Shown: positions 1 to 64,000 of the stretch, in pieces | How positions within the stretch are numbered: the first letter of the stretch is position 1 | Layout of the letters: each line of letters starts with the position of its first letter | Origin: an uncultured Verrucomicrobiae bacterium | GTDB lineage: Bacteria > Verrucomicrobiota > Verrucomicrobiia > Palsa-1439 | DNA: 64,000 nt | NCBI GenBank assembly: GCA_963812605.1 | Contig: CAWEWF010000006.1 | Span: forward strand, 288,001-352,000 | Direction of reading: 5' to 3' | Position numbers and translations under genes: made by a program | Notes under the pieces: generated by a model | What the model saw: the letters and a program-made list of their open reading frames with translations, nothing else | Database searches by the model: none | Told to the model about the DNA's origin: nothing

Positions 1-71
1 TCCTGAGCTTGTCGAAGGATCTCCGTCGTGTTCCCGTTAGAGACCCACAATCATCTTCCACGCTTGTCGCT

Positions 72-682
72 TCAATGCGAACCCAACGGCTCTCTCGTGA
101 GTGTCACAGCTTCATTGCTCCCTGAACTATTCTTCCGGACCGTCAGCATGACGCTCGTACCGGGAGCGCCTTGAACAGCTGAAACAAAATCCCAATCGGA
201 GACTTGCGTGACATCTTTCCCATCAACCTGGAGTATAGAATCGCCAGGCATCAGGTTTGCCTTGGCTGCCGGTGAATTTGGGGGTAACTTCATCAATCAC
301 GCGAAAGCCCCCATGGGACGTGTACTGGATTCCGATGAAACCCTCACGCGCCTCAAGCTCGTACCCGGAGCCGCCCTGTCGGGGACCTTCGTGCCTGTAG
401 TAAACAAAATAAGATGTGCTCACGCCGCTGGAAAAATTTGTGATATGCAAGTCATCCCAGGAAGCGGATACTCACCATGCTCGCCTTTGTACGCTTTAAT
501 CGCCTTCTCGATATCTGCTTCCGCCAACATAATTGGACGCCATCGTTTCTCGTTAAGCGCCTTGTCCTCTTCAGAGAGCTGGGGAATCGGTAAGATCGTT
601 GGTAGACTACAAACCCGGCCACGCCACCGATAAGAACGCAAAGGAGAAGGAGAATGATAAGGGGGCTTCTCTGTCTGGTCAT
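72..682 (-). CDS. Membrane-anchored PDZ-domain protein (about 3 frameshifts)
   Basis: Four overlapping ORFs join into an N-terminal TM (LIILLLLCVLIGGVAGFVVY) followed by a PDZ domain (GFIGIQY...NSPAAKANLMPGDSILQVDGKDV...VMLTVRK). Confidence 0.55.
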
Positions 683-1119
683 TGCCATGTCTCTCTGAAA
701 CAAGGGCTTGGCTGGCCCAAAGAAAGCGAGCGCGAATATGACGCCTTCAGTAGTTCGCCGGTCTCATCAAACACCCCAGTGTATGTCGTACCGACACACC
801 AAGAGGCCAACAAGGGCGACCCGAGCGTTCTGACACACACGGCGATCAGGAACACGTAAAGAGCAGGCCGCCACAAAAAGAACATGCCCACCAACCCGAC
901 GAGTGCCGCCAGCAGAACCCCGCCCTGCATGATGCCAATAGCAATCCTTGCTGGCTGACTGTAATCGGTTGTCGACTCCCTGCGTGCAGCTTTCTCTGCG
1001 CGCACTACAGATTCCGGAATCATTGGCTTTGTGACGTAATGCGACGTGATTGAACAGGCAACGAGTAGGCAATAAGCGACCAGCAACCACCGAAACTGAC
1101 CTTTGGTGAGCGGTTTCAA
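679..1119 (-). CDS. Hypothetical membrane protein
   Basis: 146-aa ORF with several hydrophobic segments; AAGGAG RBS before a TTG start; 3' end may be frameshifted. Confidence 0.5.
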   Translation of the reverse strand: MKPLTKGQFRWLLVAYCLLVACSITSHYVTKPMIPESVVRAEKAARRESTTDYSQPARIAIGIMQGGVLLAALVGLVGMFFLWRPALYVFLIAVCVRTLGSPLLASWCVGTTYTGVFDETGELLKASYSRSLSLGQPSPCFRETWQ

Positions 1120-1278
1120 TGACTCCTTAGTCTAAGTTCTTAATCGTCGGGCTAACGCTTCAACAATTTACCGCATGGTTCTGGCCGCTCGCCTATGTCC
1201 AAACAGAAGCTCACACCACATCCTATCACACGCGTACCTGGCGCTCACTGTCTCCCACAACTCTCGATCCCCAAGAAC

Positions 1279-1353
1279 CGCCTACTTCACGTCTTTGATG
1301 GCCGCCTTCACCTTCGCCACCAATTCGGGAGGAATGCCCTTGAACCCTTGCGC
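1279..1353 (-). repeat. Displaced duplicate of the 3' 75 bp of the DUF1059-like gene (copy of 1906-1980)
   Basis: 70/75 identical by direct comparison; still reads ...GIPPELVAKVKAAIKDVK*. Confidence 0.9.
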
Positions 1354-1358
1354 TGCCC

Positions 1359-1769
1359 CTACATCTTCTTCTCGCAATTAATCATCCACGGCGTGCCGAA
1401 TTTATCGACGAACATCGCGAACCGTTGCGCCCAGAATGTCTCCTGCAGCTCCATGCAGATTTCGGCCTTGTCCGACAGGCCTTGGTAAATCCGTTCGGCT
1501 TCCGCGGGAGTATCCACGCCAACCGACACCGAGAATCCCTGCGGCTTCTCAAACCGGTCCGGCGGCGCGTCCGAACCCATGAGCACCTGATCGCCCACGA
1601 CCAGGCGCTCGTGGATAATCTTGTTCTGCCAGTCGGGCGCCGTCTGTTTCGACGCGGGCGATTCGCCGTACGTCATCTTCATCGCGATCTTGCCTCCCAG
1701 GCATTTTGTATAAAAATCAAACGCCTCGGCGCATTGTCCCTGGAACATGACATAAGCATTCAATTTCAT
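1359..1769 (-). CDS. VOC/glyoxalase family protein (PhnB-like)
   Basis: F-x-G-x-CAEAFDFY, LMGSD and FWAQRFAMFVDKFGTPWMIN motifs; GGAG RBS. Confidence 0.9.
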   Translation of the reverse strand: MKLNAYVMFQGQCAEAFDFYTKCLGGKIAMKMTYGESPASKQTAPDWQNKIIHERLVVGDQVLMGSDAPPDRFEKPQGFSVSVGVDTPAEAERIYQGLSDKAEICMELQETFWAQRFAMFVDKFGTPWMINCEKKM

Positions 1770-1908
1770 CGTGGTCTCCTTTGGATGGGAATGATGGTGA
1801 ATTTCGGTTGTCTGAGTCGCGTGTGCTCCGAAACAAAATTACACCACACACGCTGAACGCGCAATTGACGTTCACAATCACCGAGAGAGGTCGACCTGCC
1901 GGAAACGC

Positions 1909-2088
1909 CTACTTCACGTCTTTGATGGCGGCCTTCACCTTCGCCACCAATTCGGGCGGGATGTCCTTGAACCCGTGCGCCGTCCGCGCGTGTTCCTGCA
2001 ACTTCTTCATCAATTCCGCCTCGGTCTCCGCGCGCGCCTCAAAATCGCACGCCACGCCAACATCCGAACATTTCATGCTCTTCGCCAT
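1909..2088 (-). CDS. Small DUF1059-like metal-binding protein (59 aa, below the ORF-track cutoff)
   Basis: Manual translation MAKSMKCSDVGVACDFEARAETEAELMKKLQEHARTAHGFKDIPPELVAKVKAAIKDVK; C-x6-C and H-x4-H; GGAGG RBS. Confidence 0.85.
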   Translation of the reverse strand: MAKSMKCSDVGVACDFEARAETEAELMKKLQEHARTAHGFKDIPPELVAKVKAAIKDVK

Positions 2089-2307
2089 GACTGCCTCCGG
2101 GTGGTTGATCGTTGCCCCAGAGTCTGCCCCGAACGCCGCCGACCTTCAACAAAGAAATGACCGTTTCGCAGAAACGGCCTACAGTACGTCTGTCATGAGT
2201 GGTTGTATCAAGATGCGCCCTCCGTGTCTCTGTGGTGAACTTCCTCCGTCGCCCTCGTTGAGCGTTGAGCGTTCAGCGTTGAATGTTAAACGTTCGTTCC
2301 GTCCCGG

Positions 2308-4398
2308 TTACTGCCGACCTTGCAGCCGCACGAGGGCGTTGCTCGCCGCGGTAAAATCCGGTTGAAGTTGGAGGACCCGTTTGTATTGTTCGATCGCTTC
2401 CGGCATCCTGCCCTGCTGTTCCAAGGCGGTCCCCAGACTGTAGTGCGCCTGAATATCGTCCGGTTGAATCCGCAATACCTGCTCCCAGTGCGCCATCGCC
2501 TCCGGCATCCGCCCCAGACCGGCCAGGACCAGGCCAAGATTGTAATGGGCCTCGGCGTACTCGGGATCGAGACGCAACGCCTCCTCGTAATGCGGAATCG
2601 CCTCTGACGCCCGGTTCTCCAACGCCAGAGCGTTTCCAAAACCCCATTGCGCCGGGGCATACTCGGGATCGACCCGCAATGCTTTTTCTAGCGCTCAATC
2701 GCTTCCGGCGCCCGGTTCTGCATCAGGAAGCATTCCGAAATAGAAGTATGTCCCCGCATAATCGGGATTGATCCGCAACGCTTCCTGGAAATGCCCCATC
2801 GCCTCGGGCACCCGACCCTGTCGCAAAAGCGCGCTCCCGAACCCGAGGTGCGCCTCCAGATAATCCGGCCGGATCCCAGCGCTTCTACATACTCCCCGTC
2901 CGCATTTTCCGTCTGGCCAAGCCTGGCAAGCACCGTTGCCAGATTGAAATGCACTTCCGCGTTGCCGGGATCGATCTGCAAGGCCCGTTCATACTGCCGG
3001 ACCGCGGCTTCAAAGCCGCCCAATTGCGACATCACCAGGCCCAGCGCGTTGTGCGCTGCGCGCTGCCCTGGCGCGATCTTCACATATCGTTCCGCGCAAT
3101 CGAGCGCCTCCCGCCCCGGCCTTGATCCACCAATGACATCACCACCAACCCATTCGGCAGTTCCCAGTCGGGAAACTCCGCCAGCACGGCCCGCCAGAGT
3201 GTTTCGTCGTCGTGCCAAACCAGGATCATCCGGTGGGTGAGCCGTCCGAAACCGCACACGGCGACCACCAGCAGCCCGACCAACGCCGCGCGCGCGCCGT
3301 TCGCCGAATGCCGCCACAACCACACCGCCGCTCCTCCCGCCAACAACAGCAGCGGTAGCATCGCCTGATACGCATAGCGCGGGGCCATGGCCTGCGAACC
3401 GCCCTGCATTGGCCCGGACACGGGAAGAATCATCATGGCGTACGCCGCGCAGCCCACCACCAGCGCCGGCGTCTGACGCCAACGCCACACCGCCACGAAA
3501 GCGATGGTCCCGACGCTGAGCACTGATAGCAAAATCGGCCATTGCTCAAGGGAAAGTCCCGACGGCAACGGATAGAATGGCGACAGGTGCGCCGCCAGAG
3601 AAGCTTCGCCGGTAAAACGCCAGGTTCTCGAACATCAACAGCACGCGTTGTGTCGCCGGTAACGCTTTCATCGGTACCATCGGGCCGTAAACCGCCAGCC
3701 GGTGATCATCGTCGCCGCCACCACCAGGATTCCCAGCCCGAGCAACGGGATTTTCTCAATCAACAGTTGGCGCCAACCAGCCTCCTGGTGCCGCCGCAGC
3801 GGAAAGTAATCAATCGCCAGCATCGTCAGCGGCAGCGACACCGCAATCGGCTGGCTCACCACCGCCCCGGCATACAGCGCCCACACCAGCCACCGCCGCG
3901 CGCCCGCCACATACGCCCAGACACTGCCGATGCCGAACGTCGCGCATAACAAATGCGTGCGCCCGGAATCCACGCCACCGTCTCCACTTGCAACGGATGA
4001 ACCGCGAACACGACAGAGACACCGCACGCTGTCGCCAGCCGCTCGCCCGTTGTCAACGAGGTCGCGCCCAATAGCGTCCACGCCAGTCCGAACACAAGTA
4101 CAGCGTTGACCGCATGCAAAACCACGTTGGTCAGATGATGCCCGGCCGCCTTCTTCCGCCAAAGCTGGTAGTCAAGCGACCGTGAAAGGCGCGCCAACGG
4201 TTGGTAGTATGGTTGCGCGGATGTGAACGCCCAGTGCACGGCTCCCCAGCTAAGACCGTCCCACCGGATCGCTTGATGCAGATTTTCCCAGTCGTCTCCC
4301 CGGAGAAATTCGCCATCAAGGCTCGGGCGGTACAGGCAGAAAGTGGCCGCAAATATCACCAGCCCCAATCCAAGCAACCTCGTGCGGCTTTCGTTCAT
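2308..4398 (-). CDS. TMTC-like GT-C glycosyltransferase with C-terminal TPR repeats (multiple frameshifts)
   Basis: GDD motif, YQPL..LS..LD, GHHLTNVVLH, FAVHPLQVETVAWI and WHDDETLW, then TPR repeats (AEAHYNLG, AHYSLGTAL) spread over several frames. Confidence 0.75.
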
Positions 4399-4539
4399 GC
4401 AAATCAGGAAGGCTGGCTTCCCGTAACGCTCTCCTCCTTGTTCGAAGCCGCGCCAGTGTAAAGGCGCGAAAACAATTCGGCAAGCCGCGATTGCAAAACA
4501 CCGCCCTCGTTGAGCGGCCTGCCCCGAATTCTTTTCGGG

Positions 4540-4611
4540 GTTGAGCGTTCAGCGTTGGATGTTGAACGTTTACTTCTTTGCAGTTCCGCTACGGTTCCGC
4601 AACCAACACGC
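4540..4611 (-). repeat. 72-bp direct repeat of 5405-5476 (prepilin gene 3' end plus downstream heptamer array)
   Basis: 69/72 identical by direct comparison. Confidence 0.9.
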
Positions 4612-4633
4612 GGCTGCGTGTCCGTTTGCACGT

Positions 4634-4867
4634 TCAATGCGCCCGGCGCAGTGGCCCCTTCGCCGCTTGAATCAAAGTCCGCAAAGCCGCATTGACCGAT
4701 TGCTCGTCCGAAAAATACTCGGCCACGTCCGGTGACAGAAGCACGAGATTCGTCCCCGCTCGATAACGCGTGATATATTTACCGCGTGTGCCCCCCTTCA
4801 ACGTCGACAAGTCATACTCGGGCCTTAGTTCGACCCGCCTCCGCCTTTTCTCACTTGTTTTCTTCAT
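4634..4867 (-). CDS. BrnA-like antitoxin (no adjacent toxin)
   Basis: LRPEYD...RGKY...VLLSPDVAEYF...VNAALR pattern. Confidence 0.65.
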   Translation of the reverse strand: MKKTSEKRRRRVELRPEYDLSTLKGGTRGKYITRYRAGTNLVLLSPDVAEYFSDEQSVNAALRTLIQAAKGPLRRAH

Positions 4868-4957
4868 TTGGAATCAGGTCTCAACCTCAAACCTTACGCG
4901 CCTTCCCCACTTGTCCAATCACTCCCACCCTATCACGCCATGCACACTTTGCCGCCC

Positions 4958-5283
4958 TCATTGAATCTCCAGCGATACGATCTTGTCGTTTTCGAGCGTG
5001 AACGTGTAATCGAGCTCGACCTGATCCCGGGGAAGTTGCCGGTCAACCGGGCGCGAAGTCTCACGATGTTCCCGTCCACCGCAACATCGAGAGGTTCCGC
5101 AATATACCGGTACTTCGCGTCCGTTTCCCGCTTCCAGGACGTTATCGCATCGAGCCCACGATAGTCGCGGTCTTCGTCATGCACCAGCGCGTCGTCCGCA
5201 AAGCAAAGAGCCAGCATGTCCACATCCCTGGCTTTCACCGCCGCCAGGTAGGTGGCGACCGGCCCGGGCAGATTTAATGGCAT
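4958..5283 (-). CDS. SnoaL/NTF2-like protein (frameshift near 5025)
   Basis: CFADDALVHDE...GLDAI...GNFPG, continuing in the other frame as VELDYTFTLENDKIVSLEIQ*. Confidence 0.8.
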
Positions 5284-5453
5284 CGCCTTGTCCTTGTAGA
5301 TCGCACAGGATGGAATTTAGTAGCATCCTCACGTCCTCGCAAGTACGCGCATCACTTCATTTCCGTTCGCCCTTTCCGCCTTCCGCTTTCCGCTCTCCTT
5401 GGACGTTGAGCGTTCAGCGCTGGATGTTGAACGTTTACTTCTTTGCAGTTCCG

Positions 5454-6077
5454 CTACGGCTCCGCCACCAACACGCTGTCATTGGGATCGTCATTCGTGC
5501 CCGCCGCCGACGGCAGACTGTTCTCCCAAGCCACATGCCCGTCATTGAAAAGCACATGCCCGCCGGCATCCTTGTGGGGCGCGGTAGGGGAGACGCTGGT
5601 TGACCATTTCGCGCCTTTCGTGTACCCCGCCGCGGTCACGGACTTGCCCATCCGATCCATCGCGATGATCGAATCCGGCTGGTCCTCCCAGACCAGGCCA
5701 ACCGAATACGAATAGCTGATCGCCATGCTGGACGCCGAATTCGTCAGCGGATAACTGGCCTGCATCTTCGCCGCGCTGTCACTCGGGCACGTGAAAATCT
5801 TCGCCGAAGTGATTACATTGCTCAACAGATTGAACGAGCCCGCCAACGTGGGGCCGCTGGCGAGGTCTTGGGGCATCCGACCGTTGTAACCGTCCGCGTA
5901 CATCGCGATGCCCAGGCCGATTTGCTTGAGGTTGTTCAGGCAGGCCGCCCGATGCGCCTTTTCGCGGGCCGCGCCGAGCGCGGGCAGCAGCATCGCCGCC
6001 AGAATCCCAATGATCGCGATGACCACCAACAGTTCGATGAGGGTGAACCCGGCGCTGTCTCTCGTGGAACGTTTCAT
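5454..6077 (-). CDS. Prepilin-type N-terminal cleavage/methylation protein with H-X9-DG domain (DUF1559-like)
   Basis: [49 protein letters not shown]. Confidence 0.9.
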
Positions 6078-6212
6078 AGCTCGGTCCTCCGTACGGTTGT
6101 TCGAGGACTGCATGCCCGCGCCTGCGTAACCTTACGCCGCCATACCTCGCGAAGCACGTAAACACCCTGTAAAATAGCGCGTGTGGATGAGCAGAACCCA
6201 TCTCATAAATAG

Positions 6213-6400
6213 TGGTGGGACAGGCCTCTGTGCCTGTCAAAACCTATTGCCACAGGCCCCGAAAGCTTTCGGGGTGCCACCAAAGGTTTATGGGACTAGT
6301 GGTGCGACACGCTTCATTTGCAGGGTCGTTGGTAGGGACGGCTCGCCGAGCCGTCCGCGATTCCGCGCTGGCGCGGCGCGGTGGGCCACCGCGCTCCACC
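6213..6400. repeat. Cluster of GTGG/GTAG-tagged REP-like palindrome pairs
   Basis: TGGTGGGACAGGC...GTGCCACCA (6213-6282; related copies at 34331-34478, 43221, 55667) and GGTAGGGACGGC...CTCCACC (about 6331-6400). Confidence 0.75.
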
Positions 6401-6462
6401 CATCGAATGAACTGTGTCGCATCACTAGTTCTCGTGCGCAGCCGCCTATTTCCCGCACGAAA

Positions 6463-7914
6463 TCAAGGCGTGATGTCGAACCGGTAGAAGCCTTGCGGAG
6501 CGAGGGCGGCGCCGAAGTTGGTCACAGTCAGCAATGCGCCGAGGCTGTTGCTCACACAGGCATCGGCGATGTTCGACCAATTGCCGGAGGTGAGATCGGT
6601 AGTGTACTGCAACTGGTACATTTCGCCGGCGACTGATGGGACCGCGACGACGATATTGCTGTCCGCCATGCTGAGGCTGCTGATTTGATTCGCCGGAGGA
6701 TTGAGCGGGACACAGAGCTTGAAGATAGTGCCGTAAGCGCCACCATCATTCGTTCCGCCAAGACTCGTAGTCCCATAAAAAGCACCGTCGCTACCCTGAA
6801 CCAGTCCTCCAATAGGGTCAAAGCCGTCCGGGGACGGGAAGCTGGATAAACTGCCAAATTGCCATAACGGAGTCAGCGTGCCGGTCGAGGTGATCTTGAA
6901 GGCGGTTCCAAAAGAATGAAACTGGTCTGTCCCGCCGCTGGAAGCGGTCTCATAGAAACTGCCATCGCTACCAAGAACCAATGCTGCATATGGACGGACG
7001 CCATCTGCGACGTTTGACAAGCTGCCAAATTGCCATAGCGGCGTCAGTGTGCCGGTTGGAGTAATCTTATAAACAGTACCGCCTGCATAACTGCCTCCGC
7101 CATAGGTTGTCCCATAGAAAAGGCCATCACGTCCCTGAACCAATGCTGCAAATGGTGAGGCGCCATCCATGCCACCCGTAAATTGCCAAATGTTGGTTAG
7201 CACGCCTGCTGGGGTGATCTGAAACACGGTGCCGTGGTTGAACGTACCGCCATGGGCGGCTGTCCCGTAGAAATTACCATCGCTTCCTTGAATAAGAGGC
7301 GCGTCCGGATCAGTCCCATCCCCGGTGAAATTGCCAAACGAATAGAGAGTTGTCAGGCTGCCATCGGGAGTGATCCGAAACACCGTGCCGTGATTGTTCA
7401 ACCGTTCCCCAATTGTTGTGCCGTAGAAATTGCCATCGCTTCCTTGAATTAACCCATTCGGTCCTCCACCGTCTGCGTCATTCGACAAACTGCCAAACTG
7501 CCACAACGGTGTCAGCGTGCCGGCGGATGTGATTTTATAGGCAGTGCCGTAAAAGCGGTTTGTCCCGCCGAAGGCGGTCGTTCCGTAGAAATCGCCATCA
7601 CGACCTTGGACCAGCCCCGAGGAGAGGACGTTGCCGTCTGCATCGTTGGATAAACTGCCAAAGTGCCAGAGGGTGGTCAGCGTGCCCTGCGGGGTGATTT
7701 TGAATACCGTACAATTGACTTGGTTAGTGCAACCACTGGTCCCATAAAAATTGCCGTCGCGGCCCTGGATCAGCGTCACCCCGGGGTTGCCACCGTCCGC
7801 GTCGTTCGACAAACTGCCGAACTGCCAGAGCGGCGTGAACGTTTGGCCGCTGGCATTTCTCCCCCAACAAGCGAAGAGCAATGACATCAAGACAAAAAGT
7901 CCCGGCCGCTTCAT
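6463..7914 (-). CDS. Secreted Gloeo/Verruco (GloVer) tandem-repeat protein
   Basis: Signal peptide; about 7 repeats of LVQGxDGxFYGTT..GGT...GTVFKIT..GTLTxLWQF; C-terminal YQLQ...W...FYR domain. Confidence 0.9.
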   Translation of the reverse strand: MKRPGLFVLMSLLFACWGRNASGQTFTPLWQFGSLSNDADGGNPGVTLIQGRDGNFYGTSGCTNQVNCTVFKITPQGTLTTLWHFGSLSNDADGNVLSSGLVQGRDGDFYGTTAFGGTNRFYGTAYKITSAGTLTPLWQFGSLSNDADGGGPNGLIQGSDGNFYGTTIGERLNNHGTVFRITPDGSLTTLYSFGNFTGDGTDPDAPLIQGSDGNFYGTAAHGGTFNHGTVFQITPAGVLTNIWQFTGGMDGASPFAALVQGRDGLFYGTTYGGGSYAGGTVYKITPTGTLTPLWQFGSLSNVADGVRPYAALVLGSDGSFYETASSGGTDQFHSFGTAFKITSTGTLTPLWQFGSLSSFPSPDGFDPIGGLVQGSDGAFYGTTSLGGTNDGGAYGTIFKLCVPLNPPANQISSLSMADSNIVVAVPSVAGEMYQLQYTTDLTSGNWSNIADACVSNSLGALLTVTNFGAALAPQGFYRFDITP

Positions 7915-8163
7915 ATGGACACCACCTCCTTGGTGGCGAGTATCCACCACATAGTATGGCAGTCAAGCGCGAATACCGTGCCGCCTACTTCGTGCTCTTC
8001 CTGCACTTCGTGGTGAATCCGATCGCATGTACCAAGCTCTGCGCTGTCTGCGCGCTAAAGAAATAATCCTAGCCCACGTTAGGTCAATTCCCCCATAGCG
8101 AAAGTCAGTCCCCGGCGTTACGTTTGATGCAGGAAAACAATGCCAACATAAGGAGCGTTGGTT

Positions 8164-8508
8164 ATGAAACGAAATATCACATTGGCAATGTGCGCGATAT
8201 TGGTCGTCGCCACGCTAACACTGGCAATTCGGGTTTCGGCGGACAACCCGCCTCCCACGCCGGGCATGCCCATCTACAGCGGCGTACTCCGCGCTTTGGA
8301 TCTGCAGGGGCGGACGATTGTAGTCGACGGCTCCGCCGTCCCGCAAAGGTTTGTCGTTCCGAACGATGCCGAAATCATCGTAAAAGATAAAGCCACCGGC
8401 GCGCTCGGCGATCTCGCCGTGGGCAATGGAGTCCAGGTCAAGTACACGAACGAAGGCGGCGTTCTCGTAGCGCACCAAATCTCCGTCCTCGGCCTCAAAG
8501 CTCCGTAA
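8164..8508 (+). CDS. Secreted hypothetical protein (possible OB-fold/DUF5666-like)
   Basis: Signal peptide, AGGAG RBS, beta-rich pattern LGDLAVGNGVQVKY. Confidence 0.6.
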   Translation: MKRNITLAMCAILVVATLTLAIRVSADNPPPTPGMPIYSGVLRALDLQGRTIVVDGSAVPQRFVVPNDAEIIVKDKATGALGDLAVGNGVQVKYTNEGGVLVAHQISVLGLKAP

Positions 8509-8550
8509 TACCGGGCATCTCAGTCGCTGTCGCGCTGATTGCTACGGCGT

Positions 8551-8889
8551 TTAGTGCACGCTTACCAAATGCACCTTCGCGCTCGAGAGCCAAGCGAAAC
8601 CCCACAAGAACGTCAAAACGACGGAAACAATTGACCAGCGGGGCAGATGTTTATCGCGGACGGAGCCCGAATTTCTCAATATGGCAACGACCGCAAGAAT
8701 GCCCGCGACCGAGGAAACAACCAGAAACAATCCCGTAAGGTTAAAAAGAAATACTTCCATACGATGCGCAGCCCATGAGATTTGATACGGCAATCCCCAG
8801 ATAATCAGCCCTCCCAATACAGAGCCAACAAGCATTCCATTCTGAAACAAAAGAAAAGCGTGGGAGCGAACTCTAATTGGAATTCTCAT
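8551..8889 (-). CDS. Hypothetical membrane protein (lower GC)
   Basis: 112-aa ORF with 3 hydrophobic segments. Confidence 0.5.
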   Translation of the reverse strand: MRIPIRVRSHAFLLFQNGMLVGSVLGGLIIWGLPYQISWAAHRMEVFLFNLTGLFLVVSSVAGILAVVAILRNSGSVRDKHLPRWSIVSVVLTFLWGFAWLSSAKVHLVSVH

Positions 8890-8972
8890 TGCTATAACAA
8901 CGCTTACCTCTGCAGCACAGTTCGACGTTGAGCGTTTAGCGTTGAAAGTCGAACGTTAAGGAGTTATCCGGA

Positions 8973-10430
8973 TCACCACGTATATCTCACCGTATACGTC
9001 ACCACCTGCTCGCCGTCTTTGTCCACCTTCACGGGAAAATGAATCGTGTTGGAGTCGTACTTCGTCCATTTCTGGTTCGACTCGGTGATCTCCCAGTTGT
9101 TCCAGCGGTAGAGGGTTTCCTTAACGAGGACTTCGACCGGCTCGGTCTTGTGGTTGCGGACGCGGATCTCGAAGCTCTCGGTAATGACGTGCCGGCCCGC
9201 ATCTACGTGAAAGTCCGTGCGTTTGCGTTCGCCGACGATGTCGAATGCGTCGCCGAGGTGCAGCTTGACGGTCTCATCCTTCGGCGTGTGGTCGATCTCG
9301 TCCTCGCCGATGAACTCCAGCGAGCCGTCGGCTTCATCGCGCTTATAGAGCCGCATCTTGCCCTTCGGCAGCGCCATGCCCATGTTGTTCTCCTTGGAAT
9401 TCTTCACCTCGATGACCACGTTGACCTTCTTATTGCCTTCTTCGCTGCCGTAGTTGGCATCCTCGTTCAATCCGCCGTAGAACCGGTACTGCGGCGCGCC
9501 GTCATAAAGAAAAACCTTCTTCACCGGCACGTCCGCCGCCTTCAGTAACTCGATCTGCTTGGTCTGGTTTTGCGCCACGGTTGCAGGGCGACCCAGCGTG
9601 TAGAGGTGATATTCAAAGAACGCCTTCTCCGCGAAACCCGGTTCCTTCGCTCTCGCGCCCGCGAACATCGCCACCGGCCCGCTTGTCTCCACCGCCGGCG
9701 CCACACGCCGCACGTCTCCTGCCATCAACTTCAGTTTCGCGTCTTTGTACGTCGCGCCCGACTGATTATTGATCGTGACCCAACCGCCGAGATCGAGTTT
9801 GGTGTCGTTGGGATTCAACGTGGCGTTGTAGTCCGCCTGCCAGGTGATGCCTGCGGTTTGATACGCCACTTCGATGAGTTGCTGTCCGACTTTTTCCGTC
9901 GCGAGCTTCCAAACCAGCGTCGGCTTGGTGATCAATCCTTCCGGCAGCGCGCCAAACTGGATGTCCTTCACGTTGTCGCCGCGTTGCACCATCACGATCT
10001 CCGCCTTCTCGCCCTCCTGCCGAATCACCAACTGGTTCGCATCGAAGCTCAAGAGACTGCCCGAATACCGCGAACCATCCTTCGTCAACACGGCAATCTG
10101 CTTGTCGATGTACTTTTCCAGAAGCTTGTCGGCGGACACCAGATCGTACTCGTAATTCTGCTCCAGCACCGTTGCGTCCGGGTCGGTGAGCGATTTGAAT
10201 TGTACGCTGGTCCCATCGATCTGCGACGCCACATCATCAAAACGGATCGTGCCCGTCTTTTCTTTGACGTCCACATTGCGTTTCTCGCGCACCACGCCGA
10301 AATTCTGGTTGTAGATCGTCAGCGCAATGCCCTCGCTGTCGGTTGTAGCCGCCGCCGTCCCGGCGGCCGGTGCGTTGGCGGCGACGAACGCGAACGCCAG
10401 TGGAATCATCGTCAGGCTGCGTAGCTTCAT
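8973..10430 (-). CDS. DUF4139 domain-containing secreted protein
   Basis: LTIYNQNFGVVRE, EQNYEYDL, WQADY, YHLYTL, FIGEDEIDHTP. Confidence 0.9.
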   Translation of the reverse strand: MKLRSLTMIPLAFAFVAANAPAAGTAAATTDSEGIALTIYNQNFGVVREKRNVDVKEKTGTIRFDDVASQIDGTSVQFKSLTDPDATVLEQNYEYDLVSADKLLEKYIDKQIAVLTKDGSRYSGSLLSFDANQLVIRQEGEKAEIVMVQRGDNVKDIQFGALPEGLITKPTLVWKLATEKVGQQLIEVAYQTAGITWQADYNATLNPNDTKLDLGGWVTINNQSGATYKDAKLKLMAGDVRRVAPAVETSGPVAMFAGARAKEPGFAEKAFFEYHLYTLGRPATVAQNQTKQIELLKAADVPVKKVFLYDGAPQYRFYGGLNEDANYGSEEGNKKVNVVIEVKNSKENNMGMALPKGKMRLYKRDEADGSLEFIGEDEIDHTPKDETVKLHLGDAFDIVGERKRTDFHVDAGRHVITESFEIRVRNHKTEPVEVLVKETLYRWNNWEITESNQKWTKYDSNTIHFPVKVDKDGEQVVTYTVRYTW

Positions 10431-10527
10431 AACAGTTCCTCCGTGGATGTCCGACACCGCCATCCTACAAGAGTTCCCCGCCGGGTGCGATATTTTCAGG
10501 AAAACTTTCCAAATGAGCTGGACTGCC

Positions 10528-10542
10528 TATAATGCGCGCATG
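10528..10542 (+). promoter_or_regulatory. Putative leaderless promoter (-10 TATAAT 6 nt before ATG)
   Basis: TATAAT-GCGCGC-ATG with no SD sequence. Confidence 0.6.
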
Positions 10543-13500
10543 GCTTCCTGGAAATACGATGTCATTATCGTGGGAGCGGGTCCCGCCGGTATCACGGCGG
10601 CCATCGCGCTGGCGAAGGCGCAAATCCCCGTGCTCGTCATCGAGGCGGGCGTGTTCCCCGGCGCGGAAAACTGGTCGGGCGCGGTCTATTTTACGGAAAA
10701 CCTCGCGCAGCCCGATGTCCTCGGCGAACAGGCCGTCCGCGATTCCGCCTACGAACGTCCCGTCACCAAGCGCGGCTTCTACATTTATAACGGTCATTCG
10801 CTCGTTGGCCTCAATTATCGCAATCCCGCTACTTTCGCCAACTGCTACACCGTCCTTCGCCCCACGTACGATCATTATCTGGCCGAACTCGCGAAGTCCT
10901 TCGGCGCGGAGATCCTCACGGAAACCACAGTCGACGGCCTGCTTCGCGATGATAGCGGCCACATCATTGGCGTCCATACCGATCGCGGCTCGATTCACGC
11001 CGATGTTGTGTTCCTCGCCGAGGGCGACGCGTCGCAACTTGTCACGAAAGAAGGTTACGAGCGCAACGTCGAACCCGGCGCGCCGCATTTCCTGCAAGGC
11101 ATCAAGGAAGTCATCGAGGTCGATCCCGATTACATCGAGCATACATTCAAGCTGCCGCAAGGTGAAGGCGCGGCGTTTGAAATCCTCCTGCGCAACGGCT
11201 CGATCCACAATCGCACCGCCAATCTCAACATGGGCGGCTTCCTCTACACGAACAAGGCCAGCCTGTCGCTCGGCCTCGTCCTGCCGCTCGATAATCTCAG
11301 TAAAGAATTCGGCGGCGACCACAACCGTCTCATGGAATGGTTCAAAGGCCTGCCCGAAGTCCGCCGCTGGACGAACCACACCCGCTCGTCCGCCTACGGC
11401 GCAAAAATCATTCGCGGCGGCGGCTTCCGCGAGCTGCCGCAACTCGTCGACAACGGCCTCGCCATCGGCGGCGCCGCCACCGGCATCGGCCTCGATTTCC
11501 CCTACCCCAATTTCACCGGCCCCGCCACCGCCATGGGCCGCTTCTTCGCCAACGCCGTCAAGCAGGCCCGCGCCGCCAACAAAACTTTCTCGCGCCCTGT
11601 CCTGGAAGAACTCTACGAGCGCCCGCTGCGCAAGACGCATCACTTCAAGAACGTACAGTTCCTGGAAAAATGGCCGCATTACGTCGAGCATACACGCGTG
11701 TTCTTCGGTCGCGCCGCCGACCTCGCGACCGGCTCGCTCTATATTGCGAGCAACGCCGCACTGCGCCCGCGCCAAAGGCTCTGGCAACTGGCCAAGTTTA
11801 CTCGCGAAACTCTCCCGCTAAAAAACTGGGGCGAGTTTTTCCACGATCTGCGCGAACAGCGCGCCGCCCTGGGTTTGACACAAAAGAATTCTGCGCATGT
11901 GGGAGGGACCTCAGTGTCCCGACCCGAATCAGGCGAAGTGCTCCTGGAATTCCGCGTTGACGGCGAACCGTGCACGGACTTTCTCTGGCCGCTTTCCCGT
12001 TTTTTCCTGAAACTGCCCCAAGCCCTGCCGCTCGCATGCGATCATGTCTACGGCAATGACGCAACGCCGTTGCCCGGGAAGCTCAAGAGCGCCATCTCCG
12101 CGTTGCGTCGCGGTCTCGGCTTGCCCGACCATCTCATTCCTGTCGTCGGCGGCCTTGCGTTGCTGGTGTTGATGCCCATTCAATGGATCTGCGAACTGAT
12201 CTACCTCGTCATTACACGGCCGTCGCCGGAAAAATTTCTCTCAGGTTTCTTCCAAAAAAATCGCGCTCTCGTCCGCGAACGCCTCAAGCTCGACCCTGAC
12301 GCCGTCAAAATCGAACAGTCGTGGGAAGAGAAGCTGTCCCTCATCCGTTACTTTTCCGAGGACCACTCGCATATCAAGATGTTCCGCCCTGAAAATTTCG
12401 AGAACCGCGCGAAGATCGCGGAGTCCCCGCTCTGGCACGTCTGTCCCGCAAAAGTTTACGAGTGCCACACCGACGACCTCGGCCAGTCCCAACTGGTCGT
12501 GAACTTCGAGAACTGCATCAAGTGCGAGACCTGTTGGCGCTCCGCCCCGAACGACGTTGATTGGACGCGCCAACGCGGCCAGCGATTGATTTTCAGTGCT
12601 CCCACCGAGGTAAATCGAAAACTTCTCGCCATACTGAAGTCCGTCACCCCGACCGAAGCGAAGGGTGTGGCCTCGCAGTCATCCCAGATTCTTCAATTCA
12701 CCCAGTATGAGATGCGCGAGAAGGCTCTCGCTCTCTCCAGCAAACTTCACCAGTTCTGCGACACCGTTTATTCCGGCCCGCGCTATATCGACGCCGGCCG
12801 CACGCGTTGGCTGCAATCGTTGTTGAACGAAGCGCAGGCCATCGCCACCGGGATCAAAAACCCGGGCATCGGCAGGCAGATGGTCCGCATTCTCGGCCAC
12901 GCCAAACGCCGCAAGTTCTTTTGGGCCGAAGCCGACACCCGACAATTGCTGGAACAACTTCCTCCACCTCGTGCTTTGGCGACTGAAACGCCGCAGCAAG
13001 CGCGCGTCGCGATGCTCGCGCGTCTTGACAAACTCTTTTCGAAACAGGCCATCAAGGACCTTGAACACAATCAGCCATTGTCAAAAGAGCAGAAAAATTT
13101 CCTGCATGTGCTTGCCGACACCGTTTCGCCGCCACGCCCGATGATTCTGCGCGAGCTGGCGCGCCGCGATCCGTCACTGGCCGCGCTCGTCTCGGGGATT
13201 TATTCCGCGCAGGTCGCTGCGCGCCCGGAACTCGTCAACCAGCCGTGGATCGGCCTCACTGCCGCGCGCAGCGCCTGGAAGGAATTCATCCCGGAGCAGA
13301 CGCCGACGTTGCCGCAAGTTGCCGCCGACGTTTGCGCCATCGCCCTGGGCGCGGGCGAGATGTTGTTGGAACGCTGTCGGCAACATGCGACCAGTCGCGT
13401 CCAGTTTCCCGGACTCTTCAAGGACGAAGACGGCCACGACGGCATCGCCAAGTTCGGGTCCGTGAAGAAACTGCTGAGCGAAATGGAAGCGCAGGTGTAC

Positions 13501-16500
13501 CTCCTGGAGGCGCTGTTAGATGTTGTAGGGCAAGCGGCCCGCTTGCCAAATACGACGGCAGGCGATGCGCCTGCCCTACAAAACGACGCCGCTGCTTTGG
13601 TGAAAATTCTGGCGAGCACGGCGTTCGGTCCCGACTCCGGCAGTCTCGCCTATAACGCCGGCCAAATCTTCGGCGGCACCGCCTATAGCGAAGACGACGT
13701 GCTGTCAAAATTCTACCGCGACAGCGTCTGTTTCTCGCACATGCTGATCGATGATGGGGAGTTGAAACGGCAGCTTGGTCCAGACGCGGAGGCAAAACTG
13801 CGCCGTTTCGCCGTCGAAGCTGTCAAGCAACACGCCATTGATCCGACGGAACTCGAGGCAGAGATTGTAAAATACTTCGTGGCCCACCAGGACGCGCCAC
13901 AGCCCGCTTCAGGGCTCGGCATCCAGATCATCGAGCGGGGTTACATCGAAGCGCCACTCGAACGACCGCCAGCCTTCAATTATCGCGAGTCGCTGAAGAC
14001 CGAACAGGAATATGACTACGGCGATTTCCTCGTAAAACCGTTCGATGCAAACGCCTGGCGGTTCACGCCCGAAATGCTGCAGGCGGACACCGAGTTGCGG
14101 GCCTATTACGATGAGCTTTATCAGTATTTCACCGAGAAGTTCTGGAATGCCCGCTTCGACGGCCTGCCGTACTACCGACTCGTTGAAAAACTGCACATGA
14201 TTCCGCTCGCCGACGTCCGCGACATGATCGCGCGCGGCTTCATGCGCATGTATATCCCGACGGAATTCGGCGGCCAAGGTTTGCTCAAGGCCCACTACTA
14301 CGTCCTCTGCCCGCTCTCGATGCGTTACGCCGACCCGTCCTACGCGCTGACCATCATGGCCCATTCGAGCATCGGCACCACGCCTATCCTGCTCGGCCTC
14401 AACCAGGATTTGCCGCGCGCGAAGGAAGACCTGCAGCAGTTCCTCTCTAACCAATCTCAAATCGAAAATCTAAAATCGGAAATCGCCCGCATTCTCCGAA
14501 TGCTGGACTCACCGGGAGCCCTCAAGGTGAAAAAAGTCTTCACCGCCTTGGGCGAACAAGTGAAGACAACATCGGCAAAAAACCGATGCTGCGGGCCATC
14601 GCCAGCGAATTCCTCGCCCACTTCATGGACGCCGGCCGCGCCGGTTTGCGCACCGACCTCGTCGCTTTCAAAAGCGAGTTGCAGCAGTCACTGGCGACGT
14701 TGGACACGCTTCGCCCGCGCGCCGAAGCGGTCATCGCCGAACTGGACCGCCGCGCCGAGGCCCACAAACTGTTCCTGCGGCTTATCTCGGCGGGCCAGAT
14801 TAGCGCGTTTGCGTTGACCGAACCGAACGCCGGGAGCGATTCCGGCGGCGTCCAGACCCGGGCGGAACTGAAAAAAGCCGAGGTGCTCACCGACGCCGAC
14901 GGTGTGAAGTACTTCCTGCTTGGAAAGGATCGCAAAAACATCATCGATGCCGCGACGATCGACCTGACCAAGATCGATTACAGCGAGTACGACTACAAGA
15001 CCGATGACCCGGTGAAATTCCGTTACTACCAGCACAACGGGAAGCGCATTCCCATTCACGACATCGCCCAGGTCCGCCGCGACGGCGACAAGGAATTCTA
15101 CGAGTACTACGAGGTCAACGGCGCCAAAATGTGGATCACCAACGGCCACGTGGCCGGCGTCTTTTGCCTCTACGCCCGCACGAAGGAAGGCCCAACGGGT
15201 TTCATGGTGGACCGACACGCCGAGGGCCTCATCGTCGGCAAGGACGAGGAAAAAATGGGCCAGCGCGGCTCGCCCACGAACGAACTCGGCCTCACCAGCG
15301 TCCGCGTCCCCCGCGAGAACATCATCGGCATCGAGGGCCGGGGACAGGTCAACGCGCTGGAGACGTTGAACGTCGGCCGCCTCGGCCTCTGTGTCAGCGC
15401 GGTATCGATGATGACAAAAATTTTCGAGCAGACCCACACCTTCATCAAAGAGCACTATCTGGAAAAGAACCCCCATGCCTTTGCGATGCTCGGTCCCATG
15501 GCTGCCGAGCTGTACGCCACCGAATCACTCGCCTACGAACTCATCGGCCGCGCCGACCACCACGGCACAAAATCCGTCCGGACCGAATCGGCCATCGGCA
15601 AATACTACGCCAGCGAGGCCCTGCATCGGACCATCCGCTCCGCCGAGAAAATCATGGGCATCGAGGGTTGCACCCAGATGCACGAATTGGAAAAGCACCG
15701 CCGCGACGCCCGCGTCCTCAACATCTACGAGGGCACCAATGAAGTGCAACGTTTTCTCATCCTTCGCGACCTCATTGATCATGTGTTACCACAATGGCGG
15801 AAGAGCGAGACAGGGTTCAATGCCGGTGGTTTGAAAGGTCCTGCGCACGGAAGGCTGGCGGATGCGAAGAATCTTTTGGTGCGCGCTGTTAGTCGCGCCG
15901 CAGATGCGTTCGGCCCCAGGTGTGGCAGAACGCCGATTTCCAGCCGACGATGTTTAAGCTGGTGGACATCGCAGGCTACATCAAAGTGATGGATTCGACG
16001 GCGTGGCGAACACACTGGCTGGACACCCAGACGCACGACGTTGATCGTCAATCCTTCGCTCACTTTGCCACGGAGGCGTACACCGAACATGCGTGGCGTG
16101 AAATCGAGCGCCTTCACGAAGAATTCGAGCGCGACCTACTCCTCCTCAAGCAAGGCCTCTACCCACCCGACATCCGCGTCGCGCAATTGGCATTGCAAGC
16201 CCAAGAGGAACACAGTGAAGAACCGCGCCCACAACCACCGCACAAGGTCACCGGGCCATTACACGTACTAGTTGTCTTGAATATCGTCCCGATTCTCTCG
16301 CCGCGTCCGCGCATCGTGAATGGCGAACTGCTGGAGACACATTTCGATATTGATGCCGCGAGTCGCACGGCCCTGGAGCGCGCCCTCGAACTGAAATTCG
16401 CCTCCGAAAAAGTTAGCGTCACGGCCATTGCGGTTGCGCCGGGTGACGCGACGGAATCCTTGCGCCGCGCCCTAGCGCTCGGCGCTAACGGCGCGGCGTT

Positions 16501-18046
16501 AATCAAAACCACTGATCTTCCCGACAACCCGCACGACAGCGCCCGATTGGTGGCCGACCTGATGGGCCAGAAACAACTGCCGTGCGATCTCGTCCTTTGT
16601 GGTGACGCGATCATGGCCGCCGTGCTGGCAGGCAACCTGGGCGCGTCCCATTTCTCCGGGGTGAAGGAATTCGTCGTCAATGGTGACCAAACGACAATCC
16701 ACCTCCTGAAGCCGGTGGCATCCATTACCAACGACGGCCCCGTCGTCCTCGCAATGACGGAAGGCGAAACCGACCTGGATTTCCATGTCGACGATTACTT
16801 CAAGGCGCTGAACAAACCGCTGGAAGTCATCGACGCCCTGCAACTCGCCACTGCGCCACGTCCTGGCTTGCGGTATCAATTGCCGGAGAAGCGGCGGTGG
16901 AAGAGAAGTTTGAATCGACACCGGGTCAGTCGCCGCCCTCGTGCGAAAGATTGCCGGGGTCGAAACCGTCGCGCAAGGCAGCGGGTCGTTCGCGGGCAAA
17001 GTGGAATCCGCCGCGAAGGAAAAGCTGCCGGGACGCGATGCCGCCGTGTTCCTGGCGACACCCGAAAAACTGGAAGGCCTCGAAACCGCCGCCGCCTGCG
17101 CCGTGGCATTGGGATTGCCATTCCACGTGCTGGTGCTGGGAGATTTCGACAAGCGCGCCGCGCGGTCGGTCGCGGCCCGCGTGAACGCCCGCTCGATCTA
17201 CTTCGCAAGCAGCCCGCATCTGTCGGACGCGACGCCGGCCGCGTTGCTCGCGGCGCTTCAAACGATGTGGAAAGACCTGTTGCCCGCCGTGTTGGCCTCC
17301 GGGACTGGGCCAATGAATTGCTCGCGCAATTTGCCCGCACCTTCCCGCGCGTCCAGGCTTGCTACAACGTCGCGGATGTTGCGCCAGCAAACGGGGCGCT
17401 TGAACTCGTGATGCCGGCGTTCGGCGGCAAGGTGCAACGCGTGGCCACCGTCAGCGAGATCACCACGCATCCGCTGGTGATGACCGTCGCGACAGGCGCG
17501 AGCGGAGAGCCGAAAGTTGAAAACGACAAACAAGTCTCTCTCGTGTCCCTGGAATTCGAGTACGACCCGGAAACTGACGACCTGGCGCGCGCGTTGCGGG
17601 CGGCACACGAGGAAACCAGTGTAAAATCCATCGCCGATGCCGAGTTCATCATCGACGTCGGTTACGCGGTGCGCAACCAGGAGAACTTCGACCTGGTGAT
17701 CGCCCCGCTCAAGAAGCGGCTCGAGGAAATCGGCCTGAAGAATGTCCTGCTCGGCGGGACCCGCAAAGTCGTCGAAGAATTGAAACTGCTCGCGCCCGAT
17801 CAACAAATCGGCCAGACCGGCACCGCCGTCAACCCCCGGATGATTATCTCCATCGGCGTCAGCGGCGCGCCGCAGCACGTGGACTATATCGGCGACCGGG
17901 CCACCATCATCGCATTCAATAAGGATGCCGACGCACCGTTGATGACCTTGAACAAACGACGAGCGCGCCCGAAGGTCGTGCCCGTGATCGGAGACTTGTT
18001 TGAGACGGTGCCGCGTTTCACGGCGGCGCTGAAGCCGCACCGTTGA
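10540..18046 (+). CDS. Giant fusion FixC/ETF-QO + TM + FixX ferredoxin + 2 acyl-CoA dehydrogenase modules + ETF-beta + ETF-alpha (~2500 aa; about 5 apparent single-base deletions)
   Basis: GAGPAG and GGFLYTNK (FixC); CPAKVY...CIKCETC (FixX); AFALTEPNAGSD, NGAKMWITNG, KMGQRGS and IYEGTNEVQR (ACAD); ALERALELK...LRRALALGA (ETFb); QIGQTG...IGVSGAPQH...FNKDADAP (ETFa). Frame breaks fall inside domains or linkers with no stop/RBS restart. Confidence 0.8.
13523..13581. repeat. GTAG-type REP palindrome pair inserted in frame in the fusion gene
   Basis: TTGTAGGGCAAGCGGCCCGCTTGCC...GGCAGGCGATGCGCCTGCCCTACAA, same family as 56135-56198; encodes VVGQAARLPNTTAGDAPALQ. Confidence 0.85.
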
Positions 18047-18214
18047 ACGCCTTGTAAAATATGTCTTGCAAAGGCAGTGGCGATTTGCCATAAACCACCC
18101 GGTGAGTTTTGGAGAAGCATCAGGCTGGGTGTGTGGGCGGCTTCTATTTCCATTCCAGCCTTGGACCTCTTCATTACCTACAAACCTTAACCGTCGGAAT
18201 CAGGAGGAAGGGCA

Positions 18215-19996
18215 ATGAACGGCATTCAGGCGAGTGGATCGATCGGGCGTCGCGGGCTTCTGGTATTCTCTGTTCTCGTTTTGGGAACAATCGTCGATTC
18301 ATTCTCGGCAAGGGCCGACACCAATGCGCTGGCTATCATCAATTTGACGGGCGGCATAACCGCCTTCGACGGTAGCGGTGTTACCGTGGGACAAATTGAA
18401 AGCGCCACACCCACGAATCATGTGGATTTCAACAGCGCCAATCTTTCGCAAACACTTTTGAGCGCCACCGCCACGTCTTCTGCCACTAACCATGCCACCG
18501 AGGTTGCCAGCGTGATGGTGAGCACTGGCGTGGTGACGCGCGGCGTCGCCCCCGGGGCCAAGCTTTATTCGATAGGCGCATCTACGGATCCTCAATTCCT
18601 GAATGCATACTGGCTGATCGCCACTCAAGCAGTCGGGAGGGCCAAGGTAATCAATATGAGTTTTGGCTCGGCCACTGTCACCAGGTCCAGTAACACAGCC
18701 AATGGAACGAATTACGTTACCTATACACGCGTGGCCAATCCCGATGGAAACGACGCGGACTCTCAGACAATTGATAATGTCGCGGCTACCACAGGTGCAG
18801 TATTCGTCAAATCCGCCGGTAATAGCGGCGAGGCTGGTACTAACACGGTCACCGCGCCCGGGGCTGCCTACAACATCATCACGGTCGGTGCCGTGAGCAA
18901 CCTGACTGCGAAAACAACATCCGTAGCCGACTTCAGTTCCCGGGGATACCTGGCTAGCGGTCGATCTGCCGTCGATATCGTCGCGGTCGGCGCCGACGTG
19001 GCCATGGCCGGCTTCTATACCAACTCGACTTTCACGCGGACAGTTGTTCAGGTTGTTTCGAACAATGTTGGGGCGCCGGCGATCTACCAAATAGGAAGCA
19101 CTGGTTACTACCCATCCGGTCCCGGGCTCGCCCAAAGCCCGCTTTCCATGGTGGCTACAAGTTCCGGCACGAGTTTTGCCGCTCCCATGGTTTCGGGTGT
19201 CGCGGCACTCCTGGTGGAAGCCGCCGCAACCAACTTTGTGGCGACGCCGAGCACCGTGACCGCCGCTCAGGATCCCCGCACCATCAAGGCCGTCCTGCTG
19301 AATTCAGCGACGAAACTGCCGGGCTGGGGGCAAGGCGCTGTGGCCGGTGGCACGGCTGGCCTCACCGGTATTCTCACGGGCGGGGTCAACGGGGTCACGA
19401 CTGTCCTCCAACCCCTGGATCCCAACCAGGGCGCCGGCTTGCTCAATGCCAATGGAGCCTACCTCCAATTGGCTGCGGGCCGTCAGGGACCTTTGTTCAC
19501 CAATAACAACATTCGGGCCAACGGAAATGTAGGATTGATCGGTTGGGATTTCAACACGGTGGCGTTGTCCTTGAGCAATGTTTACCGGGTAGCCAGTCAG
19601 GCCCAGGGCTCTATGGCTCTGACGCTCGACTGGAATCGAGATGTCACAACGGATGGGGGAACGAACCTGCTGCAAGGCATGGCCAACCTGAACTTGAACC
19701 TCTACACAAGTTCCGACGTTTTATTTACCAACGTGCCGCTGGTCGCCCAATCCATCAGCGGGATCGACAACGTCGAGCACCTGTGGTTCACCAATTTGCC
19801 GTCAGCTTTTTACGAGTTCGGCGTAGGTTACGCCAACTATAATTCCCTGGGGGGCCCCAACGCGCCGACGGTCAACTATGGCATCGCCTGGAACTTCCAG
19901 GCTGTGCCCGAGCCTAGTTCGCTCCTGCTGGTCGGGCTGGGTATCAGCGGCCTGGCATGGCGCGTGAAACGCCGACGAATACCGCCGACGGTCTGA
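18215..19996 (+). CDS. Subtilisin-like S8 peptidase with PEP-CTERM sorting signal
   Basis: NHATEVA, SAGNSG and GTSFAAPMVSG; C-terminal VPEPSS-TM-RVKRRR. Confidence 0.88.
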   Translation: MNGIQASGSIGRRGLLVFSVLVLGTIVDSFSARADTNALAIINLTGGITAFDGSGVTVGQIESATPTNHVDFNSANLSQTLLSATATSSATNHATEVASVMVSTGVVTRGVAPGAKLYSIGASTDPQFLNAYWLIATQAVGRAKVINMSFGSATVTRSSNTANGTNYVTYTRVANPDGNDADSQTIDNVAATTGAVFVKSAGNSGEAGTNTVTAPGAAYNIITVGAVSNLTAKTTSVADFSSRGYLASGRSAVDIVAVGADVAMAGFYTNSTFTRTVVQVVSNNVGAPAIYQIGSTGYYPSGPGLAQSPLSMVATSSGTSFAAPMVSGVAALLVEAAATNFVATPSTVTAAQDPRTIKAVLLNSATKLPGWGQGAVAGGTAGLTGILTGGVNGVTTVLQPLDPNQGAGLLNANGAYLQLAAGRQGPLFTNNNIRANGNVGLIGWDFNTVALSLSNVYRVASQAQGSMALTLDWNRDVTTDGGTNLLQGMANLNLNLYTSSDVLFTNVPLVAQSISGIDNVEHLWFTNLPSAFYEFGVGYANYNSLGGPNAPTVNYGIAWNFQAVPEPSSLLLVGLGISGLAWRVKRRRIPPTV

Positions 19997-20095
19997 AACT
20001 GGATCTCCAGCGGCACCAAAAGTGCGTCGCAACACGTCGATCGTGATGGCGCTTGAGCGACCCTTGTTGCGTTCAACAAGAACGCGCGAAGTGTA

Positions 20096-21088
20096 TTGTT
20101 GCGCTCAAAACGTGGGGTTGACCTTCTATTGATTACGCCAGCGGATATTAGCGTCACCCTTCCGGTGAGTGTGGCCATCAATCGCGTGAAGCTGCTGTTG
20201 TTCGAGCCTTTCGATCTTGGCAAATGGTTTGCCATCGGCTTCTGCGCCTGGCTCGCCCATCTGGGAGAGACGGGATTCCAGGCAAATTACAATGTCGGCG
20301 CGCCCCGCGGCGGAGCGGGAAAAGGCGTCCACGAGGGATTCGAGCATGCGCGGGCCTATGTGTTGGACAATCTCGGCTGGATCCTGCCGCTCGCGGCGGC
20401 CTTGGTGTTTGTCGGCTTCGCGTTCTGGGTGCTCCTGACCTGGCTGCGCAGCCGGGGCAATTTCATGTTCCTTCACTGCGTGGCCTTTGACAAGGCAGAG
20501 GTCCGCGGGCCCTGGCACAAATTCGCTCGCGCAGGAAAGAGCTTGTTCCAGTTCCGTCTGGCGCTGGGGTTGGTCGGGATGATTCCAGTGTTACCGTTGC
20601 TGGTGCTCGCAGCCATGATGGTCATACGGATGATTGACCACGGCCAGCCTGAATTTCACAGCATTCTGCTGCTGATCGGGGTCGTGTTGATGCTCTTCGG
20701 GGTGGGGATGGTCTTTTTCGTGGTCGCCAAGCTCACCACGGATTTCGTGGTGCCGATCATGTTCCTGCGAGGCATCACCTGCCTGGAGTCATGGAAGGAA
20801 TTGCTCGGCCTGATCTCGGTTCAGGTTCCCAACTTTCTGTTGTATCTCCTGTTCCAAATCGTACTGGGGTTCGCGACGGGTGTGCTCGTGCTCATCGCCG
20901 TCCTCGTAACCTGCTGCATCGCCGGTTGCTTGATGATCATTCCGTATCTGGGCACCGTGCTGTTGCTGCCAATTCTGGTATTCAAGCGCTCCTATTCGCT
21001 CCACTACCTGGCGCAGTATGGACAAGCATATGACGTGTTCCCCCCGCAACTACCGCCGCAACTCGGCGTGACGCCACCACTATCATAG
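20096..21088 (+). CDS. Conserved hypothetical multi-pass membrane protein (start uncertain)
   Basis: LFEPFDLGKWFAIGFCAWLA, multiple TMs, VTCCIAGCL. Confidence 0.7.
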   Translation: MLRSKRGVDLLLITPADISVTLPVSVAINRVKLLLFEPFDLGKWFAIGFCAWLAHLGETGFQANYNVGAPRGGAGKGVHEGFEHARAYVLDNLGWILPLAAALVFVGFAFWVLLTWLRSRGNFMFLHCVAFDKAEVRGPWHKFARAGKSLFQFRLALGLVGMIPVLPLLVLAAMMVIRMIDHGQPEFHSILLLIGVVLMLFGVGMVFFVVAKLTTDFVVPIMFLRGITCLESWKELLGLISVQVPNFLLYLLFQIVLGFATGVLVLIAVLVTCCIAGCLMIIPYLGTVLLLPILVFKRSYSLHYLAQYGQAYDVFPPQLPPQLGVTPPLS

Positions 21089-21106
21089 GGCGGTTCCAAG
21101 GTGGGT

Positions 21107-21460
21107 CTACGTGCTGTCAGCACTCGACTCGAGCAGTTGCCAGAACTTGGGATTGTCCTGCAAAAGCTGGTCTTCGGAGATGGGCAGTTTGCTGCGGAAG
21201 AAGAAATCCTTGAGCGAGTTCTTGCTGAGAATGCACCGCACATTGATGATCTCGGCATTCCGCTCGAAGTAGATGCGATAGTCCTTCACGCGGTAACGGT
21301 AAATCTTCTTCCCGCCGCGGGTAAGCTGGCCAAATTTCTCGTCGTCCTTCTCGAAGTCTTGCGGGAAAAGCTGGAAGCCGTCGATCATCTCGAGCTGCAG
21401 CTTGCGCGGGAGCGCAGCCAGTTCCTTGGCGCTCACGGGGTTGAAGATGATCTGCAGCAT
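21107..21460 (-). CDS. RelE/ParE-like protein (no adjacent antitoxin)
   Basis: QIIFNPVSAKELAALP...IYRYRVKDYRIYF RelE-fold pattern; TATTCT -10 box 6 nt before ATG. Confidence 0.7.
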   Translation of the reverse strand: MLQIIFNPVSAKELAALPRKLQLEMIDGFQLFPQDFEKDDEKFGQLTRGGKKIYRYRVKDYRIYFERNAEIINVRCILSKNSLKDFFFRSKLPISEDQLLQDNPKFWQLLESSADST

Positions 21461-21480
21461 GAACGAAGAATAGCGGAAGC

Positions 21481-22185
21481 CTAGGGCCGCGCAAGACAAG
21501 ATTTGGCGCGGTCAGGATGGTTGGTGATGATGCCATCCACCCCCCAACTCGCGAGCTTCTTCATCTCGGCTTCGCGGTTGACCGTCCACACGAAAACCTT
21601 CCAGCCACGCCGGTGAATCCGCCGCACGACCCGCGGCGATGTGATCAATCGGCGGCTGATGCCGAGACCTTCAACGGCCACCGCCGCTTTCAGCCGTGCC
21701 ATCGCCCACAACGGTTGGCGCGCGATGAGGCCGAAACGAGGAATGCCCGGGTTGGCGGCGGCAAACTGTTTCATCCGCGCCACCGAAAGCGAGAAGACAA
21801 TGACCTCCCGTTCCATCCGCAGCTTCGCGACGAGCCCGGCCACCTTGCGCGGGTCCGCCCGCTTGATTTCGATCAGCACCTGCGCCTTTCCTTTGCACGC
21901 GTTAAGCACCTCGCGAAGGGTCGGGACTTGTGGATTCCGCCGCTGGATTTCTGCCAGCGTTTTGTGGCGCACGCGACCGCGCCCGCCGCAAATTCGATTG
22001 AGCCGGTAGTCGTGGAATACGATCAACGCCCCATCGCGGGTTTCCTGTACATCGATCTCCACGAAATCAACGCCCAGTTCGAGTGCCGCGCGCACCGCGG
22101 CCAGCGTGTTCTCCAGATAGCGACTGCTGAAGCCGCGGTGGGCGATAATCGAGGGAAGCCTGCTCACGGGAGGTTTCGATTCCAT
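21481..22185 (-). CDS. glpQ: Glycerophosphodiester phosphodiesterase
   Basis: IIAHRG, ENTLAA, EIDVQ, IEIK, WTVN, GVDGIITNHP. Confidence 0.9.
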   Translation of the reverse strand: MESKPPVSRLPSIIAHRGFSSRYLENTLAAVRAALELGVDFVEIDVQETRDGALIVFHDYRLNRICGGRGRVRHKTLAEIQRRNPQVPTLREVLNACKGKAQVLIEIKRADPRKVAGLVAKLRMEREVIVFSLSVARMKQFAAANPGIPRFGLIARQPLWAMARLKAAVAVEGLGISRRLITSPRVVRRIHRRGWKVFVWTVNREAEMKKLASWGVDGIITNHPDRAKSCLARP

Positions 22186-23632
22186 TCTTCGGCGTAGCGT
22201 TCAAATTGCGCGCGTTCTTCGTCCGGATTCCAACCAAGCAACGGCGCCATCACGTGAGCTACTTGCAGGGCGATCTCCGGTCCGCCGGCCCGGCTAACGC
22301 GAGCCGGGTGCGCCGCCGCATGACATCGCCAAGCGTGATGGCCATCTCCTGTTCGCACGCGTGGATAATATCGCTGGCGAACACGGTTGGCGAATTCGAG
22401 ATTTTCTCGCCGGCTGGATGCGGGACGGTGATTTGGCAATGGGACTTCCGCGGTGCTGGCACGGCCTGGCTGTCACGTTGAGAATCTTGACGGCCACATC
22501 AACCGTCTGTTGCGCGATGGCACGAAAGGTTGTGTATTTGCCGCCCACGATGCTCAACAGGTTTTGCCCATGACGGACGATGCGATGTTCGCGTGAGCGT
22601 GCCGACGGCGACGCGAATCCGAGGCCAGCAGCGAGCGTACGCCGGTAAAGGTCGTGGCGATCTCCGCCTCGGACAGGGGCGCGCCGGGAAACAGCGCCCG
22701 GACTTCAGCCAGTAAATACTCCACGTCGGCCCGCTCGGCGCGGGCGCTGTCGGGATCGCCGTGGAACTCCGTGTCCGTTGTTCCCACCAACGAGTAATCG
22801 CCCCACGGGATCACAAAAAGCACACGCCCATCACGGCGGGCTTGAAAAGCAATGGCGTGATCCCGAGTGAGTCGGGGCAACACCAGGTGGACGCCCTTCG
22901 TCGGGCTGAGGCGCGTTGTGTCGCCATCGAAAGGTGTGAGCGTGCGCACCTGGTCGACCCATGGTCCCGCCGCGTTGATAAACACCGGGCCGTCACCTCG
23001 GAGGTACAGGAACCGACTTCGTCGCGCACGCGCGCCGCGACGATGCGGTCTTCGCGGGTAACGAAACCCGTGAGCGCACAGTAGTTGAGGCAGACCGCCC
23101 CGAGTTCCGCGGCGTGAAGGATGTGGTCGACACAGAAGCGTGCGTCGTCCTCCTGGCAGTCATAAAACATGACGGCACCCCGTAACCCATCGCGGGACAG
23201 TGACGGCTCGGTTTCCAGGGCGAGTTTTGCGGAAAGCGTGCGGTGAGGCGCAACGTTACGGTAAAGCGCGAGCCAATCGTACAGCGTCATTCCGAGGCGC
23301 AGTTTGGCCAGGGAAAGCGGTCCGTCCTTGTAAATCGGGAAAAGAAACGGGAGGGGCTGCACGAGATGCGGGGCGATCCGCCGGAGGATGCGTCGCTCGC
23401 GGCAGGCCTCGAAGACCAGCTTGAAATCGCGCTGCTGGAGGTAGCGAAATCCCCCATGAATCAGCTTGGAGGAACGGCTGGAAGTGCCACTCGCGAAATC
23501 CGACTTTTCGATCAGCCCCGCGTGGAGTCCGCGGAGCGCCGCATCGCGCGCGACGCCCGCTCCAAAAATGCCTCCGCCAATAATCAGGATGTCAAAGTAC
23601 CGGTCGGACAGTGCCGAAATGTCGCGATTCAT
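22164..23632 (-). CDS. glpD: FAD-dependent glycerol-3-phosphate dehydrogenase (frameshifted)
   Basis: IIGGGIFG, DFASGTSSRSSKLIHGGFRYL, INAAGPWVD, GTTD, GGKYTTFR. Confidence 0.9.
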
Positions 23633-23912
23633 TACAAGTCCTTGAAATATAGCAGCTAAGAGTGGAATTGTCTCGGCTAAACCGACTGCTTTTCCCCAAA
23701 AATCGCGTAAGTCTCCTCGAGAAAATTCTTACCGCTAAAGCGTGCATCCGGCGGGTATATTTAGCCGCCAGCAGTCGTGGATTCATGTCGCAACGCTGTC
23801 TGGTCATCAGCTACAATCCTCTGGATTTTCTCTCAGCGCGCGCTAGAATATTTCCAGGTCCCAGGAGGCGTCTTTCGGACAGCACGACCAGCTCGGCACA
23901 CCGTTTACTGAC

Positions 23913-24749
23913 ATGAAAGAGTATTTGGATTTGGTAAGGCTCGTGCTTGACCACGGCAAACTCAAAAAGAGCCGCACGGGGATCGACACGATTTCCTGGT
24001 TCGGCGCCCACTACTCGGTCGATCTGTCCCGAGGGTTTCCGTTGCTGACCACCAAGGAAGTCAACTGGACGGCGGTGTTGCGCGAATTGCTCTGGTATCT
24101 CTCCGGCGAAGATCACATACGCAACCTCCGCCAGCACACCAAGATTTGGGATGCTTGGGCCGATGCCGACGGCAATCTCGAAACCGCCTACGGCCGTTAT
24201 TGGCGGCGGTTCCCCCACCCCTACCAGGAGCCGGCGGTCAATGGCAGGTGCGCGAGGTGGATCAAATTCAATTCGTTATCGACACGCTGCGAAAAGAACC
24301 CTACAGCCGTCGCATGGTCGTCACCGCCTGGAACCGGGCAACGCTGAGACCAGCAAGCTTCCGCCCTGCCATTACAGCTTCGTGTTCAACGTGCAGGGGG
24401 ACCGGCTCAACTGCCACCTCACGCAGCGTTCAGGCGACATCGCCCTTGGCATCCCCTTCAACCTGGCCTGCTACGCCGCGCTCACGCAAATGATCGCGCA
24501 GGAGGTTGCTTGCGGGTCGGGTTCTTCAGCCACACCATCGTCGACGCCCACATCTACACTGCCGCGCGGGACAGCGGCCTTGCCGAATACGACCACGTAC
24601 CGGGGCTGCGCGAACAACTCAAGCGCGAGCCGTGCGCCCTCCCCCACCTGGTGATCGCCAAGAAGCCGTTTGACCAATTGCAATTCGAGGACTTTCAACT
24701 GGTTGACTATCATCCGCAGCCGAAGATCAAATTCAAAGTGGCTGTATGA
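23913..24749 (+). CDS. thyA: Thymidylate synthase (frameshifted)
   Basis: RTGIDT, FPLLTTK, ELLWYLSG, LPPCH, QRSGDIALGIPFN, DAHIY. Confidence 0.93.
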
Positions 24750-25231
24750 AGATTGCTCTCATCGTCGCTATCAGCGAAGACGGTACGATAGGCGACAAAG
24801 GCAAAATCCCCTGGCATATCCGCGAAGACCTGCAACGCTTCAAGCGACTCACCATGGGCCACCCCATTATCATGGGACGAAAAACCTATGAATCCATCGG
24901 CAAACCACTTCCCGGTCGCATTAACATCGTCCTCACCCAGAACCCAAACTTCACAGCGCCACCCGGAGTGCTCACGTTTGCCAGCCTCGAAGCCGCTCTC
25001 GACCACTGCGGCAAGCAGAATGCCGAGTCCGTCTTCGTCATCGGCGGCAGCAAGGTCTATCAACTAGCCCTTCCGCTGGCCGACAAGTTGTTTGTGACCG
25101 AAGTGCACCAGCACGTCAACGGCGACACCAAGTTTCCCGACTATGATCGGCACGAATGGAAAGAAACCGCTCGGGAAAAAGGGCCGGAGTGCTGGTTCGT
25201 TGAATATGTACGAAGTCGCGCGACAACGTAG
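24746..25231 (+). CDS. folA: Dihydrofolate reductase
   Basis: IPWHIREDLQRFK, IMGRKTYESIGKPLPGR, VIGG; ATGA overlap with thyA. Confidence 0.95.
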   Translation: MKIALIVAISEDGTIGDKGKIPWHIREDLQRFKRLTMGHPIIMGRKTYESIGKPLPGRINIVLTQNPNFTAPPGVLTFASLEAALDHCGKQNAESVFVIGGSKVYQLALPLADKLFVTEVHQHVNGDTKFPDYDRHEWKETAREKGPECWFVEYVRSRATT

Positions 25232-25285
25232 TACAAATCCCCTGTTGAAAAGGCAGCGAGTGGCGCGTATAAGTTTCACAGATAC

Positions 25286-26612
25286 ATGAAACCGACCGAT
25301 CTCCGAGGTATCCTCCATTACGTCCCGCAATTCCGGGAACGGGTCTTCCTCATTGCGGTCGATGGCTCAGTCGTGGCGGATGAGAATTTCGGCAACCTGC
25401 TGCTCGATATTGCCGTCTTGCGCAGCCTGAACATCCATATCGTGCTGGTCCACGGCGCGGGCCATCAGATTAAGCTGTTGTCGGAACGCCTGCACGAGCC
25501 GATCTCCAACCATGACGGCACAGGCGTGACTGATGCCGCGACGCTCAGCATCGCCATCACCGCCGCCACGAATGTCACCCACGAAATTCTCGAGGGCCTG
25601 AAACTTAACGACATTCGCGCAGCGCAGACCAACGCAATTGAATCCATTCCGCTGGGGATCATCAAGGGCATCGACCAACAGCATACGGGCAGGGTGCATC
25701 AAATCGATCTCGTCGTTGCACACCCTCCTCGACAAGGGCATCGTGCCTGTCATCCCCCCGCTCGAATTCGACGGCAACGGGCACACCTATCGGTTGAACT
25801 CCGACGCTGTGGCCGTTGAGTTGGCGCGCGAATTGGGCGCGGTGAAATTAATGTTCATCGGCAGCACCAACGGCCTGGAAATCGACGGCAAGCTGGTTTC
25901 GCAAATGTCCGTGAAGGAACTCGAACTCGCCTTGAAAACTTCCGCCGACAAGTTTGTGCCGGAAATGTTGTCCAAGGCCCAGCATGCGCTGCGCGCCTGC
26001 AGGCCGGCGTCCCCCGCGTCCACGTCATCAACGGCAAGGTGGACGAAGGGTTGCTCGCCGAGTTTTTTCCAACGAGGGCATCGGCACGTTGATTTATGCG
26101 AATGAATATCAGGCAGTTCGCAAGGCGCTGCGAAAGGACATCCGCCACAAATGCGTTAATCAAGCCTTGCATCCAGGGCGAAATTGGTCAAGCGCACCCG
26201 CGCGGCATTGACAAGCGCCTCAACGAATATTACATTTTCGAGATCGACAATAATATCGTCGGCCTCGTGGCGCTGCATTCCCAGCCCGACTCGAAAAAGG
26301 GCGAGCTCGCCAGCCTGGCCGTCAGCCCGGCGCACGAACACCACGGCATCGGCACAAACTGATAGTTCGTCGAGAACAACGCGAGAGAAAAACTCGCCGA
26401 GAGGATCTTCTGTCTTTCGACGCAGGCGTTCACGTTCTTCCAGCACAAAGTGGGCTACGCGGAAGGCACGCGGAGGATTGCCGCCCGCGCGGCGCGCGCA
26501 ATATGAACAAAGCGGCCGGAATTCCAAGGTGTTGATCAAGAGCCTGGTGCCGACGTCCTCTTCCTCGGGCATCCCGCCGCGCGAACCGGCGCTCACACCC
26601 ACGGCCGGCTGA
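25286..26612 (+). CDS. argA: Amino-acid N-acetyltransferase / N-acetylglutamate synthase (frameshifted)
   Basis: AAK-like domain (LVHGAG, NSDAVA, FSNEGIGT) followed by a GNAT domain (GELASLAV, R...Y..SGRNSKV). Confidence 0.85.
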
Positions 26613-26680
26613 ACGTCATTCGCGAACCGGAATGCGTGTTCGATCGCCCTTGTCCACGCTCGCCCCAACAACCACTGGCT

Positions 26681-27169
26681 TTAGGCATCCACCTCGTCGC
26701 GCGAGGCGGCGAAGACTTTCTCGGACAGTTGATTCCATTCGCTAAGGATTTGTTGCTGCGAAGTTTCCAGGCGCGCCAGCATCACGAGATCGCGGTTGAC
26801 TTCATTCAGGCGGGAGGCAATCCGACCCGTCACTTCGCCGCGTTGCGTCTGGAGTTCCTTGAGTTGGCCGGCGAACACGACCAGTCGCTTTTGGGCGGGG
26901 ACATCGAGGGCGCTCGCCCCGGTTTCTTCCGCAGACCCGGCCGCTTCTTTGGACGGCGTGGCCCGCGCGACGGATGCGGACGGCTCGGAGCGGGCGGTCG
27001 ATCGCGGCGGCACGATGACATTCGTGCGGCATTGCGGGCAATCGACGATCATTCCCTCGGCGCTCACGTCCACCACGAGACTCTTCCCACAGGAGGGACA
27101 ATCGAAAAGTATATCCTGGTTCGTCACCACAGCTCCGTCCGCGTTGGCTTTCGTTGGTTGCTTGTTCAT
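26681..27169 (-). CDS. Zinc-ribbon plus coiled-coil hypothetical protein
   Basis: CPSCG...CPQC and a C-terminal helical segment. Confidence 0.7.
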   Translation of the reverse strand: MNKQPTKANADGAVVTNQDILFDCPSCGKSLVVDVSAEGMIVDCPQCRTNVIVPPRSTARSEPSASVARATPSKEAAGSAEETGASALDVPAQKRLVVFAGQLKELQTQRGEVTGRIASRLNEVNRDLVMLARLETSQQQILSEWNQLSEKVFAASRDEVDA

Positions 27170-27248
27170 GCAGCACCTGTTCCACCAGAAGGATGCCGCC
27201 AGTACTCAAGCTTTGCAAGTCCGAACATTCCTGCTAGCATCCGCCGCC

Positions 27249-27979
27249 GTGCCAACCAAGCGTCCGCATGTACGGGTCGGTTGCTGCGGCTTTGCGATGG
27301 CGCAGGAGAAATACTTCCAGGCTTTCTCCTGCGTGGAGATCGACTCCAGCTTTTATCAATTGCCCAAGGTCGAAACGGCGGCCCGCTGGCGCGCCGCGGC
27401 CCCACCCGATTTTGAGTTCGCCATGAAGGCGTGGCAGGTCATTACCCATCGCGCCACCAGCCCCACCTACCAGCGCACGCGCCTCGGCGCCGGCGATCGC
27501 GAGCACTGCGGCCACTTCGGGTTCAACCCGACAATCCGCTGGGCCTGGAACGAAACCTTCACCGTGGCCAGGGCGCTCGATGCGCGCCTCGTGCTCTTCC
27601 AGTGCTCGCAAAGTTTCCGCCCGACAAAAGAAAACGTCGCCAATCTGCGGCGCTTCTTCGAGCGTGCCAAGCGCGGCAAGTTTTACATGGGCTGGGAACC
27701 ACGCGGTGAGTGGGATGGGGAGTTGATCGCTTCGTTGTGCCGGGAACTCGACTTGATCCCCGTGCTCGACCCATTCAAACCGAACCGCTTCCGTTGGCAG
27801 GGTCCGCTACTTTCGCCTTCACGGGGTCACGGGTACGCGTCACCGCTATACCAGCGAGGAATGGGCCGGTGCGGACCATCTGCGCGGGACGGCAGCCGAC
27901 CTACTGCCTGTTCAACAACCTGGCCATGACCGATGACGGACAGCGCTTTCAGAAGCTACTGGGCCCATTGGCCCGCTGA
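27249..27979 (+). CDS. DUF72 family protein (frameshifted near 3' end)
   Basis: VGCCGF, VEIDSSFY, FAMKAWQVITH, LFQC..SF, WEPRG, YCLFNN. Confidence 0.85.
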
Positions 27980-28085
27980 ATGAGGGATGACGACGGCGGG
28001 TAGGTAATTGCGCAACCCCTCGGGAGTGGCGTGGCTGTCCACCCTTAGCGAATCAAACCACAGACCCCGCGTAATCAATCTCTTC

Positions 28086-28656
28086 CTAGGAGTTCCCGGC
28101 GCTCCTCGCCAAATCGAAGGCGGTGAACACCTGCAATCGCGCCGCGGGATCGCGCCACGCGTCCATTGGCAAACCCGCCTTCTCGCAAACCATCTCCAGG
28201 GTCTTCGTCGCGTCCCACCCCTGCTCCTGCGCGACCTTCGGCAACAGCAGCGCGTGCCGCCAGCCTTTTTCGACGATGATCCCATGCCGCAAGACATCGA
28301 ACATCCCGGGTTCCGGCAATTCTTCCGGCGGATTCAAGATGGAAATCTCCGTCGTGAGCTCGCCAAGCTCCGGGGGCATGACCGCGTGAATCGGGGATCT
28401 TCCAGAGCAGAGGCAACCGCGGCATCCACGGCGTTTGCCCAGAGTGGCCGCTCGAAATCCATCTTGCCGATGCAACCGCGCAATTCGCCCTGTTTTTCAG
28501 TGTCACAAACACGCCGCGCGGCGCGCGCAGTCCTTCGGTCACTTCGGATTCGGGAATTTTCCACCGTTGTTCCCCGCGCACTGCGGCCTCGATCGTCGCG
28601 CGCACCCACTGCAGCAGTTTCCCCTGCTCGTCACGGTTGATCGGTGGATCGTCCAT
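28086..28656 (-). CDS. AmmeMemoRadiSam system protein A / AMMECR1 (frameshifted)
   Basis: GVFVTL, LRGCIG, EDPRF, EISIL, LLLPKVA.EQGW, CEKAGL. Confidence 0.85.
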
Positions 28657-28737
28657 GTTACGCCTCAGTGCCCCTTGCCCGCCGCTGCTATACTACGACT
28701 GCGTCCCCAACCCGTCAAACCAGGAAGAATACCCAAA

Positions 28738-29228
28738 CTACAGCCCGAGGCCGTCGAATAACTTGCGACCCTCGGTCGTGGCCGGATCCGGCAGAAAATC
28801 CAGCGCGGCGTCCTTCATCGCCTCGACGTTCATCGGGACTTGTTTGCAGGTGGCGCGAACATAAACCTTGCCCTGCTCATCGCGCAACTCGGCTTCCGAT
28901 TCCCAAAGGCGGCCGCGGTCCGTTTTTAGTCGCGCGACACAAACAAGCTTCTGGCCAACGATAACCTTATCGACGAAGCGGACATTGAGTTCCGCCGCGA
29001 GGCAGAATTGCTTCTGGGTCGAGCGGCGGCCCAAAACATGGCTTCATCGAGCACGGTCGCGAGGATGCCGCCATGGACAATGCCGCGAAAGCCCGCGTGC
29101 TGGGGTTGCGCCGTGAAGTCGGCGTGGACTTCGTCGCCTTCACGGTGGAAACGGAGCTGAAGCCCGTGTGGATTGTGCGCGCCGCAGACGAAACAGTCGC
29201 GAGTGTAGGGAAGTTGTTGTTTGCTCAT
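28738..29228 (-). CDS. PaaI family thioesterase (frameshifted)
   Basis: CFVCGAHNPHGLQL, GIVHGGILATVLDEAM. Confidence 0.85.
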
Positions 29229-29749
29229 TTCATGAAAACCCTCAAGAGACGACCGACCAGGTAAATGAAAAACCACGTGGGCAACGCGAAGATCAGGATC
29301 GACTCCAGCGACAGCCAGTTCCACGTCACCAAGCCGACCTGCATCGGGTACAACGTGATCAAGAAGTACCCCGAGAACCGCGTGTGCCCCAGGATCTGGC
29401 ACAACGCGCGGTCCTTTTTGCGAAACCCGAGCACGATGGTGAAAATGCCGAGCCCAACGGCGCAAGCCGCGACGATCCACGCAATCGCCGTGCGATCTTT
29501 GATGCTTCCCAAGTAAGAGCAGAAGCCGAGGTTCGAGAGGTGCATCGCCCAGTTCACCCCCGCCCACAGCATGACGAAGCCGTTGCCCACGGCATGGCCG
29601 AACGACACCTTCTTCCGGTACAGTTCGCCCAGCAGCAAAGAAACGTACAACGGCACAATGCCCAGCCAAACCGCGCCGAAATCCCGAAACGGCGCAACCA
29701 GCAACGCCACCAGCCTGACCAGATGTCCCTCCAACGGCAAGAACCGCAC
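29225..29749 (-). CDS. Hypothetical membrane protein
   Basis: 174 aa with about 5 TMs; stop overlaps the PaaI start. Confidence 0.65.
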   Translation of the reverse strand: MRFLPLEGHLVRLVALLVAPFRDFGAVWLGIVPLYVSLLLGELYRKKVSFGHAVGNGFVMLWAGVNWAMHLSNLGFCSYLGSIKDRTAIAWIVAACAVGLGIFTIVLGFRKKDRALCQILGHTRFSGYFLITLYPMQVGLVTWNWLSLESILIFALPTWFFIYLVGRLLRVFMK

Positions 29750-29910
29750 CTCCTTCCCCCGCTTTCTAGCACAAGAACGAATTCGCGGGCAAGCAGCCTC
29801 TGCCTTGTAGTGCCCCTGATCAACGAATCTTCTTCACTCCCGTTGGACGTTGAAAGTTGAACGTCGGATGTTAAATCCATTCCCTTCTCCCCAGTGGTTT
29901 CGTTTTCCTC

Positions 29911-30011
29911 CAAACGAACCCGATTCACCTTTTGCGCATTCCCGTCGTAACTCCCCTCTGTATATCGGGTTACAACGAAAATCGCATCACGACAAATCGG
30001 GTTCGTTTCGC
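29911..30011. repeat. Inverted repeat AAACGAACCCGATT...AATCGGGTTCGTTT
   Basis: 14-bp perfect arms about 70 bp apart in a long intergenic region. Confidence 0.7.
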
Positions 30012-30559
30012 AGAAACACATGTTTTGGGCGTTCCCCTGTCGCAAGGCCTCCGCAATCAATCGGGCCAGAGGCCGTGATTGTAGGGCGCGATGCCTGTCG
30101 TTTAGGTATCGCGCCGCGCCATTCATCAAAATATTGCCTTCTAGCGCAGCTTTGCCGCTCCGTTTGCCGCCCCTTGCCCTTCGACTCGTCCGCCAAATCG
30201 CAGAGCGCGGCGGCGGAAACATCCTAGCAAAGCAGGCTCACGCTTCGATTCATAATTCACGCGCCGACTATACCCATTTCACCATACCCCGTCCAGCAAA
30301 ATTATCGATTTACGATACATGCGCAAAATTTCACGCCGGATCGCATTTGTGCTATGCGGCGCGTTTCAGGCACAGCCATCAGATTCGAGCCCGCGCTGGA
30401 GTTAAGCAAGATTATAACCTTGAACTCGTTTGCCAAAACCCCGGATCCCGGAGAAGAGAACAATGATGATGTCAGTGGGGGCGTAGGCCAACTGGCAAAC
30501 TACCGGGCCATACGTCTTGGTGCGGTGCGAGCGTCTATAGGCAAGTCATTTGATGGTGT

Positions 30560-31204
30560 TCAATTGACTGCTTTAGCGATTTTCTTGTCCAGTTGGTAAT
30601 TCACGACCTGGCAGTATTCACGAAACTGGCCGGCGTGATCGCGATTGCTCCACCGATTCCTCTCAGCCAGAAGGAAAGCTTTTGTCCAATCTCCATCCGG
30701 TCTTCGCTTGCGCAAACTGGCCAGCGCCCCATCCCAAACAGCCTTCCGATTTTCGCATATTCTTTGCAAATTTAGGTTTAAGACCTTATCCAAATCGTTG
30801 TTGATTCTGGCGTCATCAGAATAAATCACGCCGTCGGCCTGGTACTTGATGAGTACTTCACAGTTGTGCGCTGAATTTGCTGGATGAATTGTGATGTCGT
30901 CATCTCCTTTTTGCGTGTCGCAGTGCTGGAGATGCTTCGCTGCCCCTTCACCTCCATCGCACGCAGCCAGAAGATTTTGGTATTCCAATTGTCTGTCCGG
31001 ATGCTTGTGCCGACACGCCCAGTGCTCAATTTTCATATTCTCGGTAGTAATGCGTCTCATGCAATAGCAGCAGATCCTGCCGTGTTCCGTGAGCAGAGCG
31101 TCGCGCAATTCGTCCTTCTCAGCGTAGTTGTCGAAATTGGAATTCGGTTGCTTGCGATGCTCGATCAGAGATTGCGGCTCATGGCCCTTTATGATGTGCT
31201 TCAT
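30560..31204 (-). CDS. ptuB: HNH endonuclease, Septu/retron PtuB-like
   Basis: ICCYCMRRI, IEHW, YQNLLAAC, HCDTQKG, LNLN. Confidence 0.8.
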   Translation of the reverse strand: MKHIIKGHEPQSLIEHRKQPNSNFDNYAEKDELRDALLTEHGRICCYCMRRITTENMKIEHWACRHKHPDRQLEYQNLLAACDGGEGAAKHLQHCDTQKGDDDITIHPANSAHNCEVLIKYQADGVIYSDDARINNDLDKVLNLNLQRICENRKAVWDGALASLRKRRPDGDWTKAFLLAERNRWSNRDHAGQFREYCQVVNYQLDKKIAKAVN

Positions 31205-32471
31205 GACCCCTCCGCAAATGCAATCATAGACCGGGCGCGAAGGATCTCTGGATCGTCTTCACCAAGGAGTCTTCCAAGTTCCCCAAGCTCCTCCTTTGCG
31301 CGTGCCACTTTATCCTCATCAATGAGCCTGAAGCATTGCTTTAGGCGCTCCTTGATCTCATCCGGCCGGTCTAGAACGGCCATCACATCGAACAGCAGCG
31401 AGTTGGCATCACGTCCGAACGTATGGGGCTTATTCTCAAGCAGCTTAAAATCCTCAATCAGGAAAGCTTGCTCCCGCGGCAAATAGCTAAGCACCAATGG
31501 CGAGTGGGTGCTGACGATGAACTGACACTTCGTGAAGGTGCGCTCCAGTGCGGGAATGACCATGCGTTGCCATTGTGGGTGAAGATGCAAATCCACTTCG
31601 TCAATCAGTACAACCCCTTCGCCGTCTAGCGGATTGCGTAATGAAGGATTGGCAATAGCCAACCGGCGCGCCAAATCGCCCGCCATAGCCAACAGACATT
31701 TCTCGCCATCGGACAATTGGTTGACGACCAACTCTTTCCCGTGTTTCTCGATGGTCATCCGCAATAGTGGATGCCGCCGCACCCGGGGGTTAACAAACCC
31801 GGGTAGCATTCTCTCAATCGCGGTTCGCACAGCGTTTAACTGCCTGTCCCTTCCGTATTTTCCTTGTGCCTCCCGCGCGACATTCCCGCCTTTCGCCGCC
31901 ACATCACGAATCCCTTCGTTCTCAATGTCCTCACGGCGTCTGAACCACTCAAAGAAGATTCGGAAGTCGTTCCGGGTCCCGGTGAGTGCCTGATCATACG
32001 CGGCCAATTGATCGAATTCGTGCCGAGCGCGAATGCGCAATGGGATATCCAAAACCGCACGATTCACATGATAGTAAGTTGCTACCGGATATTAGTGTCG
32101 GGTTTTATCTCCCCAAACCAATCGACAACATTCTCCAAGTCAGGGAGATTCGTGATCGATTGCGTTCTGCTGCTGTGCCGTCTCCTCGTCACTCTCCACG
32201 TCATCAATCGATCGCGGAGACTTACTTCAATTGAATTGCGGGTTTCGAGCGCCTCGTTGCGGATATCCTGTTCGGAAAAATAACGCCCCGTGCCCTTGGA
32301 CGTGCGAATGCGCCCGATCAACCGGGAAAGCAGGATGGCCGTACAGTCTAGAATGCCCGATTTTCCAGCCCCGTTGATCCCGACGAGAACGGAAGTCCGG
32401 GCCTCCGGGAAGTTGAGCGTCATCTTCTCGATTCCCCGAAAATCCTGCATCGTCAATGTCTTAACGCGCAT
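31201..32471 (-). CDS. ptuA: ABC/AAA ATPase, Septu PtuA-like (frameshift near 32085)
   Basis: Walker A GINGAGKS, signature LSDGEK, Walker B VLIDEVDLHLHPQWQR, STHSP; ATGA overlap with the HNH gene. Confidence 0.8.
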
Positions 32472-32771
32472 CTGTTTTCTCCTCTTCCAAAATCTTGGTT
32501 ACTTTAGCCACAAGCTCCTCTTCGGTCAACGCGGCCGGGCCGCGCTCGCGGAGTTTCCTTTGCCATTGTACTTTCTGTAGGTCAGAGGAGATGGTTGCCG
32601 TATCGGTATCGGTTTGCTTGCTCCAAAACGCACATGAGTTTAGCTGTTCACTTGACCTACGGCAAGCGCAAGTCAAGCTTACCGCCTAGTCTCCACATCC
32701 CTTGAACCCGCAATTGCCAACCCCCTTCGTGTTCTTCGTGTCTCCTTCGTGCAATTCGTGGCGCTTCCACT

Positions 32772-32809
32772 TTGACGCCTCCCCTCTCTGCGGGTATACT
32801 CTGCGTGTG
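32772..32809 (+). promoter_or_regulatory. Sigma70 promoter of def, probably leaderless
   Basis: TTGACG-17 bp-TATACT, then 6 nt to GTG. Confidence 0.75.
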
Positions 32810-33424
32810 GTTCTGGAAGTCACCAAATACGGTCATCCGGTGTTGCGCGAGAAAGGCAAACGCATCGAACGCGTCACGCCGGAGATCCGCCAGCTTGCCG
32901 CCGACATGGTTGAGACCATGCGCGCCGAAGACGGGGTCGGGCTGGCCGCGCAGCAGGTGGGCCACGCGCTGATGCTCACCGTCATCGATGTGTCCAGCTC
33001 CGAGCGGCCCTCGCAGTTGATTATCGACGGCGAATCGCTCGACATTCCCACGTCCATGCCGTTGGTCCTGCTGAATCCCAAAATCATCAAGCCTGAAGGC
33101 GAGCAGATCGCGTCGGAAGGTTGCCTGAGCATCCCGGACGTCAATGCCGAAATTCGCCGCGCGGAAAAAGTGACCGTTCGCGCCCAAGGGCTCGACGGCA
33201 AGGAACTGGTTTTCGATTGCACCGGATTGCTCGCGCGCGCCGCGCAACACGAGATCGATCACCTCAACGGCATCCTCTTCGTCGACCGCATGGACGCCGC
33301 CACGCGCGTCAGCCTGGCCGGCAAGTTGAAGAAAATGCAGAAGGAAACGCTGGCCCAGCTTGCCAGGACCGCGAAACCGCGGCGCACGCTTGCCCCGACC
33401 AGATCGGGGCTAGTGCGCTCGTGA
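32807..33424 (+). CDS. def: Peptide deformylase
   Basis: GVGLAAQQVG, EGCLSIP, QHEIDHLNG. Confidence 0.95.
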   Translation: MVLEVTKYGHPVLREKGKRIERVTPEIRQLAADMVETMRAEDGVGLAAQQVGHALMLTVIDVSSSERPSQLIIDGESLDIPTSMPLVLLNPKIIKPEGEQIASEGCLSIPDVNAEIRRAEKVTVRAQGLDGKELVFDCTGLLARAAQHEIDHLNGILFVDRMDAATRVSLAGKLKKMQKETLAQLARTAKPRRTLAPTRSGLVRS

Positions 33425-33466
33425 GCCGTCCGAGGCCGTCATCCTGAACGAAGTCCGGCACCGAGT

Positions 33467-34276
33467 ATGAAATTCCTGCGCTCTGTCATCGCGTTGTGCA
33501 GCGGCTTCGCCACCTATCGCCCGTATCGCGACCTGCCGGTCACCACCTCCTTGAAGCATCTGCTCAAACTGATGACCCTGCTGGCGCTGGTGCTGGCCAT
33601 CTGCGCCGTCCCGGCCATTCGGGATGGAATGGATAAATTCGCGCAGCGCTTTGACCAGGGTCGCCCCGATTTTTCCGTTCATGACGGTAAGATCGTGACC
33701 CAGGCGCAACAACCCTATTCGTGGGGCGACGACAATCTGCGTTTCATCCTCGATACGACGGGTGCCGTGACCACCCCCAACTCCAACTCTGCGTATGGCG
33801 TGCTCTTCACCGCCGATAGCTTTCTGTACTGGATGACATTGACCAACGGACCGACTCCCGTCGTCAGCGCCCGCCCGCAAAGCCTGCGCGGATTCCCCGA
33901 TGGCCTTGTCGACGGCCAATATTTCCGCAATCTGACCCGCGCCTTGCTCTGGCTGGTGGTGCCGCTCGGGTGGCTGTTCTTCGTGTTGCTGGGAATGCTG
34001 AGTTGCCTGATCCAGGCGTACCTCTTCGCGATGGTGGCCTCGTTCATGGAACGCTCGATGCCCTCGCCGCTGAAGTTGCCACAACTGCTGAATATCGCCA
34101 TCCACGCCTGCACACCAGCCGCCATCGTCGTCACCGTCTACACCGCGTTTCGGCTCCACGACCTGAACCTGTGGATGATCTACCTGATTGTCTACGGCAT
34201 CTTCCTGATCGGCGCCACCAACGCCAGCCGTGATCCAGTGGAAGGAAGAAAACCGCGCGAAGATGATCTCTTGTAG
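33467..34276 (+). CDS. Membrane protein (DUF1189-like)
   Basis: N-terminal TM, PDFSVHDGK soluble domain, C-terminal TMs with ACTPA. Confidence 0.65.
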   Translation: MKFLRSVIALCSGFATYRPYRDLPVTTSLKHLLKLMTLLALVLAICAVPAIRDGMDKFAQRFDQGRPDFSVHDGKIVTQAQQPYSWGDDNLRFILDTTGAVTTPNSNSAYGVLFTADSFLYWMTLTNGPTPVVSARPQSLRGFPDGLVDGQYFRNLTRALLWLVVPLGWLFFVLLGMLSCLIQAYLFAMVASFMERSMPSPLKLPQLLNIAIHACTPAAIVVTVYTAFRLHDLNLWMIYLIVYGIFLIGATNASRDPVEGRKPREDDLL

Positions 34277-34285
34277 GAAACAGCG

Positions 34286-34478
34286 CCAACGTCGAACGTT
34301 CAACGCCCAACTCTCAACGTCCAAAAATTTTGGTGGCACCCCGAAAGCTTTCGGGGCCTGTGTGAGTTGAACGTTGAGAGTTGAATCTTCCCCAGAAGTG
34401 GTCTCATAAACCTTTGGTGGCACAGGCGTCCCTGCCTGTGTATGGTTTTTTGACAGGCATGGAGGCCTGTCCCACCAT
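34286..34478. repeat. Composite intergenic repeat: inverted heptamer arrays around a GTGG arm, plus a GTGG REP pair
   Basis: (CAACG/CT)n at 34286-34323 and its reverse at 34365-34386; 34331-34362 is the reverse complement of 6251-6282; 34402-34478 is similar to the reverse complement of 6213-6297. Confidence 0.8.
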
Positions 34479-34492
34479 TTGCGAGATCGCTT

Positions 34493-34870
34493 CTACACCG
34501 AAAAGCTCTCACCGCACGAACACGTCGCCGTCGCATTCGGATTGTGGATCTTAAACCCGCCGCCGATCATCTTGTCCTGAAAATCGATCTCCGACGCGCT
34601 CACGTACAACGCGCTCTTCACATCCACCAGCACCCGCACGCCCGCCGACTCGATGAGAATGTCCTTCGGCGTCGGCGGGTTCTTGTCAAAATCCATCTTG
34701 TACTCCAATCCCGCGCACCCGCCCCCTACAATCTTCACCCGCAACGCCCCATTCGCCACCCCGTCCCGCTGCATCAATTGCGCCACCTTCCGCCCCGCCG
34801 ATTCCGTCAGTCGAATCAGCTTCTCCGACCCAATGCGCGGCCCCGCCTGCGTTGGTGCTTCCGTACTCAT
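34493..34870 (-). CDS. iscA: HesB/IscA iron-sulfur cluster assembly protein
   Basis: GGGCAGLEY, NPNATATCSCGESF. Confidence 0.92.
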   Translation of the reverse strand: MSTEAPTQAGPRIGSEKLIRLTESAGRKVAQLMQRDGVANGALRVKIVGGGCAGLEYKMDFDKNPPTPKDILIESAGVRVLVDVKSALYVSASEIDFQDKMIGGGFKIHNPNATATCSCGESFSV

Positions 34871-34937
34871 TGTTGCTACTCTACCCCAGTTCGCGCCCCA
34901 AGTGAAGCCTGCTTCTCTTAGACGCATTTTCTACATT

Positions 34938-35008
34938 TGTCATCCTGAGTCCCGTCGTGCGACGGGATCCCGCAGAATTGCGGGACTTGTCGAAGGGTCT
35001 CTGTCGTT
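34938..35008 (+). repeat. TGTCA-type repeat arm carrying two nested 18-bp palindromes
   Basis: TGTCATCCTGAG[TCCCGTCGTGCGACGGGA][TCCCGCAGAATTGCGGGA]CTTGTCGAAGGGTCTCTGTCGTT; uninterrupted version at 1-29. Confidence 0.85.
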
Positions 35009-35046
35009 TCCGATTGCGCGAGCGATCTTTGCCTTTTGTGATCTTG

Positions 35047-36200
35047 TCAAATGGCGTTTTCGAACAAATGCTTACGGGCAACGTCGAAAATGCCGGGCAT
35101 TTGTTCACGCCCCTTGACAACATCGGCTATCGGATAATACCGGTTAATCAAAGTCCGAATCTGCTCTCGATCAAGTGGCCTGTTGCGAGCCGACGACCAT
35201 ATCTCAACCAGTTCAGAGAGCATCATTTCAAAATCTAGAGTGATTCCGCGGTTCGCCTTCTCAAAAATAAACACATCGAGAGTAGGATGGACTCCAGTGT
35301 TCTTCTTGAGTAAAACTTTTAGCGGTTGAGTTAGATTCTGAGAAAAGCTTGGGCGACAGCTTCCTGCTTGGAGAAAACGATAGCAGGCTCATAGCAGCCG
35401 CCTTGCGAACTGTAGTATCCTTGTCTGCCAGCAGCTTCTCCAGAACACCAATTGCCTCGGCCTGCTGCGCAAAGCCGATCGCATAGGCAACGCACGCACT
35501 AACTTTTGGTTCGGTATCCTTACCTCTCCAATCCTTGAATGTCGCAGCGCTATGATCGAAACCTCTGATGACCGCATCGAGAATCATTACACATCGGGCG
35601 AGGGCTTTAGCCTCATTTGCACTCAAGTGTAAAACGCCACGAAAGCTGCGACTCTTCTTAGGAGGAGTCCTGCTCAGATACGTCGAGACTCGATGAGTTC
35701 CACCCGGATTTTGAATCTTTGGATCCATTTGCCGAAGGGTATCGCGGCAAGTTTGGGTTGGTCAATGAGGGGCAATTCCTCCACGAAGCGGGCCGGAGAT
35801 CCGACTCCTGCGGCTGTAACTGTAACCTGCTTGGCCTCTAACAAGACGTTTTTCAGTCGGGTAAATTCGGATTCGCGAGGGTCAGCGCTTGACCGGCATT
35901 GACGGATTAACCGACCAAGATAATCGGCGAATGCGTGGAGAATATCAGTCAGTTCTCCGGTAAATACTTTCTGCTGGAAATTAAGGCCACAGATTCTGTC
36001 GCTTCAAGCTCAATCAGGGTCAACGAACATCGGTCGGGCGGCTCTTCAATCACGATCTTTACTAAATCGGGTATCCAGCCTGATGCACCAATTCGGAAAT
36101 CGACTCCTGCATAGACATGCGAGGCAGATACGCGCAAGGAAGCGAAGAATTCGTCGTTATCTTTAGACCCATCAACTCGGAATAGATAAACGGTGGACAT
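35047..36200 (-). other. Lower-GC inserted region with fragmented ORF(s), including a HEAT-repeat segment
   Basis: ORFs 35047-35274, 35261-35728 (AIGVLEKLLADKDTTVRKAAAMSL) and 35949-36200; possibly one frameshifted or decayed gene. Confidence 0.4.
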
Positions 36201-36228
36201 GGCTCATTTAGGCAATAGTGGAAGTACC

Positions 36229-37638
36229 TTACTCCCCGCCCTTCCCTCTAATCCCGGGCTCCGTCAACGCGTGCAGATTAAAAATCTCATTCAGCTGTTG
36301 CTCGCTCAATCCCGATACTTCCCGCGCTACTTCGCGGACGGTCTTGCCTTCTTTGTAGGCTTTCTTGGCGATCTCGGCGGCTTTGTCGTAGCCGATGACG
36401 GGCGCGAGCGGGGTGCACATGGCGAGGCTCTGCTCGACCAGCGATTCGCAGCGTTCGCGGTCGGCTTCGATGCCCTTGACGCAGGCATCGGCGAAATTGC
36501 GCGACGCGGTCGCGAGCAGGTGCACGCTCTCCAGCATCTGCGCGCCGATGAGCGGCATGGCGACGTTCAACTCGAAGAAGCTTTGCAGTCCACCCAGCGT
36601 GACGGCGAGGTCGGCGCCGATCACCCACAAGCAAACCTGAATCAGGCTCTCGGCGATGACGGGATTCACTTTGCCAGGCATGATCGAACTGCCGGGTTGC
36701 ACGGGCGGCAGCTTCAACTCGCCGATGCCGCACCGCGGGCCGCTGCCGAGCAACCGAAAATCGTTGGCGATTTTCGCCAGGCTCACCGCGATGGTCTTCA
36801 ATTGCCCACTCGCCTCGACGCAAGCATCGCGCGCTGCCGCGGCCTCGAAGTGGTTATTCTCTTCGTGGAGCGGCACGCCCAACTCCTTGGAAAGCGTGGC
36901 AATCGTCCGCCGTGCAAATTCCGGATGCGCATTCAGGCCGGTGCCCACCGCCGTGCCGCCCAAGGGAAGCACGTCGAGCGTCTCAATGGCCCCCTCGGCG
37001 CGACCCTGCGCGTACTTGATCTGCGTCGCATACCCGGAAAACTCCTGGCCGAGGCGAATCGGCGTGGCGTCCTGCAGATGGGTGCGCCCGATTTTCATCA
37101 CGCCGTCGAAATCGCGCGCCTTCTCCGCGAGCGCGCCCTCTAAATGCTCCAGCGACGGCAGCAATTCCTCGCGGATCGCCTCGATGACGCTGATATGAAT
37201 AGCGGTCGGGAAAACATCGTTGCTGGACTGGCAAAGATTGACATGGTCGTTCGGGTGCACGGGCGACTTGTCGCCGCGCTTGCCGCCGAGAATTTCATTG
37301 GCCCGGCTCGAGATAACCTCGTTGGCGTTCATGTTCGTCGAGGTGCCGGAGCCGGTCTGGAAAATGTCCACGGGAAACTGCGCGTCGAGTTTGCCTTCCA
37401 CCACTTCCGTCGCGGCCTGCACGATGGCGTCCGAGATCTTTTTGTCGATGAGGCCGAGTTCGAGATTGGTCTTCGCGGCGGCGCGCTTGACGCGGCCCAT
37501 CGCGTGGATCAGGCGCGGCGGCAACGGCCAGCCGCTGATCGGGAAATTCGTCACCGCCCGCTGCGTCTGCACGCCGTAATAAGCATCCGCCGGAACCTCC
37601 AGCGAACCCATGGAATCTTTTTCAATACGGGTCTTCAT
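36229..37638 (-). CDS. fumC: Class II fumarate hydratase
   Basis: QTGSGTSTNMNANE, HPNDHVN, GRTHLQDATP, GSSIMPGKVNP. Confidence 0.96.
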   Translation of the reverse strand: MKTRIEKDSMGSLEVPADAYYGVQTQRAVTNFPISGWPLPPRLIHAMGRVKRAAAKTNLELGLIDKKISDAIVQAATEVVEGKLDAQFPVDIFQTGSGTSTNMNANEVISSRANEILGGKRGDKSPVHPNDHVNLCQSSNDVFPTAIHISVIEAIREELLPSLEHLEGALAEKARDFDGVMKIGRTHLQDATPIRLGQEFSGYATQIKYAQGRAEGAIETLDVLPLGGTAVGTGLNAHPEFARRTIATLSKELGVPLHEENNHFEAAAARDACVEASGQLKTIAVSLAKIANDFRLLGSGPRCGIGELKLPPVQPGSSIMPGKVNPVIAESLIQVCLWVIGADLAVTLGGLQSFFELNVAMPLIGAQMLESVHLLATASRNFADACVKGIEADRERCESLVEQSLAMCTPLAPVIGYDKAAEIAKKAYKEGKTVREVAREVSGLSEQQLNEIFNLHALTEPGIRGKGGE

Positions 37639-37770
37639 AAACACCTCAACTCTTAACAACACATCAACTCTCAACGTTTAATGTTCAACGGTCAACATTC
37701 AACCGCCCTTCGAGATCAAAATTCTTACCGTCACTTGAGCGTTGGGCGTTGAACGTTGAATGTTGGACGT

Positions 37771-38153
37771 TCATTCTTTGCCGACTTTTTGGTACAGCCG
37801 AACGCAGTTGCCTTCGGGGTCTTCGAACTCGGCGAGGTGGAAACCGTATTCCAGCCGCGGACCGTAATGAAACGTCGCGCCGAGCCCGTCAGTTTCTTGA
37901 TAAAATGTTCGATGTCGCTGACATCGATGCTGAATTTGACGGTGTTCTTCTGGCGATTGACGCCCGTGAAATGCGCCGCGTCGCCCTGATGCAACGCGAG
38001 ATGGGAACCGTCCCCCAACGCGTATTCCACCCACCATTTCGCATCGATCAGCGGCTTGGCGAGGTCAAACGCCTTTTCGTAGAAGGAGCGCAGTTTCGCC
38101 AGTTCCTGCGCGTAGAGAAACACGACGTTGATCCGATTGACCTGCGGTTGCAT
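37771..38153 (-). CDS. VOC family protein (frameshifted)
   Basis: LRSFYEKAFDL...LALH...AEFEDPEGN. Confidence 0.75.
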
Positions 38154-38162
38154 GGGCCGACT

Positions 38163-39641
38163 TTAATGCAAGCCGAAGACCTTTGCAGCCATTATCGAGG
38201 CGTTGACGAGCGGGAGCTGGTAAATCCCCAACCCGATCATCGCCACCATGCAGACGTACAGCGCCAGCCGCATCGGCTTGCTCACGGGGATCGGCGACGC
38301 ATCCTCCGCCTCCTGCATGTAAATCGCCCGTCCAATACCAAGATAGAAGTACAAGGAGATGACCACGGCTGCCGAACCGATGACCGCCAGCACGTAATAA
38401 TGCCAATCGGTCTGCGCCCGTTGAATGACCGCAGCGAACAATTGGAACTTTCCAAAAAAACCGCTCAGCGGCGGCACGCCCGCCAGCGACATCATCGACA
38501 GGAACAGCGCCAGCCCCAGAATCGGCGAGCGTTTGCCCAGGCCCGAGAAGCTGGCGATTTCGTCGCTGCCCGTCACCGCCGTCGCGGCAATGATCGCGAG
38601 AAACGCGCAGAGGTTTGTGAACGCGTATTGTCCGAGATAGAACAGCACCGCGCTCATGCCGAGCGCGTTCCCGGCGGCGATACCCATCAGCATGTAACCG
38701 GCGTGGCCAATGGACGAATAGCCGAGCAGTCGCTTGATGTTATGCTGCGGAATCGCGCCGAGATTGCCGTACAGGAGCGTCGCGCCGGCCAATACCAGCA
38801 GCAATGGCCCCCAAATGCCCCGCACCGGCAGCAGTCCGGCGAACAGCACGCGCAGCAACAGCGCAAATCCCGCCGCCTTGCTGCCTACCGCAAGAAACGC
38901 CGTCACCGGCGTCGGCGCGCCCTGATAAACATCGGGCGCCCAGATTTGGAACGGCACGCTGCCGATCTTGAAGCCGAGTCCCGTCAGCACCAGCAGCATC
39001 CCGAACGTGAAAGTCAGCGGCGGTTGCGCGCCAAGGGCCGAGAGGTGCGCGCTGAGCTTGTCGAAGTTCGTCGTGCCGGTCGTCCCAAAAATATACGCGA
39101 TGCCGTACACCGTGAAGCCGCTGGACAGCGCGCCGAGGATCAAATACTTCGTGCCCGCCTCCAGCGACGGAATCTGCCGCCGCAAATAGCTGGCGAGCAC
39201 ATAGAATGTGATCGTGACCAGTTCGAGGGCCACGAACAGCAGAATGAAATCGTTCACCGAGGCGATCAGCAGCATTCCCGTCGCGCAAAACATCAGCAGC
39301 GCGTAAAATTCCGCCACGCCCGACTCGATGCGCGGCGAAAATTCCGCCGCCATCACCAGCACCATCGTCAACGCCAGCAGGAACAGCCGTTTGAAGTACA
39401 GGGCAAACACGTCAAACCGATACATCCCGTTAAAGAGCGGCTTATCGATCGGCACGAGCAAGAAACTGTACGCTAACGCCATGGCCACAAACGCCGCGGC
39501 CATGTACCCGATCATCCGCTTGTTCTGAATCGGGTTGAACGCATCCGTGAGCAGAATCAGGATCCCCCAAATCGCCAGGAGACACTCCAACTGTGTTGCG
39601 TACAGGTGCATGATTCCGGCGCTTTCACTAAATCCACTCAT
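38163..39641 (-). CDS. nuoN: NADH-quinone oxidoreductase subunit N
   Basis: EAGTKY, FKIGSVPFQIWAPDVYQGAP, KRLLGYSSIGHAGY; ATGA overlap with nuoM. Confidence 0.95.
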   Translation of the reverse strand: MSGFSESAGIMHLYATQLECLLAIWGILILLTDAFNPIQNKRMIGYMAAAFVAMALAYSFLLVPIDKPLFNGMYRFDVFALYFKRLFLLALTMVLVMAAEFSPRIESGVAEFYALLMFCATGMLLIASVNDFILLFVALELVTITFYVLASYLRRQIPSLEAGTKYLILGALSSGFTVYGIAYIFGTTGTTNFDKLSAHLSALGAQPPLTFTFGMLLVLTGLGFKIGSVPFQIWAPDVYQGAPTPVTAFLAVGSKAAGFALLLRVLFAGLLPVRGIWGPLLLVLAGATLLYGNLGAIPQHNIKRLLGYSSIGHAGYMLMGIAAGNALGMSAVLFYLGQYAFTNLCAFLAIIAATAVTGSDEIASFSGLGKRSPILGLALFLSMMSLAGVPPLSGFFGKFQLFAAVIQRAQTDWHYYVLAVIGSAAVVISLYFYLGIGRAIYMQEAEDASPIPVSKPMRLALYVCMVAMIGLGIYQLPLVNASIMAAKVFGLH

Positions 39642-41182
39642 TCCTGTACCTTGGCCAAATCCGCCGGCACCGGGGCAGCGGCGGCAACACTGGGTTCGCT
39701 GTCCGCCGGCACAATCGTCGCCACGGTCTGCTTGATAATGTCGGTCAGCAATCGAGGGTAAAACCCGACGGTCAACAGGACCGCGAGCAGCAGCGCATAC
39801 GGGAATTTCTGCTTGAAGGTGACTGCGTCCTTGAGCATCGACCATTTCTCATCGAACGGGCCGAAGAAACTGGTCCGCACCGCCCACAGCAAATAGGTCG
39901 CGGTGACAACAATCCCCCACACCGCGCAGATGGTCGCCACACGAAATAACGTTGACCCCTGGTGCCACGCGCCGAGGAAGACCATCAGTTCGCTCACAAA
40001 GTTCGCGAACCCCGGCAATCCGCTCGATGCCATCACGGCCATGACCATGCATACGCCGATGAATGGGATCTTCCGCGCCAGACCGCTCAGGTCCGGCACA
40101 AAACGATTGTGCGTCTGGTGGTAGAAAAAGCCGATCAATCCGAAGGTCAGCGCCGCCATGATGCCGTGCGCGAACATCAACAACACCGCCCCGCTGACGC
40201 CAACGACATTCAGCGCCGCGATGCCGAGGAAAATGTAGCCCATGTGGCTGACCGAACTGTACCCGATGACGAATTTCCAGTCCTTCTGCGTCAACGCCAC
40301 CCAGCCCGCGTAGAGAATGTTGAAACAGGCGAGGACTGCCAGCAGGTTCGCCCAATGCCGCGCGCCTTCGGGCAGGAGCGGCAGCGCGAGCCGAATGATC
40401 CCGTACGCGCCAAGTTTCTTCAGCACGCCCGCATGCATCATCGATGCCGCTGTCGGCGCCGCAGCGTACCCGAGTGGTGACCATGTGTGAAACGGCCACA
40501 TCGAGGCGAGGAAACCGAACCCGAATAGCAAACATGGGAACACCCACAGTTGTGTATTCGTTGCCACCCAGTTGTGCTGCAGTTTCTCGATGTCCGTCGT
40601 TCCCCCGATCGAGTAAATCGCCAATAACCCGATCAACGCCAGCACCGCGCCCGCCGTCAGGTACAACGTCAACTTCATCGTCGCGTACTCTTTCGTGCGT
40701 CCATGCTTGCCCGGCGGCAGCGAACCCCACACGCCGATCAGCAGATACATCGGGATCACCGCCATCTCGTAGAAAAAGTAGAAGAAGAACAGATCCAATG
40801 TGCAGAACGTCCCGCTAATGCCCGATGTCAGGGCGAGAAACAAAATGTAATACTCTTTCTCCCGCTCATGGATTTCGCTGGAAACGAACGCCCCGCAGAA
40901 CGACACGAACCCAACCAGCAACAGCAACGTCATCGAGATGCCGTCCACACCGAACTTCAGCGAGCACCCATACGTCGGCAGCCAGCTAATACTCCACACA
41001 AACTGATACCCGCTCTCGTGCCGATCGAAGTTCGCAAACAACACCAAGGTCACCAGCAGCGACACGCCCGTGGCAAAGATCGCCAGCGCCCGAATCGCCT
41101 TCGGCTGGTTTGCCGGAAAGAGGAACATCAGAAACGCCACCGCGAGCGGGAGCAGGACGGCAATTGTAAGTAAAAAATCCAT
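39638..41182 (-). CDS. nuoM: NADH-quinone oxidoreductase subunit M
   Basis: GVDGIS, FFYE, PFHTW, YSSVSHMG, GLPGFANFVSE. Confidence 0.95.
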   Translation of the reverse strand: MDFLLTIAVLLPLAVAFLMFLFPANQPKAIRALAIFATGVSLLVTLVLFANFDRHESGYQFVWSISWLPTYGCSLKFGVDGISMTLLLLVGFVSFCGAFVSSEIHEREKEYYILFLALTSGISGTFCTLDLFFFYFFYEMAVIPMYLLIGVWGSLPPGKHGRTKEYATMKLTLYLTAGAVLALIGLLAIYSIGGTTDIEKLQHNWVATNTQLWVFPCLLFGFGFLASMWPFHTWSPLGYAAAPTAASMMHAGVLKKLGAYGIIRLALPLLPEGARHWANLLAVLACFNILYAGWVALTQKDWKFVIGYSSVSHMGYIFLGIAALNVVGVSGAVLLMFAHGIMAALTFGLIGFFYHQTHNRFVPDLSGLARKIPFIGVCMVMAVMASSGLPGFANFVSELMVFLGAWHQGSTLFRVATICAVWGIVVTATYLLWAVRTSFFGPFDEKWSMLKDAVTFKQKFPYALLLAVLLTVGFYPRLLTDIIKQTVATIVPADSEPSVAAAAPVPADLAKVQE

Positions 41183-41225
41183 TCTGAATTCAGAGTTCCA
41201 ATTCGTTATTCCGATTCTTCAATTT

Positions 41226-41259
41226 GTCATTCTGAGCAGAGCGAAGAATCTCTGTCGTT
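41226..41259 (+). repeat. TGTCA-type palindrome arm overlapping the GIY-YIG stop codon
   Basis: TGTCATTCTGAGCAGAGCGAAGAATCTCTGTCGTT. Confidence 0.9.
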
Positions 41260-41568
41260 CTTCGTCTTCACGTCTTGATACCAATCTTTACCCAAATCTC
41301 TCCAGTACGAGTTCTTCTCCTCAATCAACGCAACCTTTTTCGCCCTCAACAAACCCTTGATCCGCTTCTCGCACGCAATCGCGTCGCGAATTTCCCGGAA
41401 CTCCTCGAACCAAACCAGTTTTGTGCAGTTGTACTTCTTCGCAAACCCCTCAAATGACTTCTGCTTATGCTCCCAAACTCGTCTTTCCATATCATTCGTC
41501 ACTCCGACGTATATCACCCGTGAAGCGCTGGCCATAATATACGTCCAGTAACTGTGCTGCCTGGTCAC
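41227..41568 (-). CDS. Small stand-alone GIY-YIG nuclease inserted in the nuo operon
   Basis: YWTYIMAS...IYVGVTNDMERRVWEHK...AIACEKRIKG...NSYWRDL. Confidence 0.9.
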   Translation of the reverse strand: MTRQHSYWTYIMASASRVIYVGVTNDMERRVWEHKQKSFEGFAKKYNCTKLVWFEEFREIRDAIACEKRIKGLLRAKKVALIEEKNSYWRDLGKDWYQDVKTKNDRDSSLCSE

Positions 41569-41723
41569 TCATTCACCTTCTCTGTTGTCTCCACCTGGAT
41601 TGTCATTCTGTGCCTGTCATTCCGCCCTGTCGTCATTCGGGCTATTTGTCTGCGCCCCCCGCTTTCATTCGGGCTCGTTGCCCCTCCACCCGCTGCCATT
41701 CTACCCGCTGTCACTCCACTCGG

Positions 41724-42610
41724 TGTCATTCTGAGCGCAGCGAAGAATCTCTGTCGTTCATGAAATGCACACCGGTTTTCGGGCACTTCTCGCTAAGGTA
41801 ACACGCTGTGCATTGCGGATTCTTCGGTCTGCACCATTGCCGACCAATCTCCCATACCGGGAGATCCATCACACCGGGAAACTCGGGACACAAACTGCGT
41901 GCTCTAAAAATCAATTGCTCCACACTCGCGTCAGCCGTAGTGAGACCGAGCCGTTCGAAAACGCGTCGTACGTGACGATCGGCTGAGATATCGATGGAAT
42001 AATAATCTGCGAACGGCAATTTGAATCCTCTAGCGAGGATATTGGCTGCCATGCTGGCGATCTTTGGCCCGACGCCATCAAATTCGAGAAAGCGATACAC
42101 CACGTCAGCACTGGAGGGCTTGTCTCGCCAAATGCGAGATGCATCGCCGCCATAGTGCCGCACAACCCGTTGCACCGCAGCGTGAAAGAGGTCACCCATC
42201 TTGTCGGCAAATCGGTGAAGAGGTTCTGGTTCGCTCATGAGTTTCTTCACATCAGGCAACGTAAGTGATGCAAGCCGTTTGATCGAGAAATCGCCGCCAA
42301 GTTTCTGTTGGAAACGATACGGAATCAGCCATGCCCTCTCTGCTTTGACCTGACGATCCATCACGGCAGCCAAAACAAAAGCGTGTGGATGACCGGTCAG
42401 GTCGTTCAGTAGTGCATTGGCTGCCTCATCTTTGGCAGCCTCATCTCTGGTGAAACCCCTTGATTGCTTAGCTTCGAACAACTGCTTGCCGTGCTCGACT
42501 AGTCTGTCACGAATCCATGTGTCGTTGGCCAATGTCATCGATTCCTACCCCGCGCGTCACTGCCACCGCGATCAAACGACAGAGATTCTTCGCTGCGCTC
42601 AGAATGACAG
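41724..42610. mobile_element. Gene bracketed by ~35-bp perfect inverted TGTCA arms (cargo-filled palindrome)
   Basis: TGTCATTCTGAGCGCAGCGAAGAATCTCTGTCGTT at 41724 and its exact reverse complement ending at about 42609. Confidence 0.65.
41726..42538 (-). CDS. HhH-GPD / endonuclease III-like 4Fe-4S DNA glycosylase family protein inserted in the nuo operon
   Basis: HhH FDGVGPKIA, DRHVRRV, C-x6-C-x2-C-x5-C (CRPKNPQCTACYLSEKC). Confidence 0.85.
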   Translation of the reverse strand: MTLANDTWIRDRLVEHGKQLFEAKQSRGFTRDEAAKDEAANALLNDLTGHPHAFVLAAVMDRQVKAERAWLIPYRFQQKLGGDFSIKRLASLTLPDVKKLMSEPEPLHRFADKMGDLFHAAVQRVVRHYGGDASRIWRDKPSSADVVYRFLEFDGVGPKIASMAANILARGFKLPFADYYSIDISADRHVRRVFERLGLTTADASVEQLIFRARSLCPEFPGVMDLPVWEIGRQWCRPKNPQCTACYLSEKCPKTGVHFMNDRDSSLRSE

Positions 42611-42716
42611 ATGAAGAGGCGAGCAGACGACTGGTGATTTGATCTCGCAATTTCCGATCTCAAACTTGAAGCACCAATTCGGCCCCTCAAGTTCTCGACT
42701 CTCGCCAACGCGGTGT

Positions 42717-44670
42717 TCATGGCCTCACCACCACGTAATAAATGATCACCGTCACGCCGAGGCCAACGAGGAAGGCGTAGCCGGAGATGCTGCCGGTTTG
42801 GAGCAGGCGCACGGTGCGACCCAGCAGGCCGGTGCCGACCGACAGGCCGCCGATGCCGAGCCGCTGGAGAATCCAGCGATCGAACAATTCGCAGATGGTC
42901 GCAATCGTGCCTTGCACGTACTTCACCAGCCACGCATACAGTTCGTCGAAGTAGTATTTGTTCTCCACGAGCGTCCAGAGTTTGCCGAGCGCGGCTTTTA
43001 CCGGCGCATCGCTAGGTTCCGGTTTCCAATAAATCGTCGCTGCCAGGAGAAACCCAAACGCCGGTATGGCGATCAACCCACCCAGCAACAATACGGAATG
43101 GTGTTCTTCGACGAGCGGAGGCCCGAGAAAATCCGGTATCCGACCATGCCAGCCGGCGACAATCGAGAGGAGCGCCAGGAACACCAGCGGCAACGTCATC
43201 ACCAGCGGCGATTCGTGCACTGGTGGCGCAGGCGTCCCTGCCTGCGACTCATGATGCACAGGCACGGACGCCTGTGCCACCAAATCGTGGTGATGCCAGC
43301 GCGGCTGGCCGAAGAACACGACGAACACCTCGCGGCCCATGTAGTAGGCCGTCAGAAATGCGGTGGTGATCGCCATGATGAACAGCGGCATGCTTTTCTC
43401 GAAGGCGAGCAGGAGAATTCCATCCTTGCTGTAAAACCCGCTCAACGGCCACACGCCCGCCAGGGCCAGTGTGCCGATAACAAACGTCCAGAACGTGATC
43501 GGCGTCTTCTTCCACAAGCCGCCCATCTTCCAAATGTCCTGTTCGTGATGCAACGCGAGGATCACGCTGCCGGCGCCAAGGAACAGCAGCGCCTTGAAGA
43601 ACGCGTGGGTGGTCAGGTGAAACATCGCCTGGATTGGCCCGCCGAGGCCCACAGTCATGACCATGTAACCAAGTTGCGAAAGCGTTGAGTACGCGAGGAT
43701 GCGTTTGATGTCATTCTGCGCGATGGCGATCGTCGCCGCCATGATGGCGGTGATGCCGCCGATCCACGCGATCAACGCCAGCGCCGTTGGGCTCGGCAAA
43801 ATCAGCCACGACACGCGGCAGAGCATATACACGCCCGCGGCCACCATCGTCGCGGCATGAATCAATGCCGACACTGGAGTCGGGCCTTCCATCGCGTCGG
43901 GCAACCAGACATGCAAAGGCACCTGCGCGCTTTTGCCGACTGCACCGGTAAAGATCAACACGCCAATCAGCGCCAGCGTTCCCGTCGACAACCCCAGCGA
44001 TGGGCAATTTGGCCTGCAACTCCGCGAAATTGAATGTCCCGGCATGCGACCACAGCAACAGGATGCCGAGCATCATGCCCACATCACCGATGCGCGTGGT
44101 CAGGAACGCCTTTTTCCCGGCCTCGGCCGCGCTGGGTTTCTCAAACCAAAACCCGATCAGCAGATAGCTGCTTGCGCCGACCAGTTCCCAGAAGATGAAA
44201 ATTTGAATGAAATTGTTCGAGAGCACGATCCCGAGCATCGAGAACGTGAACAACGAGAGGCAGGCAAAGTAGCGCGAGAAGCCCGGGTCGCCCTTCATGT
44301 AGCCCAGTGAGTAAACATGGATCGCCGACCCGACGCCCGTCACCACCAGGAGCATCAGCATGGCCAGCGGGTCCGTGATCATTCCGAACTCAATGCGCAC
44401 GGCGTCGCCGATGGCGAGCCATTGAATCGTATGGGGCTGGTGCGCGATGTGTTTCACCGTAAACACGAGGAAGAGTCCCATCGAGAGCGCGAAGCTGAGG
44501 ACAATCGCGACGATGGACAGGGCCGCGCTCAACCCTTTCCACTTGTGCGTGACGAGCGTGATCAACACCGCGGCCACCAGCGGCGCGAAGAGAATGATCC
44601 AGACCGAGCAGATCGGGAAATGGCTGCGCATCCCCCAGTCGACGCTGTAATTAAGGAGCCAGTGGTTCAT
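42717..44670 (-). CDS. nuoL: NADH-quinone oxidoreductase subunit L (frameshift near 44000)
   Basis: FWELVG, GKSAQVPLHVWLPDAMEGPTPVSALIHAATMV, THAFFKALLFL. Confidence 0.95.
43221..43282. repeat. GTGG REP pair inserted in frame in nuoL
   Basis: TGGTGGCGCAGGCGTCCCTGCCTGCG...CACAGGCACGGACGCCTGTGCCACCA; encodes LVAQASVPVHHESQAGTPAPP. Confidence 0.88.
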
Positions 44671-44978
44671 AGCCGCATGGTGGTCAGTTCATCGACACTG
44701 ATGCTCTGTTTGCGGCGGTACAGTGCGACAATGATCGCCAGGCCGACGGCCACCTCGGCGGCCGCGATGGCAATGACGAAGAACACCAGGATCTGGCCGT
44801 CGATGATCTTGTTGAACTTGGAGAAGGCGATCAGGGCCAGGTTGGCGGCGTTGAGGTTCATTTCCAGCGCCATATAAATGACCAGGGCGTTGCGGCGAAT
44901 GATCACGCCCGCGATGCCAAGCGCAAACAGCAGACCGCTGACGATCAGGTAGTGATTGAGCGTGAGGGTGCTGGTCAT
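44667..44978 (-). CDS. nuoK: NADH-quinone oxidoreductase subunit K
   Basis: RRN...ALE...AAAEVAVGLAI. Confidence 0.95.
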   Translation of the reverse strand: MTSTLTLNHYLIVSGLLFALGIAGVIIRRNALVIYMALEMNLNAANLALIAFSKFNKIIDGQILVFFVIAIAAAEVAVGLAIIVALYRRKQSISVDELTTMRL

Positions 44979-45469
44979 TTGAGCTCCTTCTTTGAGAGCA
45001 GCACCACGCCAACCATCGCGACCAGCAGCAAGAGAGCGATCACTTCAAACGGAAGCAGGTAGTGGGCGAAGAACGGCTTAATGACTTCCTCCAAACCGCC
45101 GCGCAACTCCGCGCCCCCACCGGTGAGCGGTTTTACCGGCTGACCGAGGATGACCATCAGTTCCCAGACAAACGCCAGCCCCACAGCAATTCCGCCGGCC
45201 ACGCCGAGGGCTTTGAATTTTCGGCGCTCGCTGGCCTGGATGTCGAGCAGCATGATGACAAAGAGGAAAAGCACCATGACGGCGCCGGCATAGACCAGAA
45301 TCTGGATGATGGCGATGAATATGGCCTCCAACAAGAGAAAGAGTCCCGCCATAAACACAAAGAGCAGGACCAAAAACATCGCGCTGGTGACGGGATTGCG
45401 GCTGGCGATCACCAACAGCCCGCACCCCAACATCGCGATGCTAAAAAACCAAAATAACGCGTCGTGCAT
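44975..45469 (-). CDS. nuoJ: NADH-quinone oxidoreductase subunit J
   Basis: QILVYAGAVMVLFLFVIMLL, LPFE. Confidence 0.95.
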   Translation of the reverse strand: MHDALFWFFSIAMLGCGLLVIASRNPVTSAMFLVLLFVFMAGLFLLLEAIFIAIIQILVYAGAVMVLFLFVIMLLDIQASERRKFKALGVAGGIAVGLAFVWELMVILGQPVKPLTGGGAELRGGLEEVIKPFFAHYLLPFEVIALLLLVAMVGVVLLSKKELK

Positions 45470-45475
45470 TCGGTC

Positions 45476-46030
45476 CTACGAAACCTTCGCCTCCCGCTTC
45501 GGCGCCGCCGGCGCATCCGGTGGCGGTGCGCCCTTGTACTTCCACTTCCAAATCGAATCCTCCTGGACGCCGCCCAATTCCAGCAACTTCTCCATGTTGA
45601 ATTGCAACTCTTCCCGCTTGTAGCCCGCGATCGCAAAATCGCGCTTCAGGAAAATGGCTTCCTCGGGGCAAACTTCTTCGCAGTAGCCGCAGTAAATGCA
45701 CCGCAGCATGTCGATCACGAACTCCTTGGGTTCCTTCTCGACGTTCGCATCGGGAGTCCCGTCCGGGCGCGTACCCGGCGTGATCCGAATGGCCTTCGGC
45801 GGACACACAAACTCGCACAACTGGCACGAGACGCACTTGATGCGACCGTCGGGATCTTTCACGAGCGTCGGCGCGCCACGATACTTGCCGTGCAGCGGCG
45901 GCTGTTCTTCCGGATATTGACGCGTGAACTTCCGTTGCGGGATGTGCTTCAACGTCAGCCACAGCCCGTGCAGGATTTGCGGGAGATAGGTTCGCTCCCA
46001 AATCGTCAATTTTGGCCGTTTCACTTGCAT
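45476..46030 (-). CDS. nuoI: NADH-quinone oxidoreductase subunit I
   Basis: CVSCQLCEFVCP and CIYCGYCEEVCP. Confidence 0.95.
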   Translation of the reverse strand: MQVKRPKLTIWERTYLPQILHGLWLTLKHIPQRKFTRQYPEEQPPLHGKYRGAPTLVKDPDGRIKCVSCQLCEFVCPPKAIRITPGTRPDGTPDANVEKEPKEFVIDMLRCIYCGYCEEVCPEEAIFLKRDFAIAGYKREELQFNMEKLLELGGVQEDSIWKWKYKGAPPPDAPAAPKREAKVS

Positions 46031-46032
46031 CG

Positions 46033-47067
46033 TTATTTACCCATGGCCGTTAGCACGACGCCTGAAATCAGGATGTTGAAGAGGGTCAGCGGGATGAACA
46101 CCTTCCATCCCAGCGCCATCAATTGGTCGTAGCGAAATCGCGGGATCGTCCAGCGCACCCAGATGTAGAAAAACAGGAAGGCGCAAACTTTCACCAGGAA
46201 AATCCCGATGTGCGCCAAACCCACGAGCAGCGTTTGGGCCGGCGCGTTGAATGGCGCGAAGGGCAGCGACCAACCGCCGAAGAACAGCGTCACCATCAGC
46301 GCCGAGGCCACAAACATGGCGGCGTATTCGCCCATGAAGAACATCGCGAACTTCATCGAGCTGTACTCGGTGTGATAACCGCCGACGAGTTCCTGCTCCG
46401 CCTCCGGCAAATCGAAGGGCAGGCGGTTGGTCTCGGCAAACGCGCTGACGACGAAAATAAAAAAGGAAAGCGGCTGGCAAAATGCCAGCCACAGGTGGTG
46501 GGCCTGGTATTCGACCACTCGCGATAAATTAAGAGAGCCAACTTGCATGAACACTGGCACCACGCTCAGCCCGAGACACACTTCGTACGAAATCATCTGC
46601 GCGCTGGAGCGAATGCCGCCCAGAAACGGATATTTCGAGTTGCTCGCCCAGCCCGCCAGCACGATGCCGTAGACGCCCAACGAGGAAATGGCGAAGACGA
46701 AGAGAATACCGACATTCAAATCCGCGATCACGCCCTTGACCGGTTCCGCCAGTCCGGGAATTACCAACTGGCTCCCCCACGGCACGACCGCAATGGTAAT
46801 CAGCGCGGGTACCAGGGAGATCATCGGCGCCAGCGTGAAGTACACTTTGTTGACGTGATGCGACAGCACATCTTCCTTGAACACAAACTTCAGCCCGTCG
46901 GCCAGCGGCTGCATCAGCCCCATCGGCCCGACGCGATTCGGCCCAATGCGGTCCTGCATCCATGCACACACCTTGCGCTCCGCCAGCACCGTGTACGCCA
47001 CGATGGTCAGCATCACCCAAACGACAAAAGCAATCTTGATGAGAGGGACAAGCAGTTCGTGAATCAT
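46033..47067 (-). CDS. nuoH: NADH-quinone oxidoreductase subunit H
   Basis: ERK..Q.RIGPNRVG, QMISYE, AETNRLPFDLPEAE, PRFRYDQLM. Confidence 0.96.
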   Translation of the reverse strand: MIHELLVPLIKIAFVVWVMLTIVAYTVLAERKVCAWMQDRIGPNRVGPMGLMQPLADGLKFVFKEDVLSHHVNKVYFTLAPMISLVPALITIAVVPWGSQLVIPGLAEPVKGVIADLNVGILFVFAISSLGVYGIVLAGWASNSKYPFLGGIRSSAQMISYEVCLGLSVVPVFMQVGSLNLSRVVEYQAHHLWLAFCQPLSFFIFVVSAFAETNRLPFDLPEAEQELVGGYHTEYSSMKFAMFFMGEYAAMFVASALMVTLFFGGWSLPFAPFNAPAQTLLVGLAHIGIFLVKVCAFLFFYIWVRWTIPRFRYDQLMALGWKVFIPLTLFNILISGVVLTAMGK

Positions 47068-47087
47068 AACATTATATTGCTGGAATC

Positions 47088-47146
47088 TGTCATTCTGAGC
47101 ACAGCGAAGAATCTCTCACCGCGCAAAGAGAGACCCTTCGCTTCGC

Positions 47147-47157
<11 letters not shown>
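47088..47157. repeat. 'Empty' TGTCA palindrome pair between nuoG and nuoH
   Basis: TGTCATTCTGAGCACAGCGAAGAATCTCTC-short spacer-GAGAGACCCTTCGCTTCGCTCAGGGTGACA; supplies the nuoG stop codon. Confidence 0.9.
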
Positions 47158-48856
<1,699 letters not shown>

Positions 48857-48865
48857 GGTAACGAT

Positions 48866-49408
48866 CTACTTCTTCTTACGTCGCGGCTTCTTTCCTTTTT
48901 TCTTCTGCCGAACGTAGAATAGAGTTCCGGGTTCATAATCCCTGATGCTCCCAGGCTCATTGGTTACGCGCTTCTTCTGAGAGTTGAAAACCAACTGTGG
49001 CCCTGCGACGCGAATCAATGCTGTCTCTATTTCCCGCTCATGTTGTTTATCAAGCACCACATAAAAAGAGAAATATTCTAGCTCAAGTGGCTGTGCCTTA
49101 TGCCGCGCATTCAGCCGACTAAAAATGTTACCTCGCCCGGCGTAGCGAGCGTGCCCCATCGAATCATGCGCCATGTAAATTCCTGTTCTCGGTAACTTGG
49201 TTTTGCGCATGTATTTCTTCACAGCATTGAGAGCACTAAATGGCAACATTTCAGCGACAACTTTGAACAGTGGTTGAATCTTCTGAGGGCGACCGGGGCC
49301 TGGTACGAGTTCCCCGTGGACGACCTTCCACATTCGACCATCTGCGTAAATCTCCTCTTTGATCGTCTTCCTGGACTTACCTTTGTTTTTCTTCGCCATT
49401 ATGTTCAA
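48866..49408 (-). CDS. Divergent GIY-YIG superfamily protein inserted in the nuo operon
   Basis: GIYMAHDSMGHARYAGRG..IFSRL...EREIETALI...FN (GIY, YxG, R, E, N in order); lower GC. Confidence 0.65.
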   Translation of the reverse strand: MNIMAKKNKGKSRKTIKEEIYADGRMWKVVHGELVPGPGRPQKIQPLFKVVAEMLPFSALNAVKKYMRKTKLPRTGIYMAHDSMGHARYAGRGNIFSRLNARHKAQPLELEYFSFYVVLDKQHEREIETALIRVAGPQLVFNSQKKRVTNEPGSIRDYEPGTLFYVRQKKKGKKPRRKKK

Positions 49409-49419
49409 TCGTTCGAGTT

Positions 49420-49496
49420 TGTCACCCTGAGCGGAGCGAAGGGTCTCTGTCGTTCACCTACGCGACCGAGATTCTTCGCTTCGCTCAGAATGACAG
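49420..49496. repeat. TGTCA palindrome pair between the two inserted genes
   Basis: TGTCACCCTGAGCGGAGCGAAGGGTCTCTGTCGTT...GAGATTCTTCGCTTCGCTCAGAATGACA. Confidence 0.9.
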
Positions 49497-49508
49497 AAAT
49501 CAAAGCCA

Positions 49509-50069
49509 TTATCGCACTCCGTTTCCGCACGCACGATAAGCTGTGCGCTTCTCTCTTACATGAAATCCAATCGACCTCCGTCGACGCGGTTCCGGCGGAT
49601 TCATGAGTTGGCGGACGGCATCGAAAACGACTCTGAACTGGTTGTCATATTTCTTCTCCAATTCTTCAAGTTTGCGGGCCAAGTCGCGGTGGCCGGTCAG
49701 TGCGTCGCGCATCTTTACGAAAGCACGAACGACAAATAAGCTCATCTGCACTGTTTGCGGACTATTCAACACGGTGGCCGCCATGATCGCGCCGTGCTCG
49801 GTGAACGCATAGGGTAGATAACGAGTTCCCCCGTACGAACTTGAGGTCGCAAATTGCGACCTCAAGTTTGCAACCTCTTGGCGTGTAAGCCGAAACGCAA
49901 AGTCCGATGGGAACCGGGCGGGATTGCGTTTGATCGCCTCATTGAGTCTCTTCGTCGTAATACCGTAAATCCGTGCCAAATCACCGTCCAAAATAACCCG
50001 TTGTCCGCGCACCTCGTGGATACACGTGGCAACATACTGGAGCCGCAATATGGCGCTTTCAGTGGCCAT
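49509..50069 (-). CDS. ORF6N (KilA-N-like) DNA-binding protein inserted in the nuo operon
   Basis: RGQRVILDGDLARIYG...LNEAIKRNPARFPSDFAF...PYAFTEHGAIMAATVLNS...RSIGF. Confidence 0.9.
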   Translation of the reverse strand: MATESAILRLQYVATCIHEVRGQRVILDGDLARIYGITTKRLNEAIKRNPARFPSDFAFRLTRQEVANLRSQFATSSSYGGTRYLPYAFTEHGAIMAATVLNSPQTVQMSLFVVRAFVKMRDALTGHRDLARKLEELEKKYDNQFRVVFDAVRQLMNPPEPRRRRSIGFHVREKRTAYRACGNGVR

Positions 50070-51861
50070 GGCTTCCTCCATTCCCTTTGCAGGCGGCTTC
50101 GAATTCGCTGCGGTATTTGGTGACGAAGGCTTTCACGGGCCAGGCGGCGGCTTCGCCGAGGGGGCAGATCGTTTTGCCGTCGATGTTGTCGGCGATGTCC
50201 CACAACAAATCCACATCCTCGGGGCGGCCGTGGCCTTGTTGGATGCGATGCAGCATTTTTTCCATCCACAACGTGCCTTCACGGCAGGGCGTGCATTGGC
50301 CGCAGGACTCGTGAGCGTAGAATTGCGTGACATTCAACGTGCTCTGCACGATGTCGACCGTATCATCGAGCACGATGATGCCACCCGAACCGGCCATCGT
50401 GCCGGCTTTGCGCAGCGACTCGAAATCCAAGGCGACATCAATCTGATCGGCCTTCAGCACGGGCATCGAACTACCGCCCGGGATGACGCCCTTCAGCTTG
50501 CGCCCCTCTTTCAGTCCGCCGCAGAGATCATTGATAAGCTGGCGCAGCGTCAGTTTGCCCATCTCGAATTCGAAATAACCCGGCCGTTTCACGGGGCCGC
50601 TGACGCACACGAGCCGGGTCCCACGCGAGCCGGGCACGCCGAGTTCCTTGAACCACGCCGCGCCATTATTGATGATGTGCGGGATATTCGAGAGCGTCTC
50701 GACATTATTGACAACCGTCGGGCAACCGAAGAGGCCGACCACCGCCGGAAACGGCGGCTTGATGCGCGGATAGGCGCGCTTGCCTTCGAGCGATTCGATC
50801 AGGCCGGTTTCCTCGCCGCAGATGTACGCGCCCGCGCCGCGGTGGATGTAAATCTCGCAATCGAATCCCTTGCCGAGAATGTTTTTGCCGAGAAAATTCT
50901 TCGCGCGCGCTTCCTCAATCGCCTGGGCGAGGATTTTTGCGCCATACGGCATCTCGCCGCGAATATAGATGTAGGCGACGTGCGAACCGACGGCGTAGCA
51001 CGAGACGAGGATGCCTTCGATGAGCTGATGCGGTTCGTAATGGAGCAACTGGCGGTCCTTGAACGTGCCCGGCTCGCTCTCGTCCGCGTTGCAAACGAGG
51101 TAAACCGGCTTGCCGGTGCCCTTGGCGAGGAAACTCCATTTCATCCCGCAGGGGAAACCCGCGCCGCCGCGCCCGCGAACCTCGCTGTTCTTGACCTCGG
51201 CGACAATATCGTCGGGTTTCATGCCGAGCGCTTTCGGCAGCGAACGATAACCGCCTTCGCGGAGATAGTCGTCCATCGAGCCTGTGTACCCGGGTTTCGT
51301 CAGGTTCGCGAGCAGAACGCGCTTTTCCAGCGGATGTGGCGCAGCGGGCTTCGGCAAGGGTTGCTGTTCGAGTTTGCCGGTGGTCTTGATGCGGTCGACG
51401 ATGGCCTCGGCTGCGTCCGGCGTGAGGTTCTCGAATAATTCGTCGTTGACCATCATCACCGGGCCGGTCCCGCAGGCGGCGAGACATTCGACCGTGGAAA
51501 TCGTGAAAAGCCCGTCGCTTGTGTTTTCATCCAGCCCGACGCCGAGCTTTTTCTTCAGCCGTTCGAGGATCCCGCCGCAGCCGCACAACTCGCAGGTCAG
51601 GGTGCGGCAGACCTTGATGTGAAACTTCCCACGCGGCTTGGGCGAGAACATCGGATAGAACGTGATCAGTTCCCAGACATTGATCGGTTGCAAGCCGAGC
51701 TTGGTGGCGGTCCACTCCACTTGTTCCCGTCCGAGATAGCCGAATTGCTCCTGCAAGAGATGCAGCAGCCACAACACCGCCGCCCGCTTGTGTTGCGGCG
51801 GATAGTGCGTGACGATCTCGTCGATGTGCTTCTCGAGTTCGGTTGGAACGTTCAGTGCCAT
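50059..51861 (-). CDS. nuoEF: Fused NADH-quinone oxidoreductase subunits E and F
   Basis: NuoE CRTLTC...ECLAAC, continuing in frame into NuoF GRGGAGFP, NADESEPGTFKDR, YICGEETG, ESCGQCTPCREG. Confidence 0.9.
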   Translation of the reverse strand: MALNVPTELEKHIDEIVTHYPPQHKRAAVLWLLHLLQEQFGYLGREQVEWTATKLGLQPINVWELITFYPMFSPKPRGKFHIKVCRTLTCELCGCGGILERLKKKLGVGLDENTSDGLFTISTVECLAACGTGPVMMVNDELFENLTPDAAEAIVDRIKTTGKLEQQPLPKPAAPHPLEKRVLLANLTKPGYTGSMDDYLREGGYRSLPKALGMKPDDIVAEVKNSEVRGRGGAGFPCGMKWSFLAKGTGKPVYLVCNADESEPGTFKDRQLLHYEPHQLIEGILVSCYAVGSHVAYIYIRGEMPYGAKILAQAIEEARAKNFLGKNILGKGFDCEIYIHRGAGAYICGEETGLIESLEGKRAYPRIKPPFPAVVGLFGCPTVVNNVETLSNIPHIINNGAAWFKELGVPGSRGTRLVCVSGPVKRPGYFEFEMGKLTLRQLINDLCGGLKEGRKLKGVIPGGSSMPVLKADQIDVALDFESLRKAGTMAGSGGIIVLDDTVDIVQSTLNVTQFYAHESCGQCTPCREGTLWMEKMLHRIQQGHGRPEDVDLLWDIADNIDGKTICPLGEAAAWPVKAFVTKYRSEFEAACKGNGGSHGH

Positions 51862-51918
51862 GGAATCATTTGGGTGGTGGCAAATAAGCGCGATACAGTT
51901 TTTTCGCTCTTCGCTTGG

Positions 51919-52468
51919 CTATCGAGTAACTCCGCGCTCGATAAAGGCAATCTCGCCCATTACGGGTCTGATGGAACAGAAATCCAAACTTCTGTGTTTG
52001 CGGTGATCGAGTTGGAGATTGTCGCCGGTCAAATCATCAAACCCGATCGGCCGCCCGTCGACAAGCACCCGGTCACCCTGACACTTCAACTTCAATGCGC
52101 GGATGATCAACCACGTTGTTCGTTTCCGAGGCTATCAGCAACCGATTGTATACGTTGTCGACACTCACGAAATACAATCCATTCGTCTTGAGAACACCGG
52201 CGAGTCCCTGAATTGCCTCGTCCAGCGTCAACTTCCGCTCGGTTCGGTAGTCGACGACACCGGTGAAGTATATGGGAGTGATGAGAGGCTTGTTGGTCAG
52301 CCGCACCAGCCATTCCACCACCGCACTCACCGGGGCGTTCTGAAATTGGCAACTGAACGTGTGAACAGCCGTCGTATTGGTATCTTCCGCCAAAGAACTT
52401 TGGAATGCCAGGGTGCCAGCCGAAGCCGTGACTACGCAGAGCGCAATCGTTGACGTTGCGACCTTCAT
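51919..52468 (-). CDS. Exported hypothetical protein with secretin N0-like domain, inserted between nuoD and nuoE (frameshifted)
   Basis: Signal peptide; FQNAPVSAVVEWLVRLTNK...LDEA...VLKTNG pattern; ATGA overlap with nuoD. Confidence 0.5.
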
Positions 52469-53703
52469 CGGTCGCATTCTCCCATCACGAAATCGATGCT
52501 GGCGAGGATGGTGACCATGTCGCTCATCATGTGGCCGCGGGCCATCACGGGCAGCGCCTGCAAATTCACGAAGGACGGCGCGCGAATCTTCAGGCGGTGC
52601 GGCGTGCCGCCGCCCTTGCTGACGATGTAAAAACCCAGTTCGCCCTTCGGATTCTCCGCCGAGAAATAAATTTCGCCCGGGGGCGCGTTGATGCCTTCGG
52701 TGACGTTGATGAATTGGTGAATCAACTCCTCCATTTTCGTCAGCACGGCTTCCTTCTTGGGGAGCAGGATTTTTGCGTCCGGGGAATTCACCGGGCCGTC
52801 CGGCAGATTGTCAATGGCCTGGTGCAAAATGCGCACGCTCTGCCGCATCTCTTCCATGCGGACGAGATAGCGGTCGTAGCTGTCGCCCACGGTCCCGAAA
52901 GGAACGTCGAATTCGAAATCCTCGTACGAGCTGTACGGATGCGATTTGCGGATGTCCCAATCGACACCCGAGCCGCGCAGACACGGACCCGTGACGCCCA
53001 AGTCGATCGCGTCCGCTTTCGTGAGGACGCCGATGCCGCGCGTGCGCTCACAGAAAATGCGGTTGCGCGTCAGCAATTTGTCGACTTCATCGACGGTCGC
53101 CGGGAATTCCTTGAGGAACTTCCGCAGCATCGGGACGAATTCCGGCGGCATGTCGTTGGCCAGGCCGCCGATGCGCGTGTAGCTGGTCGTGAACCGCGCG
53201 CCGCTGATGCATTCGGCCAGGTCGTAAATTTTTTCGCGCTCGCGAAACAGGTAAAGAAAAATGGTCATCGCGCCGATGTCCATGGCGAAGGCCCCGATGC
53301 CGAGGAGATGCGAACTGATGCGCGCCAGCTCGGCGCAAATCACGCGGATATACTGGCAGCGCGGCGGCACATCCATGCCGAGCAGCTTTTCGACGGCATA
53401 GGCGTAGGTCACGTTGTTCGCCAGCGGCGCGAGGTAATCGAGGCGGTCGGTGTACGGGATGAACTGCGTGTAGGTCATGTTCTCGGCGATTTTTTCGTCG
53501 CCGCGATGCAGGTAACCGATATCAGGCCAGACGTTGACGACTTCCTCGCCGTCCAGCTCCAGCACCACGCGCAAGACCCCGTGCGTGCTGGGGTGTTGCG
53601 GTCCCATGTTGATGATCATTTTCTCGCTGCCCAGCGCTTCATCCATCGCCTGCTGGGCGCGGGAGGCGGAATCGATCAACTCCATTTCATGTTGTGTCGC
53701 CAT
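52465..53703 (-). CDS. nuoD: NADH-quinone oxidoreductase subunit D
   Basis: NMGPQHPSTHGVLR, GYLHRG, RLDY, ENPKGELG, GECDR. Confidence 0.96.
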   Translation of the reverse strand: MATQHEMELIDSASRAQQAMDEALGSEKMIINMGPQHPSTHGVLRVVLELDGEEVVNVWPDIGYLHRGDEKIAENMTYTQFIPYTDRLDYLAPLANNVTYAYAVEKLLGMDVPPRCQYIRVICAELARISSHLLGIGAFAMDIGAMTIFLYLFREREKIYDLAECISGARFTTSYTRIGGLANDMPPEFVPMLRKFLKEFPATVDEVDKLLTRNRIFCERTRGIGVLTKADAIDLGVTGPCLRGSGVDWDIRKSHPYSSYEDFEFDVPFGTVGDSYDRYLVRMEEMRQSVRILHQAIDNLPDGPVNSPDAKILLPKKEAVLTKMEELIHQFINVTEGINAPPGEIYFSAENPKGELGFYIVSKGGGTPHRLKIRAPSFVNLQALPVMARGHMMSDMVTILASIDFVMGECDR

Positions 53704-54335
53704 CAAACCGATTCCTTCTTCGTCGGATGCGTCAGCTTGTCCTGTTGCTCGGCAATCGTGTCGTACTGGCGCGGCTCGCGGCGAATCGAACTGCGCGTCC
53801 CGCTCGCGGCCACGAACGGGCCGCCCAGCATGGGTGCGGAGCGCACCGTGTCGGCATTCACGGCGGTTTCGGGCAGTTCCGCCGGAATGCCGGCCAGTGG
53901 AAAATCTTTTCGCAGCGGATAATACGGATAACCTTCCCACATCAGGATGCGCTTGAGGTTGGGATGATTGCGGAAACGGATGCCGAACATGTCGAAGGCT
54001 TCGCGCTCGTGCCAGTTGGCCGTGCCCCAGACGCTGGTGACGCTGTCCACGATCATGTCCTCCTCGGACACCGGCACCTTCAGCCGCAAGCGGCAATGAT
54101 GCTTCAGCGAGTACAGAAGGTAATCGACCTCATAGCGCGGGTCTTCGCCGTAATTGTCCACGCCTGAAAGGTCCGTCAACATGTCAAAATGGCATTCCTT
54201 CTTCAGGAATTCGCAGATGGCCACAATTTTTTCGCGCGGCACGGCAATTGAGAACTCGCCGCGAAATTCGACGGGCGCGGAAATCGCGTCGCCGTATTGC
54301 GCCTTCAATCGATCGATGGCGGCTTGTGGTGTCAT
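53703..54335 (-). CDS. nuoC: NADH-quinone oxidoreductase subunit C
   Basis: ANWHEREAFDMFGIRF..HP, PLRKDFPL. Confidence 0.95.
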   Translation of the reverse strand: MTPQAAIDRLKAQYGDAISAPVEFRGEFSIAVPREKIVAICEFLKKECHFDMLTDLSGVDNYGEDPRYEVDYLLYSLKHHCRLRLKVPVSEEDMIVDSVTSVWGTANWHEREAFDMFGIRFRNHPNLKRILMWEGYPYYPLRKDFPLAGIPAELPETAVNADTVRSAPMLGGPFVAASGTRSSIRREPRQYDTIAEQQDKLTHPTKKESV

Positions 54336-54339
54336 CGGG

Positions 54340-54930
54340 TCATTCGCCCTTCAACTTTGGCGCGTATTCCCCGCGCACGATGATCGGCCCTGTCACGGGC
54401 GACCACAACCCGGGTTTGCCCTCGGTCTTTTTCATGTTCCCGACGGCCCGTTCCTGGGCGATCTTGCGCTGGATCGCCATCAACCCTTCCAGCAACGCTT
54501 CGGGCCGCGGTGGGCAACCGGAGATATACACGTCCACCGGCAGAAAATGGTCCACGCCCTGCACGACCGCGTAGCTGCGGTACATGCCGCCGGTGCTGGC
54601 GCACGCGCCCATCGCGATGCACCATTTGGGATTGGGCATCTGGTCCCACACGCGCTTGACCACGCCGGCCATTTTGTACACGCAGGTGCCGGCCACGATC
54701 ATCAGGTCGGATTGCCGCGGCGAGAAACGCATCACCTCGGCGCCGAACCGCGCGATATCGAATCGGCTCGCGCCGACGGCCATCAATTCAATGGCGCAAC
54801 AGGCCAGGCCCATCGGCATCGGCCAGCAGGAATTCTTGCGGACCCAATCGATCGCGGCGTCCGCGCGGGTGACAATGACGTCGCGGCCTTCTACCTTGGG
54901 GTCAAATCCAGTTTCGACACGCTCAATCAT
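54340..54930 (-). CDS. nuoB: NADH-quinone oxidoreductase subunit B
   Basis: [30 protein letters not shown]. Confidence 0.95.
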
Positions 54931-54982
54931 GAAACCACCAATTCCGCTTTCTTGTTGGGCTTCGGAACGGTCGCCGGCCGGT

Positions 54983-55398
54983 TCACTTGCCAGGTCCTTT
55001 TTGGGCGCCCAATCGAGCGCGCCTTTTTTCCAGGCGTAAATGTGGCCGACTTCGAGGATCCCGAGGAACAGGAACGCGCCGAGAAGCATCTTGATGCCGA
55101 TTCCGCCTTCGGCTACGGGCCGAACCATGTCGCGAAAAACCGCCGCCCAGCCGAGCATGAAAACCACTTCGATGTCGAACAGGATGAACAACATCGCGAT
55201 CACGTAGAATTTCACACTGAAGCGGGTGCGCGCCTCGGTCATCGGCGGCAGGCCGCACTCGTAGGGACTGTCCTTGACCGCATCATGGACGCGCGGTTTG
55301 CCGAGAATCAACGGCACCAGCATCATCGCCGTGGCGAGTCCGATCGCCACCAACATCAGGAGTCCCACCGGGACGTATTGCTGTAATTGTTCGGCCAT
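54983..55398 (-). CDS. nuoA: NADH-quinone oxidoreductase subunit A (appears fused to nuoB, probably by an indel)
   Basis: [23 protein letters not shown]. Confidence 0.9.
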
Positions 55399-55534
55399 TA
55401 TCAGGTCCACCGCTGCCCCTTACAGTCGCAGGCAGACTTTGTGATATATTTCACAAGGAAACTACCAAAACCCGTCCGGCTTGCAAGCGTTCTTTCTCCT
55501 TCAGCAATGTCAGGCGCTCGGCTATCGTTATCGG

Positions 55535-56730
55535 GTGGAAGATGACCCCGTTTTGCTTCGTGAGATTCGGCGTGAAATAGAGGCACGCGACGGACGAATC
55601 ACGTTCGCGCGGTTCATGGAACTGGCGCTGTATCACCCGCGATATGGATACTACACCAAAGCCCTCGGTGGCACGGGCGTCCCTGCCCGTGCGGACACAG
55701 GCACGGAGGCCTGTGCCACCATTCATGGGGCGCTTTCCAAGCGCGAACGCATCGGCAAACAGGGCGATTATTTCACCAGCGTGAGCGTGGGGTCGCTGTT
55801 TGGGAAGATCTTGGCGAAGCAGTTTGTGAAGTTCCGCGAGGAACTGGGCAATCCACCGGAGTTTGCTGTCGTGGAGTTTGGCGGGTACCGGGGCCAATTG
55901 CGCGCCGATGTCCTCGCGGCGGCGCCCGATTTGTCCTACCGCATTGTCGAAGCGGGCGATCCCCTGCCCGACTCGATTGTCGGCTGCGTGTTCTCGAACG
56001 AGTTCCTCGATGCGTTGCCGGTCCATCTGGTGCAGGTGAAAGATGGAACGTGGCAGGAGGTGTACGTCAAGACGGCGTCCCCTCACCCGAACCCTCTCCC
56101 ACAAGGGGAGAGGGGCAAAGTGAAGAGACGGCGTTTGTAGGGCAGGCGTCCCGCTTGCCATATTCCCAACAACGGCAGGCGGGCCGCCTGCCCTACAATA
56201 ATGATGGTGATTTCGTTGAGGTATTAGGCCCGCTTTCCACGCCGCGGCTTGCCGAGCAGCTACGCGATCTGCCCCTTCAATACATGGAAGGCTACCGCTC
56301 GGAGGTGAATTTGCAGGCGCTCAATTGGCTGGCGGACGTGGCGCGGCGGTTGAAACGCGGTTGGATCGTCACCATCGATTACGGTTACGAGCGCAACGAT
56401 TATTTCGCGCCGCACCGCGGCGAGGGCACGTTGCTTTGCTATCACCAGCACGTGAAGAGCGCGAATCCGTACGCAAACATCGGCGAACAGGACATCACGG
56501 CGCATGTCGAGTTCACTTCCTTGATGGAACACGGCAAGACGCTTGGGCTTGAAACTGTTTTGTTTACCGACCAGTCGCACTACCTGTTGCAGATTGGAGA
56601 GTCGGAGATTGCCGGGATTGTCGAACGCACCGCCGGTCAGCCGAGCAAGGAGCGCGCAGCCATCCATCAACTCATCCATCCTGAATTGATGGGGCGCACG
56701 TTCAAGGTGCTGGTGCAGAAGAAGGGATAG
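55535..56730 (+). CDS. NDUFAF7/MidA-family SAM-dependent methyltransferase (repeat insertions; frameshift near 56100-56140)
   Basis: FARFMELALYHP..GYY, GDYFTS, SNEFLDALPV, IDYG, GEQDITAHVEF, MGRTFKVL. Confidence 0.88.
55667..55720. repeat. GTGG REP pair inserted in frame in the methyltransferase
   Basis: GGTGGCACGGGCGTCCCTGCCCGTG...CACAGGCACGGAGGCCTGTGCCACC, 54 bp = 18 codons. Confidence 0.88.
56079..56198. repeat. Two further palindromic elements inside the methyltransferase gene
   Basis: CCCCTCACCCGAACCCTCTCCC..GGGGAGAGGGG (56079-56115) and TTGTAGGGCAGGC...GCCTGCCCTACAA (56135-56198). Confidence 0.8.
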
Positions 56731-56747
56731 CACTGCCACACTTCGTT

Positions 56748-56823
56748 TAGAGGGCGTGGCTACTGCCGAGCCGCTGCCGTTCGAGATGCGTCTGCTTCGG
56801 CTCGCCGGGAGGCTCGCCCTCCA
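56748..56823. repeat. REP-like inverted pair
   Basis: AGAGGGCG...CGAGCC / GGCTCG...CGCCCTCCA arms downstream of the methyltransferase. Confidence 0.6.
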
Positions 56824-56899
56824 AAACCAGCAAATCGGATTGCGGTAAGAAACGTCCTTTTGCTATAAAGAATGCCAACTCTAACAGGAGGTCTGCACT

Positions 56900-57527
56900 G
56901 TGAATGATCAGATTCCCCCTTCGCCCACAACACCGCCCAAAACCAGCGGACTGGCCATTACCAGTTTGGTTCTCGGGATTCTTGGCATTACGTGCATTCT
57001 GCCGGTTTTCGGCGCCATCCTCGCGATTATCTTGCGGGGTCATCGCGCTCAGCCAAATCAACAAGTCCGGTGGTCGCGTTACCGGCCAGGGACAGGCCAT
57101 CGCCGGGCTCGTCCTTGGCGGTGTCGGTTTGGTAATGATTCCCATCATGGCCGCCATGATCCTGCCGGCATTAAACGCTGCACGGGAGCATGCGCGGAGG
57201 TCGAGTGCATGAGCAACCTGAAGCAAATCGGCTTGGCGATGCGATGTATGCGAAGAGCATGACGGAAAGATCCCAGAGAAATTCGAGGACCTGCGACCGT
57301 ACACCACGTTGGACAAGATATATATTTGCCCCTCAGCCAGAGATACCACCAGTCCAAGTTATCAAATCCTGCTGGGCGGAAAAAAGTGGAATAGCGCTGA
57401 AATCGACAACAGCATCGTCGTGACTGAGCCACTGGCGAATCATCGTGTCGGCCGCAACACTTTGTATGGAGACGGGCATGCGTGGTTGTCGAAGCTACGG
57501 AACCAATCGATCGAGCTTGGCGGATAG
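56900..57527 (+). CDS. DUF4190 membrane protein with prepilin-associated H-X9-DG domain (frameshifted)
   Basis: KTSGLAITSLVLGI, G.GQAIAGLVLG, CMSNLKQIG, HRVGRNTLYGDGH. Confidence 0.75.
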
Positions 57528-57551
57528 CGCGCGTGAGGTAGTGTATCCGCC

Positions 57552-58787
57552 ATGTTCGTGGACAAGGTCAAAATTCGCGTCAAGGCGGGGGACGGGGGGA
57601 ACGGGTGTGTTTCGTTTCGACGCGAGAAATATGTCGATCGCGGGGGGCCGGATGGGGGGGACGGCGGCAAGGGCGGCGATATTGTGCTGATGGCGGACAA
57701 GAATATGTCCGATCTTTCCGATTTCTATTACCAGCCGCGGGTCGTTGCCAAGCATGGCGTTCACGGACGCGGGAAAAACTGTTTCGGGCGGAGCGCAAAG
57801 GATGTCATTGTGAGAATCCCCATCGGCACGCAGGTGTTTCGGCTGACGGTGCCGGTGAAGAAGCGCGCACCGTCGAATTACCACCCGGCGGCGGCGACGG
57901 AAGAATTTGACCCGGGCGAAACCGTCGGGATGCCGTTCACGCCGGGGCGGGCGAAACAGCTTGCCGAGGCGTTGCAGGCCGCGCCACCGGTGCCCGTCGA
58001 GACCATTGACGTCGATGAGCTTCCGCCTCTGGATACGGGACGGGAATTGATCGTCGACCTCGTGGAGGACGGGCAGCGATTCATCCTGGCGAAGGGCGGA
58101 CGCGGCGGACGCGGCAATGCGGTGTTCAAAAGCTCGACGCACCAGGCGCCGCGCGAGTTCGAGTACGGCGAGCCGGGCGAGCAACTGGGTGTCGAACTGG
58201 AATTGAAGACGCTGGCCGACGTCGGGTTGGTCGGCTTCCCCAACGCGGGCAAATCGACGCTGATCTCGCAAATCACCAACGCGCATCCCAAGGTCGCGCC
58301 ATATCCCTTCACGACGCTGACGCCCAATGTGGGGATTCTCAACTACGATGACTACACGCGCATCCGTATTGCGGACATTCCGGGATTGATCGAGGGCGCG
58401 CATAACGGGCGCGGGCTTGGCCACGATTTTCTGCGGCACATCGAGCGGTGCCAACTGCTGGTGGTGCTGCTGGACATGGCGGGTGTCGATGGCCGCAATC
58501 CGTACGACGACTATCGGCAACTGCTGGCGGAATTGAAAATGTACAATCCCGAGATCCTGAAAAAGAAGCGGTTGATTGTCGCCAACAAGATGGACCTGCC
58601 GGAAGCGAAGAAGAATCTCGCGGCGTTCAAACGCAAGGCGACAACCGCGCCGCGGACCGGCAAATCAAAGTCTGCCGCAAAAACATCGAAAGCAGTGCGT
58701 CCCAGTATCCGGGTGTTGGAGATTTCGGCGCTGGCGGGCGCGGGGTTGGAGAAATTAAAGCTGGAGTTGCACAAGGCGCTCACGTAG
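57552..58787 (+). CDS. obgE: GTPase ObgE/CgtA
   Basis: FVDKV..GDGGNG..FRREK..GGPDGGDGG, GFPNAGKST, YPFTTL, DIPG, NKMD. Confidence 0.96.
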   Translation: MFVDKVKIRVKAGDGGNGCVSFRREKYVDRGGPDGGDGGKGGDIVLMADKNMSDLSDFYYQPRVVAKHGVHGRGKNCFGRSAKDVIVRIPIGTQVFRLTVPVKKRAPSNYHPAAATEEFDPGETVGMPFTPGRAKQLAEALQAAPPVPVETIDVDELPPLDTGRELIVDLVEDGQRFILAKGGRGGRGNAVFKSSTHQAPREFEYGEPGEQLGVELELKTLADVGLVGFPNAGKSTLISQITNAHPKVAPYPFTTLTPNVGILNYDDYTRIRIADIPGLIEGAHNGRGLGHDFLRHIERCQLLVVLLDMAGVDGRNPYDDYRQLLAELKMYNPEILKKKRLIVANKMDLPEAKKNLAAFKRKATTAPRTGKSKSAAKTSKAVRPSIRVLEISALAGAGLEKLKLELHKALT

Positions 58788-58842
58788 CCTCGGTATTCGT
58801 TCGCTGCCAGAAGTTGTCACAGAGTGAGAAGGAGCGAAGCTC

Positions 58843-59319
58843 ATGTTTAAGATTATCGGTGCGGATGGCAAACAGTACGGGCCTGTCAGCGCGGAACAGA
58901 TCCGCCAGTGGTTTGCCGAGGGTCGCGCCAAGCCTGAAACCCTGGTGCAAGCGGAAGGCAGCGCCGAATGGAAACCGCTCGGTCAATTTCCGGAATTAGC
59001 GGCGACGGCCCCGGCCGGAATGGCGCCGCCACCCGTACCGCCGCCAACGGCAGGCGTTCAGCCGCGACCCGATATCCCCAGCTACCTGGCGCCCGCGATT
59101 CTCAGCACGATTTTTTGCTGCATGCCTTTCGGCGTCGTCGCCATCATCTTTGCGGCGCAAGTAAGTTCGAAGCTCAACGCCGGGGATGTACCCGGCGCAC
59201 AGCAAGCCTCGGCCAGGGCGAGGCGTTGGTTTTGGGTGGCTGTTTTGACCGGCTTGATCTTCTCGACTCTCTGGCTGGTGCTCGTCGGCCGTCGCGGCAT
59301 GAGGGCTTATCGATATTGA
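58843..59319 (+). CDS. GYF_2 (DUF4339) plus CD225/dispanin membrane protein
   Basis: QYGPVS...W..EGR...EWKPL; AILSTIFCCMPFGVVAII.AAQV...GD..GA..AS..A. Confidence 0.85.
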   Translation: MFKIIGADGKQYGPVSAEQIRQWFAEGRAKPETLVQAEGSAEWKPLGQFPELAATAPAGMAPPPVPPPTAGVQPRPDIPSYLAPAILSTIFCCMPFGVVAIIFAAQVSSKLNAGDVPGAQQASARARRWFWVAVLTGLIFSTLWLVLVGRRGMRAYRY

Positions 59320-59327
59320 CCTCTCGG

Positions 59328-59690
59328 ATGAAACTTCTTTGCCTTGGCACGCTGTCCGCCATCGCGACCGCGGCGGTGTTTGCCATTGATCCCGAACGCG
59401 CCAGTATTTTCCCGCCCTGCCCGCTCCATCAATACACCGGCTTGTGGTGCCCGGGCTGCGGGACCACGCGCGCCTTGCATCAGTTGCTTCATGGCAACCT
59501 GGTGGCCGCGTTTTGGTTCAATCCCCTGGCAATTTCGCTGCTGCCGGTGGTCGGTTACCTATTCCTGCGAGGCAAGGAAGACGCGCTAAAACCCGTTTGG
59601 ATTTGGACACTGCTGGGCGTGATCGTGGCGTTTGGCGTGTTGCGCAACATTCCCGCCTATCCGTTCACGCTGTTGGCGCCGCATAGCTAG
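59328..59690 (+). CDS. DUF2752 membrane protein
   Basis: CPLHQYTGLWCPGCGTTRA, FNPL, GVLRNIP. Confidence 0.85.
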   Translation: MKLLCLGTLSAIATAAVFAIDPERASIFPPCPLHQYTGLWCPGCGTTRALHQLLHGNLVAAFWFNPLAISLLPVVGYLFLRGKEDALKPVWIWTLLGVIVAFGVLRNIPAYPFTLLAPHS

Positions 59691-59710
59691 CGCAATTCGA
59701 AGGAGAGCAC

Positions 59711-60562
59711 ATGTATAAAATCATCGGAGCGGATGGCCGTGAATACGGCCCGGTCACGGTCGAGCAACTGCATCAGTGGATTCGTGAAGGGCGGGCCAAC
59801 GCGCAGACCCGGGTGCAAGTCGAAGGCAGTACCGAATGGAAAAACCTGGCGGAAATCCCGGAATTCGCCGACACGCTTCGCAGTGTTGGCGCGGGTCCCG
59901 CACCACCGCCGGTCGTGGGCGCGGTCGACGCCGAAGCGCTTGCCGCGGAGATTCTGGCGCGAGACTACAACATCGACATCGGAAGCTGCATCAGTCGTGG
60001 CTGGGAACTTGTGAAGAGCGATTTTTGGCTGTTGGTCGGCGCGTCATTCGTAGGCGGAATCATTGCCAGCGGCTGCTGCATCCCGTATTTGGGAATCCTG
60101 ATCGCCTTGATTGTCGGCGGCCCGATGGCGGGCGGCTTGTACGCGCTTTACCTGAAAAAGATCCGGGGACAGCCGGCGGTTTTTGGTGATGCGTTCGTGG
60201 GATTCAGCACCGCGTTCGTGCCGCTGATGCTCACGAAAATCGTCGTCAGCTTTTTGACGGGCCTGGGGTTCCTGCTTTGTATCCTGCCCGGCATTTACGT
60301 GGCCGTTGCCTGGGTGTTTGCCCTGCCCCTGGTGATTGATAAGAAGATTGATTTCTGGCCGGCGATGGAACTGAGTCGCAAGGTCGTGACCAAACACTGG
60401 TGGCTGATGCTGGGGTTCCTGATTGTCTGCGGCCTGGTGGCAATGCTTGGCGTCATTGCCTGTTGCGTTGGTTTGCTGGTGACCTCAGCCATTGTCCAAG
60501 CCGCGCTGATGTACGCCTACGAGGATATCTTTGGCGACCGACCTTCCGCCGAAAATACGTGA
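59711..60562 (+). CDS. GYF_2 domain multi-pass membrane protein
   Basis: EYGPV...W..EGRA...EWK; several TMs; FWPAMELSRK. Confidence 0.8.
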   Translation: MYKIIGADGREYGPVTVEQLHQWIREGRANAQTRVQVEGSTEWKNLAEIPEFADTLRSVGAGPAPPPVVGAVDAEALAAEILARDYNIDIGSCISRGWELVKSDFWLLVGASFVGGIIASGCCIPYLGILIALIVGGPMAGGLYALYLKKIRGQPAVFGDAFVGFSTAFVPLMLTKIVVSFLTGLGFLLCILPGIYVAVAWVFALPLVIDKKIDFWPAMELSRKVVTKHWWLMLGFLIVCGLVAMLGVIACCVGLLVTSAIVQAALMYAYEDIFGDRPSAENT

Positions 60563-60890
60563 ACAACTCGCCGGTGGCGGACGCGGCCGCCGAGTGGCCT
60601 GGGGATTTGTCTTGAGCAATCTTGTCCTGCCGGGACTGGGCACGTTCGCCGCGCGGCGTCGCTGGGAGGGCGCGCTGCAGTTGGTCGTCTCGCAAAGCGG
60701 CTTTGCGCTGATGCTGGTGTGGACGAATTCGTTTCTGCGCATGTGGAGGCAACAGGGAAACCTTCCGGAAGATTTCGGCCCGCATGCCGGTCTTTGCGCG
60801 CTTGGGTTGGCGCTCTTTTTCCTGGGATGGATCTGGTCGCTGGCGAGTAGTTACGGCATCCTGCAAGATTCCCGCACGAGCGGTTTGTAA
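60531..60890 (+). CDS. Hypothetical membrane protein (start uncertain)
   Basis: NLVLPGLG plus 2-3 TMs. Confidence 0.55.
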   Translation: MATDLPPKIREQLAGGGRGRRVAWGFVLSNLVLPGLGTFAARRRWEGALQLVVSQSGFALMLVWTNSFLRMWRQQGNLPEDFGPHAGLCALGLALFFLGWIWSLASSYGILQDSRTSGL

Positions 60891-60924
60891 TTGCCGCCGT
60901 CCGCGAATAGGATTCACCCTGCAC

Positions 60925-62154
60925 ATGGAAACAACGTCGATTCTCCAGCCCGGCCAGCGCGTCGAACTCGACATCACCACGGTCGCCTTTGGCGGTGACG
61001 GCATCGGGCGCGTCGACAACTTTGTGGTGTTCGTGCCCTTCGTCGTGGAAGGCGAACGGGTCGAAGCGGAAATCGTCGAGGTCAGGCGCCGCTACGCCAC
61101 GGCCGATCTCGTGCGCGTGATCACGCCGTCGCCGCGGCGCGTGGAACCGCGCTGTCCGTATTACATGAAGTGCGCGGGCTGCCAGTACCAGCACGTCGAG
61201 TACGCGGGCCAGTTGGAGTTGAAGCGCAAACAGATTCGTGATGTCTTTGAACGCATCGGGAAGATCCCCAACCCGCCCATCGAAGCGGTCGTCGGTTCGC
61301 CGCGCGACTATCACTATCGCAATAAGATCGTTGTCCACGGCCCCGGCAAGCCGGGTTTCTGGAGCCCGCGTGGCCGATCCATCCTCGCCATTGAAGAATG
61401 TCCCATCGCCCGCGAGGAAGTGAACGTGAAGCTCGCGGAGATCAGCCAGCAATCGCTGGAGAACGTCCACGTCACCATCCGCACGAACTCCGCGCATGAG
61501 GTTTGGACGTATTCGGAAACTCGCCGGGCGCATGCTGATTCGCTGGACGAGGATCCCACCGTCGAACTGCCCATCACGCATAAGACCATCGATGAAACGA
61601 TCCTCGGCAAGACCTTGCAAGTGCCGTTGGGGTCATTCTTCCAGGTCAACCGCGAGATTATTGAGTTGGCGCTGCAACATGCCCGCAATATTTTTGCCGC
61701 CAGCGGCTGCAAGATTTTGGTCGATGCGTACTGCGGGGTGGGCCTCTTTGCCCTGATGCTGGCGGACCGCGCCCAGCATGTTTACGGAATCGAGGAGGAC
61801 CCGAAAGCAATCAAGGCGGCCAACGAGAATGCCAAAAGGCTCGACCTGACGAGTTATGATTTTTATCCGGGCAAGACTGAGCGGCTACTGTTTTACACGC
61901 TGCGCCAATGCAAGCTCGACGAGACGTGTTTGATTCTCGACCCACCGCGTTCCGGTTGCGCGCCGGTGGTGCTCAAGACCCTGCGCGAGCAAAAGCCGCG
62001 CAAAATCATTTACGTTTCATGCGCGCCTGCAATGCTCGCGCGCGACATCAAAGACCTCACCGCTCATGATTACAAACTGGAGCGGGTCACCCCCTTCGAC
62101 ATGTTCCCGCAAACCGCGCACTGCGAGGCCGTGGCGGAACTGACACGCCTTTAA
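60925..62154 (+). CDS. TRAM-domain RNA m5U methyltransferase (RlmD/TrmA family)
   Basis: TRAM domain, C-x5-C-x2-C, SFFQVN, DAYCGVG, LDPPRSG, YVSC, FDMFPQTAHCE. Confidence 0.92.
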   Translation: METTSILQPGQRVELDITTVAFGGDGIGRVDNFVVFVPFVVEGERVEAEIVEVRRRYATADLVRVITPSPRRVEPRCPYYMKCAGCQYQHVEYAGQLELKRKQIRDVFERIGKIPNPPIEAVVGSPRDYHYRNKIVVHGPGKPGFWSPRGRSILAIEECPIAREEVNVKLAEISQQSLENVHVTIRTNSAHEVWTYSETRRAHADSLDEDPTVELPITHKTIDETILGKTLQVPLGSFFQVNREIIELALQHARNIFAASGCKILVDAYCGVGLFALMLADRAQHVYGIEEDPKAIKAANENAKRLDLTSYDFYPGKTERLLFYTLRQCKLDETCLILDPPRSGCAPVVLKTLREQKPRKIIYVSCAPAMLARDIKDLTAHDYKLERVTPFDMFPQTAHCEAVAELTRL

Positions 62155-62163
62155 GAGCAGGGA

Positions 62164-62646
62164 CTAGCTCATACTCTCACAAACTCGCGCATCCAACGTT
62201 TTGCTGAATTGGACAGTCTCGACTTCGCCATAAAAACCTCGGCCCGTCTCTTGGTAGCCGTGCTTGCGATAAAACTCCAGCGTCAATGGGCGTCTTCGGG
62301 CTGTTTCCATGCAGAGCGTGCGAATGCCAGACTGAAACGCTATCCGCTCCAACTCTCGCAGCAATTGTGTGCCGAAGCCTTTGCCTTGAAGTTCACGCTC
62401 AATCCGCATACGCCGCAACTCGGCTGAGGTGTCCGAGAGCCTCTTGAAGCCGCCCATCGCGACAAGCTTCTCGTTGATGAAACCGATCAGAAACTCGCCG
62501 CCAGCGCGGAGATAAACCTGCTCGATTGCCATGAGGTCGGCCTCGTCATCCTGCTGACTCATGCCCAAGGTGAATCCCGCGATGGCGCTGCGATGAAGCG
62601 CGAGCATCGCCTCTCGATGTTCGGGTTGATAACGAATGAGCCGCAT
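62164..62646 (-). CDS. GNAT acetyltransferase (integron cassette)
   Basis: AELRRMRI...QGKGFG...FYRKHGY; starts just after the R' box of attC. Confidence 0.88.
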   Translation of the reverse strand: MRLIRYQPEHREAMLALHRSAIAGFTLGMSQQDDEADLMAIEQVYLRAGGEFLIGFINEKLVAMGGFKRLSDTSAELRRMRIERELQGKGFGTQLLRELERIAFQSGIRTLCMETARRRPLTLEFYRKHGYQETGRGFYGEVETVQFSKTLDARVCESMS

Positions 62647-62663
62647 GGATGCGTTCCGGTGCT

Positions 62664-62720
62664 GCCTAACGACGAGAACTGAAGCAGCCGACCGGCGCTC
62701 GCTCCGGTGACCGGTCAGGC
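62664..62720 (-). mobile_element. Degenerate integron attC site
   Basis: GCCTGAC-cggtc-ACCGGAGC...CTTCAGT-tctcgtc-GTTAGGC, containing the upstream stop codon. Confidence 0.7.
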
Positions 62721-63203
62721 CGCGCCATCACGGCTTTCCTCTAACACAATCGTGCGTGGATAAAAACCAAAATGGCGATAAAACGCGAGCGCCTCATCAT
62801 TCTCACCCATGACAGACACGATCTTCGAGGTCACTTTCATGCTGTCGAGCCACGCTAACGCACGCTGCATAAGCTCAGTGCCCAGGCCCTGACCGCGCAA
62901 ATGCTCTTCGACGAAAATCGAATCTATCTCTCCAACGCCGTCGGCAGAAACAGTGCAAATGCAATAGGCGACACTCGCCCCATCCGAACCGGAGGCGACC
63001 AACACAACCCAAAGCTTCCCGGCGTCGGCCTTCGCCAATAACTTCTGCTTCCTGGCCTCGAACGTCCGGAGTCTCAACTTGCCGCCAAAGCGCGGGGACA
63101 TCCGTGCATGATGAGTGTTGAGCTTCTCCCAAAGCGCTCGAACCGCGTCAAGGCCGTCCGCGCCAACTTCGCGGAAAACAAATGAGGGGGTGGTTTCTGA
63201 CAT
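62715..63203 (-). CDS. GNAT acetyltransferase (integron cassette)
   Basis: EIDSIFV...RGQGLG...N..ALAFYRHFGF. Confidence 0.88.
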   Translation of the reverse strand: MSETTPSFVFREVGADGLDAVRALWEKLNTHHARMSPRFGGKLRLRTFEARKQKLLAKADAGKLWVVLVASGSDGASVAYCICTVSADGVGEIDSIFVEEHLRGQGLGTELMQRALAWLDSMKVTSKIVSVMGENDEALAFYRHFGFYPRTIVLEESRDGAA

Positions 63204-63216
63204 GGTGCTCCATGCT

Positions 63217-63312
63217 ACCTAACGACGAGAACTGAGCCCCGCCGGAACTGCGATGTCAATTGCGAAGCGGAACAAAGGCGCAATCGGCGTTGGCTCCAGT
63301 GACTGGTTAGGA
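63217..63312 (-). mobile_element. Integron attC site
   Basis: R'' TCCTAAC, 5 nt, L'' ACTGGAGC (extra G), central region, L' GCTCAGT, R' GTTAGGT; PhzF stop codon lies inside R''. Confidence 0.88.
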
Positions 63313-64000
63313 GACGATTGGTATCTCAAGCTCACCTCTACAATAGATTACTGCGTGACCACCGATTCCCACACGCTCGCCGAGAAATCGGCAGTAAAGC
63401 TCTCCGCCGCGCCACGAGATTTGCCGTGCGAACAACTCCGTCTTGCCCAGTCGCTCAGCCCAGAACGGAATCAGCGAAGAATGGGCCGAACCGGTCACAG
63501 GGTCTTCCGGTATGCCCGCGCGCGGGGCAAAGAAGCGTGAAACAAAATCCGCATCTTCGCCGCGTGCCGTAACGATGACACCCAAACAGTCCAGCCGCGC
63601 CAGCAAAGCCATATCTGGAGTCAACGCCGCCACTTCTGCCGGTGAATCATAAACTGCCAGAAAATTGCGCGACTTTAGCACCTCCCGTGGCTTATGCCCC
63701 AAGCCCCGCAGCAGCTCCTCCGGCGGGACGCACGACGTGGGCACATGGGACGGAAAATCCAGCTCCATGATATCACCACTCTGTTCCGCCGTCAGCCAAC
63801 CACTCCGGGTGTGAAAACGAATGCGGCGTCCCGGATAGCCCAACTCTGTAAACAGAACAAACGCAGATGCCAGTGTGGCGTGACCGCACAAGTCCACTTC
63901 CAGGATTGGAGTGAACCAACGCAGGTGATAGGAGTCGTTTGCTTGACGGGTGAAGAACGCTGTCTCCGCAAGATTATTTTCTGCGGCAATGTTCTGCAGT
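63307..64000 (-). CDS. PhzF family epimerase (partial, frameshift near 63900; integron cassette)
   Basis: ETAFF...LRWF, DLCGHATLA, SRFFAP..GIPEDPVTGSAH. Confidence 0.9.
   Translation of the reverse strand, partial: LQNIAAENNLAETAFFTRQANDSYHLRWFTPILEVDLCGHATLASAFVLFTELGYPGRRIRFHTRSGWLTAEQSGDIMELDFPSHVPTSCVPPEELLRGLGHKPREVLKSRNFLAVYDSPAEVAALTPDMALLARLDCLGVIVTARGEDADFVSRFFAPRAGIPEDPVTGSAHSSLIPFWAERLGKTELFARQISWRGGELYCRFLGERVGIGGHAVIYCRGELEIPIVS

Follow-up and report, generated by a model that had tools for sequence, protein, structure and literature searches.

A conserved single-chain fusion of ETF-quinone oxidoreductase, acyl-CoA dehydrogenase and ETF modules in an uncultured Verrucomicrobiae bacterium and its relatives

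An acyl-CoA dehydrogenase (ACAD), its electron-transfer flavoprotein (ETF) and the membrane quinone reductase are normally four or five separate proteins. In the window, the whole 64,000-nucleotide stretch of DNA analysed here, the corresponding modules follow one another in one direction, in the order FixC, hydrophobic insert, FixX-like 4Fe-4S domain, degenerate ACAD, catalytic ACAD, EtfB and EtfA. They are carried by three plus-strand ORFs (10327-14817, 14586-15989 and 15920-18046). Together with these ORFs, the Pfam matches (FAD Rossmann/DAO, Fer4_ETF_QO, a weak ACAD_C, ACAD_N, ACAD_M, ACAD_C, ETF and ETF_alpha) bear out the six modules that the initial annotation had recognised on one strand, between 10540 and 18046. 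The same annotation had expected about 2500 aa after repair of the reading frame, and the copy of the gene on C12, a sister contig in the same assembly, is indeed an open frame of 2,503 residues. The start of the gene was placed by homology to residue 1 of a relative, P0005 (2,478 aa, 87% identical), which tblastn aligns colinearly with the window from 10540 to 18037 with five -1 shifts. Many further ORFs in the window appear split. The features of the locus are as follows.

10506..10533 (+): promoter-like TTTCCA-16-TATAAT, ending 6 nt 5' of the ATG; weak
10540..18046 (+): entire gene; intact allele of 2,503 codons and a stop, window copy short of five bases
10540..11733 (+): FixC / ETF-QO-type FAD domain, aa 1-398, with GxGxxG at aa 12-17 (Pfam)
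11734..12324 (+): family-specific insert from the FixC core to the Fe-S domain, aa 399-595
12130..12216 (+): hydrophobic stretch LIPVVGGLALLVLMPIQWICELIYLVIT, aa 531-559 (P0122 residues); likely membrane anchor
12325..12609 (+): FixX / ETF-QO-type [4Fe-4S] domain, aa 596-690 (PF05187)
12907..13746 (+): ACAD1, degenerate, without the catalytic Glu, aa ~790-1069 (PF00441, E 7.8e-5)
13523..13581 (+): in-frame palindromic repeat insertion in ACAD1, 18 extra codons
14011..15794 (+): ACAD2, catalytic, aa ~1158-1752, with IYEGTNE at 15723-15743 (Pfam, hhalign)
15795..16237 (+): helical extension after ACAD2, aa 1753-1900, partly VLCAD-like
16250..16837 (+): EtfB-like module, aa ~1905-2100 (PF01012), without the loop after DLVLCG
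17061..17554 (+): EtfA domain I, aa ~2176-2340, with Met2293 where bifurcating ETFs have Arg
17555..18043 (+): EtfA domain II, FAD-binding, aa ~2341-2503 (PF00766)

Contig C12 is 99.56% identical to window positions 10300-18100. Between the two there are 29 substitutions, and C12 has exactly five extra single bases, one at each frame break:

14567..14568 (+): break 1, one base missing; G in C12 and in the short contig of run X4
15913..15914 (+): break 2, base missing in a C run; A in C12, C in the short contig of run X1
16891..16892 (+): break 3, one base missing; C in C12; outside short-contig cover
16924..16925 (+): break 4, one base missing; A in C12; outside short-contig cover
17305..17306 (+): break 5, one base missing, plus 17303 G>T; C12 and the X2 short contig agree

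The breaks had initially been placed at about 14575, 15918, 16890, 16928 and 17303, each to be mended by one added base; all lie within about 8 nt of the sites given by C12, which has one extra base at all five. Several had also been described as falling at homopolymers, which holds for the break at 15913, in a CCCC run, and not for the other four. The A6 run near 14580 is not the site of break 1; the C12 alignment puts the missing base after 14567. The suggested check of the indels against short reads was carried out: contigs from four runs of one study restore the frame at three of the five breaks, that is, at all those they cover, and for breaks 3 and 4 (16891 and 16924) C12 is the sole support. 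At break 2, either inserted base (A or C) yields Pro. Residues are altered by 13 of the 29 substitutions, some of which may be errors. These observations support the existence of one gene, not three, the frame breaks being contig errors or strain-level defects and not properties of the organism's gene.

The fusion is real and conserved. The search for full-length homologues that had been proposed found that 77 of 118 database relatives have at least 2,200 residues, as do 34 of the 150 listed representatives at 50% identity. Matches occur in 16 of 17 genomes of the genus, many of them single open frames of 2,496-2,564 aa. A search for loci with generic ACAD motifs returned mostly ordinary ACADs, and only one locus, L001, was full length; among the relatives of G041, the gene is found only in G042, in pieces. 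The fused architecture is thus present in many database entries but apparently unstudied: no characterised protein was found, and searches of main article text found no description of the fusion.

The FixC domain matches the Pfam DAO and FAD_binding families and aligns with 7koe_C (E 3.5e-41 over aa 5-398). Its scores against the NCBIfam FixC models, 150-156 bits, are under the cut-offs of 466-610, and 85 of its 398 columns are invariant. The insert that follows (aa 399-595) has no match in Pfam or the PDB, and a single one of its 197 columns is invariant. Within it, the hydrophobic segment noticed earlier at 12130-12213 is present as residues 531-559 of P0122, window 12130-12216. Its Kyte-Doolittle peak is 2.15; all other strong peaks belong to sheet-like stretches of the Rossmann and ETF parts. 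The segment is kept in most homologues tested. We rejected a single-pass transmembrane helix at this place by reasoning: one spanning helix would put FixC and FixX on opposite sides of the membrane, splitting FAD and cluster across it, and a re-entrant anchor is therefore more likely. The FixX-like domain matches PF05187 above the cut-off, 7koe_D (E 5.7e-6) and 2gmh_A (E 0.0077). It has the Cys pattern of one-cluster ETF-QO (CP... plus CxxCxxC), and the cluster residues Cys635, Cys659, Cys662 and Cys665 are all invariant in 59 rows. In the alignment with 7koe_D, the Cys ligands of a second cluster are absent, the positions of the EtfX N-terminal C..C...C and of the last CP not being Cys.

ACAD2 matches PF02771, PF02770 and PF00441, as well as 5lnx, ACAD9 and VLCAD in the PDB, and aligns with 41 ordinary ACADs over 367 columns (hhalign, E 2.8e-65), with inserts in its N and beta domains. 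The catalytic Glu announced for the second ACAD, in an IYEGT motif, is found in IYEGTNE, which is invariant. The match to 3owa_A extends to aa 1858, into the helical extension, where 2 of 145 columns are invariant. The first ACAD had been called partial, and its confident alignment with a profile of 41 ordinary ACADs (hhalign, Prob 98, E 1.5e-13) is limited to the last part of the beta domain and the C domain. A phmmer search of this region against the PDB gave no significant match, and Leu or a gap occupies the position of the catalytic Glu. Each of the two modules retains the half of the FAD and catalytic motifs that the other is missing: ACAD1 keeps R.QF and Q..GG..Y, lost in ACAD2, and ACAD2 keeps IYEGTNE, absent from ACAD1. 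This motif pattern supports the idea that the partial ACAD1 might serve as an intramolecular partner of ACAD2. A precedent exists in CasC of Rhodococcus jostii RHA1 and in alpha2beta2 steroid ACADs, where one of two ACAD folds has the catalytic Glu and the other is needed for FAD binding (PMC8399759). The likeness to ACAD1-ACAD2 is one of division of labour in motifs; the present pair differs in that ACAD1 confidently comprises only the beta-domain end and the C domain, and in that it lies inside a much larger chain.

In EtfB proteins, the loop after DL(I/V)L.G is the AMP or FAD site. The usual nucleotide-binding motif had seemed to be missing after DLVLCG in the EtfB module, and comparison with stand-alone EtfB (hhalign, Prob 96.5, E 7e-10) reveals a 7-residue deletion at this place; a phmmer search of the ETF region against the PDB did not find an EtfB chain. 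No column is invariant among the 195 of the EtfB module or the 170 of EtfA domain I, and 15 of 158 are in EtfA domain II. The latter scores 56-60 bits with PF00766, for a cut-off of 27, and its FAD motifs align with those of 5ol2_A, 6fah_A, 4kpu_A, 7koe_B and 1efv_A. In domain I, Met2293 is aligned with R140 of 7koe_B, a position occupied by Arg in 1 of 36 family rows.

In G000, the 90% complete genome to which the window belongs, matches to ETF_alpha, ETF, Fer4_ETF_QO, ACAD_M and ACAD_C are confined to the megaenzyme gene. The description 'sole canonical ACAD' applies only to this genome as assembled: a further canonical ACAD is present in G008 and G010, and most relatives have a divergent ACAD-like protein of 770-790 aa that was not found in G000. 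A thiolase and FadB-type (fadA-fadB) pair is encoded elsewhere in G000, at C5, and there are two matches to the MqnA/D family, which favour menaquinone as the quinone. In L001 (37% identity), the thiolase, FadB and megaenzyme genes are consecutive and overlapping, forming a fadA-fadB-megaenzyme operon; this linkage occurs in one of the five loci whose flanks were scanned (window, L081, L001, L090 and L091). FadB-type 3HCDH is present in 20 of 21 relatives with the megaenzyme gene versus 4 of 20 without it, and 20 of the 21 genomes carrying the gene have no other ETF_alpha, although these counts overstate independence because the compared genomes are kin.

We consider it likely that the locus represents one real gene for a working single-chain flavo-iron-sulfur enzyme of ~275 kDa, broken in the window by errors or strain defects. 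Judging from its modules and motifs, the protein would contain three FADs and one cluster and would function as a non-bifurcating acyl-CoA:menaquinone oxidoreductase. The FAD of ACAD2 would oxidise fatty acyl-CoA, with Glu1730 of IYEGTNE as the base. ACAD1, presumably a dead copy, might pair with ACAD2 in the way that two subunits form an ACAD dimer, and provide residues that hold the FAD of ACAD2 from the other side. EtfA domain II would bear the electron-transfer FAD and swing between ACAD2 and the FixX-like domain, and EtfB and EtfA domain I would be only a scaffold for it, with no second nucleotide. From the single [4Fe-4S] cluster, electrons would reach the FixC FAD and then menaquinone at the membrane, where the hydrophobic stretch would hold the megaenzyme. 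Together with FadA and FadB it would complete beta-oxidation, neither NADH nor ferredoxin being involved. We lean, by a little, towards the broader view that a whole soil-bacterial lineage has swapped its many ACADs, diffusible ETF and ETF-QO for one chain, a natural minimal respiratory dehydrogenase that links acyl-CoA to menaquinone, in which the ETF base has become a cofactor-free scaffold and the ACAD a one-FAD pseudo-heterodimer, and which with FadA and FadB makes beta-oxidation a matter of three polypeptides.

The same modules, and the same proposed path, are found in the chain from ACAD through EtfAB to ETF-QO in mitochondria and many bacteria (1t9g/2a1t, 1efv, 2gmh), with which the megaenzyme shares one ETF-QO-like [4Fe-4S] cluster, the motifs of the EtfA FAD domain and the MCAD-type position of the catalytic Glu. 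In contrast to these separate components, it strings QO, ACAD and ETF together in this order on a single chain, has lost the nucleotide loop of EtfB, shows no conservation of the ETF base, and has in addition a dead ACAD copy and a ~200-aa insert with the hydrophobic stretch. Partial fusions have precedents. SaETF of Sulfolobus acidocaldarius is a single chain with EtfB then EtfA, the same order as in the megaenzyme (PMC12042025), but it bifurcates and contains no ACAD or QO module. The butyryl-CoA enzyme of Fusobacterium nucleatum contains EtfA domain II (cited in PMC12042025) and lacks EtfB, EtfA domain I and a quinone reductase; loci of this ACAD plus EtfA-domain-II type, in Clostridia and Fusobacteria, give matches 1504-2476.

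The thermodynamics count against the proposal. With standard potentials of -10 mV for acyl-CoA (PMC5861303) and -74 mV for menaquinone (PMC10734219), electron transfer from acyl-CoA to menaquinone is uphill under standard conditions. By the same values the flow from menaquinol to enoyl-CoA is downhill, and a real chain might thus work as a menaquinol:enoyl-CoA reductase, or as a dehydrogenase of amino-acid-derived or special acyl-CoAs; the large family-specific inserts in ACAD2 and the neighbours without a link to lipid breakdown in four of five loci would suit such a role. We nevertheless regard another substrate or direction as rather unlikely, given the FadB found alongside the gene in nearly all genomes, the L001 operon, the closeness of ACAD2 to straight-chain ACADs (SCAD, VLCAD, ACAD9) and the fact that G000 has no other canonical ACAD for starting beta-oxidation.

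It is less probable still that the protein bifurcates or confurcates electrons in the manner of FixABCX, drawing on NADH and on ferredoxin or flavodoxin, and that the ACAD is an additional point at which electrons enter or leave. Its best structural relatives for FixC, FixX and EtfA do include the bifurcating EtfABCX of Thermotoga maritima (7koe_C, 7koe_D and 7koe_B), and the best EtfA matches are the bifurcating ETFs 5ol2_A, 6fah_A and 4kpu_A. However, the T. maritima complex has four subunits, NADH as donor and two clusters, described as part of the route that leads from the ET-FAD to the FAD reducing quinone (PMC10734219), whereas the megaenzyme has a single cluster and a built-in ACAD. According to the same source, R140 is essential for bifurcation, which R140Q and R140M variants lose, and the megaenzyme has Met at this position. 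The missing Arg, the deleted EtfB loop and the single cluster argue for the non-bifurcating reading, as do the EtfB module and EtfA domain I, devoid of invariant residues; the initial annotation had likewise judged bifurcation improbable. Least probable of all is a strain pseudogene or a set of three separate genes with real frame breaks: the deposited contig (C6) does bear five one-base deletions, two of them without independent short-contig cover, and C12 possibly represents another strain, since it diverges from C6 by 1.6% over 37.6 kb, but there is no stop or larger lesion, translations of the out-of-frame stretches are still 78-88% identical to relatives in the shifted frames, short contigs repair every break they cover, many further ORFs in this stretch seem to be broken up as well, and C6 is short of bases at 67 places over the 37.6-kb overlap with C12, which is an error-like pattern.

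If the single-chain acyl-CoA:menaquinone oxidoreductase is confirmed, the passage of electrons from fatty acyl-CoA into the quinone pool would be open to study within a single polypeptide, at fixed stoichiometry, and the swing of the ETF head domain, transient in separate-protein systems, would become an object for cryo-EM. It would also mean that ETF can do without its AMP or second-FAD site. In databases, the relatives bear no more specific name than 'acyl-CoA dehydrogenase family protein' or 'ETF-quinone oxidoreductase', and no NCBIfam model matches at its cut-off; because of this, metabolic reconstructions may overlook beta-oxidation, or score ETF as absent, in these abundant uncultured soil bacteria. 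The megaenzyme is also an example of a giant gene split into false pieces by long-read indels.

At the 5' end of the gene, an overlapping 429-aa ORF (10532-11821) was rejected as a gene, its Arg/Ser/Pro-rich translation coming from another frame of the conserved FixC region. Promoter-like sites of the kind found just upstream of the ATG were observed four times, for a chance expectation of 2.1.

The megaenzyme is real and conserved, a single chain assembled from known parts. Judged from its sequence, its chemistry is probably ordinary. In the window it is spread over three long, consecutive open reading frames in differing frames.

10327-14817, forward strand, first ORF
14586-15989, forward strand, second ORF
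15920-18046, forward strand, third ORF, whose central part translates to Arg-rich nonsense

Across the three translations, the Pfam order is FAD Rossmann/DAO-type, Fer4_ETF_QO, a weak ACAD C domain, ACAD_N, ACAD_M, ACAD_C, ETF and ETF_alpha. The best relative (P0005, 2,478 aa, 87% identical) is colinear by tblastn with window 10540-18037, with five frame changes and one base missing at each. Of 17 genomes from this genus, 16 carry the gene, many of them with no break in a frame of 2,496-2,564 codons. A search for full-length homologues of the same architecture had been proposed in the initial annotation; when the first ORF was used as query in a word-indexed search, 77 of the 118 relatives were single chains of 2,200 residues or more. 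The megaenzyme as observed there is confirmed, and the interpretation given to it is supported at the level of sequence.

The same assembly (GCA_963812605.1) holds an intact allele on a sister contig, C12 (37,607 bp), which duplicates C6:285441-322995 (window 1-34995) in reverse complement. The two stretches are 98.36% identical (513 mismatches, 88 indel runs), and C12 is probably a strain variant or an alternative consensus. Its copy of the gene is a single open frame, which from the homologous Met (window 10540) yields P0122, of 2,503 residues. Against window 10300-18100, C12 is 99.56% identical, the only differences being 29 substitutions and five single-base insertions, which follow positions 14567, 15913, 16891, 16924 and 17305. 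Independently, short contigs from four soil-metagenome runs of one study, at depth 2-5, cover 14567, 15913 and 17305, with 16891 and 16924 outside their reach, and carry the inserted base at those three sites; at 15913 it is A in C12 and C in the short contig, and either gives proline. The intact gene that had been postulated behind the breaks is therefore borne out at all five sites by C12 and at three of five by the short contigs. The five frame breaks are not real, or at least not in the population. Over the whole overlap, bases are missing from C6 at 67 places and from C12 at 21, which, together with the many split-looking ORFs of the window, is in line with a noisy consensus of long reads. 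Overlaps in other frames are frequent between neighbouring same-strand ORFs (e.g. 2688-4398, 5454-6240, 24151-26105 and 26636-27929), as expected if one-base indels have split other C6 genes too.

Modules of the megaenzyme (forward strand, residues of P0122), with best matches and with invariant columns counted among 16 full-length members of 29-87% identity
aa 1-398, FixC core; best solved relative T. maritima FixC (7koe_C, E 3.5e-41); 85/398 invariant
aa 399-595, insert; without match
aa 596-690, Fe-S domain; aligns to T. maritima EtfX (7koe_D, E 5.7e-6) and ETF-QO (2gmh_A, E 0.0077); 14/95 invariant
aa ~790-1069, ACAD1, degenerate acyl-CoA dehydrogenase module; profile of 41 ordinary ACADs, Prob 98, E 1.5e-13; C part 17/155 invariant
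aa ~1158-1752, ACAD2, catalytic module; profile of 41 ordinary ACADs, E 2.8e-65 over 367 columns; 88/585 invariant
aa 1753-1900, helical extension after ACAD2; 3owa_A match extends to aa 1858
EtfB-like module; stand-alone EtfB of relative G019, Prob 96.5, E 7e-10; 0/195 invariant
EtfA domain I; 0/170 invariant
EtfA domain II; 15/158 invariant

Apart from the sheet-like segments of the Rossmann and ETF parts, only one stretch is strongly hydrophobic, at aa 531-559 (window 12130-12216) in the insert. It is kept in most of the homologues tested and is weak in the most distant ones. By reasoning, if the chain crossed the membrane once here, the FixC flavin would be separated by it from the cluster, and we infer a re-entrant or monotopic anchor instead. 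The four Cys of the Fe-S domain are invariant in 59 rows. As only VCPA... and CxxCxxC are kept, the domain would bind one cluster, as in ETF-QO. It differs in this from EtfX of T. maritima, which has two, both lying on the high-potential path to menaquinone (PMC10734219).

The two ACAD modules carry complementary motifs. Across 77 ordinary ACAD C domains, the consensus is YAkeR.QF ... avQi.GG.Gy ... yRDakI..IYEGTNE. ACAD1, whose profile match is confident only from the last beta-domain strands through the C domain, retains R.QF, Q..GG..Y and YRD and lacks IYEGTNE; ACAD2, with family-specific inserts in its N and beta domains, retains RRD..IYEGTNE, while its R.QF and Q..GG are lost. These first C-domain motifs touch the partner's FAD in ACAD dimers. 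The division of the motifs between the modules supports the earlier suggestion that ACAD1 might act as an intramolecular dimer partner. A palindromic insertion (window 13523-13581; 25-nt arms, 80% complementary, 9-nt loop) adds 18 codons in frame to a variable loop of ACAD1, and among the other 29 rows listed its residues recur only in P0024. In the 4.17-Mb assembly the 25-nt arm is found 67 times (at most 2 mismatches, both strands), so it is a dispersed REP-like repeat, here inserted in frame; two more copies of the arm lie at window 56135 and 56174.

The EtfA part is matched at Prob 99.2, and its FAD domain gives good alignments with five EtfA chains of known structure. In T. maritima EtfABCX, Arg140 of the large ETF subunit is described as crucial, R140Q and R140M abolishing bifurcation (PMC10734219). 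In the alignment to 7koe_B, Met2293 stands opposite Arg140, and this column holds Arg in one of 36 family rows. After DLVLCG, the EtfB loop lacks 7 residues relative to a stand-alone EtfB, and the ETF base (EtfB and EtfA domain I) has no invariant column; it resembles a scaffold in which no ligand site is conserved. Bifurcation is unlikely on this evidence, in keeping with the initial proposal that the enzyme probably does not bifurcate.

In this genome (90% complete), matches to ETF_alpha, ETF, Fer4_ETF_QO, ACAD_M and ACAD_C are found only in the megaenzyme gene and its C12 duplicate. On contig C5, genes for a thiolase and then a FadB-type ECH+3HCDH protein lie next to an AMP-binding fragment. 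At L001, the locus of a distant homologue (37% identity), the genes for thiolase, FadB and the megaenzyme (2,716 codons) follow one another with overlaps, and the fused ETF_alpha is the only match to that family in its genome. This linkage is not general: the neighbours of the gene in the window and at three related loci (L081, L090 and L091) are unrelated. Among 41 relatives, which are kin, so that the counts are not independent, 21 have the megaenzyme gene, 20 of them without any other ETF_alpha; a FadB-type 3HCDH is present in 20 of the 21 (the exception, G010, is 77% complete) versus 4 of the 20 without the gene. A stand-alone EtfA occurs in two of these four, and a canonical ACAD next to FadB in one. 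A divergent ACAD-like protein of 770-790 aa occurs in most relatives, including genomes without any ETF, and was looked for and not found in the present assembly:

L092:1596-3944, reverse strand, 782-aa divergent ACAD-like protein (ACAD_N and partial ACAD_C) of relative G007

Together with the extra canonical ACADs of two genus members, it argues against a strict 'sole ACAD' claim.

Two MqnA/D-family genes in the genome suggest that menaquinone is probably the electron acceptor. The published potentials are -10 mV for crotonyl-CoA/butyryl-CoA (PMC5861303) and -74 mV for menaquinone (PMC10734219), so electron transfer from acyl-CoA to menaquinone would be uphill under standard conditions. This leaves the megaenzyme working in reverse as a live, though less likely, alternative. 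In the forward direction, from acyl-CoA to menaquinone, an oxidised quinone pool and the hydratase would have to pull on the reaction.

When 1.84 billion representatives were searched exhaustively by HMMER, aa 430-1200 had 174 matches at E <= 0.001, 60 of them at E <= 1e-30; among the 150 matches listed, at least 34 are of 2,200 aa or more and at least 85 are fragments shorter than 700 aa. The source names of the relatives from the word-indexed search, all generic, include Verrucomicrobiae, Acidobacteriota, Planctomycetes, Nitrospirota, Gemmatimonadota, Acidiferrobacter, Firestonebacteria and Lentisphaeraceae. No NCBIfam model matched the megaenzyme up to the cut-off, and literature searches aimed at the whole fusion found no description of it. 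The known precedents are partial fusions: EtfB-EtfA in Sulfolobus (PMC12042025) and, as cited in that paper, ACAD with EtfA domain II in Fusobacterium. Loci of Clostridia and Fusobacteria (L006, L007, L008, L018, L026, L029, L040 and others) encode such shorter ACAD-EtfA-domain-II fusions, with single matches of ~1.2-1.4 kb in which the ACAD (query 1504 onward) is joined directly to EtfA domain II (to 2476). The megaenzyme is apparently unstudied and is attractive as a structural model.

A promoter-like TTTCCA-16-TATAAT (window 10506-10540) ends 6 nt before the megaenzyme ATG. No Shine-Dalgarno sequence precedes this ATG, and the next gene (18215) has AGGAGG; tentatively, the mRNA may be leaderless. 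Downstream lie:

18215-19996, subtilase with a PEP-CTERM sorting signal, between the megaenzyme and DUF7544 genes
20096-21088, DUF7544 gene

At L081 the DUF7544 gene directly follows the megaenzyme gene, and an upstream DUF4139 is common to both loci. In G019, which lacks the megaenzyme, a stand-alone EtfB-EtfA pair lies between two CCG-domain/4Fe-4S proteins (L087), a different kind of ETF-linked Fe-S oxidoreductase.
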